The notes beneath the pieces were generated by a model, which was given only the letters and a program-made list of their open reading frames with translations, did no database searches and was not told the origin of the DNA. Below, in pieces: positions 1 through 64,000 of a stretch of DNA of 64,000 nt. Source of the DNA: Macrostomum lignano (taxonomy: Eukaryota); NCBI GenBank assembly GCA_002269645.1, contig NIVC01003360.1:38431-102430 (forward strand), written 5' to 3'. The number at the start of each line of letters is the position of its first letter. Position 1 is the first letter of the stretch. The position numbers and the translations under genes are program-made.

Positions 1-573
1 AGGCCAGCCAAAAGCTGTAACAAATAAATCCAAAATTTAATACTTCATGCAATCAATCTTTGGCTAGATCTGAAATGGGATTAAAAATCAAATTGATAGA
101 TTCTATCTAAATGATCACTTTATTGATTTCAAAAATTCTAGGAAATAAACTGTGAAATGATCGAGGCAATGATAATTAAACAAACAGATTCGATGATGCG
201 TATCGAATATGGGTGATATCGATACCAAAGAGCGATACGGGGTGAAACATCTAAACCTATATGCTATCTATCTTTTAAATTATCGCCGGTAATTTTCACA
301 CATGGAAAACGTAATAGATATATAAAAAAAACTATATCAACTATCGTATTTTTAAATAGTTGTTGTGAATATCACTATACAGATTTATTGCATTTAAGCA
401 GAACTATTTTGTGTTTTTTTGTTAAAATAAGTCTATCACATGTTCTAGCAATAACCGTTTATTGTGCGTCATTTTCAAATGATGCAATCTGCCAATCTGA
501 CGAAATTTTGTTCAGAAAGGCTGCAAGAATTGTAATCGGACACAATCGTTCACTTTAAAACATGAGACTTTAG

Positions 574-740
574 CAGGGGCTTAGCCAAAGTGGGGGACAC
601 TGGGGACATGTCCCCCCCGCTGGATGGGGAATTTTTTTACTTCCTTTGTATTTTGCTTCCATCGCTTCTATCGGAGATGGATTTGTCTCTGTCCGGGTCC
701 GGGACTGTCCCCCCTGTCGTGAATCCTTGCTACGCGCCTG
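574..740. mobile_element. Short hAT-type MITE
   Basis: Imperfect TIRs CAGGGGCTTAGC...GCTACGCGCCTG; flanks GACTTTAG (566-573) and GACTCTAA (741-748) match at 6/8, consistent with a decayed 8-bp TSD; G/C-run interior typical of hAT MITEs. Confidence 0.6.
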
Positions 741-1857
741 GACTCTAAAGTATGTTAAGTGTGTACCCTAAATCGTACCTGGTTCCTAACCTATTTACTG
801 TGTCTATAGTCTACTAAGTTGTTCTTCAAAGCTTATTAAATCAAATGGAAAATATATATTATTCTTAGCTAATCATAAATTCATAAAAAATTTGCTTTAA
901 AATGTAGGCTGTAGGCCTAGCTCTAACCAATATGCTTTTTGATAGCAGCTAGGGCCCTATAGTAGGCTAATATTGCTTTGCTATGCCTACTTTTTATATG
1001 TAAGCTAAGCCATATACAAAAATGTTCCAAATTTTTATCATTTAGAACTTCAATAATTTTGCTACCAAAGTATAAATTTGATTTAGCTATAAATTCAATG
1101 GTTCATTTTTAAGTACACTATAGGTTTTTATGCAGCCTAATCATCTAATGTAATAAATAAGCTTATTAGATATAGTTTTACTTTTGCTTATATAACTAAT
1201 TTTTAATTATAATATAAAATTAGATAGGAAGGCTAGCTGTTAAAATTAAACTAATTAATACCTTCTTAGCAATTTTTTTATTAGTAACTTTTGTTAAATA
1301 GCAACTTTTTGAGTTTCTAGCTAGCAACTTTCTAAATTCTAGCTAGCAACTTGGTATGTTAACAGTGACATTTAAACAAATATAATTAAAATTAAATAAA
1401 GAAAAAACAAATATTTAATTGATAGGCCTATCATAATATGACTATTAATCAGATGCTTGCTTTAGATTTTAAATTATTTATATATAGAAAGTAAACACTA
1501 AATTTTATTTACTAGGGGGGCCTAATCTAATGAATGTATATTTTATTTTCCTTAATTAATTTTTTTATATTTCTCTATTATTATTATTCTTTATTAAATT
1601 AATATAAATATATAAAATAAATATGCATGCATAATCTCCTTGATTTACACTGGCTATGCCACTTTTTTGACCAAAAATGTGATTTACCTTTGAAAAAATC
1701 ATAAAGCAAAAGTTAACACAATTTTGGATAAATGAGAAAAGTAACTATGACTATTCTATGAATACTAAATGTAAATTTGTATTATGTCTGTATTTTTTAG
1801 ATGGGTATTTTTGCAACTTATCCCTGGTTTACCATAATAATGATAGCCAGTAGTTGT

Positions 1858-2029
1858 CATACTTGGGCGCAACCTTGGGATTCACCTAGCCATTTCTATT
1901 AGCAACACACACATGTAAGTCACTATTGGACGGAATAGTAGTCACGTGACTGCTCTCAGCCAATAGCGACTTACATGTGTGTGTTGCCAATAGAAATGGC
2001 CAGGTGATTCTCAAAGTTGCGCATGTATG
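1858..2029. mobile_element. Palindromic (hairpin) MITE, hAT-type, copy 1
   Basis: 172-bp element whose arms (about 70 bp) are reverse complements; perfect 8-bp TSD GTAGTTGT (1850-1857 and 2030-2037); near-identical copy at 14837-15008. Confidence 0.85.
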
Positions 2030-2759
2030 GTAGTTGTGCATATATGTAAATAAATATATATTTAAATAAGTTGAATTTACTATATTATTTATAATTTTTG
2101 TTTTCTGTAAGATTTTTAATATAGAAATAATTATTGCATATGATTAGTAGATTAAGATTCATTTTTAGTATATAGATTGCAAAGAAGCTTAATATAAGTT
2201 TTAAAGGGAAAGGAAATTTTTGTTTGAAATTTTGACAAAGGAGGATAAATTTTTTTGGGAAGGGCTAAGCCATGAGCAATCCTTCTTACATTTTATGTAG
2301 CCTAGTATAATAAATATATAATATATATATATTAGCTCTTATAATCAATTTATACAAGTTTGTAAAATTAGACATTTCTAATATTAATTCTAACATTAAA
2401 AACTATTTATCAAGTATATTAGCAAAAAGCTAGTAAAATTGCAACAAAAAATCTATTACATAATTTGAAAGAGACATATCAAAAAGTTTTTGGTTACCAA
2501 ATCAAATTTTGAAAAACTTGTGATCAAATTTTAGCTAATTCAAACAAAAATCCTAAAAACCCTTATTTGGCAATTAGAAATTAATAGCCCTATTAGTTCA
2601 GGTGTGATTCAAAGATTTACATTTCTTTGAAAGTGTATATTTCTCATGGAAAGACACATTAGATTTTTCAGTTTGTTGCTCTCACCACAAAAAAAAACTA
2701 AGAGAAATATAATAACTTTTGCTAGACAGATACCATATTATATAATTATTTGGTATTCT

Positions 2760-3140
2760 GGTTAGAAGCTTGGTGTTATGGTCAGAAGCTTGATTTTCTG
2801 GTCAGAAGCTTGATGTTCTGGTCAGAAGCTTGATGTTCTGGTCAGAAGCTTGATTTTCTAGTCAGAAGCTTGGTGTTCTGGTCAGAAGCTTGATGTTCTA
2901 GTTAGAAGCTTGATGTTCTGGTAAGAAGCTTGATGTTCTGGTCAGAAGCTTGATGTTCTATTCAGAAGCTTGGTGTTCTGGCCAGAAGCTTGATGTTCTA
3001 GTTAGAAGCTTGATGTTCTGGTAAGAAGCTTGATGTTCTGGTCAGAAGCTTGATGTTCTAGTTAGAAGCTTGATGTTCTGGTAAGAAGCTTGATGTTCTG
3101 GTCAGAAGCTTGGTGCCCTGGTCAGAAGCTTGATGTCCAG
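2760..3140. repeat. 20-bp minisatellite (GGTCAGAAGCTTGATGTTCT)n, about 19 copies
   Basis: Tandem repeat read directly, ending about 220 bp upstream of the BDP1 ATG. Confidence 0.95.
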
Positions 3141-3363
3141 GTTTTTCTAGTGTTCTGGTGAACATATTTCAATAAAATGGGTATATTAAATATGCTTATA
3201 TAACTTCTAGAGCTCACTGTACATTTCAGGCAAGTTCATATTGAATAATTTAATGAAAAATTAAACCTACTACATCAAATGGCCACTCTGCTGGCAACCA
3301 CCAAACTAACTATTATCAAGAGGCAGCAAAAGCAAGACACCTGAAACAGACGTACTACAAACA

Positions 3364-5805
3364 ATGAAGTTCTTTAAGCCTAAATTTGCTTGCAACAAGC
3401 AATCAGCGCAGGCTCCACAACCGCAAGCCGCCGCTGTAGCAGCTGCTAGTGTTGATGAATCAGTTCAAGATCTCTCTAAATCGCAGGATACTACTCAGTC
3501 TACAGATAAGCAGCAGCCAGTATCCAAGTCTTTGCCAAGCTCGACTGCCACTGCGGCTGATTCTGTTGATGCAGTCACGCAGCCGCCAGTCAATGCTAGT
3601 GGCAAGAAGGAAAGCGAAGCCGCTTGCGCTATGATCACGCTGAGCACAAGTGGCGATCAGCATCCAGCTACTCGTAAGCCAACGGTACCAAATGTTACAT
3701 CTGTTGACTTAGATGATGGCGTCGATGAACAGCTGCTGTCCGATGGCGGCGAAGAGGCGGACGACGAGTGCGAAGAGGAATCCAAATCGGCGCCAACTTT
3801 GGCTAGCGGTGCCGATGGCAGGGTTGGCGGCAAGTATGGCTCCGTTATGACGCTGTTTCAACGGAAACGACCAGTGCATCATCAACAACAACATCAGCAG
3901 CAACAGCAACAGCAACAGCAACACTTGCAGAATCTGCAACAGCAAGTAGCTTCTAACGCTTCGTTGCAGGCCAAGCGTATGGATAATAACGGCGCAGGCC
4001 TGCGCACTATGCGGATGCGAGACCTGATCTATTGGTGAGCTGGAAGTTCAAATTGATTATTAATGTTTAAAAAGTTTAATATCTACGTGCTTTGGGGGTT
4101 TGGCACCGTTGAAAAGGTTATTGTGACAAGAATCGGTTACAGAGTCATTGCAAACAACTCACTAGTAGTTGGCTCTGGGGCGACTCTGGTGACTTTCTAA
4201 CGACTTGCAGAATATCATCCATGAGTCGTTGTTTTGGCGCTTAACTTTCTACTAACTGAAGTAAACGTTTTTTTGGATCTGCTTGCCAACAGAGTTGTAT
4301 AAATCAGACTTGCACTTCTGAGCTGTCGCCTGTGATTTGCATCACAATGCCCAAACCTCCATGGTCCCATTTGTTTGTTTTTTCTTCAGGTGTCCAAAGG
4401 ATCAGCCGCCGCCAAAGTGGCGCCGCGAATCTGGAGGTCAGCAGTCAACGGGTTCGTTGATGCCGACCGCTGACAACTCAGCAGCAGCAGCCAGTCAGCA
4501 ACAACAGCAGCAGCAGGCCGAGCCTCAATCGTCAGTGAAAACCGAATCTACCACAGCAGCCCGAATGGCACCTCAAGTGATGCTGGACAGTCGCGGCAAT
4601 ATTGTACTTAACGAAGAGTCATTGTATATTCGAGAGTCGGCTCCGGCTATTGTTGAAGAGGTGCGCGAAGACTGCGCCGAGCTGAGGGCCACTTATCGAA
4701 GCTTCCGGAATGTCGGCGGCCGTGGCGCCGCCACCCGTGGCCGGCAGTGGAGCTGCAAGGAGACTCTGCGATTCTACAAAGCCGTGAGCACAATTGGAAC
4801 GGATTTCTCCTATATGGCCAGCTTGTTCAAGGGCCGGTCGAGGGAGGAGTTAAAGGTGAGTTCTGCCCATTCCGTTGAGTCATGAGCACATGCTGTAAGC
4901 GCGACAATACTGTCGCAGACACACGCTCGCACAGGGTGTTGAGCGGCCCTGACTTTCTAATCGACAGACCAATGTATTCTGTGTGTCTTGGATGCTGACC
5001 CTCATGCCCGTTGAAAACGTTACTATGACAAGAATCGCTAGAGTCATTACAAACAACTCACTAGTGACTCTAGTGACTTTAGGGCGACTGTTGAGTCACC
5101 TCGAATGAAATCGAAACAACTGGGTTGTAGCGCGAGAGTCAGACGCGTTTGCCGTTAAGCTGATCTGCCCCTTACCCCGTGTCTATTAATAGATTCTCAA
5201 AGCTTATAGATTTTTCGGGCAGACAGAGACAGTCTAAGACTAAGACATAATAATGACACACTAAGTCTCATTCATCAGGACACACCAAGACACGAACAAT
5301 ACTAAGTAACATGAAGGCACAAACAACACTAAGACACACCAAGACACAAAAAATACACTGAGACACATGAAGACTCTCTGAGGCACATAATACAAGCATA
5401 CCGTATAAAAAGACAAAGCACATCAGGATTACAGCAAATCTAATCAATTATTTATTATAATTTCACCCACAGCGAAAATACAAACGCGAAGAAAAAGCCA
5501 ATCCGCATCTCATCGATCAGATGTTAAAGAAGCGCAAACACTACGATTTGAGCATGTTTGAGCTCAGCTCGGACTCAGACACGGGCGCCGATGCAAAGTC
5601 CAACTCAGGGTCCGTCAGCGGACAGAAGGCCGCCAAGTTTGGCTCGGGCGGCGGCCAAGCAGCAGCCAGTAAGCCGTCTGACATTGTCATGGAGGGTCTT
5701 AAACGGCACCTTCAGTTGAAGAACAGCGCCGGTGCCAGCAGCAAGAAGCAACAACAGCAGAAGCAGGTGGAACAGCAAGATCAAACTGTGACGGTTGTTA
5801 TCTAA
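3364..5805 (+). CDS. BDP1: TFIIIB component B'' (BDP1), 3 exons: 3364-4034, 4390-4855, 5473-5805; 489 aa
   Basis: GT-AG junctions keep the frame (1470 nt total). Joined protein has MRMRDLIYWCP and the SANT/Myb-like core WSCKETLRFYKAVSTIGTDFSYMASLFKGRSREELKRKYKREEKANPHLIDQML typical of Bdp1; Q/A/S-rich low-complexity flanks. Confidence 0.92.
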
Positions 5806-5856
5806 TTAATCTGGCCCTAAATTGTTCACCGCGCTGAAATTCGTAAATCTACTTTG

Positions 5857-6050
5857 AGGTCAGAAAGGTTTAGGAACATTTGAAGGTCAGAAAGGATTAG
5901 GAACATTTGAAGGTCAGAAAGGATTAGGAACATTTGAAGGTCAGAAAGGGTTAGGGACATTTGAAGGTCAGAAAAAGTTACAAACACTTTAAGATCATAA
6001 ATAGGACCATTTAAAGGTCAGAATGCGTTAGGAACACTTGAAGGTCATGA
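5857..6050. repeat. 27-bp degenerate minisatellite (AGGTCAGAAAGGATTAGGAACATTTGA)n just 3' of the BDP1 stop
   Basis: About 4 good copies plus decayed copies, read directly. Confidence 0.85.
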
Positions 6051-7156
6051 AAATTCTAAGCTGAGTTTGAAACTCCTAAAGGTCAGTAAGATTTAGGAGC
6101 TCTTAAACATTAAACTAGGTTAGAAACGTTTAAAGTTCAGTGATAGATTAGGATAGCTAACTACCACTATTGTCTTGCTATAGGGCGGTAATGAAAAGTT
6201 ATTTACATGTAATTAAATAAAAAATGAATTAGATTTTTTGTTTAACTCCTGGTTTGAACTTATCCTGCTTACTATTATCTAAGTATAATAGTTAATTGCT
6301 AACTGCAATAAGTAAGTATCGATAAAGCGATCTCTCAGGCGTTGTGATGATATTAATATTGCAATTATTAATTTTGTTCTATCTTGCTATTATTTAATTC
6401 ATTCGCTTATTTGCATTAGCTGTTTCATTTTTATCATGTAAAACACACCTGTAATAGAGGTATTTCTGTCGATTGTGTTGAAATAAAATTAAAAAATAAT
6501 GCCCCCTGCTCAAGGTTATGGTAAAATGTTATTATACAGGTGGTTGGTTCGTTATTGTATCTTATAATGCCACGCTAATTGACACGTACTTAACCTCTGT
6601 ACTGGGATCCGTCTCTGATAGTTATAAAAATGCAGTAATGAAAGACGTGTAAATCAAAACCTGACGATTTTTATAACTTAAAATCAAACACCCATTTTTT
6701 CAGACAACTTTGTACATATTAACTGTCGTTTAGTGTTAACCTTCTGTTGAAATTTAATTAATAAGTATTCCATTTTGTCTCTGTCCATTGCCTAAACTTA
6801 TTTTATTTTATTTTAGTTTGTCGTCTTGGCAGTTGATAGGCTATTTACATTTTTCCGGATGCTAATCATGTACTTTGACCGCATTGGACTATTATCAAAG
6901 TGTCGGAGTTAAGTACCTTGTGTGCACTGTTTTTGCCAGCTTTTTTGTCCAGTGATTATAAAAAAATAAATCACAGTTTCTACTAAAAGTGAATTGAAAT
7001 TAAAATTATAGGCTTCGACTGGTTGCTTTGTCACCTTCTTTGGCATGGTTGCTTGCGTGTGCACTGCGGTGTTCGATCCAATCACATTGGCTGAATTTAC
7101 TGATGAATAAAATCTATTTATTTAATTCGAAACACTTTATCTTTGCATTTTTTATT

Positions 7157-8965
7157 CTTTTACACCCTAGACACCGGATTTTACACCCTAGACATCGGGT
7201 TTTACTTCCTAAACATCGGGTTTTACACCCTAGACACCGGGTTTTACACCCTAGACACCGGTTTTACACCCTAGACACCGGGTTTTACACCCTAAACACC
7301 GGGTTTTACACCCTAGACACCGGATTTTACACCCTAAACACCGGGTTTTACACCCTAGACACCGGGTTTTACACCCTAAACACCGGATTTTACACCCTAG
7401 ACACCGGGTTTTACACCCTAGACACCGGATTTTACACCCTAGACACCGGTTTTACACCCTAGACACCGGGTTTTACACCCTAAACACCGGCTTTTACACC
7501 CTAAACACCGGGTTTTACACCCTAGACACCGGGTTTTACACCCTAGACACCGGGTTTTACACCCTAGACACCGGATTTTACACCCTAAACACCGGGCTTT
7601 ACACTCTAAACACCGGGTTTTACACCCTAGACACCGGGTTTTACACTGTAGACACCGGGTTTTACACTCTAGACACCGGGTTTTACACTCTAGACACCGG
7701 GTTTTACACTCTAGACACCGAGTTTTACACTCTAGACACCGGGTTTTACACTCTAGACACCGGGTTTTACACTCTAGACTCCGGGTTTTACACTCTAGAC
7801 ACCGGGTTTTACACCCTAGACACCGGGTTTTACTTCCTAAACATCGGGTTTTACACTCTAGACACCGGGTTTTACACTCTAGACACCGGGTTTTACACCC
7901 GAGACACCGGGTTTTACACCCTAGACACCGAGTTTTACACCCTAGACACCGGGTTTTACACTCTCGAGACACCGTGTTTTACACCCTAGACACCGGGTTT
8001 TACTTCCTAAACATCGGGTTTTACACTCTCGAGACACCGGGTTTTACACCCTAGACACCGGGTTTTACTTCCTAAACATCGGGTTTTACACTCTAGACAC
8101 CGGGTTTTACACTCTAGACACCGGGTTTTACACCCTAGACACCGGGTTTTACACCCTGGACACCGGGTTTTACACCCTAGACACCGGATTTTACACTCTA
8201 GACACCGGGTTTTACACCCTAGACACCGGGTTTTACACCCTGGACACCGGGTTTTACACCCTAAACACAGGGTTTTACACCCTAGACACCGGGTTTTACA
8301 TCCTAAACACCGGGTTTTATACCCTAGACACCGGATTTTACACCCTAGACACCGGGCTTTACACTCTAAACACCGGGTTTTACACCCTAGACACCGGGTT
8401 TTACACTCTAGACACCGGGTTTTACACCCTAGACACCGGGTTTTACACCCTGGACACCGGGTTTTACACTCTAGACACCGGGTTTTACTTCCTAAACATC
8501 GGGTTTTACACTCTAGACACCGGGTTTTACACTCTAGACACCGGGTTTTACACCCGAGACACCGGGTTTTACACCCTAGACACCGAGTTTTACACCCTAG
8601 ACACCGGGTTTTACACTCTCGAGACACCGGGTTTTACACCCTAGACACCGAGTTTTACACCCTAGACACCGGGTTTTACACTCTCGAGACACCGGGTTTT
8701 ACACCCTAGACACCGGGTTTTACTTCCTAAACATCGGGTTTTACACTCTAGACACCGGGTTTTACACTCTAGACACCGGGTTTTACACCCTAGACACCGG
8801 GTTTTACACCCTAGACACCGGGTTTTACACCCTGGACACCGGGTTTTACACCCTAGACACCGGATTTTACACCCTAGACACCGGATTTTACACCCTAGAC
8901 ACAGGGTTTTACACCCTAGACACCGGATTTTACACCCTAGACACCGGGTTTTAAACCCTAATATT
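7157..8965. repeat. 21-bp minisatellite (TTTTACACCCTAGACACCGGG)n, roughly 85 copies
   Basis: Tandem repeat read directly; recurring variant units (TTTTACTTCCTAAACATCGGG, CTCTCGAGAC) mark higher-order duplications. Confidence 0.97.
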
Positions 8966-9085
8966 TTTACCCTAAACTTCAGGCCTAGATTTTGCACTCT
9001 CATCCTAGTCACTATATCTAAACCGCAAGGCACTGTACATTCGATCTAAGCTGAGTTAGTCTGGCACCAATATTTCTCGCTGAAG

Positions 9086-11235
9086 GCCTCCCTGCTGCTG
9101 AAAGCCCAACTGGAGGGGGTGACGAGCCTCCGACCTGTCGGCGACGACTTTCGCTGGTACATCCGTCTCCGCTGCCTCAATTGCGGCGACGAAACGCCCG
9201 AATTAGTGTACGTCTGCCTGGACGAGGAGCACGAGATCCATGGCAGTCGGGGTACGGCGCATCTGGTCATCAAGTGCAAACTGTGCCACCGAGAGAACAC
9301 GCTCAGCATCCTGCCTGACAGCATTGCCTCGTATGACTTGGATGATTCTAACAAATTCAAATCTATTGTCGTATTCGATTGCAGAGGAGTTGAACCGACC
9401 GAATGGAGTCCGCGGATTGGCTGGGCCTGCGCTGGAGCAGAAACTGGCACCCAGTTTCCCGAGGTGAGGCTCTGACTGAGATGGAATGTGATGAAGATTG
9501 GGATTGGACAGGGACACTAGAAACAGCGTAACTAAGACTAAGTACGCTTAGTACGGGAAGACTAAGTATGAAGGATATTTGAAAGGATGTATCAGAAACA
9601 TAGGAAAGAATGTGTCAGAAGTATGTTAAGAAGCATGTGTCAGGAGTGTGTTGGGAAGCATGTGTCAGGAGTATGTTGGGAAGCATGTGTCAGGAGTGTG
9701 TTGGGAAGCATGTGTCAGGAGTGTGTTGGGAAGCATGTGTCAGGAGTGTGTTGGGAAGCATGTGTCAGGAGTGTGTTGGGAAGCATGTGTCAGGAGTGTG
9801 TTGAGAAGCATGTGTCAGGAGTGTGTTAGGAAGCATGTGTCAGGAGTGTGTTGGGAAGCATGTGTCAGGAGTGTGTTGAGAAGCATGTGTCAGGAGTGTG
9901 TTGGGAAGCATGTGTCAGGAGTATGTTGGGAAGTATGTGTCAGGAGTGTGTTGAGAAGCATGTGTCAGGAGTGTGTTGGGAAGCATGTGTCAGGAGTGTG
10001 TTGGGAAGCATGTGTCAGGAGTGTGTTGGGAAGCATGTGTCAGGAGTGTGTTGGGAAGCATGTGTCAGGAGTGTGTTGGGAAGCATGTGTCAGGAGTGTG
10101 TTGGGAAGCATGTGTCAGGAGTGTGTTGGGAAGCATGCGTCAGGAACATAGGAAAGAATGTCAGAAACATAGGAAAGAATGTCAGTAACATAGGAAAGAA
10201 TGTCACGAACATAGGAAAGAATGTCAGGAACATAGGAAAGAATGTCAGGAACATAGGAAAGAATGTCAGGAACATAGGAAAGAATGTCAGAAACATAGGA
10301 AAGAATGTCAGGAACATAGGAAAGAATGTCAGAAACATAGGAAAGAATGTCAGTAACATAGGAAAGAATGTCAGGAACATAGGAAAGAATGTCAGGAACA
10401 TAGGAAAGAATGTCAGGAACATAGGAAAGAATGTGTCAGGAGTGTGTTGGGAAGCATGCGTCAGGAACATAGGAAAGAATGTCAGAAACATAGGAAAGAA
10501 TGTCAGTAACATAGGAAAGAATGTCACGAACATAGGAAAGAATGTCAGGAACATAGGAAAGAATGTCAGGAACATAGGAAAGAATGTCAGGAACATAGGA
10601 AAGAATGTCAGGAACATAGGAAAGAATGTCAGGAACATAGGAAAGAATGTCAGGAACATAGGAAAGAATGTCAGGAACATAGGAAAGAATGTCAGGAACA
10701 TAGGAAAGAATGTCAGGAACATAGGAAAGAATGTCAGGAACATAGGAAAGAATGTGTCAGGAGTTGGTTGGGAAGAATGTGTCAGGAACATAGGAAAGAA
10801 TGTCAGTAACATAGGAAAGAATGTCAGGAACATAGGAAAGAATGTCAGTAACATAGGAAAGAATGTGTCAGGAGTTGGTTGGAAAGAATGTCAGTAACAT
10901 AGGAAAGAATGTCAGGAACATAGGAAAGAATGTGTCAGGAGTATGTTGGGAAGAATGTCTGAGAAACAATTCGAAAGGATGTTTGATAAAAATTTTGGGA
11001 ATTGTGTCAGGAAATTTGGAGTATACAAGCAAGAATGTCTCTTAGAAACGCGGCTGTTCACAAATTTTAAAAACAAAATTCTCTTATTAGAAATTTTTTG
11101 AAAAATTCCTCTGCAAACCCGTTTGTCGTCACGCAGGTGAACCTGACTGAACTTGACTGGTCCGACTTCGACGAGAAGGCCAAGGCGTCTGTTGGTGTCT
11201 ATGAGGTTGAGTACAAGTTCACGCATACCAAGTAG
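9086..11235 (+). CDS. CZIB: CXXC-motif zinc-binding protein (CZIB/C1orf123/UPF0587/DUF866); exons 9086-9463 and 11137-11235; initiator ATG not in this exon
   Basis: ASLLLKAQLEGVTSLRPVGDDFRWYIRLRCLNCG...GSRGTAHLVIKCKLCHRE...FDCRGVEP..., spliced GT-AG in phase 0 to VNLTELDWSDFDEKAKASVGVYEVEYKF; two CxxC motifs; 158 aa plus Met matches the family length (about 160 aa). Confidence 0.92.
9585..10965. repeat. Compound intronic minisatellite: 25-bp (GTCAGGAGTGTGTTGGGAAGCATGT)n followed by 21-bp (CAGGAACATAGGAAAGAATGT)n
   Basis: Read directly inside the CZIB intron; 25-mer block about 9620-10140, 21-mer block about 10140-10930 with interspersed 25-mers. Confidence 0.95.
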
Positions 11236-12002
11236 GAATTGAGCGAGACATAGCAACCGTTACTAAGGCTTGTGTTGTTTGATCTGCTGACAATTGCACG
11301 ATCTTGTTTTCTTTAATTAGTTAAATTATTAACTATAATACATGAATGATGCTGAACCCAGTGATACTGGTGCATATTAGTGTGCTATCATTGTCACTTA
11401 TAATTCAAATTGATGTAATTAATAAAGCTAGGTTACTGATAAAAATATATACGCTAATTTGCAGCTTAGCTGTAAGTACCTACATGTTGAATAGACTTCA
11501 TAAGTTTATTGCTGAATGTTGATTAAATCGGTGATGGATTATGACAAATATACGCAAATACCAAATCGAGTTTAACCTTTGATGTCTGTGCCAAAATGCC
11601 ATGAAGTATTTTTTTATTTCTATTATTTGTTTTAAATACTGCAGTGTTCGAAGATTTTATGGTACTGGTTGATTTTTGGACTGAATAAGCTGTGATTTAT
11701 CGATCTGACGGAGCGCATGTACTCTTATTATCACATCAGGATGAGCTGGAAGTCTCAACTAATTAACCACTCGATGCGTCCGTCTTGAAGACAGGCAGTG
11801 ACTGCGCTATGTACATGTAGAGATCAATGGCTGGACTAGCTTGTATCAAGGATGAAGGTATAATTATACTCTTGGTAGCAATTGCACCTAGCGGATTTCT
11901 AGATTACCGATAAAGTTGGTCAAGGACTACTAACTATTAACTCGTGTTGTCACGCAACAAAAGTTAAGCAACAATTTTAAAGCTATAATTTCAGTATCAC
12001 GT

Positions 12003-12200
12003 GTGTAGGCGTAGCCTAGTGATTAGAGAGCGTCGAACTCGATCACGACTGAAAGGTCTGGGGTTCGATTCTTGACCCACTGGGAACAATTAGTGTCCAT
12101 GAGCAAACATCTAACTCTGCATTGCATATCAGTTCACCCAGCTGTAAATGGGTGCCAGCATTAGCTGAGGTAATTGAGGCTGTGTGGCGACTGATACGCC
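12003..12200 (+). mobile_element. tRNA-derived SINE, copy 1
   Basis: Pol III A box (TAGCCTAGTG) and B box (GGTTCGATTC), then a conserved body (...TCACCCAGCTGTAAATGGGTGCCAGC...); diverged related copy at 20790-20975 on the minus strand. Confidence 0.75.
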
Positions 12201-13517
12201 GCACAATAGCTGCGGCTGAGCTGCTGGTTGCACAACGCTTTAAGAAGTCCCAGACATCCCCGATGGGGTTTGACTTTGATGGCCTGTTTAAATCGCAGCC
12301 TGAGTTAGCGAGGGTTAGCTAGCTGATGCTGAGGATGTACCTCTATAAATCTCACAGAATATAGAAATCTATATACTGCTTCTGTGTACAATCTCTGCTC
12401 CATAGGACGAAGCATCGAATTGGAATCAATGACGAACCAAAAGGTTCATGACTAAATTTGTTAAAGCGTGTAATATTTTTGAATAGAAAGAAATTGGTAG
12501 CACTGCAGCAGAAACAGTATATAAGGCTGTTTTATGTGTATGTGGAAATTTATTTGCTAGCTAATAAAAATTTGACGTGAAGCAATAAAGAACGCTATGA
12601 TGTGCACGTACAGTAACTGAGCAACCATCAGAATGTTACTAATAAAACATTAATTACTTGGACTACTTAAACTGGATGTACACCTAGCAACAGGTTAAAG
12701 TTTTTTTCAGAACTCAGCCCCAACTAACACAATTCAAAACTACACCACAAGGCCCTGTCTGGCTTAGGTTGATGAGGTCTGAGGAGAGGGTTTGGAGGTA
12801 GAGTGTGATTAATGCTGTCACTGGTTTTGGCCCTTTGGGTGAAATTTCAACATGTTGCTTAGTGCACGTATACTCGCTTGTGACTCAAATAATAACTATA
12901 TATGTATTACATCTCGCATGTATATTATAGTAGTGAAGTGAAAAGCAAAATAGTAACGAGTAAAATTTGCCTCGAGTGAAATGCAGCCATGCCTCATCAA
13001 TACAAATATGTTATAACACCTAATTGACGATTAAAATTTGCAAAATATCGAAGGTTTTTTCTTACGACAAACGCCGATCCTCAATTTGCATGTACCGTAA
13101 CTAATTTGTTTATTAACAGAAGTCTCCATTCCGAAACCAGTGATCGACAAGTGACAAGCTTTATTCCACCCAACTCCAGCCATAGCGCCCTTCACTCTCT
13201 CCTCATCAGGCCTAAGCTTGCTTGGAGGGCCTTTTTGAGGCAAATTACATCACCCGCATTTGACACGAGGGGCTGAGATCTAAGAATACTTGATCCACTG
13301 GTTTCGGAGGTGATAACTTTAGCATGCCACAGAGTGTGCCTTTCATCTCGAAGTTTGTATAACTGAGCTAAATTACAGGCTATCACCTTGATTTTATTAG
13401 ATTCAATGTCAGAAATTTTGTTTGCATCGTCATTTCGACTTTTTTGAATTGTTTGTTTCGCAAATAGTCTAGTAACTAAGTGACTCCGAATGATTGTGCA
13501 GTCCAGCAGCCAATCAG

Positions 13518-14651
13518 TCACAGATAAGTAGACAGGGAAGCAGTGTTATTGTCAGACACTGGCAAAACGTCACTGCAAGAAGTACAACGCGGAGGATCAC
13601 TGCTGTTGATGGCACCCCTGCCAAATCCAGTTCTAATCGAATTGATTCTTTTGCAAGTGTTGCAGACTCGACCAACACAACCGGGTTTTGGTCGATAATC
13701 ACTCGATAGAGTCATGGTTTTCGACAGTGCCATACCAGAGCCGCGACCGAATGAAAATGTTTTGTTGGCACTAGCGGTAACACCGGTACTACTGGTAACA
13801 CCGGGATTATACTGGTGGTTGGAATCTGCTGTCAGTGTTGATTGACACCGACTAGGCGATTGAATAATTGATAGCTCGGCTGCCACCAAGTCAATTAGCA
13901 ACAATTGCAGCTCTTGCAGTCGATGCTGACTATCGTCGGGACGTTTTCGAAGATGAAACTCGCTGCCATCGTCCATGAGTGAGTAGCCCATTGCTTCAAG
14001 CAGTCTGCTGTAGCCGGGCAATTTGAACAGACTGTGCACAGCGAATCCGCTGTAGCAACTAATCGAATTCAACTGTGTCTTCCAAGGGAACAACAGTAAG
14101 TTTGCTAGCATGCGCTGAAGGCATTGTATTGTTGAAATGGCGCAATAGCGATCGTCAGTCAGGTTGCTATTTTTAATCTGGAGGTTTTTATGAGGAGGTT
14201 GGGGCTAGTATACATACTGTGGAAGTATGGGTCTGAATACATTTATGCACATCTGTGCTCTGATATAAACGAAATAAACATAGCTATCTTCTTGCCTACT
14301 TTCTGGCTGGGTGTTTGAATTTCGTGTTGGTTATTAAAGACTTATTAATTAATAGCCCAATATAATAAAGGCTGATTCTAAAGGTAAATTTAATGTATTT
14401 GTAAGCATTCAATGCTACCACTATAAAGTAACCTGTGTGAAAATTAAAAAAAGAAAACTTACATGTTGAACAGTTTTTGCTACATCAACATTGCACAAAA
14501 CTGGCAAGCCATCAAATTTATATATTAATATACAGTTAGTAGCTTCATTGTGAAATGAGCTAATACTGCAAGGCCAATATTGTTGCTGGTTCTTTTGCTG
14601 ATCATGTAGCCACTGAATTCGTTTTTGCTTTACATTAGAAGCTGAAGACAT
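13518..14651 (-). CDS. SPATA2: SPATA2/tamozhennic-like PUB-domain protein; exons 14651-14463 and 14177-13518; 282 aa
   Basis: Phase-0 GT-AG junction; motif ISTIQCLQRMLANLLLFPWKTQLNSISCYSGF...LLEAMGY resembles the SPATA2 PUB-like domain (NLxLxPWK.E/Q...I..Y.G); C-terminal CxxC...CxxC (CNTC, CTSC) zinc finger. Orthology not verified. Confidence 0.78.
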
Positions 14652-14836
14652 TGGCTCTGGAATTGATAGTTTACATATATATAATTAAAATGGAAAATCA
14701 AATTAAATAATTCTATTTGGCACTAGATTCAATATCAAACAAGCCAGCCTATGAAACAAGTAAGAAATTTGTAATAAAAATATTAAAAGGGAAATAGAAA
14801 ATTAAAATTTAGCATTAAAACAATGATGTATAAATT

Positions 14837-15008
14837 CATGCTTGGGCGCAACCTTGGGATTCACCCGGCCGTTTCTATTGGCAACACACACATGTAAGTC
14901 ACTATTGGACAGAATAGTAGTCACGTGACTGCTCTCAGCCAATAGCGACTTACATGTGTGTGTTGCCAATAGAAACGGCCGGGTGAATCCCAAGGTTGTG
15001 CATGTATG
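14837..15008. mobile_element. Palindromic (hairpin) MITE, hAT-type, copy 2
   Basis: Near-identical to 1858-2029; perfect 8-bp TSD TATAAATT (14829-14836 and 15009-15016). Confidence 0.85.
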
Positions 15009-16547
15009 TATAAATTTCTATATATTCTAGAATCTATCTAGGAGCTTAGTTCCTAGGCCTAACCTAAGACCTAAATCAATAGTGCAACAATAAAATCAAT
15101 AATGGGAAGGAAGGCAGATCTATAAAAGATAAATCTAATCATACATGCGCAATAGTCGGCCGAGTCAGCCGATCTGGCCAACTGATTTGGCGGCCAAACA
15201 AGGAAGTCGCAAAAACGCCCACCCAAAAAAATACCCAAGTAGTAGTACTAAATAGCTGATGAAGCATTTTGACTTAAAAGGACAGTCATAGTTACTCCTG
15301 CTGTTTACCCAAAGTAGCATTAATTTTGCTTTATGCTACTTATGCTAGGGTTTTTACATGTACTACTACTATGTCATTTTTTACTACGTTGCATTTTTGT
15401 TAAAACTAAGTCGCATGGCTGACTGAATTTTGGAGGTTGCGCAGGTATGAATCTAATATAAATAAAGATAGAGTTAATTTATGCCTATAAACCCTAGAGG
15501 CCTATTAGGCTATACTTTTTCATAAAAAAATACTTTTTTTGCTGGAATTTCATTTATATAAATGAATGAATAATGTTGAATATTTATTTAGCTAAAGTAA
15601 AAATGGATAAAAATGATAACTGATATAGACACATAGGCCTATACATAATTTTTTTTCTTTTTTAGCTTATTAAGCTAATACTTCTTTATTAAAAATAAGT
15701 GCTTTTAAAGGCTAATTGTTTTGTAAAACTACAATTTGGTTAAACAATAAATTCTCAAGAGATCTTTGATTATTTGACAAAATATCTTATAGAAGTAGTC
15801 TAGAACTTGACAATTTTTAAGTAAAGAGTACATTAATACCCAAGGTATATGAACTTTTCATTTGGCTTTAGTATTATGTCTAATATTATAGGATAGGCCT
15901 ATATATAGCCAAGCCAAGGCTATTTTGGCTATAGCTAAAGCAAGCCATTTTTTAATAAAATTCCATTTTGGCGAACTGGCTTATGCAAAAGCAAAACCTT
16001 TTTCTATTTAAATTTTTTTCATGGTCAAATAGACCATTTAAAAATATGAGATTAGTAAATAAGCTTCTTTATCAATATTCTCCTTGCAAAAAAATCAATT
16101 TAGTATCATCCATTGTAATAGGCAAATACACTATTATTAAATATTCTAGTAATAAGTCTTACTAAATTATTTTTAGGCCTATTAATACTCTCTAATCAGC
16201 AATGCGGTATGCGGAAATACCCATGTTGGTGTAATTTGAACTACAAACTAGGCCGATGAATTCAGAAATTGCAATGCAGTTTGTGCGCACTGGCCCGGAG
16301 TATAGTAAGTGCCAAATAAATCCAAACGGTTTGACTGGTGTTAAAGACTAACTGTAAATCGTGGCTTTATTCAAACGATTAAAATATGTTTAACTGTTGT
16401 TTGAGTTATGTTCAAAGCCACGATATTAAATGGCGCCGATTTAAATATCGTATAAATGAAAGCCCTGCAGCGCGCAATCATATGGGCAATGAGACACTCG
16501 AATAAATTAAATTTTGTGTACAGATACTTGTAGAGACGATATGCAAA

Positions 16548-16871
16548 ATGCAACTACTGAAAAAAGAGAAAAACAGAACTGTGCTTGATATAATCAGAGC
16601 CATGGTTGAGTTTGATCAAGGCAACGATACTACCGACCGTTTTTTACCACAACCGGGTCCAACAACAGCAACTGTGACTGATATTAGGCGAGATTCGAAT
16701 CCTCAATATGTTCGAACGTATTCAGTAGCTGATATTGCGATTGTTGCAGCTATTTTTATTGTTGTAGTTCTGTCGTTAGCTGTCGTATTCGTCCTGCGAC
16801 GACGCCAAAACTGCGGCTCAGGCTCAGTCTGCATCTGTACACAGCGAGAAGATTCCGATGTGCAACTTTAG
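16548..16871 (+). CDS. Possible last exon of a small single-pass membrane protein
   Basis: ORF has a T/P-rich stretch, a 23-aa hydrophobic helix (IAIVAAIFIVVVLSLAVVFVL) and a basic stop-transfer RRR; possible acceptor tgtacag near 16521. No family recognised. Confidence 0.35.
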   Translation: MQLLKKEKNRTVLDIIRAMVEFDQGNDTTDRFLPQPGPTTATVTDIRRDSNPQYVRTYSVADIAIVAAIFIVVVLSLAVVFVLRRRQNCGSGSVCICTQREDSDVQL

Positions 16872-19593
16872 TCGGAATATAGAACAGCTCTTCAGCTCTT
16901 CAGCTCTTCGGCATAAAGAACGGCTCAAGAACTGACTCTTGTCTTACTACATTTTCTCAGCTAAAAAGCAGTTGTGTACGAGCGTAAGTACGAGTACGCT
17001 CGTATATTCTGCTGATCAACACAAGAAATTTCGATCTACACATCTAGATCTACATCGATTGTTTTTAATAAATGTAATATTAATGAATCTAGACACTTAA
17101 TTAATATGCTTTTCTATATATTGTATTTATTTTCACAAAAAACTGCCTGGCAAATACCGGTAAATTTACTGCAAATACATTTTAGTTGTATTTGAGCTTC
17201 GGCCATAATTTATGCTGCTTTCTTTAATAGTTTGCACTTTTTATATAATTTCTACTTATTAAACAATTTTCCATTATAACATCTACGCGCACAACCTTAT
17301 ATCCGGCTCATATCCAGCTTTTGCTTTTCGATTTTTTATAAATAATTCTAGTATGTGCAGTGCAAGTATTATATATTTTGAATTATGCAATTCAAATGCA
17401 CGAGTTTATTACAATGTTATAGTTAATGGAGTTTTTTCATTTCAGTGGATAAACATACTAACTATAACTATTTCAGTTTAACGAATGCGGTTTAATATGA
17501 TGTGATTTATATGTAACACAGCTTTCAGGTCAGAGAGGTACTATAGCTGTATCAATATGCTCGACTGCCAACCGTTGCACGTGCGAATGTGATTTTACCT
17601 TAACCATTATGAATACTTAGATTGTTAGGATCGGATCGTGGACCATGCAAGAACGCAGCCTAGACCAGGGATTGTGTACCTACATTTATAACTTCTTCGT
17701 ACTAACTATATGCATGCAGCCTGGTGTCGGGACAACGCACTCCGCAGTCATATATCTCGGTCAAACTGTACTTCTGTACTGCCAATGCACGCACAAGTCT
17801 GGCTGCGTATTCGGGGTAAAAAATCACGAATTTTGCGAATCCCAGTATGGGATAAAAATTTTAAATCTTTCTAACAGGATATGCACCTGTTTTAATTCTG
17901 TACGTCATGCACTAGCGTTGCAAATTTGGTTCACGGGGGGATTGCTAAGATATCAAAGGCTCATGTGAGGGGGGGGGGCGTTACTCAGATGTTAAGGGTC
18001 AATTGAGAGTTTTTGGTACAGGCCCACGCATCAAAGGGAGAGTTAGGGTTGAGATGCTGCAGATTACTTATGCTAGAATATATCTGGCTTTTAGGGCTGT
18101 ATGCTGCTTTATTTTAGCTTTAAACATCATTTTCTTCAAGAAACTAACAATAGTAACTGTGCAGATCCAAGGACAACTGAAGTTACGTTATATATAGGAC
18201 GCGACACTCAGCTTTCGTGGAAATTTTTTTGGAGGCCCGTAAGCCGTATAAAGTTCTACGTACATAAGCCTAGGATTCTACCGCTACAAATAGAGCACAG
18301 TACTGTGTGTGTTGTAATAAACCATTCAGGTTTTCATTTCTTACTAAACTTGATAAGCTGACTTCACCTACTAAGTAAAATAATTATATCACGTTCCTTT
18401 AATGGCCAATGACAATATGCTTTTTTAATCCTTTTTTGCTGATAATCATGGTTTCTTTATATCCCAATTGTCAACAAGAGACCATGTTTACAACAAAGCA
18501 AAATTTTTATACTTATTATATTTATTACTTTTTATTTTGCACTTGCTAAATGAGATTATTAGTTTACAAACTAAAACCTCGTTTTCGCTTTTGACTGGGA
18601 ATTGTGACTGACTGACAAATTTCTAAAGAAAATTTGGCGTATTTTTAAATTGCACAAATTTGGTTGTTTTCACTGTACTTAACTGTACGCTGCTTATACA
18701 TGTAGTCTACTATTTTTTTACTTACATTTTAGCGAAGAACAAAATTCTGGACCTAACATCGAAAGAATTAGCTTTCTACCTGCAACTAGTCGAGAATTAC
18801 ATATATGTGAAGACCAGGCCTCCAATAAAACTTACACGATACGCGAGTGTTGCGTCCTACTACTTCAGTTGTCCTTGTGCAGATCAGGTCAAAACAGCGC
18901 GCGCTACTACATTTGTAGACAGGCCTTATTCAAAAAATGATTCCTTTCTCAGTTGCTTCACCGTTGGGAGTGGATTGCTGGTCAAGTTCTCAAAGTGGAT
19001 AAAAAGAACTGCCGGTCAGATGGGTTCCGAATCTCAAATACTGGGATTGAGAGACATCCCTGAACTGAGACTGAAGCGTGTTGGGGTTGTGTTCGGCCAA
19101 TGCTGGGGAGCAGTTGGGAATGAATTGCTCAAAAAGCAGCCCCCCCCACGCCACCGAGGCATGACAGGACAGTAGTGCAAGCAACTCAAACACACAGACA
19201 AATTTTATTATTCATTTGTAGCCAGGACTTTAAATGCAAAATTAATCCAGAACCGATCATGTGATCCATCAACAAGGGAGTTAATATTCTTCAGTGCAAC
19301 TTACTGTTTCAATTAAAGCTATGAAACTTCTGAAACTTTTCTCGGATTAAAGGCAAATGTTTTTTACAACTTGCATGCCTTATAGCGCATGTATCAGATA
19401 GACTGGATTTGTACACTCGAAAAGTACAGCTGCAAAGATTACTAGAAACAAATGGACTGGATGTAACTCGATTTGATTCTGGGAAAATATGCTGACTTTT
19501 GTACATGTACTCATGCAGAGGAAAAGTTCTCAATACGAAATCATGACGTTGCATTGTACACAGATACACATCGTACGCAATAAATAATTTTTG

Positions 19594-20160
19594 GGACCAA
19601 GGGGCGCCAGCACCAAGGGGCGCCAGTACCAAGGGGCGCCAGCACCAAGGGGCGCCAGCACCAAGGGGCGCCAGCACCAAGGGGCGCCAGCACCAAGGGG
19701 CGCCAGCACCAAGGGGCGCCAGCACCAAGGGGCGCCAGCACCAAGGGGCGCCAGCACCAAGGGGCGCCAGCACCAAGGGGCGCCAGCACCAAGGGGCGCC
19801 AGCACCAAGGGGCGCCAGCACCAAGGGGCGCCAGCACCAAGGGCGCCAGCACCAAGGGGCGCCAGCACCAAGGGGCGCCAGCACCAAGGGGCGCCAGCAC
19901 CAAGGGGCGCCAGCACCAAGGGGCGCCAGCACCAAGGGGCGCCAGCACCAAGGGGCGCCAGCACCAAGGGGCGCCAGCACCAAGGGGCGCCAGCACCAAG
20001 GGGCGCCAGCACCAAGGGGCGCCAGCACCAAGGGGCGCCAGCACCAAGGGGCGCCAGCACCAAGGGGCGCCAGCACCAAGTGGCGCCAGCACCAAGTGGC
20101 GCCAGCACCAAGTGGCGCCAGCACCAAGTGGCGCCAGCACCAAGGGGCGCCAGCAAGGGG
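19594..20160. repeat. 16-bp GC-rich minisatellite (CAAGGGGCGCCAGCAC)n, about 35 copies
   Basis: Highly homogeneous tandem repeat read directly. Confidence 0.97.
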
Positions 20161-20789
20161 CACCTTCGGCTACATATGTACCAGTATTCATGTAAAATAA
20201 TCCTTCAAATGCGGCTCTTATCTATATTAACTGCACGCATGGAGATAAAAATCTGAAATACCCCCAGACCGCGCAGCAAACTAAAATGCATATATAAAAA
20301 CCGCAGCAATTTATAGAGATGTACTTTTCCATTGCAAGACTTTACGGGAAATGTAATTTATGGGACGTGCACAGATGCAAGCTAGCTATAGTCTTCTGTA
20401 TCCACTGACTTTATTTGCCATTTTAAATGTTGATATGCTGTACGGCCCCATAGTACATGTAGGTTAGGATCTTATGCAGTCATTTTGTATCGACAACATA
20501 GTCGGGGATAAAAGCATAAAATCTGACAGCGTTTAGTTTGACAGGATGTTTTAATTGCTATTTTAATTTAGTAAATAAAGATCTTAGAGATTTAGAATTT
20601 TGTGATGTGAAAACGAGTGATCTTTGCTTATTGTTTACCGATAGTACCATATGAATAAGCTTATTGTTACTATATTCGACTAGAAGCATTGTTTAACGTT
20701 AAAGCGTTGTTTATTACTCTTACATTGTTGGCGCATCTGAAAGCTGTGTAGTGTGTACGGCTGTTCAGTCCAAGGACTGGGGGGGGGGG

Positions 20790-20975
20790 TTGCCACACAC
20801 CCTCAATTACCCCAGCTGGCACCCATTTTACAGCTTGCGTGAACTGAAGCAATAAAGAGTTATTAAGTGTTTTGCTCAAGGACAAAAATTGTTCCAGTAG
20901 GATCCGGAATCGAACCCCCGACCTTTAAGTTGTGAGTCCTACGTACGCTCTAACCAGTAGGCTAAAACGCCCTAC
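20790..20975 (-). mobile_element. tRNA-derived SINE, copy 2
   Basis: Reverse complement reads TAGCCTACTGG (A box)...GGTTCGATTCC (B box)...GGAACAATT...TGAGCAAA...TTCACGCAAGCTGTAAAATGGGTGCCAGC...GTAATTGAGG, colinear with copy 1. Confidence 0.75.
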
Positions 20976-21402
20976 TACAAATTATAAAGATATCAATTAC
21001 ACTTGTAGGGGGCTATAGCAATGAATCAGTGTGCGTGTGCAGTGCAGTGCACACACTACACTGTATTTTGATACATCAATAACGTTTAAACTACAGAAAA
21101 CAAACCGCATGCAGCCTAGCTAGCCCGGCCCCGTCGTGTGCTTGTCTCATGCCAAAATCAGCAAAGATTGCAACAGAATTTATTTCCCACAAAAAAGTTG
21201 TACCGAATAAGGAAGCATACGAACGCATGCTGTAGCCAATCTATGTAGTAAATGGAAATATTCAAACGACTAATATTACTTGAATTCTTGCTTGTCTCGA
21301 CCATAACAAGCAGCTATACCGGTATACTGTTGCAGTCGCGCAGTGAGATGCCGGTAGCCCTTAGGTAGGTGGACTTTATGCATGGTGAGGGGACAAAAGA
21401 GA

Positions 21403-21548
21403 CGCGGGCAGACACTCATTTGGGCACCGCAGACACTCTCATTTCGGCGCCGCGGGCAGACACTCATTTGGGCACCGCAGACACTCTCATTTCGGCGCCG
21501 CGGGCAGACACTCATTTGGGCACCGCAGACACTCTCATTTCGGCGCCG
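21403..21548. repeat. 48-bp unit x3 (two related 24-bp halves: CAGACACTC(TC)ATTT(G/C)GGC)
   Basis: Three exact copies read directly. Confidence 0.9.
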
Positions 21549-21599
21549 CAAGCGCTATATTTTGTGGCCCTGAAGCAAAATTATTGATTCCCACAATGC

Positions 21600-21697
21600 G
21601 TCACAAGGTGGGATGGGGGACAAAGCATTGGGATGCCCCCCCTCTAGCTTTTACAGGGGGACATGCCCCCCATTTCCCTTGAGTGGCGACGCCCCTG
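21600..21697 (-). mobile_element. One end of a hAT-type MITE related to 574-740
   Basis: Reverse complement begins CAGGGGCGTCGCCA...GGGGGGCATGTCCCCC, like the left end of the 574 element; partner end not found. Confidence 0.35.
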
Positions 21698-22940
21698 GAG
21701 CGAGCTATCAAAGGATTTTTGGGCCTGAAAACGGGAAAAGTTCGGGCCGAGGTAGGTGAGCTTGTACTGAGTAAAGACGGGGCATTCACAGATGAGATGA
21801 GGGTCATTGTCGCTAACCCCGATGTCCCTGGCGGTTGAGTTCAAGCAGAAGCCTGTGGAGGGACAGTCCCGCGGGGCTGCCACTAGCAGGTTAATTAGAT
21901 CTTGGTGAGAAATAAATCTATAATTATGCCACATATTTAGTTTTTTTAAAATAAAAATTCATCGCATGAGCTGTTGCTATAGCTACTAATAAGTAGCGAG
22001 TGAGGATTATGCAGGCAAATTTTTTGAGTAGAATTTTTTTCTTATAGTCAGATCGGCTTCCACTGCGCATTTACACGCGGTTATCTACACAGATTCTGTA
22101 TATTAATGGATTGGATGGTTCCTTTTTTCAAACTAATATTGTATACAATATACAATCATATATGATTGACAGCTACGTTAAGCTTTGTGTGTTTTGATGA
22201 GTACATCAGTCTTGAGTTCAGATCATCGATGATCTCTAGTTGCACTTAGAAAATACATTACATGTATATGATGAGATGCACTACTACTACTTAAAACCTC
22301 AATAGTAGTATCCAAGTTCAGCCAGTGATCAGCAACTCATTAAGTTTAAAAAATTTATACAGACTCAAGACTTTAATATATAGCATATTATTGCACATGC
22401 TGCAGTACTAATACTTATAATTGAAATATAGTAAATTTAAATACACGTTAAATACATCTCTTTTAAATTATCCGAGCATAACAACCCATTCATGCTCAGC
22501 TGCCTTAGATAATGACGCGCGCAAGACTAGGAAGGCACAAGCAGCATATACTGCAGCGCATGTCTCATAGTTGTCCCAATAAATAGTTCTCAGTAGCTGT
22601 GTTGCTATGCCATCAACCTCTTGAGTGTGGGTAATACAGGCACAGTTTTTAAAAAAAAACTTTTAATGATGCACTGTATGCAGGGTGCAGTTGAATAGAC
22701 AGACTGCATGCGGTTAATTGCTATAGCAAAACTATGTGCCAGACACATGCAAGTATAGGGACACAGGAACTGACAGTGGCGACTTCAAGGGGGATAGGAG
22801 GATAAATAATTGGGTAGAAACTGCCGCCAGCATATTGCCAACCCCAGTCTCGTTAGAGCCAGAAAAGCAGATTGCAAAATCCAAAACTGCCTGAGCAAAA
22901 CTTTCAAATTGGAAACTGGAAACTACTTGTAGCTATCAGG

Positions 22941-23752
22941 ATGAGCTCAAAACTGCTGAAATTCCTGCTCGTGCAAGCCTTCGCCATCGCTGACTCCGAG
23001 GCCGATACAAAGATTGAAGATTTTCGAATGGACTCAAGCGGGAGCAGCTCCTCGCCAGTGAGCTTTGCTTCCCACAAGACGAGCAGTAGGATTTACTGCT
23101 CTGGACTATGCTCAACAAAACCTGGCTGCTTTGGCATCTGCTGGGTCAACTCTGCTAAAGACTGTCGACTTTTCACGGTGTCCGCCTACTTTAACCGTGA
23201 CTCGTGGACAATGCTCACGACAGAGCGTTGCGATATTTACGCTTCTATAGTCAGTGAGTGAAGGAGAGTTCATGCAGATGAATCAGTTTTGAATCAGTAG
23301 TCGCCTCGCGGACAGCTCCTTAACCATGCTAATAAATTTTAGATTCAACAATTCAACAGCTTCCATTCACCGGATGCAGCCAAAGTGGAAATTCATCTGG
23401 AGGAGTTTGCAGCCGGGCTATCGATGGGGACAAGCGTCAAAATTATTTCAAGAGATCTTGCAGCCACACAGACCTTACAGTTCCGATTTGGTGGGAGGGC
23501 CAGCTGCCTCAGCAGTCCATGGTCGCATCCGTCACCATCTACAACAGGCAGGACTGCTGCGCAGATCGGCTGAACAACTTCCAGCTGCTGGTTGACGGAG
23601 TTGTGTGCTACGACATGAACATCGCCATCCCATTCTCGGTGACCAACCTCAGCTGCTGGCAACTTGGCAGTCAAGTTCGAATTCTGAATCGGCAGTTTGC
23701 AGCCCTTTGCATCTGTGAAATTGAAGCTTTTGGCTTCTTCTTTTCCGACTGA
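22941..23752 (+). CDS. Secreted PAN/Apple + F-type (fucose-binding) lectin; exons 22941-23253 and 23343-23752; 240 aa
   Basis: Signal-peptide-like N-terminus (MSSKLLKFLLVQAFAIA); PAN-like Cys pattern (CSGLC...CFGI...CRL...C); phase-1 GT-AG intron; second exon AIDG...SCSHT...WW...VTIYNRQDCCADRL...LCICEIEAFG with an exact HX26RXDX4R fucolectin motif. Confidence 0.88.
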
Positions 23753-25469
23753 TCGAAGCCCTAAGAGACCAAGTGATCAAATATTGGCACTCTTTAGCGT
23801 AGCGAACCTCTCTCTAACATTCCAGTGCAATGTGATGCTAAATGTTTGACAATGTAGAAATTGTGTAGGACAATATTATAAGTCCAGGGACGCACAGCTG
23901 AAGGAAGGGAGCAACTACATAACAATAAGTAAGCAAGCAATATTCACAAATATTTTTCTATAATAATCACTTCCTACTCTATCTCTTCTCTTTTACTCTA
24001 CTAATAAAATTGAGAACACGATATACATTTATGCTACTAAACTAAGTAGCTTAACTGGACTTTGTTCCTACAATCAACAGTTCAAAGCACCCAGGACTAA
24101 ACCACACGCTAACCTTAATAATCTTACAAAAGTACAAAAGTTTAGACCAACTGTATCTCGAGTTGGCGTGGCAGGTTTTACCATAGACAAATAGGTACCC
24201 TCTTTTTCGTTCCCACTGCTCACTGTTAGTTTGAAATTTAACAGCTACTTGCAAGACTGAATCGAATACACGTTGATTTTTGGAACGAAACTTTCTTTAA
24301 TTCAAAAAGTTGTCAAATAAAAAATGCAAACAAACAAACTATTGTGTAGCGTTCGTAGCCACACATATTTATTGAGCCGCTAATTCAACAAAAGCAATCA
24401 CAAACAAATCAAAGAGATGACAAAAAGGTTTGGAAAAATTAAGCAACAGAAAGTATACAATTGTCTACATGTGTGATGTGCATGATAATGAAAATTACTA
24501 TAAAAGCAATAGAAATAATAAAAGCATAAATATAGTCGCAAGAAAAAGCTAATTAAGCAACTACTGAAGAAAACAGCAAGCTGGAAGATAAAGAATGCTA
24601 AAAAATCAAATTGCACAATTAATTGATATTTAGGTTTAACAATAATAAAAAAATATAAAAACGTCAAATATTGCACAATGAAGTCACTGCGTGTTCAACT
24701 GCAAGTCGATAAAATGGCTGATAAAAACAAAAGTAATTGCTTAGTCTAAATTCAGTCTAAAATACAAATGACAAAAGTGCGTTTCAGAGTCAAGTCTCTC
24801 ATTTCCTATTCTACCTGTGTCACCTGCAACTATTTCGAAACGACTCAGAGACCGCACAAGTGACCCCAGAACACGTCTTTCATTTACGGTTTCCATCGGA
24901 TCAAGCATCACTGAAATGACAAACCTAAGAAAAGAAAGCTTTAAGAAATGATAAAAGCAGTCGCAAAAATGGCACAAAGAAGCGGTTAGCAGTTAATAGG
25001 AAAATAAGCGATAGCAACTTTTTAAAAAATGCGAATAAACAAGAGAGTAAACTTTCCTGAAAACAATAGCAACCAAACTAGATTAAAGCACCAACTTAAT
25101 TCAGCTGTATTGTTGACGCAAAATTTACAGGAAAAGCAGCTAATGAATATAAAATAATAAATAGATAAGCAAAATTATATAAATAAAAGCATAGGCTAAA
25201 TGAGAACAATATATAAATATTATTTTCGATCCAAAAGTTGGTAAAAATAGCAAAATAAAATCGACTGCAGCATACATGCAGTCAGCTGTTCAACCCAGTT
25301 GCGCTCTTGTTACTCGTGCACGCTCAGGTAAGCGCATGGACAAAAATATTTGTGCGGGAGTTAAGCAGAGCAATGACCTTGTTTAAGGCCATGGACATTG
25401 GAGGATCGTTTTCTTGAATGTTTCTTTAGGAACAAAGTTCACCATTTTTAAAGATCTGGGGGTCTGGTT

Positions 25470-26340
25470 TAGCAACTGAGGATCTGGGAGGCTGGCCCAC
25501 CAACTGGGGATCTGGGAGGCTGGCCCACAAACTGGGGATCTGGGAGGCTGGCCCAGAAACTGGGGATCTGGGAGGCTGGCCAAGAAACTGGGGATCTGGG
25601 AGGCTGGCCCACCAACTGGGGATCTGGGAGGCTGGTCCACCAACTGAGGATCTGGGAGGCTGGCCCACCAACTGAGGATCTGGGAGGCTGGCCCAGAAAC
25701 TGAGGATCTGGGAGGCTGGCCCAGCAACTGAGGATCTGGGAGGCTGGCCCACCAACTGAGGATCTGGGAGGCTGGCCCACCAACTGAGGATCTGGGAGGC
25801 TGGCCCACCAACTGAGGATCTGGGAGGCTGGCCCACCAACTGGGGATCTGGAAGGCTGGCCCACCAACTGAGGATCTGGGAGGCTGGCCCACCATCTGGG
25901 GATCTGGAAGGCTGGCCCAGCAACTGAGGATCTGGGAGGCTGGCATAGCAACTGAAGATCTGGGAGGCTGGCCCACCAACTGGGGATCTGGGAGGCTGGC
26001 CCACCAACTGGGGATCTCGAAGGCTGGCCCAGCAATTGACACTCTGGGAGGCTGGCCTAGCAACTGAGGATCTGAGAGGCTGGCCCAGCAATTACTAAGG
26101 ATCTGGGAGGCTGGCCCAGCAATTACTAAGGATCTGAGAGGCTGGCCCAGCAACTGAGGATCTGAGAGGCTGGCCCAGCAACTGAAGATCTGGGAGGCTG
26201 GCCCAGCAACTGAAGATCTGGGAGGCTGGCCCAGCAACTGAAGATCTGGGAGGCTGGCACAGCAACTGAGGATCTGGGAGGCTGGCACAGCAACTGAGGA
26301 TCTGGGAGGCTGGCACAGCAACTAAGGATCTGGGAGGATG
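25470..26340. repeat. 28-bp minisatellite (GGGATCTGGGAGGCTGGCCCACCAACTG)n, about 31 copies, just 3' of the RING-NHL gene
   Basis: Read directly. Confidence 0.95.
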
Positions 26341-26420
26341 GGTGGCCCAGTAACTGAGATAAGAAGGGGCACAATATGAATAGTAAGAAAAGTCAGTCAG
26401 ACTAGTCCAACACACGCCAG

Positions 26421-29400
26421 TTAAGCAAGCGAATAAACATAGACAGAGTTCTGACCGCCTAGCAGAGCCAAGTGGCCGGACTCGCTCAGAGCAAATTTCC
26501 GACACTTGCAGAACGTGCCAAGCTCCAGCTCTATGGATTTCAGCAGGGCGCCGGCGGTAACTCCGATTGACGGCGCGCTGTCTGCTGCTAGGACAGTCAG
26601 AATAGCGCAATAACAGCCGGCGGTGGATGAGCTGGTAGGGCGCTTTAGAACGGCCGAGCCGACAACAACAATGGCGCCGTCCGTGTGACGAACTGCAACA
26701 CCGCAAGGCTGATCGGTGATGCCAGGACCGCCTAGCTTAGATAACAGATCGCCAATGTAATTGTACACCTGCAGGAATTGCGTAGATAATGATATAATTA
26801 GTATGAAAATCAATTATACTCGTAAAGCCGTAGCCCATTTAGTGCATGTTAATGAATTTTTTCAAGTGTTTAAAGCCACAAATGTAAGCTAGACATCTAG
26901 CTGGAGCCAAGCTGTACAGATATCAAGTTGGAGATAACCTGTACAGATATCAAGTTGGAACCAAGCTGTACAGATATAAAGTTCAGACCAAGCTGTACAG
27001 TCATCAAGCTGGAGCCAAGCTGTACAGATTTCTAGCTGGAGTCAAACTGTACAGATATCAAGCTGGAGCCAAGCTGTACAGATATCTAGCTGGAGCTAAA
27101 CTGAACAGAAATCAGTCTGGAGTCAAACTGTACAGATATCAGTCTGGAGCCAAACTGTACAGATATCCAGCTGGAGCCAAACTGTACAGATATCCAGCTG
27201 GCGCCAAATTGTACAGATATCAAGTTTGGACTAAGCTGTACAGATATCAAGCTAGAGCCAAACTGTACAGATATCAAGCTGGAGCCAAACTGTACAGATA
27301 TCAAGCTGGAGCCAAACTGTACAGATATCAAGCTGGAGCCAAACTGTACAGATATCAAGCTGGAGCCAAACTGTACAGATATCAAGCTGGAGCCAAACTG
27401 TACAGATATCAAGCTGGAGCCAAACTGTACAGATATCAAGCTGGAGCTAAACTGTACAGATATCAAGCTGGAGCCAAACTGTACAGATATCCAGCTGGCG
27501 CCAAATTGTACAGATATCAAGTTTGGACTAAGCTGTACAGATATCAAGCTAGAGCCAAACTGTACAGATATCAAGCTGGAGCCAAACTGTACAGATATCA
27601 AGCTGGAGCCAAACTGTACAGATATCAAGCTGGAGCCAAACTATACAGATATCAAGCTGGAGCCAAACTGTACAGATATCAAGCTGCAGAAAAACAGAAA
27701 ACAAATAATCAAGCATACCATAACGCAGCCGCCGCAGTAGTCGCTAACGTAGAGTCGATAGACCGCGTCAACCGCAACGCCAGTAGGTTCGAAAAGTTGA
27801 GCGCAGATGAAATTGGTTAGCAACTGGCAGCCAGGATTGAACAATACAGCACGGAACTGTTTAGCATCCTGATCCCTAATACCAAGACTGCGCCTCTTGC
27901 TGCGCCCGTCCAGCACCAGGACGCGACCGTCTTTGTCAAAGCACAGAGCCCGGGGCGCTCGCAGTTCGGCATCGGCGCCGAACACTTTCAGTTGGGTGCG
28001 GCCGCCAAAGGCGTACAGTAATAATCGAATTGAAGCCTGATCGGTGTCGCATATTACTATGTTGCCTGTGGCGCGGTGTACAGCCACCTGAAGCGGGCGA
28101 TAGGGATGATAGTGATTTTTGGGGCATTGTATGCAGAGGGAGATTTTGAAGGGATTGTATACAGAGGGAGATTTTGAAGGGATTGTATACAGAGGGAGAT
28201 TTTGAAGGGATTGTATGCAGGGGGAGATTTTGAAGGGATTGTATGCAGAGGGAGGCAGTTTTGAAGGCATTGTATACAGAGGGAGATTTTGAAGGCATTG
28301 TATGCAGAGGGAGATTTTGAAGGGATTGTATGCAGAGGGAGGCAGTTTTGAAGGCATTGTATACAGAGGGAGATTTTGAAGGCATTGTATGCAGAGGGAG
28401 GCAGTTTTGAAGGGATTGTATGCAGAAGGAGATTTTGAAGGGATTGTATGCAGAGGGAGATTTTGAAGGCATTGTATGCAGAGGGAGATTTTGAAGGGAT
28501 TGTATACAGAGGGGGATTTTGAAGGGATTGTATGCAGAGGGAGATTTTGAAGGGATTGTATGCAGAGGGAGATTTTGAAGGGATTGTATACAGAGGGAGA
28601 TTTTGAAGGGATTGTATGCAGAGGGAGATTTTGAAGGGATTGTATACAGAGGGAGATTTTGAAGGGATTGTATACAGAGGGAGATTTTGAAGGGATTGTA
28701 TGCAGAGGGAGATTTTGAAGGGATTGTATGCAGAGGGAGATTTTGAAGGGATTGTATGCAGAGGGAGGCAGTTTTGAAGGGATTGTATGCAGAAGGAGAT
28801 TTTGAAGGGATTGTATGCAGAGGGAGGCAGTTTTGAAGGCATTGTATGCAGAGGGAGATTTTGAAGGGATTGTATGCAGAGGGAGGCAGTTTTGAAGGCA
28901 TTGTATACAGAGGGAGATTTTGAAGGCATTGTATGCAGAGGGAGGCAGTTTTGAAGGGATTGTATGCAGAAGGAGATTTTGAAGGGATTGTATGCAGAGG
29001 GAGATTTTGAAGGCATTGTATGCAGAGGGAGATTTTGAAGGGATTGTATACAGAGGGGGATTTTGAAGGGATTGTATGCAGAGGGAGATTTTGAAGGGAT
29101 TGTATGCAGAGGGAGATTTTGAAGGGATTGTATGCAGAGGGAGATTTTGAAGGGATTGTATGCAGAGGGAGGCAGTTTTGAAGGGATTGTATGCAGAAGG
29201 AGATTTTGAAGGCGATAGTGAAAATGTGAAAACATTGCATTAAGATACTTTAAACAGAGCGGTTGCTTTTTACCAGCTCCGGACACTTCAGCTGATCTTG
29301 TTGACACCTGGCACCGCCGCCACCGCCTAGGCAATAGGCCTGACAGCCGGTAGTCAATTTGAACGCTCGAACGCAGCCGCCCAGTCCGTCAGCAACTAGA

Positions 29401-32400
29401 ATATCGCCTGACGGTGAAACCGCTAAACAAGACGTTCGACGATTCCCGGTAGTGTCCAGTTTACTGAAGTTCCAGGTAGAGCAGGGGCGATTATAAGTCT
29501 TTTACTAATAGTGTATCACAAAGCACAAAAAAATTAGGGAGGATCTGAGGAATTGGGATTTGGATGGGATCTGGGGAATGTTGATTTCGATGGGCATCTG
29601 GGGAATGATGATTCCGATGGGGATCTGAGGAATGATGATTCCGATGGGGATATTGACGGGGATCAAAAGATTGGGGATTCCGGTCTGGATCTGGGGAATG
29701 GTTTTTCCCATGGGATCATGCGAGTGGGATTTTGATGGGATCTAGGGAATGAGGATTGAGTTTTCAATGGGGATCTGTTAAATTTCCCTTTACCGTTGAA
29801 AAAAAGTAAAAAACACACCACGCTACTCACAGTAGTGACTTTAGACGCAATATTTTCAAAGTCGGCTGAGCAGTAGAGGGACAAGTTCGATTTGGAAAAT
29901 CAACCTGAACTGGCTGGCGATTCTCTTTATTAAAAGTGCAAGGCATACTTTGCCGACGATTTAAATTGAAGCTCTGAACATTGGTGTTGTTGTTGTTCTT
30001 ATCGCCAACTGTGCTGGCAGCGTGAGAATTATAATTATTATTACTGCCAGTTGAAGGCTGCTGCTGACGAAGCTTAGACATCTGACGATTGTAAACAATA
30101 GCACCCATTAATAAATGGGCATTGGCAGCTACGGGCATTGGTTGTACATAGCGAAGACAGTCGGCAGGGTCGCGATGTAACAGCGGATAGCGGCGGTTCA
30201 GGACCTGCGGTGCGGAGTGGGTAAATCAGCAATAATATCTGCATTAGCCAATTTTAGGAATCTAAGCATTCTTCAGTATTAAAGGCAATAGGGTCTTTTA
30301 TTGAGGATCCTGACAACGGGGACTTGGATCTGGCAATGGGGATTCGGATGAGGATCTGGGAATGGGGATTCGGTTAGGGATCTGGGAATGGGGATTCGGT
30401 TGGGGATCTGGGAATGAGGATTCGGTTGGGGATCTGGGAATGGGATTCGGTTGGGGATCTGGGAATGAGGATTCGGTTGGGGATCTGGGAATGGGGATTC
30501 GGTTAGGGATCTGGGAATGGGGATTCGGTTGGGGATTCGGTTGGGGATCTGGGAATGGGGATTCGGTTGGGGATCTGGGAATGGGATTCGGTTGGGGATC
30601 TGGGAATGGGGATTCGGTTGGGGATCTGGGAATGGGGATTCGGTTGGGGATCTGGGAATGGGATTCGGTTGGGGATCTGAGAATGGGATTCGGTTGGGGA
30701 TCTGGGAATGGGGATTCGGTTAGGGATCTGGGAATGGGGATTCGGATGAGAACCTGGGAATGGGGATTCGGTTGGGGATCTGGGAATGGGGATTCGGTTA
30801 GGGATCTGGGAATGGGGATTCGGTTGAGGATCTGAGAATAGGATTCGGTTAGGGATCTGGCAATGGGGATTCGGATTAGAATCTGGGAATGGAGATTCGG
30901 TTAGGGATCTGGCAATGGGGATTCGGATTAGAATCTGGGAATGGAGATTCGGATGAGAATCTGGGAATGGAGATTCGGTTGGGGATCTGGGAATGGGGAT
31001 TCGGTTAGGGATCTGGGAATGGAGATTCGGTTAGGGATCTGGGAATGGAGATTCGGTTGGGGATCTGGGAATGGGGATTCGGTTGGGGATCTGGGAATGG
31101 GATTCGGTTGGGGATCTGAGAATGGAATTCGGTTAGGGATCTGGCAATGGGGATTCGGATTAGAATCTGGGAATGGAGATTCGGATGAGAATCTGGGAAT
31201 GGGGATTCGGTTAGGGATCTGGGAATGGGGATTCGGTTGGGGATCTAAGAATGGGATTCGGTTAGGGATCTGGGAATGGGGATTCGGTTGGGGATCTAGG
31301 AATGGGGATTCGGTTGGGGATCTGGGAATGGGGATTCGGTTAGGGATCTGGGAATGGGGATTCGTTTGGGGATCTGGGAATGGGATTCGGTTGGGGATCT
31401 GGGAATGGGGATTCGGTTAGGGATCTGGGAATGGGGATTCGGTTAGGGATCTGGGAATGGGGATTCGGTTAGGGATCTGGGAATGGGGATTCGGTTAGGG
31501 ATCTGGGAATGGGGATTCGGTTGGGGATCTGGGAATGGGATTCGGTTGGGGATCTGAGAATGGGATTCGGTTGGGGATCTGGGAATCGGGATTCGGTTAG
31601 GGATCTGGGAATGGGGATTCGGATGAAAATCTGGGAATGGGGATTCGGTTGAGGATCTGAGAATAGGATTCGGTTAGGGATCTGGGAATGGGGATTCGGT
31701 TGGGGATCTGGGAATGGGATTCGGTTGGGGATCTGAGAATGGGATTCGGTTAGGGATCTGGGAATGGGGATTCGGTTAGGGATCTGGGAATGGGGATTCG
31801 GTTAGGGATCTGAGAATTTGGATTCGGTTGGGGATCTGGGAATGGGATTCGGTTGGGGATCTGGGAATGGGATTCGGTTGGGGATCTGGGAATGGGGATT
31901 CGGTTAGGGATCTGGAAATGGGGATTCGGTTAGGGATCTGGGAATGGGGATTCGGTTGGGGATCTGGGAATGGGATTCGGTTGGGGATCTGAGAATGGGA
32001 TTCGGTTAGGGATCTGGGAATGGGGATTCGGTTGGGGATCTAGGAATGGGGATTCGGTTGGGGATCTGGGAATGGGGATTCGGTTAGGGATCTGGGAATG
32101 GGGATTCGGTTGGGGATCTGGGAATGGGGATTCGTTTGGGGATCTGGGAATGGGATTCGGTTGGGGATCTGGGAATGGGGATTCGGTTAGGGATCTGGGA
32201 ATGGGGATTCGGTTAGGGATCTGGGAATGGGGATTCGGTTGGGGATCTGGGAATGGGATTCGGTTGGGGATCTGAGAATGGGATTCGGTTGGGGATCTGG
32301 GAATGGGGATTCGGTTAGGGATCTGGGAATGGGGATTCGGATGAGAACCTGGGAATGGGGATTCGGTTGGGGATCTGGGAACGGGGATTCGGTTAGGGAT

Positions 32401-35400
32401 CTGGGAATGGGGATTCGGTTGGGGATCTGGGAACGGGGATTCGGTTGGGGATCTGGGAATGGGGATTCGGTTGGGGATCTGGCAATGGGGATTCGGTTGG
32501 GGATCTGGCAATGGGGATTTCTATGAAGATCTGGGGAACTACTGGCGAGGATCTAGAGGATCAAGAATATGAGATTCTAATGCGGATCTTTACAGATAGA
32601 AATAGAATAGAGATATAAAAACACAAAAATGCTTACCTCGTCCAGTTTTCCTTCAACAGTGGTCAGTAGCATAGCCAATTCAGACGGATTAGCCCCGACA
32701 GTTAAATGCGCTTTCACCAGAGCCAGCAGGCGAGAAAGCGCCTCCCGATCGGCCATCAGATGCCGCCTTGTCGATGAAACTTCGCTAGCCAGTGTGGCAC
32801 TACAGCTGGCCAACTCTGTCAGCAGCTCAGCGCGACGGTTTTCCACCTCCCTGTGGGGCAGTGGGCGGAATCCATCTGTTTGTATTTACCTGTCAGTCAG
32901 TCTGTATCTACCTGTCAGTCAGTCTGTATCTACCTGTCGGTCAGTCTGTATCTACCTGTCAGTCAGTCTGTATCTACCTGTCAGTCAGTCTGTATCTACC
33001 TGCCAGTCAGTCTGTATCTACCTGTCAGTCAGTCTGTATCTAACTGCCAGTCAGTCTGTATCTACCTGTTAGTCTGTATCTACCTGCCAGTCTGTATCTA
33101 CCTGTCAGTCTGTATCTACCTGTCAGTCACTGTATCTACCTGTAAGTCAGCCTGTATCTACCTGTAAGTCTGTATCAACCTGTCAGTCTGTATCAACCTG
33201 TCAGTCGGTCTGTATCAACCTGTCAGTCTGTATCTACCTGTCAGTCGGTCCGTATCAACCTGTCAGTCTGTATCTACCTGTCAGTCGGTCTGTATCTACC
33301 TGTCAGTCAGTCTTTATCTACCTGTTAGTCTGTATCTACCTGCCAGTCTGTATCTACCTGTCAGTCTGTATTTACCTGTCAGTCACTGTATCTACCTGTA
33401 AGTCAGCCTGCATCTACCTGTCAACTCTGTATCTACCTGTCAGTCAGTCTGTATCTACCTGTAAGTCTGTATCAACCTGTAAGTCTGTATCAACCTGTCA
33501 GTCTGTATCAACCTGTCAGTCTGTATCTGCCTGTCAGTCAGTCTGTATCTACCTGTCAGTCGGTCTGTATCAACCTGTCAGTCTGTATCAACCTGTCAGT
33601 CGGTCTGTATCAACCTGTCAGTCTGTATCTACCTGTCAGTCGGTCTGTATCAACCTGTCAGTCTGTATCTGCCTGTCAGTCAGTCTGTATCTACCTGTCA
33701 GTCGGTCTGTATCAACCTGTCAGTCTGTATCAACCTGTCAGTCTGTATCTGCCTGTCAGTCAGTCTGTATCTACCTGTCAGTCGGTCTGTATCAACCTGT
33801 CAGTCTGTATCAACCTGTCAGTCGGTCTGTATCAACCTGTCAGTCTGTATCAACCTGTCGGTCTGTATCAACCTGTCAGTCTGTATCTGCCTGTCAGTCA
33901 GTCTGTATCTACCTGTCAGTCGGTCTGTATCAACCTGTCAGTCTGTATCAACCTGTCAGTCGGTCTGTATCAACCTGTCAGTCTGTATCAACATGTCGGT
34001 CTGTATCAACCTGTCAGTCTGTATCAACCTGTCAGTCGGTCTGTATCAACCTGTCAGTCGGTCTGTATCAACCTGTCAGTCTGTATCTGCCTGTCAGTCA
34101 GTCTGTATCTACCTGTCAGTCGGTCTGTATCAACCTGTCAGTCTGTATCTACCTGTCAGTCGGTCTGTATCAACCTGTCAGTCTGTATCTGCCTGTCAGT
34201 CAGTCTGTATCAACCTGTCAGTCTGTATCAACCTGTCAGTCGGTCTGTATCAACCTGTCAGTCTGTATCAACCTGTCAGTCAGTCTGTATCTACCTGTCA
34301 GTCGGTCTGTATCAACCTGTCAGTCTGTATCAACCTGTCAGTCAGTCTGCATCTACCTGTCAGTCGGTCTGTATCAACCTGTCAGTCGGTCTGTATCAAC
34401 CTGTCAGTCTGTATCAACCTGTCAGTCAGTCTGCATCTACCTGTCAGTCAGTCTGTATCAACCTGTCAGTCTGTATCTACCTGTCAGTCGGTCTGTATCT
34501 ACCTGTCAGTCTGTATCTACCTGTCAGTCAGTCTGTATCTACCTGTCAGTCGGTCTGTATCTACCTGTCAGTCAGTCTGATCTATCTGCCTTTCTTCCAG
34601 TCTTCAGCGCATTCAGAAGATATTGTGAGAAAAGCCAAATTACGCAAAGTATTTTGAATACAGTTATATTAAAATTTGGCCCACCTCAGGTAGTCCAATC
34701 GACAGCGTTCAATAGAAGCAGCAGCCTGGGTCGTGGCGGCTGTCAGCGAAGCCTCCAACTGTGGCAGCAGACGGTCTCGATAATCCATGAGCAGACGGTG
34801 CCGATTGGCTGCAGCGAGACCAGCGGCGGCCAGACGACCAGCTTCAACATCGTCAATTGGCTTTGACGCCTCGCTAACAACAGGCGACAAATGGGCAGCC
34901 TGGTTAGCATAGCCTGTTAGATAACGCTTGGCCGCAAAATTTTCCAATAGACTTGACACTGGCGCGTGGCTGCCACCAGAAGAGACCGAGCAGCGACGGC
35001 AGCGGACTGCGGACACCGAGCCACTACTGTCTGCGCCTAGCTGAGCCGCTTTGCCCTGCTGCAGGCAGCTGTTTCGGGTTTGATTTATTCTTTTTTATAA
35101 TAATTTCGGTTGGAACTTGTCAATTAATTCAAAATAAACTCTTTGCCTACTGTTAGTAGCTTAACTTGCTCATTTCCCGTTGGTAAGAAATAAATTTAAA
35201 GAAGATCTTAGAAACTAACGCGTGTCGTGCAAAGCATACAATAAATAGGGATTCTGATAAGAATATAGAAATTAGGGATTTCGATGGGCATCTGGGGAAT
35301 GGGGATTTCAATGGGGATCTGAAGGGTGGGGTTTTCAATGGGGATCTGGGGGATGGGGATTTTGATAGATCTGGGAATGGAAATTTTGATGGGGATCTGA

Positions 35401-35862
35401 GGGATGGGGATTTTGATGGGGATCTGGGGGATGGGGATTTTGATCGGGATCTGGGAATGGGGATTCTGATGGGGATCTGGGGAATGGGGATTCTGATGGG
35501 GATCTGGGGAATGGGATTTTGATAGGGATCTGAAAAAACGGATTTTCATCTAAAATCTGAGTTGGAAGCCGGAACACAACAAACAATAAGAATCCTTACC
35601 CAGTGCAGTAGTGATGGCCACATGGCATAACTAGAGTGGGTCGGACCTGTCCACACTGGCCGCAAGTGACAGTCCAACGAATGCGCCTGCCAGGACCACA
35701 GTCGGGATCTAGAAGGTCAGGCTCATCTACGCATGACAATGATGGACTGGTTGCCAATAAAGCAGATGGCGGGGACTCATAGGATTGCTCAGGCTTTGTT
35801 GGGGTGCTAGCCTCAGACAGGTAAGGTGCAAAGCCACACACCAAATTGCGACTATTGATATC
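26421..35862 (-). CDS. RING + coiled-coil + NHL-repeat E3-ligase-like protein (TRIM-NHL-like, no B-box seen); exons 35862-35600, 35068-34685, 32850-32637, 30204-29831, 29463-29274, 28087-27719, 26768-26421; 713 aa, initiator ATG missing
   Basis: All six GT-AG junctions keep the frame (2142 nt). C3HC4 RING split across exons 1-2 (CGQC...PCGHHYCTG|C...CRRC); helical exons 2-3; NHL repeats LAVSPSGDILVAD, VAVHRATGNIVICD, PRALCFDKDGRVLVLD, PTGVAVDAVYRLYVSD, PCGVAVRHTDG. Confidence 0.87.
26900..27690. repeat. 27-bp minisatellite (TACAGATATCAAGCTGGAGCCAAACTG)n in intron 6 of the RING-NHL gene
   Basis: About 29 copies read directly. Confidence 0.95.
28128..29215. repeat. 28/31-bp minisatellite (GCAGAGGGAGATTTTGAAGGGATTGTAT)n in intron 5
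   Basis: About 37 copies; the 31-bp variant carries GGCAGTTT. Confidence 0.95.
29535..29775. repeat. Decayed GGGATCTGGGGAATG-type repeat in intron 4
   Basis: Several degenerate units resembling the arrays at 30340-32530 and 35270-35530. Confidence 0.7.
30340..32530. repeat. 25/26-bp G-rich minisatellite (GGGAATGGGGATTCGGTTGGGGATCT)n in intron 3, roughly 85 copies
   Basis: Read directly; dense GGG/GGGG runs. Confidence 0.97.
32875..34585. repeat. 18/22-bp minisatellite (CTGTCAGT[CAGT]CTGTATC[T/A]AC)n in intron 2
   Basis: Read directly; mixed unit lengths. Confidence 0.95.
35270..35535. repeat. About 27-bp degenerate G-rich repeat (GGGATCTGGGGAATGGGGATTCTGATG)n in intron 1
   Basis: About 9 copies read directly. 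Confidence 0.85.
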
Positions 35863-37635
35863 CTGAAACCAATGTTTGATCACAAATAGATTACCAAATT
35901 TCAAATTTTATTAGGCCCAAAAACTAATAACACAGTAATGCGTATAGTATCTAGTTTATACAAAAACATCAGTCAATACAATATAAATCAAATAAATGCA
36001 ACACAATTAAGAAAATAAACTATAAATCTAAGCATATTGACAATGATTAGGAGGTATGTAAGCTGGTCCTAGGTCCAAATTTGGAATGCCAAAAAATGGC
36101 TAATCTGTTATGACACATATCAGGGATGTTGCAAATTTTATACAAAATTTAACCTAGTTGCTTTATTACCTTACCTAAATTCATAATACTAAATTACAAT
36201 CTAATAATATATTCTAGCAGCTTTTGCAATAACCTTTTTACCATAACAAAGAAGCTAGTATATGTCATATTCTGATAAAACACATTGATTATTTAAGCAT
36301 TTATGGTTGTATTAGCATTTTTCTTTGATTATATTAAAAATTAAAAATTATCAACTAGCTACTTCTGGCTGATTCAAGGTTTTTTAACTAATCTTTATAT
36401 TCTTGCATTTATTTGTAAGAAATTAAAATAATAAGTAAAGCCTAATAATACTAAAGTTATTGCTAGTCTAGGATATAATCTATAATCTATGATAAACTTC
36501 ACAAGAATAAAAAAAGCATTTTTGTCTTTATATGGGCATGTTTCTATGGCAATGATTTTTCCACCTACTAAAACATGTCCCATTTGCTTCCAAATAAAAC
36601 TACAGTTTAAAAACATTTTTATATAAACTATGATGCAAAATTGTTATTTAAGGACCAAAAAACTAGTATGAACAATTGTTTCATATCACAATTTAGCAAT
36701 ATATTCTAAAACATATGATTATCACATTCTTGGAATTGCCAAAAATAATATATATTTTTAATATAGTTATATTATATAGCTTTATTTAGCACTTTTAAAA
36801 CTTAATTTAACATTTGTAAAATTTGATATCATTGGCATTTCTAGCCCTATTGAAAACAATGACATTTTCATAGATAGCTATCTAATACACTTTAAAGAAA
36901 TGTTGGTGCAGCATCAAGTGTACTATACCTTGTAGTAAAGCATATCATATTAAGGCTAAGGGACAGCATGCCAGAGGGGCTGAGGCAACATATTAAAGGG
37001 ATAGCACACTAGAGAGGAAGCATATGCATATGCTTAAAGGATAGCATGCAAAAGTGATAGAACATTAAGGCATATTGAAGGATAATGCACTAGATATATA
37101 TTATAATAGAAATGAAATATGACAACAAAATGAGTATATATTTGCTTAGAAAAAATACCATAATTATAAAATATTTAGGGGGGGGGGCTTACTTATTGGT
37201 ATACCTAGGATTTTGGGGGGGGAGAAAGTATGCACTGGTCATTTTCTCATTTAGACTCATTAGGGGCCTAACAGACTAGAACTTAGAAGAGGGAGTAATA
37301 TGGTTTATGGTTATATACTGATACACAAGAGTGTGGCTAGGGGGATGCTTGGCATACAAAGTGTCTTACTTGGTATACTAGATGCACAAAAGTATATGAT
37401 GCTTAGTGCATATCCATGGACTTTTAAAAATTTATTTTAATATAGATTTCTATTTTGTTTGTCTTGACTTAGTGATAGTAATATAATTGGTATACATTGT
37501 AGAGGACTTATAGTTGGTTTCATTCTTGGAGTTATGCTGGAGGAAAACTTATTAAATTTCATCATTTATGCTAGACTTAGACCAAGTTTATGCACTGCAT
37601 GGCATGCCAGCTAGACTAGAGGCGGGGTGTGCATG

Positions 37636-40600
37636 ACTAACTACTGAATTCACCGGCTGTTGGGTTCACCGGATTTTTAACTTTATTTTTAAGGGTTGGA
37701 AATATATATAATCGATAGCGCAAGTAAAACTAGAGATGCGCCTAGATTTTTGGCTCTGCGCGTTGCCCCTGGACATCAGGAGGGCGATTTTTGTTATTTT
37801 TTGGGGGGTGAAACCGGCGGTGAACCCAATAAATCCTTCCAGAGAGCTGAAAACCTATCATGCAATATTTCAAAGCAAAATATAGGCAGATTTCGACGTG
37901 CGCATAAAATTTCAGCGTTGCGCGTTGCTCCTGAACTGCAGGAGAACGGTTTTTGTTAAATTCCGGTGGTGAATGACTGCCGCTGAACTCCGCGGTGAAG
38001 GAAATTAAGTGCGTTTCCCGAGTCGAAAAATAGTAAATTTTACTTCTACAAAAGCTATCAAAGTAAAATTTTATCACTTTTATCAGCATTTTTGCATTCC
38101 CTTTTGTGTTGATTCTTAAGCTATTTATTTTAATGCAAAGCGAAAAAAGTTTTAAAAAAATTCGAACTACGAGTATTGAGTACTGCGTGCACGCGCAGGC
38201 GGCGGCAGATGGCTAGCACGTTGCAGGGCACTTGCTCACATCAAAGACAAAGCCAAAGTGTTGTGGTATTTTTGTGCACATACTTTTTAAAGCCTGTATT
38301 AATATAATATATTAAAGTAAAAACTTCTATTTCGATACATCTATTTGGTCAAATTATATAGACATACAATATTTAAGATTCTATAGTTTCCATTAAATTT
38401 TATAATTGAATTAAGGGAGGCACCTATAGGCTATAGTATATTTACTTTTATGCAAAATAGCAATTACCATGTAATGATATTGACCCTACACTGGCCATGT
38501 CAATATAATTACTTATAATTACCAATACTAGTCAATAAATATTTTTATATTTGATTTTATTGTAAATATATTTCTATAATAATAATCCATCCATATATAA
38601 TAAATTTTACTCTTAAAATTCTTTTTCTTCTTTCTAACTGTAATTGCTAATTGAAAATTAGAATATACCAAGAATTAGTATGGCTCAGTTTTGTAAATTA
38701 AAAAAAATTCTGTGCTTTCTAATATTGTGCATTCTTTATCATAACACAAAATAATTTAAAATTGAAATTGCTAAATAGATAAGTAACATTTTGAAATTTG
38801 TATATATTAAAATTAGAGACTAATTTCAGGGGCATAGCTAGGAATTTCCTATGGGAGGATACACCAAGGTGAAAGTGCTATGACAGAGTCACATGGTAGC
38901 ATGTATAGCAACAAAGGGCAACAAAAAAGTTTTTGTCAGGCTCTTTAGGGGGTATATGGTATAGGACCAAGACCACCATACTTGGGGGAGCTAAGGGGGA
39001 GGAATTTGGCTTGCCATGTTATTAGATGGTACTGAGAAGGGGTAAGATGGGGAGAGCTAGCAGGACAAGGCCGCAAGAGAAGAACTGGTGAGCAGGCCAG
39101 GTGGGTGAGTGAGCCAGGCTCCTCATTTTTTTCATTCAATTTGAATTGTAAAGTAACAATGAGATATTGTTAAAATTGCCCTGGTTGACTTGCAATCATT
39201 TTGGGCCACTTATTTGTCTTATTAGTGACTAATCTTGGGATGTTTCCTCCTTATCTAACTCCACAACCCATCACAACCAATAGCAATGCTGGAAGATTGG
39301 TAGCTCCCCCTCAATTCCAGTAGGCCTAGCCAGTGAGAACTTATTTTGCATTATAATATAGGAATGGCATAACTTATAAACTAGAATTACCAATGCAACA
39401 AAGGATCACTAAGACTAGACAAGTTGGTATGGCAATAGTGTCACATTGAAGACTTATTGGTTGCCAATCTTGAATGCTCATTAGGAATTATATTTGTACC
39501 CAGAAACACAATAGACACAATAAATTGTGTTTTTTGTGTTTCATCAGTCTAGCCTGCTATTGAGCTATCTAGAAGCTGCACACTGATAGAATGCAATTTT
39601 TCTCAGGGATATTACTTCTTTCTAAGTTACAGGGACCAATATGCTCATTAGGAATTATATTTGTACCCAGAAACATAATACACACAATAAATTGTGTTTT
39701 TTGTGTTTACATCAGTCTAGCCTGCTATTGAGCTATATAGAAGCTGCACACTGATAGAATGCAATTTTTCTCAGGGATATTACTTCTTTCTAAGTTACAG
39801 GGACCAATATGCTCAATAGGAATTATATTTGTACCCAGAAACACAATACACACAATAAATTGCGTTTTTTGTGTTTACATCAGTCTAGCCTGCTATTGAG
39901 CTATCTAGAAGCTGCACACTGATAGAATGCAATTTTTCTCAGGGATATTACTTCTTTCTAAGTTACAGGGACCAATATGCTCATTAGGAATTATATTTGT
40001 ACCCAGAAACACAATACACACAATAAATTGTGTTTTTTGTGTTTACATCAGTCTAGCCTGCTATTGAGCTATCTAGAAGCTGCACACTGATAGAATGCAA
40101 TTTTTCTCAGGGATATTACTTCTTTCTAAGTTACAGGGACCAATATGCTCATTAGGAATTATATTTGTACCCAGAAACACAATACACACAATAAATTGTG
40201 TTTTTTGTGTTTACATCAGTCTAGCCTGCTATTGAGCTATCTAGAAGCTGCACACTGATAGAATGCAATTTTTCTCAGGGATATTACTTCTTTCTAAGTT
40301 ACAGGGACCAATATGCTCATTAGGAATTATATTTGTACCCAGAAACACAATACACACAATAAATTGTGTTTTTTGTGTTTACATCAGTCTAGCCTGCTAT
40401 TGAGCTATCTAGAAGCTGCACACTGATAGAATGCAATTTTTCTCAGGGATATTACTTCTTTCTAAGTTACAGGGACCAATATGCTCATTAGGAATTATAT
40501 TTGTACCCAGAAACACAATACACACAATAAATTGCGTTTTTTGTGTTTACATCAGTCTAGCCTGCTATTGAGCTATCTAGAAGCTGCACACTGATAGAAT

Positions 40601-40713
40601 GCAATTTTTCTCAGGGATATTACTTCTTTCTAAGTTACAGGGACCAATATGCTCATTAGGAATTATATTTGTACCCAGAAACACAATACACACAATAAAT
40701 TGTGTTTTTTGTG
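37636..40713 (+). repeat. Left terminal inverted repeat (about 3078 bp)
   Basis: Reverse complement of 46196-49272; the ORF track gives mirror-image ORFs (38945-39139/47769-47963 identical; 37742-38089/48819-49166 differ by one residue). Confidence 0.95.
39474..40713 (+). repeat. 168-bp tandem repeat x about 7.4 at the inner end of the left TIR
   Basis: Unit starts ATGCTCATTAGGAATT at 39474, 39641, 39809, 39977, 40145, 40313, 40481, 40649; mirrored at about 46196-47433. Confidence 0.95.
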
Positions 40714-40837
40714 CTTTTTAAAGTGATTGGAAACTATTGAAAACTACTTAATTGCAGAATTCAAAACTAGGAAACATTGTCTATAGGTATATTTGTAATG
40801 ATATGGCCTCATTTCAATTAAAAGCACCGATTAACCT

Positions 40838-42271
40838 TTGAATATTATTTTTACATCGCTTTGCAATGCAATTTTCTTGCCTTTCAGCCATCTGCTAGTG
40901 ACCGCGATCAGCATGTGCGCTAGTTGCGAAACTGCTACCAGCATTGATTGCGGCTCTGGTCGCGGCACTGATCGCCAAGCTGGTCGCGGCTCTGGTCGCG
41001 GCACTGATCGCCAAGCTGGTCGCGGCACTGATCGCCAAGCTGGTCGCGGCACTGATCATCGAGCTGGTCGCGGCACTGATCACCAAGCTGGTCGCGGCAC
41101 TGATCGCCAAGCTGGTCGCGGCGCTGGTAGCGGCGCTGGTCGCAGCGCAAACATTAGCATTAAACGTTGCTCCAAAACCGACGCTGATCGTGTCGACACT
41201 GCTAGAAATTCAAGTACCTCTAAGAGTGGGTCAGTTTTGACTCCAACCCGAAATGCATTTAATGATGATTCTATCCAGGCATCTAGCAGCTCCGTGGAAA
41301 ATAAGCGTCGGTCAAATTGCACAGCTCCAAAGTATTTTCCAGTCGGTAAATATTTTAGAAGTAGTCGACCTGATGAAGAGCTTATTCGGAAACACCTACC
41401 AGGTGTACTGCTGGTAAACACGATTGTTGTGAAAGGTTACAGGGATTGGCCAGGACGTAATGAGCCCATTGATGTTTATCTAAATGGTATGTGTGCTGTA
41501 AATCACGTCGTAATGGCAGTTGTTTTATTTCTGCGTCAGAATAATGCCGTAAGGGAGATGTTTAGGCTTCGATTCGGTGGCATTAGAATCGGCACATGCA
41601 TTCTCCGATTGGTCGATGCTGCATCATTGCCAGAAGCTGAGACTGTTTTGCTCGATGCCATTTTAGGCTCTAACTACAGACTGCAATTTTTAAACAAGTG
41701 TGTCTTCATGGACTCGCATTCTGTACATGTTGACCACTCTCAAGGTGATGAACGTGAAGTAATCGAGCTAATGCTCTCGCCTATTCTCCAAAGCACTTTG
41801 CGAATGGCAGAGTGCTCCAACGGACACCGACACGAATTCGACTCGTTCAGATACGCGAAAGAATCACTGACGTTTCAAACAGAAGTCGAAAAGCGCACAA
41901 TTGCAGACGTTATAGAGGCAGAATTTGTAAGACCGGAAGTTAAATTGTGCCCCTCCATCACTGAGCAGGGCACAGCGTGTCAAGAAGTTATGACAGTCGC
42001 TCCAAGACGGCCTTTTCCGTTGATTCTAATTTGGCCAGCGGTGGTTGGCACCGTAGATCACCTTCAACCTGAAGTCCATGCCGGCGAAGTGCAATTCGTT
42101 CTGGCGGGAATAACGTATTATGCAAACGACCACTATCAACTACGACTACCGTTCAAGCATCACAACCAAGAAGTAGTCTACGACGACCGCATCAATGACA
42201 AAAATTGCCTTGGTCGAATTCCTGCAGGCGCAATTCCACATAGCGCTGTTTATTTTTCTAGCGCCACGTAA
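40838..42271 (+). CDS. Transposon-borne USP-like (papain-fold) cysteine protease; likely ATG at 40913 (452 aa)
   Basis: Uninterrupted ORF with a Cys-box-like NGMCAVN (Cys 41492-41494), finger-like CSNGH and CP...C, and a His-box-like FVLAGITYYANDHY (His 42131-42133) followed by VVYDD. N-terminal 24-bp GRGTDRQA repeats; acceptor-like ctttcag at 40887. Confidence 0.68.
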   Translation: MNIIFTSLCNAIFLPFSHLLVTAISMCASCETATSIDCGSGRGTDRQAGRGSGRGTDRQAGRGTDRQAGRGTDHRAGRGTDHQAGRGTDRQAGRGAGSGAGRSANISIKRCSKTDADRVDTARNSSTSKSGSVLTPTRNAFNDDSIQASSSSVENKRRSNCTAPKYFPVGKYFRSSRPDEELIRKHLPGVLLVNTIVVKGYRDWPGRNEPIDVYLNGMCAVNHVVMAVVLFLRQNNAVREMFRLRFGGIRIGTCILRLVDAASLPEAETVLLDAILGSNYRLQFLNKCVFMDSHSVHVDHSQGDEREVIELMLSPILQSTLRMAECSNGHRHEFDSFRYAKESLTFQTEVEKRTIADVIEAEFVRPEVKLCPSITEQGTACQEVMTVAPRRPFPLILIWPAVVGTVDHLQPEVHAGEVQFVLAGITYYANDHYQLRLPFKHHNQEVVYDDRINDKNCLGRIPAGAIPHSAVYFSSAT

Positions 42272-43578
42272 AACTTTAGCTTGTACTCGTATTAGCGCTA
42301 TTTTGATACTTAGTCCGGTTTACACATTCTTGGACATAACCTTGATTTGGACACGGAGTTTAAAAAAATCAGGAGCAGTTTTAATCGATTTACAAGTCTA
42401 GTAAAAAAAGTACCGTTTCTTAGTTGTCAAGTTATGTTATGCTCTCAGATTATTTTAATATGCTCGAGGAGTCGTCAATTGACAATTAGTGCGTATTATT
42501 ATTGTTAGTCTTGATCTTATCCTTTTATTTCCTTTAGCTCTCACAGTGGGCTTTAAACCCAAGCGTGTCTTGCGGCTTCATTTAATTATCTACCATATAT
42601 TATAGTCAAGTCATATCACACATGCAGTGCGCTGTGCTCTTTTTTACCTTTGGACTAATTGCTCATGTTGGATCGTGTTTTGAAAACTTTCTTGACGCGT
42701 TGTCTTGCCTAACACACAGAAGTACATGTACATACGTACGAGCACTACCTACCTACCGTAATACAATTCCCATAGCTACATGCAAAAGTCTTAGTGTTAG
42801 GCAAGTACGAGCCTTTTGAATTTGTTTTGCAACCCGCAGTTTGTTTGCGTTGCTAACTGCCTTTCTACCATATATCCTATCAGACGCCAAATTAGTCAAT
42901 CTTTTTTCTCGCCGTTATCCTTTGCAAGTAGTTCGTTTTTTCTTTTCTTTTAATTTTGAGACCTTTGTACTGTTCAGAAGCTTGAGTTTTACAGATGTAC
43001 GTGTAAATTGAAAGGGTAATTATCACCACGTTTTTTAGTATATAAGACAGACAAATCTTAGACATTTAGTATAGTTTGATATTTTCAACTTTTGTATATT
43101 AGAAGATTGTGACTAGCCATCCGAGCCCTAAATAAAACAAATTGAAAAAAAATGAATGAGTACCTTTAGGTTTTGCATCCACTATGAAAGGCAGCTATTT
43201 AGCTAGCAGAATATATCAATCAGATCCCTATGATCCCTATTTTGGCTCAAACGTCTGAGAAACCTAAATTAGCCACAGAAGTTAGTAACTCCCTCTAGGA
43301 TGGTTACAACAATTTTTTATATATCCAGATATACGTCGTACTCTTATATTCAGTTGCCAATATCGAGGGCTCAGACTTTGTTTTTTTAAAATATACGTAA
43401 AATACGAGCGTATCTTCGACAATTTTTAATGTTCGTTTTAATTACATGCCTAAAATTTCTTGTCTCCATTTTCTTTTCTTAGGACAAAGCCCTCAACAAA
43501 AGCAAAAATCACTTTGGCTTGAAGGCTTTATTTGGCCGTCTTTTTGATCTTGTAGAGAGCCAGAGATTCTATCTAGAT

Positions 43579-43608
43579 GCCCCCCATCGGGGGGCGAAAA
43601 TTGCTAGT
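43579..43608 (+). mobile_element. Helitron-type 3' terminus inside the foldback element
   Basis: Perfect hairpin GCCCCCC-ATC-GGGGGGC, 8-nt spacer, then CTAG|T; 5' end not identified. Confidence 0.55.
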
Positions 43609-44595
43609 TTCTCTTCTAAATAAATAATGTCAAATTAGCCAGCGACCCAGAGGTCTGTTTTCGCATTCTCTCAACAAGAGAAAATCAATTGGGTCGTAAC
43701 AATTCAATTACATGAGTTATCATAGCTCATTGATTTTGATTTATGAGTTGTTATTATACTGTTTTATCAGTCTTCTCTCGCGGCAATACGAGCGTTGTTC
43801 TGCCAGTTGAATCGGCACACTCAGTTCCAGAACCGTTTTTATGCATTTAATACTGTAGAATTCAGTAATAAAAAGTAGATTATTAATAGCCGCTTTGCAA
43901 AATGTTAAAACATAACAAAATTGGAGAGCAACCCACCATGAAAATACGGCTCGTAATAATTGTGTTCATACATGTACATATTTATTACATTTGTCTACGT
44001 ATACATTATCAACGGCAAAAAACTATCAGATTGAAAAAAGTAACGCTTATCCATTACACAAAAATACAGATAAAACAGCCAGCCAGGGATAAAACAAACA
44101 GCAGATTAAATATACAGATACGGATAGATGAGTAATAGATCAGGATGACAAAATTTATCGCACATATAACTTTGTTTATAATTAAGCCAGAAACACATGT
44201 AGCGCAACACTGCTACATGTATTGCTGGCATGAGAGAGCCATTTTTCGTGTATAGATGATAGCTACTAGGCCTCACGAGTGGGTCACGGCTGCATAAAAT
44301 CCGTAAAAATACTTCAACTTACTGATTTTCAATTTGCACTGTAAACTTTTCGGAACAAAATCCATCTAAGCTTAAGATTCTTTGGTGCATAAAGAATCAA
44401 ATATTAAAAGGTCCTGCTAATATTTCTGGTCCGGTTCTGGTCCTGCTGCTAATATTTCTGGTCCGGTGATTACAAGCAGACGAGAAAGCAATGAGATATA
44501 AATTAGTCTTTAATAATGGAATTTAAATAAAGAAAATTATAAAGCAAAAATCAACTTGCACAACTTGTAAACTCAAGCATTCGACTTCAGTTCAG

Positions 44596-45930
44596 TTAAA
44601 AAGAAGCGTTAGCTAGTCCGAAAATCATTTTTTTCTCTATTAATTTACATTCAGTTCTGCGAAGTTTCGTATTATTGGAACTTCTCAGAACTATGGCACT
44701 TTTTTCACGGAATTTATTCGAATTTTCTCCTCGTCGTCTTTTCATCGGAGCTATTTCAATATCAGTCTCGGCCTCCCTTCGAGCAGTCTCCTCGGCCTGC
44801 CTTCGAGCCGTCTCCTCGGCCTGCCTTTGAGCCGTCTCCTCGGCCTGCCTTCGAGCCGTCTCCTCGGCCTGCCTTCGAGCCGTCTCCTCAGCCTGCCTTC
44901 GAGCCGTCTCCTCGGCCTGCCTTCGAGCCGTCTCCTCGGCCTCTTTTCGAGCCGTCTCCTCGGCCTGCCTTCGAGCCGTCTCCTCGGCCTGCCTTTGAGC
45001 CGTCTCCTCGGCCTGCCTTCGAGCCGTCTCCTCAGCCTGCCTTCGAGCCGTCTCCTCGGCCTGCCTTCGAGCCGTCTCTTCGGCCTCTTTTCGAGCCGTC
45101 TCCTTGGCCTTCCTTCGAGCCGTCTCCTCGGCCTGCCTTCGAGCCGTCTCCTCGGCCTGCCTTCGAGCCGTCTCCTCGGCCTGCCTTCGAGCCGTCTCCT
45201 CGGCCTGCCTTCGAGCCGTCTCCTCGGCCTGCCTTCGAGCCGTCTCCTCGGCCTCTTTTCGAGCCGTCTCCTCGGCCTGCCTTCGAGCCGTCTCCTCGGC
45301 CTGCCTTCGAACCGTCTCCTCAGCTTCCATTCTACTTGACTCCTCTTCGATTGAAGCATCAGAAAAAACTTCATCATCCACGATATCCAGATCATTTTCA
45401 GATCGACACATTCGTTCTAACTCGCTCTTAAGGTGGCGTAGAGAAGGAAGCAATATTTCTATTGATAGCCGCCACTTGGCTGATGCCAACGAAGCTGCAC
45501 TCTCTACATGCTCTAATGCAAAACTTAAGTGCTTGGCTGCCGTTACGTTGCTCCGATAATTAAATTGCTTAGAACGCTGCCAATTGTGGCCTTCAAGCCA
45601 GGCGCGGCCAGCTTCAGCAGCACTTGAACGTTTTGAAGAATCCAGCCGCAACTCGGCGCGTTTTCTTTTACGAAAAATTGCAATGCCATTAACATAAGCT
45701 AAAGATATACCACCTTCAGATATGTACTTCACGTTCGAACCTCGCGCAGTTCGAATCGCAGATTTAAGCTTTAAATCAAGAAGGTTTGCCGCATCACGAA
45801 CATCCAGAGCTTTTACTTTGATACCGACCACAACATCAGTGTCCGGATAGTCATCAGGCAATGAACCTTGAGCTTCAAAAACCACGAAAGGATCGTTGAT
45901 AAACGCCAGAAAAGACAAAGTTAGGGCCAT
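44596..45930 (-). CDS. Transposon-borne protein of unknown function, 444 aa, with about 23 RRQAEETA repeats (predicted single alpha-helix rod)
   Basis: About 200 unique aa N-terminal and about 55 unique aa C-terminal are in frame with the 24-bp repeat; basic NLS-like RKRKR and KRRR; acceptor-like ttaccag about 20 nt upstream of the ATG. Confidence 0.68.
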   Translation of the reverse strand: MALTLSFLAFINDPFVVFEAQGSLPDDYPDTDVVVGIKVKALDVRDAANLLDLKLKSAIRTARGSNVKYISEGGISLAYVNGIAIFRKRKRAELRLDSSKRSSAAEAGRAWLEGHNWQRSKQFNYRSNVTAAKHLSFALEHVESAASLASAKWRLSIEILLPSLRHLKSELERMCRSENDLDIVDDEVFSDASIEEESSRMEAEETVRRQAEETARRQAEETARKEAEETARRQAEETARRQAEETARRQAEETARRQAEETARRQAEETARRKAKETARKEAEETARRQAEETARRQAEETARRQAEETAQRQAEETARRQAEETARKEAEETARRQAEETARRQAEETARRQAEETARRQAEETAQRQAEETARRQAEETARREAETDIEIAPMKRRRGENSNKFREKSAIVLRSSNNTKLRRTECKLIEKKMIFGLANASF

Positions 45931-46195
45931 TCAAGTAAGGCCATAATCTGGTAAATTAAATATAACATTTTTCCTAGTTTCTCATGGTGTAATTGAGCAA
46001 GTTACATTGTAGAACAAAAAGAACAATCTAATATGTGCACCGTGTTTTGTTACTTTGCAGCTAATTTTATAAGAGTTCATTGGCCTGATTAAAATGAGGC
46101 CTTACTAATAGGCACACTGCATATAAAACTTCCTTCCTCGTCTTCATTTCTGTAATTAAGCATGTTACAATCTAGAAGACACAGTTTTTTGTAAA

Positions 46196-49100
46196 CACAA
46201 AAACACAATTTATTGTGTGTATTGTGTTTCTGGGTACAAATATAATTCCTAATGAGCATATTGGTCCCTGTAACTTAGAAAGAAGTAATATCCCTGAGAA
46301 AAATTGCATTCTATCAGTGTGCAGCTTCTAGATAGCTCAATAGCAGGCTAGACTGATGTAAACACAAAAAACACAATTTATTGTGTGTATTGTGTTTCTG
46401 GGTACAAATATAATTCCTAATGAGCATATTGGTCCCTGTAACTTAGAAAGAAGTAATATCCCTGAGAAAAATTGCATTCTATCAGTGTGCAGCTTCTAGA
46501 TAGCTCAATAGCAGGCTAGACTGATGTAAACACAAAAAACACAATTTATTGTGTGTATTGTGTTTCTGGGTACAAATATAATTCCTAATGAGCATATTGG
46601 TCCCTGTAACTTAGAAAGAAGTAATATCCCTGAGAAAAATTGCATTCTATCAGTGTGCAGCTTCTAGATAGCTCAATAGCAGGCTAGACTGATGTAAACA
46701 CAAAAAACACAATTTATTGTGTGTATTGTGTTTCTGGGTACAAATATAATTCCTAATGAGCATATTGGTCCCTGTAACTTAGAAAGAAGTAATATCCCTG
46801 AGAAAAATTGCATTCTATCAGTGTGCAGCTTCTAGATAGCTCAATAGCAGGCTAGACTGATGTAAACACAAAAAACACAATTTATTGTGTGTATTGTGTT
46901 TCTGGGTACAAATATAATTCCTAATGAGCATATTGGTCCCTGTAACTTAGAAAGAAGTAATATCCCTGAGAAAAATTGCATTCTATCAGTGTGCAGCTTC
47001 TAGATAGCTCAATAGCAGGCTAGACTGATGTAAACACAAAAAACGCAATTTATTGTGTGTATTGTGTTTCTGGGTACAAATATAATTCCTATTGAGCATA
47101 TTGGTCCCTGTAACTTAGAAAGAAGTAATATCCCTGAGAAAAATTGCATTCTATCAGTGTGCAGCTTCTATATAGCTCAATAGCAGGCTAGACTGATGTA
47201 AACACAAAAAACACAATTTATTGTGTGTATTATGTTTCTGGGTACAAATATAATTCCTAATGAGCATATTGGTCCCTGTAACTTAGAAAGAAGTAATATC
47301 CCTGAGAAAAATTGCATTCTATCAGTGTGCAGCTTCTAGATAGCTCAATAGCAGGCTAGACTGATGAAACACAAAAAACACAATTTATTGTGTCTATTGT
47401 GTTTCTGGGTACAAATATAATTCCTAATGAGCATTCAAGATTGGCAACCAATAAGTCTTCAATGTGACACTATTGCCATACCAACTTGTCTAGTCTTAGT
47501 GATCCTTTGTTGCATTGGTAATTCTAGTTTATAAGTTATGCCATTCCTATATTATAATGCAAAATAAGTTCTCACTGGCTAGGCCTACTGGAATTGAGGG
47601 GGAGCTACCAATCTTCCAGCATTGCTATTGGTTGTGATGGGTTGTGGAGTTAGATAAGGAGGAAACATCCCAAGATTAGTCACTAATAAGACAAATAAGT
47701 GGCCCAAAATGATTGCAAGTCAACCAGGGCAATTTTAACAATATCTCATTGTTACTTTACAATTCAAATTGAATGAAAAAAATGAGGAGCCTGGCTCACT
47801 CACCCACCTGGCCTGCTCACCAGTTCTTCTCTTGCGGCCTTGTCCTGCTAGCTCTCCCCATCTTACCCCTTCTCAGTACCATCTAATAACATGGCAAGCC
47901 AAATTCCTCCCCCTTAGCTCCCCCAAGTATGGTGGTCTTGGTCCTATACCATATACCCCCTAAAGAGCCTGACAAAAACTTTTTTGTTGCCCTTTGTTGC
48001 TATACATGCTACCATGTGACTCTGTCATAGCACTTTCACCTTGGTGTATCCTCCCATAGGAAATTCCTAGCTATGCCCCTGAAATTAGTCTCTAATTTTA
48101 ATATATACAAATTTCAAAATGTTACTTATCTATTTAGCAATTTCAATTTTAAATTATTTTGTGTTATGATAAAGAATGCACAATATTAGAAAGCACAGAA
48201 TTTTTTTTAATTTACAAAACTGAGCCATACTAATTCTTGGTATATTCTAATTTTCAATTAGCAATTACAGTTAGAAAGAAGAAAAAGAATTTTAAGAGTA
48301 AAATTTATTATATATGGATGGATTATTATTATAGAAATATATTTACAATAAAATCAAATATAAAAATATTTATTGACTAGTATTGGTAATTATAAGTAAT
48401 TATATTGACATGGCCAGTGTAGGGTCAATATCATTACATGGTAATTGCTATTTTGCATAAAAGTAAATATACTATAGCCTATAGGTGCCTCCCTTAATTC
48501 AATTATAAAATTTAATGGAAACTATAGAATCTTAAATATTGTATGTCTATATAATTTGACCAAATAGATGTATCGAAATAGAAGTTTTTACTTTAATATA
48601 TTATATTAATACAGGCTTTAAAAAGTATGTGCACAAAAATACCACAACACTTTGGCTTTGTCTTTGATGTGAGCAAGTGCCCTGCAACGTGCTAGCCATC
48701 TGCCGCCGCCTGCGCGTGCACGCAGTACTCAATACTCGTAGTTCGAATTTTTTTAAAACTTTTTTCGCTTTGCATTAAAATAAATAGCTTAAGAATCAAC
48801 ACAAAAGGGAATGCAAAAATGCTGATAAAAGTGATAAAATTTTACTTTGATAGCTTTTGTAGAAGTAAAATTTACTATTTTTCGACTCGGGAAACGCACT
48901 TAATTTCCTTCACCGCGGAGTTCAGCGGCAGTCATTCACCACCGGAATTTAACAAAAACCGTTCTCCTGCAGTTCAGGAGCAACGCGCAACGCTGAAATT
49001 TTATGCGCACGTCAAAATCTGCCTATATTTTGCTTTGAAATATTGCATGATAGGTTTTCAGCTCTCTGGAAGGATTTATTGGGTTCACCGCCGGTTTCAC

Positions 49101-49272
49101 CCCCCAAAAAATAACAAAAATCGCCCTCCTGATGTCCAGGGGCAACGCGCAGAGCCAAAAATCTAGGCGCATCTCTAGTTTTACTTGCGCTATCGATTAT
49201 ATATATTTCCAACCCTTAAAAATAAAGTTAAAAATCCGGTGAACCCAACAGCCGGTGAATTCAGTAGTTAGT
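46196..49272 (-). repeat. Right terminal inverted repeat (about 3077 bp), including the mirrored 168-bp array
   Basis: Reverse complement of 37636-40713. Confidence 0.95.
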
Positions 49273-50333
49273 GTGTGCATGGGACAGTTTGTACGAATAT
49301 TTTTCATTTCATAAAACTTAAAAGCTCGTGTCGTTTCCATTTGTGTATTATAATCAAAACTTTATAAAGATGTAAGCATTAAAGAGATAATTAACTAAAC
49401 GTTTTTTGAGTTATAAAACAATTTCTAGATTTTAGAGTTAGACTTTGTTTAACTTTTTTACGAATGAATATTAAAATTCTCCATTTTATTACAAATACAA
49501 AGTAAGCCAACATATAAAGTTTCTTGCTTGGCAAGTAAGATGAATAGGAAGGCAAAAATCAACATTAAATAAATTTAATTGAACGACGCGTTTCGCAGGA
49601 TACTGTATATCTTCAGGTGAATAGCTGAAGGCAAAAAAGCACGAATACCGCGGTCAATATACTTCACCAGTGAGCTGGCCGTACGTCGCTTCACTGCTTG
49701 CTCTGAAACATTAGGCGATATAACAATCTGTGTTTTAGTATACTCGTATCTAGCTATACATAAAACATCAAAGCATTCTATCACATCCACAGTAGCGCAC
49801 AAAAGAAAGTAAAAAGGGTTTAGCCTAATATCGATACTTAGTGCTAAAATTCTGCACAAACGAGACGGGAGTTGAGATCGATTAAGGAATTTTTTACCCT
49901 GGTTCATTTTATCTTCGACATGTGAGAGCAATTTTAGCTCCAATACGGCAGGGTGAATTTAGGGGAAGCGGCCACCAAAATTCAGATTAATTTTGTGCCC
50001 TTTGACAAAATTAATAGGCGCCCCTATATCTGAGCGGCAGGGCGCCTCTGGCACTGAGGTAGGTTACCCATGTCTCTGAGGTAGACGCCGCTAAACCTAA
50101 ATATGTTGGCGTTCTAAGCCCTAAGAGGAAAAAGACAAATACATTTACATTACATTACATTATTTGTCGTTAAAACTCGACGTACCGCCCTTTTTTATTG
50201 GCAAAAGAGGCAACACGTACGCCAGATCCAAAAAACTCCTGCTGGATCCGCCACTATATAAAGGCGATTAATGATTGGTTTTTCCCCGATACATACTGTT
50301 CCAGAAGCTCAGGCGTACAATTTTACTCACTTG

Positions 50334-52881
50334 TCAGCTGTGCTCAGCCCTATAACTCCGAAATCCATGGGCCCGACTCGACACATGCCTGCAGGTCGGG
50401 CACAACCAGTGCCTTGCCGCTGTAGTCGTAAAGATCCCGAGGCACTTGAAGCAAAGAATTATTTCCGTGGCCTTTATGTCCGACCTCGCCCACATGGGCG
50501 TCCTCAGAAATATTGACATGGCCGGCTACTTGCTCGTCGTCTTGAGCATCGCGATCGTCATGGATGCCTTCTATGCCGTCATATCTATCCCCACCTAGGG
50601 CGTCGCTAAGACCATCGCATTGGACATCACAAATGCCGCCTCTTCTGCCGCTTCTGCTACTACGGCCACGTCGTCTGTAACCACGGTTTCTCCCACAACA
50701 GTCGCCCTCTCGTTTTTCGTCACGCGTACCAATTCTCGTGCAGCCTCTTTGTTCGTTTTCTGATACGTTCTGATGACCAGCTCTTCTCCATGTCTTCGGA
50801 AGTACTTGGCCACAGGAAAGTACTAATTCGGAGCGGTACTGTGGCTCGCTTTTTTGTTTACAACGAGAGCTTCAGAAGCTTCAGCTTCAGCGATCGGCCA
50901 TGCATCACATCTCTTCTGACAATTCTATGATACACTTCCACAGATCCTTCGCTGTTGCGGAATTCTTGCACTGTGCTCTGTCCAGTAAAGAATCGTTGGC
51001 AGTCAATCATGAAGCCACTAAAGAGCGGAAAGCACAAATTGACGACCTTCTGCGCCAATTTTTCGTTAAGGTACGCATTGATCATCGGCAGCTGCGATTC
51101 ACTTGCTTGGCGGCAAGCTGCATTGATTCGCTCGAAGATCTGCTGTGCCTGACTAAAAAAGCGGGACGATGAGCGAATCGTTGCCCGACTCATAATGTTT
51201 TCCGGAGCGTTCATTTTCACGCCTTGCATGGGCTCGTTGTCACCCACATCAGACGTCTCCATCAACAGTGTTTCGACACGCGGCATGGCTCTTCTTGCAT
51301 TGCGCTCGACTGGCTCGAGCAGAACATGCAGCATGTTTTGAAGATTGGCTAGGCCTTCCGCTGAAGTGGTGCTTGCAACAATCCGCGCAAACGCCTGAAG
51401 GTACAGTGATTTTACCTGAGGACTTGCGCTGCGCACTTCTTGCCAATTCCAAATCTCATTGATGATGTGACTTCTACCAAGAACAATAGCGGTGCGCTGA
51501 CGTGCCTGCTGCAAAGTTGCTTGCATAAACTTTGGAATTCCACTCTGTCCATTTTCTGATTGCAGCGCGATCAGAAAGCAGCAATCAAGATATTCGCGAA
51601 TTCCTAATCCATTGAAGACCTGTATGAGGGCATGTGGTGTCAGCCAGTTAAGATCCGTCGTAATCTTTGCTATTTTCACAGTGCCGTGGCCCATTTTTTG
51701 TTCCTTTATCTTCTGAATCCACTTTGCTAACATGCTTGTCAATTGCACGGTATCGTGATTACAAGTCAGAACGTCGAATAGAGAAACTTGGGTCATTCCA
51801 ATAGTTTGCTCGGCTGCCATCACTAAGGCGTAATGGTATACTGGCTTCTGTGGCATTCCACCTGGCCAGCTGCAAACTGACGCTCCTGTCGAGACGATAA
51901 CTAGGTTGATTGGCATTTTTAACTGTTTCATGAGAGACAGAGCCTCTGCAGCCATCTCCGGGTGATATGCTCCAATAGCCGTAAGCGAAATATCGCCCGC
52001 AAACTCAAAGTAATGCACGTACGCCTTTAGTTTCGGCGAATTGCTGACGCTCAACAGCAAGTTATGCAGGGATGTCTGGGCACAGTTTCTTTTTCTCTTT
52101 GTTGTACTGTCGAATTCCTTGAAGCATCCTTTGCGATGGAATGTTGCGCAGATCGTCATTTGTTGCAGCAACTGAAGCCTGCAGTACGGCAGCTCCCTCA
52201 GTATCAGTTCTTGTTTTTAAGCCTGCATCCCGAACATTTCTAGGTTTAGGGGGGTGCTGCAATGGCTTATGGGTCTGCTCCAGACGCACTTCGCAGCCCT
52301 TCACCTCTAGCTTCCATCGCCCAGCTGACACGAAGACGGTTTTGGGTCGCCAGCCAGTCGCGCCGAGCATTTCAATGAGTACTTAGCAGACTAAGGGCCA
52401 TCAAAAGAACTGCAAACAATTGAGAGGCTGCAGTGCTTCACCCAGCAGTTCTGCACTTCACGCAACAAAACGCCGTTAAATTGCTCTTTCGCTGTGCTCG
52501 CCGAGTTACTTCTTTCATGGTCTTATTAACTTCGTACCATTTCTCTTTGAGACACCCAAATGTCCCGACAAAACGTTGAACTTCAGCCTCAGAAGGCGAC
52601 GAAGGCGTGCTTTCGGGTTCTACGCTCTGGTCTTCCGAAGATGACAAAATAGACAATGCAGCAGTAAGCAGCTGCCTTCTGTTTTGCTGCAAATCACATC
52701 GGATCGTCTTTATCGAGGCCTCATCGTATTTGCCGGGATGCTGCACACTCAATTGCTCAACAATACTCTGATAGGCTTCCGAATTCTTGATGCCAGCTCC
52801 ATCTGTCAAATCTGCTGCATCGATGGACTCCTTCAGTTGTTGAATTACTTAAAGTACGTCTTTATCCCGCTGCGACGCCTG
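50334..52881 (-). pseudogene. Degenerate NOF-like/MULE DDE transposase
   Basis: ORF 50858-52171 has the expected motif order: VI(V)STGASV (D1 codon reads GTC, 51893-51895), VYHYALV, LTCNHD...ML.KW, ITTDLNW (D2), FNG...YL.CC, GRSH (CxxH with C>G), RNSEGSVEVYHR (E). Upstream fragments are broken by stops or frameshifts; acceptor ttccag near 52881; downstream CFKC...WLCPTC remnant. Family assignment is from recalled motifs. Confidence 0.72.
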
Positions 52882-53034
52882 GAATGAAAAACAAAAGGTA
52901 AGAGAGGTGCGATTAAGTAGGAAAAGGGGTAACAAATGCAATTACCGGTATTACTATCTATATTTTATTATATAAAACAATACATCTGCGTCCCTGAAAA
53001 GGTTACTTGATACGACATGAGCAACAACAACAAC

Positions 53035-53330
53035 TAAAATACGCAGTCCTTCAATAAGGAGTGCGAGGATCTGCGTCACTGTACCGCGCTGCGGCCGGAA
53101 TCCATTCTGCTTATAACGCAAGTAGGGGTCTAGCACTGAATGCAGACGTTCGAAAGTTTCGCAGTATAGGACATCAGTAACATGCCTCGATGAGCTTTTT
53201 TTCTGTATCGTCTCGGCTTTCTTCAAAATTGCTACGGTCCACTCGGTGGGTGCGGAGACGCCGGCAAGCACGCGATTCATGACGCCAGGGACTCAAGAAG
53301 CCACACAGCGAAGCCGCAGTGCCTTGAATT
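53035..53330 (-). pseudogene. Non-LTR retrotransposon reverse-transcriptase fragment (RTE-like)
   Basis: NRVLAG...PTEW..AI.KK...LDPYLRYKQNGFRPQRGTVTQILAL.IEG matches the N-terminal part of a LINE RT (P.EW...Q.GFR..RST.DQI). Confidence 0.75.
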
Positions 53331-53336
53331 ATAGTT

Positions 53337-53735
53337 GGGCATGGCTGGGCATATTGGGGCATGGCTGGGCATGCCTGGGCATAGTGGGGCATGGCTGGGC
53401 ATAGTTAGGCATGGCTGGGCATAGTTAGGCATGGCTGGGCATAGTTAGGCATGGCTGGGCATAGTTAGGCATGGCTGGGCATAGTTAGGCATGGCTGGGC
53501 ATAGTTAGGCATGGCTGGGCATAGTTAGGCATGGCTGGGCATAGTTAGGCATGGCTGGGCATAGTTAGGCATGGCTGGGCATAGTTAGGCATGGCTGGGC
53601 ATAGTTAGGCATGGCTGGGCATAGTTAGGCATGGCTGGGCATAGTTAGGCATGGCTGGGCATAGTTAGGCATGGCTGGGCATAGTTAGGCATGGCTGGGC
53701 ATAGTTAGGCATGGCTGGGCATAGTTAGGCATGGC
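53337..53735. repeat. 20-bp minisatellite (GCATGGCTGGGCATAGTTAG)n, about 17 exact copies plus decayed ones
   Basis: Read directly. Confidence 0.97.
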
Positions 53736-53736
53736 C

Positions 53737-54290
53737 ATTATCATCATTATTATTATTTATGATGCTAGCCAGTGCTAGCGAGGATATCAGGCTGTTGCTG
53801 GGGAAACATTCAGTGGTAGTCTAGGGGGTCAGGCCAATGCTCAGCAGGTCCTCTATCAGTGTGGCCTGCAGGGTGGTGGTGCGGGCTTGACCTTGGCACA
53901 GGGTTCTTTTGGGTCGTGCAGCATCAGGGTGGCAAATGGAAAAGCATCCCGCTGACCATGGCTATGGAGGCAGTAGCCTACAGGGCCAGTTGGATATGGC
54001 GGTGGGTGGTGCTCAGGGGCAACACTTCCGAGCAGGCCGCCAACTGCTCATTGCTCAGCAGCTCTACGCTGAATAGAATTAGGAGCTGCAGCCAAAGGTT
54101 GTGAGCCATGCTGAACAGGAATAATGCAACACTGGGGAGCTTTTTCAGGGCGGCCACCTGGTACAGCTAAGGCTCTGATAGTGAGCCTCCTGGTCTCTGG
54201 TGCCATCTAGCAGATCTAGGACCTCGGCAACCCATGATCAGAGGCTATGCACTTGGCTGATCTATGGAGTCGGCTGTTTTGGCATGTGTA
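53737..54290 (-). mobile_element. 3' end of a decayed RTE-like LINE with a (TAA)n-type tail
   Basis: Frameshifted minus-strand reading ...SNEQL...LPLSTT.RHIQLA..CLHSHGQ...LMLHDPKEP..GQARTTTLQATLIEDL resembles RTE C-termini (RRLQLAGHC...GRP..T..D.L..D); TAAATAATAATAATGATGATAAT tail at about 53737-53760. Confidence 0.6.
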
Positions 54291-54802
54291 CACACAAAAA
54301 CCTCTTTAAAAATGTAGACAATTTAAGAGCCAAGACTACCTCTCAAGAAAGGTTATATAGGTAAATCGGGAACTTGAAGGGGGCATTCAGATATAAAGAC
54401 TTAAATGGGTACTTCTGAGAATTGAAGACAAGACAATACTTTTCTTTTAAAGTCTTTATACAGCAGCTTGAAAAGACTTGCATATAGAATAGTAATATCT
54501 AAGACAATAGACTATTTATAAAATAAAAAAACTAGTCACTAGTGTAATAAGTGGCTAAATAAGAACAAAAGACATAAAGTTCAGCTTATTTTGACAATAA
54601 GACATTTTGACAATAATTAGGCCTACTATTATATTTACTATAAAAAACAAGTTGCACTTAATTGTTATTAACTAGTTAAATATGACTAGTTACAAGAATC
54701 CCTATACTAAAATAGTTTTTAGGTAAATATGTGATCAATTTCAGAAAAAATGGAACATAGTATAAAATATTTTGAAAATATTGCATAATAGATATATTGC
54801 AA

Positions 54803-57800
54803 TCTTCTATCTATCTATCTATCTATCTCTATCTATCTATCTATCTCTATCTATATATACTAAAGTTGACGCGTTGTTTGTCTGTCTGTCTGTGTGTCTG
54901 TCTGTCATTTCGACAACTCCTCCTTGAATAGTGGCAACTCAGCGTTGAAACTTTCTCTTAATACTAAAGTTGGTGCGTTGTTTGTCTGTGTGTGTGTGTG
55001 TTTGTTGGATAACTCCTCCTAGAATACTTGCAAGTCAGCGTTGAAACTTATATGGGAAAACTGCAAATTTTCCGAGGATGGCTTTAGGCTATTTTAATCT
55101 TTCATTTTCAATTTTTAAGATCCCTAAAAAAGCAGAAAATGGCGGTCTTGACCTTTGATAATCTTAATTGTCCCCTCTTTCTGCTTGGAGCTGAAAATTT
55201 GTATCAATTTTAGTGATTGCGCCATAAAATTTTTCTATCTTGGCAGTGTATTTTCTCTCAAGTGGGGGATGGTCGCGTTCTCAGTGGCTGCGTGTGTACA
55301 CTTGAACCCTGGCTCACTGACTGACTTTATAGACAATTGCGCAACTATTTGTGTTCTGTTTTTTAACAGGAAGCCCTGTGTATTTTTTGCACAGTGAAAT
55401 TCAGTGCATTTTAATGCATAAACTTGCGAGCATCTTTAGCAGGCAGTGAACGTACACTCGATATTTCAATGCTTAAAATCAGAAAGTTTCAAACACTAAC
55501 TGTTGCTCGAGTTTTGAACTTAGAGAGGAGAGACTTATATTGCTGGAAAGATCTTGCTGCAATGAGTTCGGGGATATAAGTTTTTTGCTTTAAATATGAA
55601 AATTAAATTCACAGCATTCAAGAAAAGATTTTCATACTTTTAGCTTTCTGCAAAGATTGTGCTCATTTTGGAGTTCAATGGGGGTTCGACCGACCCCCCA
55701 ATAGTTGGTGGGGGGGGTTCAATTTCTAGCTGCACTGCGTATTGGAAGGGGGGTCGGTTGCTGTGTATTTGAGGGTTGATTTAGATTGCGCAATCTTTTT
55801 GTTAACTTTAACTGAGGCTGATACTGACTGCCTGAGAAATAAGTTGCGCAATTTAATTGGTTCAATGTTTTTACGGCGCCTTTCAACACGCAGCTGTGTG
55901 TAGCTCTAACCCTAACCCTAACCAATGAATTCTGAGAGCTGGGCTGTTTGACGTAGAAATTTCGATTTAGTCCAGTTTCACGGAGAGGATTTCTATTTCG
56001 CGGAGAATATTTCGATGGTGTTCAGTTTCACGGAGAGGATTTCGATAGTGTTCAGTTTCACGGAGACGATTTCTGTTGCGCGGAGAGGTGTTGGAAAATG
56101 GGATTCCGCTGATGGAGTTCAGGGAATGGAATTCCGCTGATTGGAGTTCTTCCCCTTTCTTCTCCGAAGGAGGAGTTGGCCTCGTTTCTTAATACTAAAG
56201 TTGACGCGTTGTTTGTCTGTCTGTCTGTCTGTCATTTCGACAACTCCTCCTTGAATAGTGGCAACTCAGCGTTGAAACTTATATGGGAAGATTGGAAATT
56301 ATCCGAGGTCGGCTATAGGCTATTTTAATTCTGAAATTTTAATTTCTAAGATCCTCAAAAAAGCAGAAAACGGCGGTCTTGACCTTTGATAATCTTAATT
56401 GTCCCCTCTTTCTGCTTGGAGCTGAAAATTTGCATGAATTTCAAGTGATTGCGCCACAACTTTTCCCTATCTCTGCAGTGTATTTTCTCTCCAGTGGGGG
56501 GATGGGGCGTTCTAAATGGCTGCCTGTGTACAATCGGACCCTGGCTCACTGGCTGACTGTATAGACAATTGCGCAAAGATTTGTGTTCTAATTTTCAATA
56601 GGCAGCCCTGTGATTTTGTTGAACCTTGAAATTCAATGCATAAAATTGCGGGCCTCTTTAGCAGGCAGTGAACGTACAATTGATATTTCAATGCTTTAAA
56701 TCAGAAAGTTTCAAACGCAAACTGTTGCTCGAGTTTTTAACTTTGAGAGAAAAAATTAATATTGCTGGAAAGAACTTGCAAAGCTGATTTCAGGGATATA
56801 AATTGTTTGCTTTAAATATGAAAAGAAAAAGCACAGCATTGAAAAAACTATTTCCATACTTTTAACTTTCTGCAAAAATTGTACTCAGTTTTGCGAGACG
56901 TAATAGATAAAGTTGGGGGGAGAGTTCAACTTCTCACTGCTGCTGTGTATTGGAGGGTTGATTTAGATTGCGCAATGTTTTTGTTAACTTTAACTTAGAC
57001 TGATACTGACTGACTGTGAAATCGGTTGCGCAATGAATTGATTCAATTAGTTCAATATTTTTATCAGCGCCTTTTAACACGAAACTGTGCGTAGTTTTAA
57101 CCCTAACCCTAACCCTAACCCTAACCAATGAATCCGGAGTTGAGTTGTTTGACGGAAAAAAATTGATTGAGTCCAGTTTAGCGGAGACGATTTCAATGTT
57201 TTAATTTGACAGAGAGGATTTCTGTTTCGTGGAGAGGATTTCGATGATGTTCAGTTTCACGAAGAGAGGATTTCGATGATGTTCAGTTTCACGAAGAGAG
57301 GATTTCGATGATGTTCAGCTTCACGGAGAGGATTTCTGTTTCGCGGAGATAATTTATAATTGATTTCTGTTTTATGAAGACCATTTTGATGGATTTAAGT
57401 TTTAATGAGAGGATTTCGAAGGAGTCCAGTTTCACGGAGAGGATTTCGATGGTTTTCAGTTGCACAGACAAGATTTCTGCTTCGCAGAGAGGATCTTGAT
57501 GGATTTGGCATCTTCAATCAGTCAGAGAAGAGAGTAAAGAGAAGAATGAAAAGAGAAGAGAGAGAGAGGGTTTAGAGAGACGATAGATAAGTGAGTAGAG
57601 ATAAGATATGAGAGGAGAGAAGAGGGAGAGATAAAAGAGAAGAGAGGAGACACGAGACAGGAGAGGGTACAGACGAAAGACGAGGGAGAAGAGATAAATA
57701 AGGGAGTAGGGGTAGAGATGAGAGAGAGGAGAGAGAAGAGAGTCACGATAATAGCAGAGAGGAGAGAGGAGATATGAGAGACGTGAGAGTCTTTGAGCTA

Positions 57801-60800
57801 TGGTCTTTGAAAGGTTTTGTAAAGAATTTGGAGACGATTTGGAAGATAGGGTTGAAGACATGCAATTTCAGTTGATTGATATTTCAGGGAATGGAATTCC
57901 GGTGATGGGAGTTCTTCCCCTTTCTCCTCCGAAGGAGGAGTTCCACTCGTAAATATACTAAAGTTGACGCGTTGTTTGTCTGTCTGTCTGTCTGTCTGTG
58001 TGTCTGTCATTTCGACAACTCCTCCTTGAATAGTGGCAACTCAGCGTTGAAACTTATATGGGAAGATTGGAAATTATCCGAGGTCGGCTATAGGCTATTT
58101 TAATTCTGAAATTTTAATTTCTAAGATCCTCAAAAAAGCAGAAAACGGCGGTCTTGACCTTTGATAATCTTAATTGTCCCCTCTTTCTGCTTGGAGCTGA
58201 AAATTTGCATGAATTTCAAGTGATTGCGCCACAACTTTTCCCTATCTCTGCAGTGTATTTTCTCTCCAGTGGGGGATGGGGCGTTCTAAATGGCTGCCTG
58301 TGTACAATCGGACCCTGGCTCACCGGCTGACTTTATAGACAATTGCGCAAAGATTTGTGTTCTAATTTTCAATAGGCAGCCCTGTGTTTTGTTGAACCTT
58401 GAAATTCAATGCATAAACTTGCGGGCCTCTTTAGCAGGCAGTGAACGTACAATTGATATTTCAATGCTTTAAATCAGAAAGTTTCAAACGCAAACTGTTG
58501 CTCGAGTTTTTAACTTTGAGAGAAAAAATTAATATTGCTGGAAAGAACTTGCAAAGCTGATTTCAGGGATATAAATTGTTTGCTTTAAATATGAAAAGAA
58601 AAAGCACAGCATTGAAAAAACTATTTCCATACTTTTAACTTTCTGCAAAAATTGTACTCAGTTTTGCGAGACGTAATAGATAAAGTTTGGGGGAGGGTTC
58701 AACTTCTTACTGCTGCTGTGTATTGGAGGGTTGATTTAGATTGCGCAATGTTTTTCTTAACTTTAACTGAGACTGATACTGACTGACTGTGAAATCGGTT
58801 GCGCCATCAATTTGTTTTATTATCTGTGCCTTTCAATAGGCTGCCCTGTGTAATAGCCAGCCTGTGTAATGAATGAATAAATTTGCGAGCCTCTTTGGCA
58901 GGCAGTGAACGTACACGCGATATTTCAATGCCTTAAAACGGGAACTTTCAAACGCTAACTGCTCTTCGAGTTCTAAACTTTAAGAGAAGATACTTATACT
59001 GCTGAAAAGATCTTGCAACGCTGAGTTCGAGGATATAAATTGTTTGCTATAAATATAAAGACTAAAAGAGCAGCATCAAAAAAACTATTTCCATACTTTT
59101 AGCTTTATGCAAAGATTGTACTCATTTTTTGGTTCAATGCCCCCAACAGTTCGGCGTTCAATTTCTAACTGCTACTGCGTGTTGAAAAGGGGTCGGTCTC
59201 TGTGTACTGGAGGGTTGATTTAGATTGCGCAATCTTTTTGTTAACTTTAACTGAGACTGATACTGACTGACTGTGAAATCGGTTGCGCAATCAATTGATT
59301 CAATTGGTTCAATTTTTATTTGAACACGCAGCTGTGTGTAGCTTTAACCCTAACCCTAACCCTAACAATAACCCTAACCAATGAATCCTGATATTTATTT
59401 TTTTTGACGGAGAAAATTTCGATTGAGTCCAGTTTAAAAGAGAGAATTTCGATGGTTTTCAGTTTCACGGAAAGGATTTCGAAGGAGTCCAGTTTCACGG
59501 AGAGGATTTCGATGGTTTTCAGTTGCACGGACAGGATTTCTGCTTCGCGGAGAGGATCTTGATGGATTTGGCATCTTCAATCAGTCAGAGAAAAGAGTAA
59601 AGAGAAGAATGAAAGCAGAAGAGAGATGAGATGATAGAAAACAGAGTAGAAATAAGTGGAGATATTAGACATGACAGATTGGAGAGAAGAGGGGATTTAG
59701 GCGGGAACGAAGAGGGAGAGAGAAGAAAAGAGGAGAGACGAGAGAAAATAGATTAGTGATAAGAGCGTACAGAGAAAATAGAAGAGAGGGAGAGTAGAGG
59801 AGAAAGAAAGAGTGAGATGAGGGGATGAGGGATGAGAGAGGAGGGGAGACAGGAGAGACAAGAAAGGAGAAAAGAGGGGAGAAAGGAGAAAGGAGAGAGT
59901 AGAGACGAAGGACCAGTTAGAAGATATAAATACGGTAGTAGAGATGAGAGGAGAGATAGGAGAGAGAAGCGAGAGAAGAAGCGAGAGGAGAAGAGAAAGA
60001 GGAGAGAGGAGAGAGATGAAATAGATAAGAGAGTTAAGAGAGGAGAGTAGTGAGGAGAGGAGAGATGAGAGATGCGATGATAAGAGATGAGTGAGAACAT
60101 AAGAGAGAAGAGAGAAGAGATTAGAGAAGAGAGGGGAGAAGATAAAAGGAGCAAGGGGAGGAGAAAAGAGAGAATGGAGAGGATAGAAAAGAGAGAAGAG
60201 AAGAGACAGGGAAAAGTGGAAAGGAGGAAAGAAAGATTGGAGACAAGTAAGTGGAGTGTGAGAGCGTATATGAGATATGAGAAATGAGAGCAGAGAGGAA
60301 AGAAAAGAGAAGAGAGAGAGGGTTAAGAGAGACGATAGATAAGTGAATAGGGATGACATATAAAAGAGGAGAGAAGAGGGAGAGATAAGAGAGAAGAGAG
60401 AAGACAGGAGACAGAAGTGAAAAGGAGAGATATGAGAGAAGAGAGGAGACAAGAGACAGGAGAGGGTACAGACGAAAGACGAGGGAGAAAACATAAATAA
60501 GGGAGTACGGGTAGAGATGAGATGAGAGAGAGGAGAGAGAAGAGAGTCACGATAATAGCACAGAGTGGAGAGAGTAGATATGAGAGACGTGAGAGTCTTT
60601 GAGCTATGGTCTTTGAAAGGTTTTCTAAAGAATTTGGAGACGATTTGGAAGATAGGGTTCAAGACATGGAATTTCAGTTGATGGATATTTCAGGGAATGG
60701 AATTCCGGTGATGGGAGTTCTTCCCCTTTCTCCTCCGAAGGAGGAGTTCCACTCGTAAATATACTAAAGTTGACGCGTTGTTTGTCTGTCTGTGTGTCTG

Positions 60801-63800
60801 TCATTTCGACAACTCCTCCTTGAATAGTGGCAACTCAGCGTTGAAACTTATATGGGAAGATTGGAAATTATCCGAGGTCGGCTATAGGCTATTTTAATAC
60901 TGAAATTTTAATTTCTAAGATCCTCAAAAAAGCAGAAAACTTGAATCTTGACCTTTGATAATCTTAATTGTCCCCTCTTTCTGCTTGGAGCTGAAAAAAT
61001 GCATGAATTTTTAGTGATTGCGCCACAACTTTTCCCTATCTCTGTAGTGTATTTTCTTTCCAGTGGGAGGTGGGAGCGTTCTCAGTGGCTGCGTGTGTAC
61101 ACTTGGACCCTAGCTAACTGGCGGACAGTGAAATTCAATGCATCAACTTGCGAGCCTCTTTAGCAGGCAGTGAACGTACACTCGATATTTCAATGCTTTA
61201 AATCAAAAAGTTTCAAATGCTAACTGTTGCTCGATTTTTGAACTTTGAGAGGAGAGACTTATATTGCTGAAAAGGTCTTGCAACGCTGAGTTCAGGGATA
61301 TAAGTTGTTTGCTTTAACTGTAAAAATTAAAAGCACATCATTCAAAAAACGATTTCATTACTTTTAATTTTAACTTGCTGCAAAGATTGTACTTATTTTT
61401 GCGATAGGTCAGAGATAAATTTGGGGGGTTCAATTGCTAATTGCCACTGCGTAGTGGAAGGCGGTCAGGCGCTGTGTATTAGACGGCTGATTTAGATTGC
61501 GCAATGTTTTTTAACTTTAACTGAGACTGATTCTGACTGACTGTGAAATCGGTTGCGCCATCAATTTGTTTTATTATCTGTGCCTTTCAATAGGCTGCCC
61601 TGTGTAGTAGCCGGCCTGTGTAATGAATGAACAAACTTGCGAGCCTCTTTGGCAGGCAGTGAACGTACACTCGATGGTTCAATGCTTTAAAACGGGAACT
61701 TTCAAACGCTAACTGCTCTTCGAGTTCTAAACTTTAAGAGAAGAGACTTATGCTGCTGAAAAGATCTTGCAACACTGAGTTCGAGGATATAAATTGTTTG
61801 CTTTAAATATAAAGACTAAAAGCACAGCATACAAAAACTATTTCCATACTTTTAGCTTTCTGCAAAGATTGTACTCATTTTTAGTTCAATGCCCCCAACA
61901 CCCGGGTTCAATTTCTAACTGCCACTGCGTATTGAAAAGGGGTCGGTCACTGTGTACTGGAGGGTTGATTTAAATTGCGCAATCTTTTTTAACTTTAACT
62001 GAGACTGATACTGACTGACTGTGAAATCGGTTGCGCAATCAATTGATTCAATTGGTTCAATTTTTATTTGGACACGCAGCTGTGTGTAGCTCTAACCCTA
62101 ACCCTAACCCTAACAATAACCCTAACCAATGAATCCTGATATTTTATTCTTTTTGACGGAGAAAATTTCGATTGAGTCCAGTTTAAAAGAGAGAATTTCG
62201 ATGGTTTTCAGTTTCACGAAGAGGATTTCTGTTTTGCGGAGAGGATTTCGATGGTATTCAGTTTCACGAAGAGGATGTCGATGGTTTTCAGTTGCACAGA
62301 CAAGATTTCTGCTTCGCGGAGAGGATCTTGATGGATTTAAGATGGATTTTAAGATGGATTTTAAGATGGATGGATTTAAGATAGATTTGAGATAATAAGA
62401 GAGAGAATAGATGAGGGATAAGAGCATCCAGAGGAAATAGAAGAGAGGGGAGTGTAGAGGAGAACAAAAGAGTGAGATGGGGGATGAGAAATGAGAGAGG
62501 AGGGGAGAGAGAAGAGAGGAGAAAAGAGGGAGAAAGGAGACAGGAGAGAGTACAGAAGAAAGACCAGGGAGAAGATTTAAATAAGGTAGTAGAGATGAGA
62601 GAGAGAGAGGAGAGAGAAGCGAAAGGAGAAGAAAGAGAGGAGAGCGGAGAGAGATGAAAGATCAGAGATAAGAGAGTGTAGAGAGGAAAGTAGTGAGAGA
62701 GGAGAGATGAGAGATGCGATAAAAAGAGATGAGTGAGAACATAAGAGAGAAGAGATTAGAGATTAGAGAAGAGAGGGGAGAAATGACAGGAGCAATGAAG
62801 AGGATAGAAAAGAGAGAAGAGAAGAGACAGGGATAGTGAAAGGAGTAAAGAAGGATATGAGACAAGAAAAGTAGAGTGTGAGAGCGTATATGAGATATGA
62901 GAAATGAGAGCAGAGAGGAGAGAAAAAAGAGGAGAGAGAGAGAGAGAGAGAGGGTTAAGAGAGACGATAGATAAGTGAGTAGAGATGACATATGAGAGAG
63001 GAGAGAAGAAGGAGAGATAAGAGAGAAAGAGGAGACAAGAGACAGAAGTGAAGAGGAGAGATATGAGAGAAGAGAGGAGACAAGAGACAGGAGAGGGTAC
63101 AGACGAAAGACGAGGGAGAAGACATAAATAAGGAAGTAGGGGTAGATGAGATGAGAGAGAGGAGAGAGAAGAGAGTCACGAATAATAACAAAGAGAGGAG
63201 AGAGGAGATATGAGAGACATGAAAGTCTTTGAGCTATGGTCTTTAAAAGGTTTTGCAAAAAATTTGGAGAAGATTTGGAAGATAGGGTTAAGACATGGAA
63301 TTTCAGTTGATGGATATTTCAGGAAATGGAATTCCGGTGATGGAAGTTCTTCCCCTTTCACCTCCGAAGGAGGAGTTCCACTCGTATATACTAAAGTTGA
63401 CGCGTTGTTTGTCTGTCTGTATGTCTGTCTGTATGTCTGTCTGTATGTCTGTCTGTCATTTCGACAACTCCTCCTTGAATAGTGCCAACTCAGCGTTGAA
63501 ACTTATATGGGAAGATTGGAAATTATCGAGGTCGGCTATAGGCTATTTTAATTCTGAAATTTTAATTTCTAAGATCCTCAAAAAAGCAGAAAACTTGAAT
63601 CTTGACCTTTTGATAATCCTAATTGTCCCCTCTTTCTGCTTGAGCTGAAAAATGCATGAATTTTTAGTGATTGCGCCACAACTTTCCTATCTCTGTAGTG
63701 TATTTTCTTTCCAGTGGGGGTTGGGAGCGTTCTCAGTGGCTGCGTGTGTACACTTGGACCCTGGCTCACTGGCTGACTGTATAGATAATTGCGCAATGAT

Positions 63801-64000
63801 ATGGCTACTGATAAGTTTTCCTGCCTTTCAATGGCAGCCCTGTGTATTTGTTGGACATTGAAATTCAATGCATCAACTTGCAAGCAGGCAGTCAACGTAC
63901 ACTCGATACTTCAATGCAATAAATCAGACAGTTTTAAACGCTAACTGTTCCTCGAGTTTTAAACTTTGATAGGAGAAACTGATATTGCTGGAAAGATCTT
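54803..64000 (+). mobile_element. Head-to-tail array of non-autonomous Helitron-like units (about 54803-56185, 56186-57950, 57951-60756, 60757-63385, 63386-end)
   Basis: Array starts A|TC + (TCTA)n + TATACTAAAG + (GTCT)n. Every complete unit ends with the hairpin CTCC(TCC)-GAA-GGAG(GAG) followed by CTCGT, then restarts at ATACTAAAGTTGACGCG. Internal 27-bp repeats, TAACCC tracts and GA-rich blocks; no Rep/helicase ORF. Confidence 0.8.

Follow-up and report, generated by a model that had tools for sequence, protein, structure and literature searches.

Maize MuDR, the founder of the Mutator-like elements (MULEs), has a 9-bp target-site duplication (TSD), arms of about 0.2 kb and two convergent open reading frames that start near the arms and are transcribed from promoters within them, one of which, mudrA, is the transposase gene. 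Galileo, a P superfamily element of Drosophila, encodes a THAP/P transposase and has a 7-bp TSD. Its arms are long, internally repetitive and foldback-like, and their repeats have been proposed to hold multiple transposase-binding sites (PMC3573991, PMC3688188). Drosophila FB4 is non-autonomous and frequently rearranged, with 9-10-bp TSDs and repetitive arms of about 700 bp; it can carry, and amplify, a passenger gene, Ssk, and Ssk-FB4 has been described as a 'Pack-TIR' family (PMC8277862). In root-knot nematodes, Tm1 elements have 9-bp TSDs and foldback-like composite arms of variable length, built of 14-bp repeats with a mean arm-arm identity of 93%; most members are non-autonomous, some carry the unrelated gene Cg-1, and the autonomous ones have a Phantom-type MULE transposase (PMC3169594). 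MULE TSDs measure 8-11 bp, typically 9, long arms are diagnostic, and the arms in one survey spanned 14-500 bp (PMC6446971). Merlin elements have TSDs of 8-9 bp, arms of 24-462 bp and a conserved terminal 5'-GG (PMC8101967).

Here we describe an 11.6-kb mobile DNA element of the flatworm Macrostomum lignano, real and recently inserted, with 3-kb inverted ends and no transposase. It lies in a 64,000-nucleotide stretch (the window, in whose positions all coordinates are given unless stated otherwise) that matches contig NIVC01003360.1 of assembly GCA_002269645.1 at 100% identity. Like Drosophila FB, FB4 and FB-NOF it is non-autonomous, with long arms made partly of tandem sub-repeats that vary in number. 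It shares a TSD of 9-10 bp (9 here) and proneness to rearrangement with Drosophila Foldback, and protein-coding cargo and a transposase source that is inferred, not known, with FB4. However, its arms are 3.1 kb long (a 1.8-kb non-repetitive outer part, then a 168-bp unit), it has zero sequence similarity to Drosophila Foldback and, in contrast to Ssk-FB4, no parental host gene was identified for its passengers and only two copies are known. Tm1 resembles it in TSD, composite arms and passengers, but the arms of our element are 99.9-100% identical and no Phantom-type transposase was found in it (PMC3169594). The MuDR-like features are the 9-bp TSD, the long arms and two convergent frames starting near them; neither frame is a transposase, however, and the second copy described below does not conserve their arrangement. 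Galileo is comparable in arm structure but differs in TSD length and in encoding a transposase.

Anatomy of the element in the window

The whole unit spans 11,637 bp (37636-49272; Table 1). Its arms form an ungapped inverted match of 3,074 nt (37636-40709 and 46199-49272), and BLAST extends this to 37636-40717 and 46193-49272, 3,082 nt with 4 mismatches, in agreement with the 3.08-kb terminal inverted repeats (TIRs) reported in an earlier note on this DNA. The perfect 9-bp TSD claimed there, GTGTGCATG, was also recovered and directly abuts the termini ACTAACTACTG... and ...CAGTAGTTAGT. By our own arithmetic a 9/9 match at one fixed junction has a chance probability of about 4e-6, and beyond the TSD the two flanks are unrelated to each other. 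The left arm begins with ACTAACTACTGAATTCACCGG and contains TTCACCGG twice within its first 37 bp; the latter motif has 5 occurrences across the window, where 1.03 would be expected, and the terminal 21-mer is found in the window solely at the two termini.

In each arm the outer 1.8 kb is unique and the inner 1.24 kb is a tandem array of a 168-bp unit, each unit holding a short hairpin-forming palindrome. The structure is not two ordinary TIR elements head-to-head, since a single arm does not carry terminal inverted repeats at its own ends; nor does a second end lie inside the arms. Just inside the arms, upstream of both open reading frames, is a weak inverted homology of about 85 nt, with a local alignment score of 33 compared with a mean of 19.2 (sd 2.4, maximum 29) in shuffles. 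The longest open frame of the spacer, 81 codons, equals the shuffle expectation.

Table 1. Coordinates of features of the element and its insertion site in the window
Feature	Position	Strand	Remarks
TSD, left copy (GTGTGCATG)	37627..37635	.	read directly; identical to 49273-49281
Left arm (TIR)	37636..40717	+	3.08 kb; 99.87% to right arm
Subterminal direct repeat	37737..37969	+	71-nt repeat present twice, spacing 162 bp, identity 73% (repeat family D4)
168-bp tandem array, inner part of left arm	39474..40716	+	7.4 copies
Inverted-repeat relic, degenerate	40736..40818	+	just inside left arm, upstream of ORF1
ORF1, hypothetical protein BOX15_Mlig016243g2	40913..42271	+	annotated CDS; no domain found
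Spacer between ORFs	42272..44595	.	AT-rich, non-coding; about 48 stops per frame
ORF2, unannotated	44596..45930	-	444 aa; orphan N-terminal 200 aa, then 8-aa repeats
Inverted-repeat relic, degenerate	46088..46171	-	just inside right arm, upstream of ORF2
Right arm (TIR)	46190..49272	-	99.87% to left arm
168-bp tandem array, right arm	46190..47434	-	7.4 copies
TSD, right copy (GTGTGCATG)	49273..49281	.	identical to 37627-37635

Open reading frames

The two ORFs run convergently in the window copy, starting 196 bp (ORF1) and 260 bp (ORF2) inside the left and right arms respectively, as expected from the earlier report of two intact, converging frames 0.2-0.3 kb inside the TIRs. Each is longer than the longest open frame in all 500 of 500 dinucleotide shuffles, and in both GC1 exceeds GC2 and GC3. 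The ORF1 frame is open from 40838, its first ATG being the annotated start, contains a 24-bp minisatellite (40941-41143) and is represented by transcript-based gene models at both loci (PMC5730564). In ORF2 a 24-bp minisatellite (44767-45321) encodes 23 copies of the 8-aa unit AEETARRQ.

ORF1 gave no Pfam or NCBIfam match at E<=1 and no PDB sequence match by phmmer at E<=10. Exhaustive phmmer searching returned only its own two-copy cluster, a 72-aa fragment and a chance match to a bacterial repeat protein. Apart from the proteins of the two elements, the sole relative is a fragment of 50% identity on a Logan contig, decayed, frameshifted and interrupted by stops. Its AlphaFold2 model is not usable (mean pLDDT 31). 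The proposal that ORF1 is a protease thus lacks support, no catalytic domain of a cysteine protease (USP/ULP-like) being recognised by sequence or fold. The N-terminal part of ORF2 had no homologue among 5.8 billion proteins; against Pfam its sole match was a sub-threshold one to Cornifin, on its repeat, with no transposase domain. AlphaFold2 predicts a single helix for residues 203-385 of ORF2 (pLDDT 80-93; remainder below 50), so that the helical part of the 'helical rod' suggested previously stands as a prediction, but the rod is itself the 24-bp minisatellite, which falls from 23 copies here to 2.6 in the second copy. Translations of the arm and the central spacer in six frames, with stops masked, had no Pfam match, and the domain searches found no catalytic domain signature in either ORF, upholding the view that a transposase is missing from the ORFs, arm and spacer. 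Since no known protein domain is present anywhere in the element, it is non-autonomous.

A second copy at an unrelated locus

Our comparison covers two copies, there being at least one beyond that of the window. The second lies on contig NIVC01000867.1 (element 7105-19111 of that contig) and is 94.6-98.2% identical to the first over aligned blocks. On both sides the similarity begins and ends exactly at ACTAACTACTG..., and the flanks of the two loci are unrelated. Similarity that ends exactly at both termini marks a discrete mobile unit, and the recurrence of exactly the same termini at an unrelated locus shows that the element moved, presumably mobilised in trans by a transposase from elsewhere. 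Across the four arms of the two copies, the outermost 157 bp show no differences.

No TSD borders the termini of the second copy. Instead its flanks are inverted repeats of each other, at near-identity, for 541 bp past both termini, and where this inverted repeat ends in unique DNA there is no TSD either. A truncated P-like transposase fragment was noted 3.9 kb from this copy; nothing ties it to the element.

The 168-bp arrays of the second copy have 4.4 and 16.9 units, compared with 7.4 and 7.4 in the window. Its ORF2 has lost the N-terminal 173 codons, and its ORF1 has lost the start region (158 bp of the window, 40759-40916, which include the ORF1 start codons, have no counterpart) and has a 7-bp frameshifting insertion. 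Because both ORFs are broken here, they are not retained accessory genes, contrary to the suggestion that the element 'kept only accessory genes'; they are passengers, orphan and unstable, and do not form a conserved gene pair. ORF1 differs between the copies by 4 non-synonymous and 2 synonymous changes, a divergence of 0.53% versus 1.72% for adjacent non-coding DNA (Fisher p = 0.004). Since ORF1 is less diverged than its surroundings and has transcript-based models, it may have some function.

Concerted evolution of the arms

Comparing the two arms of one copy gives 0-1 differing sites. Comparing copies gives 35 alignment columns that differ (21-22 substitutions and 14 gap columns), every one of which is common to both arms of a copy. 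Arms that are identical within a copy and differ between copies evolve in concert, and the weak relic inside the homogenised zone suggests an old inverted repeat with ongoing conversion. Homogenisation of the arms by read correction or Pilon polishing is possible in principle; however, differences of 1-2% between the two loci survived the same correction and polishing pipeline. Large genomic palindromes with arm-to-arm gene conversion include the ampliconic palindromes of the human Y chromosome and the inverted repeats of plastids. They likewise have kilobase-scale arms around a short spacer, nearly identical to each other while the unit diverges from its paralogue, but they are not mobile and have no TSD.

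It is conceivable, if rather doubtful, that one arm is re-templated from the other by foldback-primed synthesis, in transposition or in repair after cleavage, and that the family was perhaps born by inverted duplication. Such re-templating, if true, would explain the arms being identical within copies and different between them, their kilobase length, and the 541-bp overshoot and missing TSD of the second copy. Birth by inverted duplication, if true, would mean that a single transposon end gained a partner and host DNA became mobile.

Classification and origin of the element

The TSD of the window copy falls within the MULE range, although the other copy has none, and terminal inverted repeats of 3,082 bp are long even for this superfamily, about six times the longest arm (500 bp) of the MULE survey (PMC6446971). 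No MULE-type DDE transposase domain was detected in the ORFs, arm or centre. The arms are composite like those of foldback elements, with tandem sub-repeats that differ in number from arm to arm and copy to copy, and identical termini occur at two unrelated loci, one of the two with a TSD. Merlin was rejected: the TSD length fits, but the ends start with 5'-AC (ACTAAC...) where Merlin has 5'-GG, and arms of 3 kb exceed its range. The two-gene organisation of MuDR is matched only by the convergence of the frames in the window, as a transposase is lacking and the second copy no longer has the arrangement. In Pack-MULEs and Pack-TIRs the internal sequence can be traced to a host gene elsewhere; here the sole outside relative of ORF1 is the fragment of 50% identity, and ORF2 has none. 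The Mutator-like/FB-NOF membership put forward in the earlier note is a putative one, inferred from the 9-bp TSD and the long repeat-filled arms. The element adds a very long-armed member to the foldback, gene-carrying kind of transposon.

We consider that this is probably a young, low-copy, non-autonomous class II (cut-and-paste) foldback-type transposon. It inserted at the window locus with a 9-bp staggered-cut duplication, and a trans-supplied transposase would have moved it by binding the conserved outer 150 bp or so, with their two TTCACCGG motifs and subterminal repeats. In view of the 9-bp duplication and the long composite arms, the most likely source is a Mutator-like enzyme (Phantom/FB-like), by reasoning like that used to classify Drosophila FB4 and nematode Tm1 (PMC8277862, PMC3169594). 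Gene conversion within the element, between inverted repeats that lie close together, would keep the arms of each copy identical, and ORF1 and ORF2 would be lineage-specific passengers, not conserved parts of the element, both inflated and reshaped by in-frame 24-bp minisatellites of a sort common throughout the M. lignano genome. Counting against this explanation, simple cut-and-paste does not predict the 541-bp flanking inverted repeat and missing TSD of the second copy. The excess of arm length over the MULE survey, and the low divergence and transcript-based models of ORF1, also weigh against it.

These same observations, with the clean TSD of the window copy, are what a macro-transposon would leave. 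Here a host segment at the second locus, carrying a single end (ACTAACTACTG...) and 541 bp of flank, would have been duplicated in inverse orientation around ORF1-ORF2 to give two inward-facing ends; a transposase would then have moved the entire interval, the window copy being the transposed product. Arms far longer than any transposase needs, with no second end within them, also fit. We nevertheless regard this as unlikely: the second copy is the more decayed, with both ORFs broken, the 158-bp stretch missing and unequal 168-bp arrays, an ordinary insertion followed by breakage at a terminus and repair off the other arm that overshot into the flank would yield the same structure, and the order of states is not readable from two copies. 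It is very improbable that the element is instead autonomous and of an unknown kind, with ORF1 and/or ORF2 a new, unrecognised transposition protein. The ORFs are intact in the window, just inside the arms, with coding-like composition, ORF1 has transcript support and lower divergence than the DNA around it, and a lack of homologues is compatible with function; however, neither ORF has a catalytic signature, much of both is minisatellite expansion, both are disrupted in the sole other copy, the ORF1 substitutions are mostly non-synonymous (4/6), and the one further relative of ORF1 is a fragment with a frameshift and stops.

An origin without transposition, by filling of a double-strand break through repair synthesis or by segmental duplication, the 9-bp repeat being a repair by-product, might be argued from there being two known copies only and from the non-transpositional rearrangement at one of them. 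We judge it highly unlikely, as similarity at two unrelated loci ends at the identical base at both ends, and a perfect 9-bp duplication outside perfect inverted termini points to staggered-cut integration and not to microhomology-mediated capture. Nearly identical arms, in a genome known to be difficult to assemble and whose polishing used multi-mapping short reads (PMC5730564), could also suggest a foldback artefact of assembly, arising from chimeric PacBio reads or from Canu. This is scarcely credible, however, given the 5.5-kb asymmetric unique centre separating the arms, the perfect TSD, the position of the element in the interior of a 102-kb contig that continues for 14.7 kb past it, and a 2%-diverged copy of the same architecture independently assembled inside a 424-kb contig.

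Significance

Neither a new kind of element nor a new accessory-gene module is revealed by this locus. M. lignano serves as a model for regeneration and transgenesis, and its genome is rich in repeats and recently duplicated; the element provides evidence that a DNA transposon family has been active there very recently. At least two 'hypothetical protein' gene models lie within the element. Such recent activity implies that a working transposase exists somewhere in the genome, which is relevant to genome stability, to annotation and possibly to tool use. The pair of copies is also a compact natural example of concerted evolution in kilobase-long transposon arms, and of the breakage of a foldback element making a larger palindrome that engulfs its flank, a route from transposon to chromosomal rearrangement.

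Structure of the element and its occurrence at a second locus

The 11,637-bp element is a real DNA transposon of the foldback type. It is non-autonomous, has exceptionally long arms, was inserted recently and exists in at least two copies. The stretch of the window around it (30913-52271) is 100% identical to contig NIVC01003360.1 of assembly GCA_002269645.1 (Mlig_3_7), and the window forms the final 64 kb of this 102-kb contig. Mlig_3_7 is based on PacBio reads assembled with Canu, with Pilon polishing; a genome-guided transcriptome supplied its gene models (PMC5730564). The giant inverted arms that an earlier note had described from the sequence are real: they match each other without gaps over 3,074 nt, and BLAST gives a match of 3,082 nt at 99.87% identity with 4 mismatches. 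The perfect 9-bp target site duplication (TSD) claimed in the same place is also present, GTGTGCATG directly abutting both termini, of which the left begins with ACTAACTACTG and the right is its reverse complement; outside the TSD, the window flanks show no relation to each other and no inverted repeat. Each arm is composed of an outer part of 1.8 kb of unique sequence, in which the motif TTCACCGG occurs twice within the terminal 37 bp and a direct repeat of 71 nt lies subterminally, and an inner part of 1.24 kb made up of 7.4 copies of a 168-bp unit. A composite transposon, with each arm representing a complete TIR element in its own right, was rejected since the terminus does not recur in inverted orientation within the 3-kb arm. 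Two convergent ORFs start 196 bp (ORF1) and 260 bp (ORF2) inside the arms, much as had been noted (∼0.2-0.3 kb), and the spacer where they converge is 2.3 kb long, AT-rich and closed in every frame. Scans of the window for Rfam families and tRNAs were empty, as was, expectedly, an exact scan of metagenome and prokaryote-genome collections with the terminal 37-mer.

Coordinates of the element and of neighboring features in the window
Feature	Position	Strand	Remarks
Element	37636-49272		
Left arm	37636-40717		
Right arm	46190-49272		
Gap-free inverted match	37636-40709 / 46199-49272		
TSD	37627-37635 and 49273-49281		read from sequence
ORF1	40913-42271	+	first ATG (40913) is the annotated CDS start
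ORF2	44596-45930	-	444 aa; ATG at 45930; not annotated in the contig record
Long minisatellite arrays, 16-28-bp units	2756-35532 and 53357-53735		e.g. 7158-8960, 30326-32519, 32881-34588
Array-derived ORF	9848-10897		attracts many coiled-coil Pfam matches
197-aa ORF	13518-14111	-	weak below-threshold match to SPATA2 PUB-like domain (PF21388, E = 1e-5)
Nearest annotated gene	30913-35844	-	707-aa product, faint NHL match
437-aa open frame	50858-52171	-	1.6 kb right of element; no Pfam domain, no annotated gene
Short ORFs beside 437-aa frame	52438-53280		no domain

Clustering at 90% identity groups the ORF1 protein with a single further protein, BOX15_Mlig006706g1. The latter is encoded on the 424-kb contig NIVC01000867.1, where positions 7105-19111 (the copy referred to here as L003) correspond to the whole element with 94.6-98.2% identity across aligned blocks. 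The similarity starts and stops exactly at the ACTAACTACTGAATTCACCGG termini and no sequence is shared in 7-10 kb of flank, so that the two loci are not homeologous copies of one region. One 11-12-kb unit occupies two unrelated places and is a discrete mobile unit. This, combined with the perfect TSD of the window copy, rules out an assembly foldback and leaves transposition as the straightforward interpretation. The L003 copy also contains ∼190 bp (12943-13129) that have no counterpart in the window copy (at 43508), representing either an insertion or a deletion, and this stretch has no obvious terminal inverted repeats.

Besides the element, at least 15 further arrays (unit length 16-28 bp) occur in the window, and open frames are maintained across several of these too. 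In several arrays the unit length is divisible by 3, giving rise to long artificial-looking ORFs. The nearest annotated gene, whose range covers two large minisatellite arrays, has its 5′ end 1.8 kb away from the element's left end, and the insertion therefore sits upstream of the gene start. A protein search meant to reveal further copies or an empty paralogous site, with ORFs from the arms and flanks and the tail of ORF2 concatenated as query, returned 0 matches, but was poorly designed, missing the neighboring annotated gene as well, and carries no weight.

The two convergent ORFs

Among 500 dinucleotide shuffles, none contained an open frame as long as the non-repetitive part of either ORF1 or ORF2, and in both ORFs GC1 is higher than GC2 and GC3; by these measures both resemble sequence that codes for protein or did so until recently. 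When full-length ORF1 was used as query, its low-complexity repeat swamped the search (8,000 candidates scored, 1 match); the match was a near-identical protein, BOX15_Mlig016243g2 of Macrostomum lignano, encoded on contig NIVC01003360.1. When the repeat was left out and 1.84 billion cluster representatives were searched exhaustively with phmmer, the only matches were ORF1's own two-copy cluster, a 72-aa fragment and a chance match to a bacterial repeat protein (a spurious adhesin). The fragment lies on a 1.5-kb Logan contig of run SRR24204725 (SRR24204725_615686), of which positions 2-519 encode a relative of ORF1 residues 237-413 with ∼50% amino-acid identity, interrupted by frameshifts and stops; this contig has no DNA similarity to the arms. 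With ORF1 as query, Pfam and NCBIfam were empty at E≤1, as was a PDB sequence search at E≤10, and since the AlphaFold2 model of ORF1, made without an alignment, reached a mean pLDDT of only 31, no fold search was carried out. Its proposed identity as a protease thus finds no support in any of these searches. For the N-terminal 200 residues of ORF2, a search of 5.8 billion proteins recovered no relative, and a PDB sequence search (E≤10) gave no match. No record was found of ORF1 (477 aa), ORF2 (444 aa) or the 115-aa arm ORF by exact-sequence look-up, and neither the locus tags nor run SRR24204725 gave a literature match.

Comparison of the two copies is informative as to how these ORFs change. 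In L003, ORF1 lacks 158 bp that include the start codons (window 40759-40916), its frame is shifted by a 7-bp insertion near the 3′ end, and its in-frame 24-bp minisatellite has 37.5 copies versus 8.5 in the window. ORF2 there lacks window 45411-46190, which comprises codons 1-173 and the region upstream of them, the gap being filled by extra 168-bp units such that a 93-aa remnant survives; its own in-frame 24-bp minisatellite has 2.6 copies versus 23 in the window. AlphaFold2 does predict one long helix for ORF2 residues 203-385 (pLDDT 80-93), in keeping with the helical rod that had been proposed, but this segment coincides exactly with the minisatellite, and the rod is therefore a recent expansion in the window copy. 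Between the copies ORF1 differs by 6 substitutions in 1,122 nt, 4 of them non-synonymous, and its divergence of 0.53% versus 1.72% in adjacent non-coding DNA (p = 0.004) is mildly suggestive of constraint, on a number of sites too small to decide. We also considered whether ORF1 and ORF2 are paralogs, but BLASTP aligned only their low-complexity repeats (E ∼0.02). The two ORFs do not form a conserved module; they are orphan and minisatellite-shaped, probably passengers, neither with an identifiable function, and with both disrupted in L003 the element cannot be said to have kept only accessory genes.

Superfamily assignment

No transposase domain was found by Pfam in ORF1, ORF2, the six-frame spacer or the six-frame arm, as the earlier note had held; ORF1 and the stop-masked six-frame translations of spacer and arm gave no domain of any kind, and the sole match of ORF2 was a sub-threshold one to Cornifin, on its repeat. 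Membership of the Mutator-like elements (MULEs) is not demonstrated, since the defining transposase is absent from the element, and any assignment must draw on its structure. Long composite arms with tandem sub-repeats together with 9-bp TSDs are a hallmark of foldback-type elements. MULE TSDs are 8-11 bp, and MULE groups have been recorded from other flatworms (PMC6446971); the Tm1 foldback-type elements of nematodes have been linked to MULE/Phantom transposases (PMC3169594), and FB4 of Drosophila was placed in the MULEs by an indirect argument like the one made here (PMC8277862). Among eukaryotic cut-and-paste superfamilies a 9-bp duplication points to MULEs, and we regard a MULE-type element as the best guess, at roughly even odds. 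Merlin elements have 8-9-bp TSDs and a conserved 5′-GG terminus (PMC8101967), which the termini of the element lack. A 247-aa ORF at 1937-2680 (minus strand) of the L003 contig, 3.9 kb outside the copy, matches PF21787 (TNP-like RNase H, N-terminal domain) at E = 8.6e-10 and is a truncated fragment of a P-element/THAP9-like transposase. The duplications of P-type elements measure 7-8 bp, and we saw no structural link between this fragment and the element.

The resemblance to MuDR on which the idea of a MuDR-style cargo was founded holds for the geometry of the window copy, in which convergent ORFs lie near the arms and have some upstream sequence in common. However, neither ORF is a transposase and the arrangement is lost in L003. 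Non-autonomous FB elements and gene-carrying Pack-TIRs (such as Ssk-FB4) are closer precedents than MuDR. The arms of the element are ∼six times the maximum in a survey of MULEs (PMC6446971).

Homogenization of the arms and the palindromic flank

We compared the 1.78-kb unique part of the four arms of the window copy and L003. The arms differ at 1 site within the window copy and at 0 within L003, whereas any pairing between copies gives 21-22 substitutions and 14 gap columns, and wherever the copies differ, the two arms of each copy agree (35/35 columns): the arms undergo concerted evolution. Since cut-and-paste insertion does not make the arms anew, some process keeps them identical; the ordinary explanation is that inverted repeats lying so close together often undergo gene conversion. 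Immediately internal to both arms, and upstream of each ORF, ∼85 nt of inverted homology persist as a weak yet significant relic (score 33 versus 19.2 ± 2.4 in shuffles, maximum 29), which suggests an old inverted repeat of which the outer 3 kb alone is still being homogenized. The outermost 157 bp are identical in four of four arms, as expected for cis-acting ends.

L003 has no TSD. Instead, its left flank ends in ...TTGTTAAGAT and its right flank starts with ATCTTAACAA..., the two being mutually reverse complementary, and a near-identical 541-bp inverted repeat (6564-7104 and 19112-19651), differing only in a homopolymer, continues past both termini before giving way to unique DNA, with no duplication at that boundary either. 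Insertion into the center of a pre-existing palindrome would require a palindromic 9-mer as TSD, but the flanking 9-mers, TGTTAAGAT and ATCTTAACA, are non-identical. A mis-join would produce an inverted repeat that runs on, but this one stops after 541 bp within a 424-kb contig. An alternative is that L003 is the site where an inverted duplication first made the two-ended unit. We prefer to explain the palindromic flank by overshoot during break repair: one terminus would have been broken, perhaps by a transposase cutting at that end only; repair would have used the other arm as template, with synthesis running past it into the opposite flank before the end was joined. While the element itself belongs to a known kind, its real interest lies in the homogenization of its arms and in the palindromic flank at L003.
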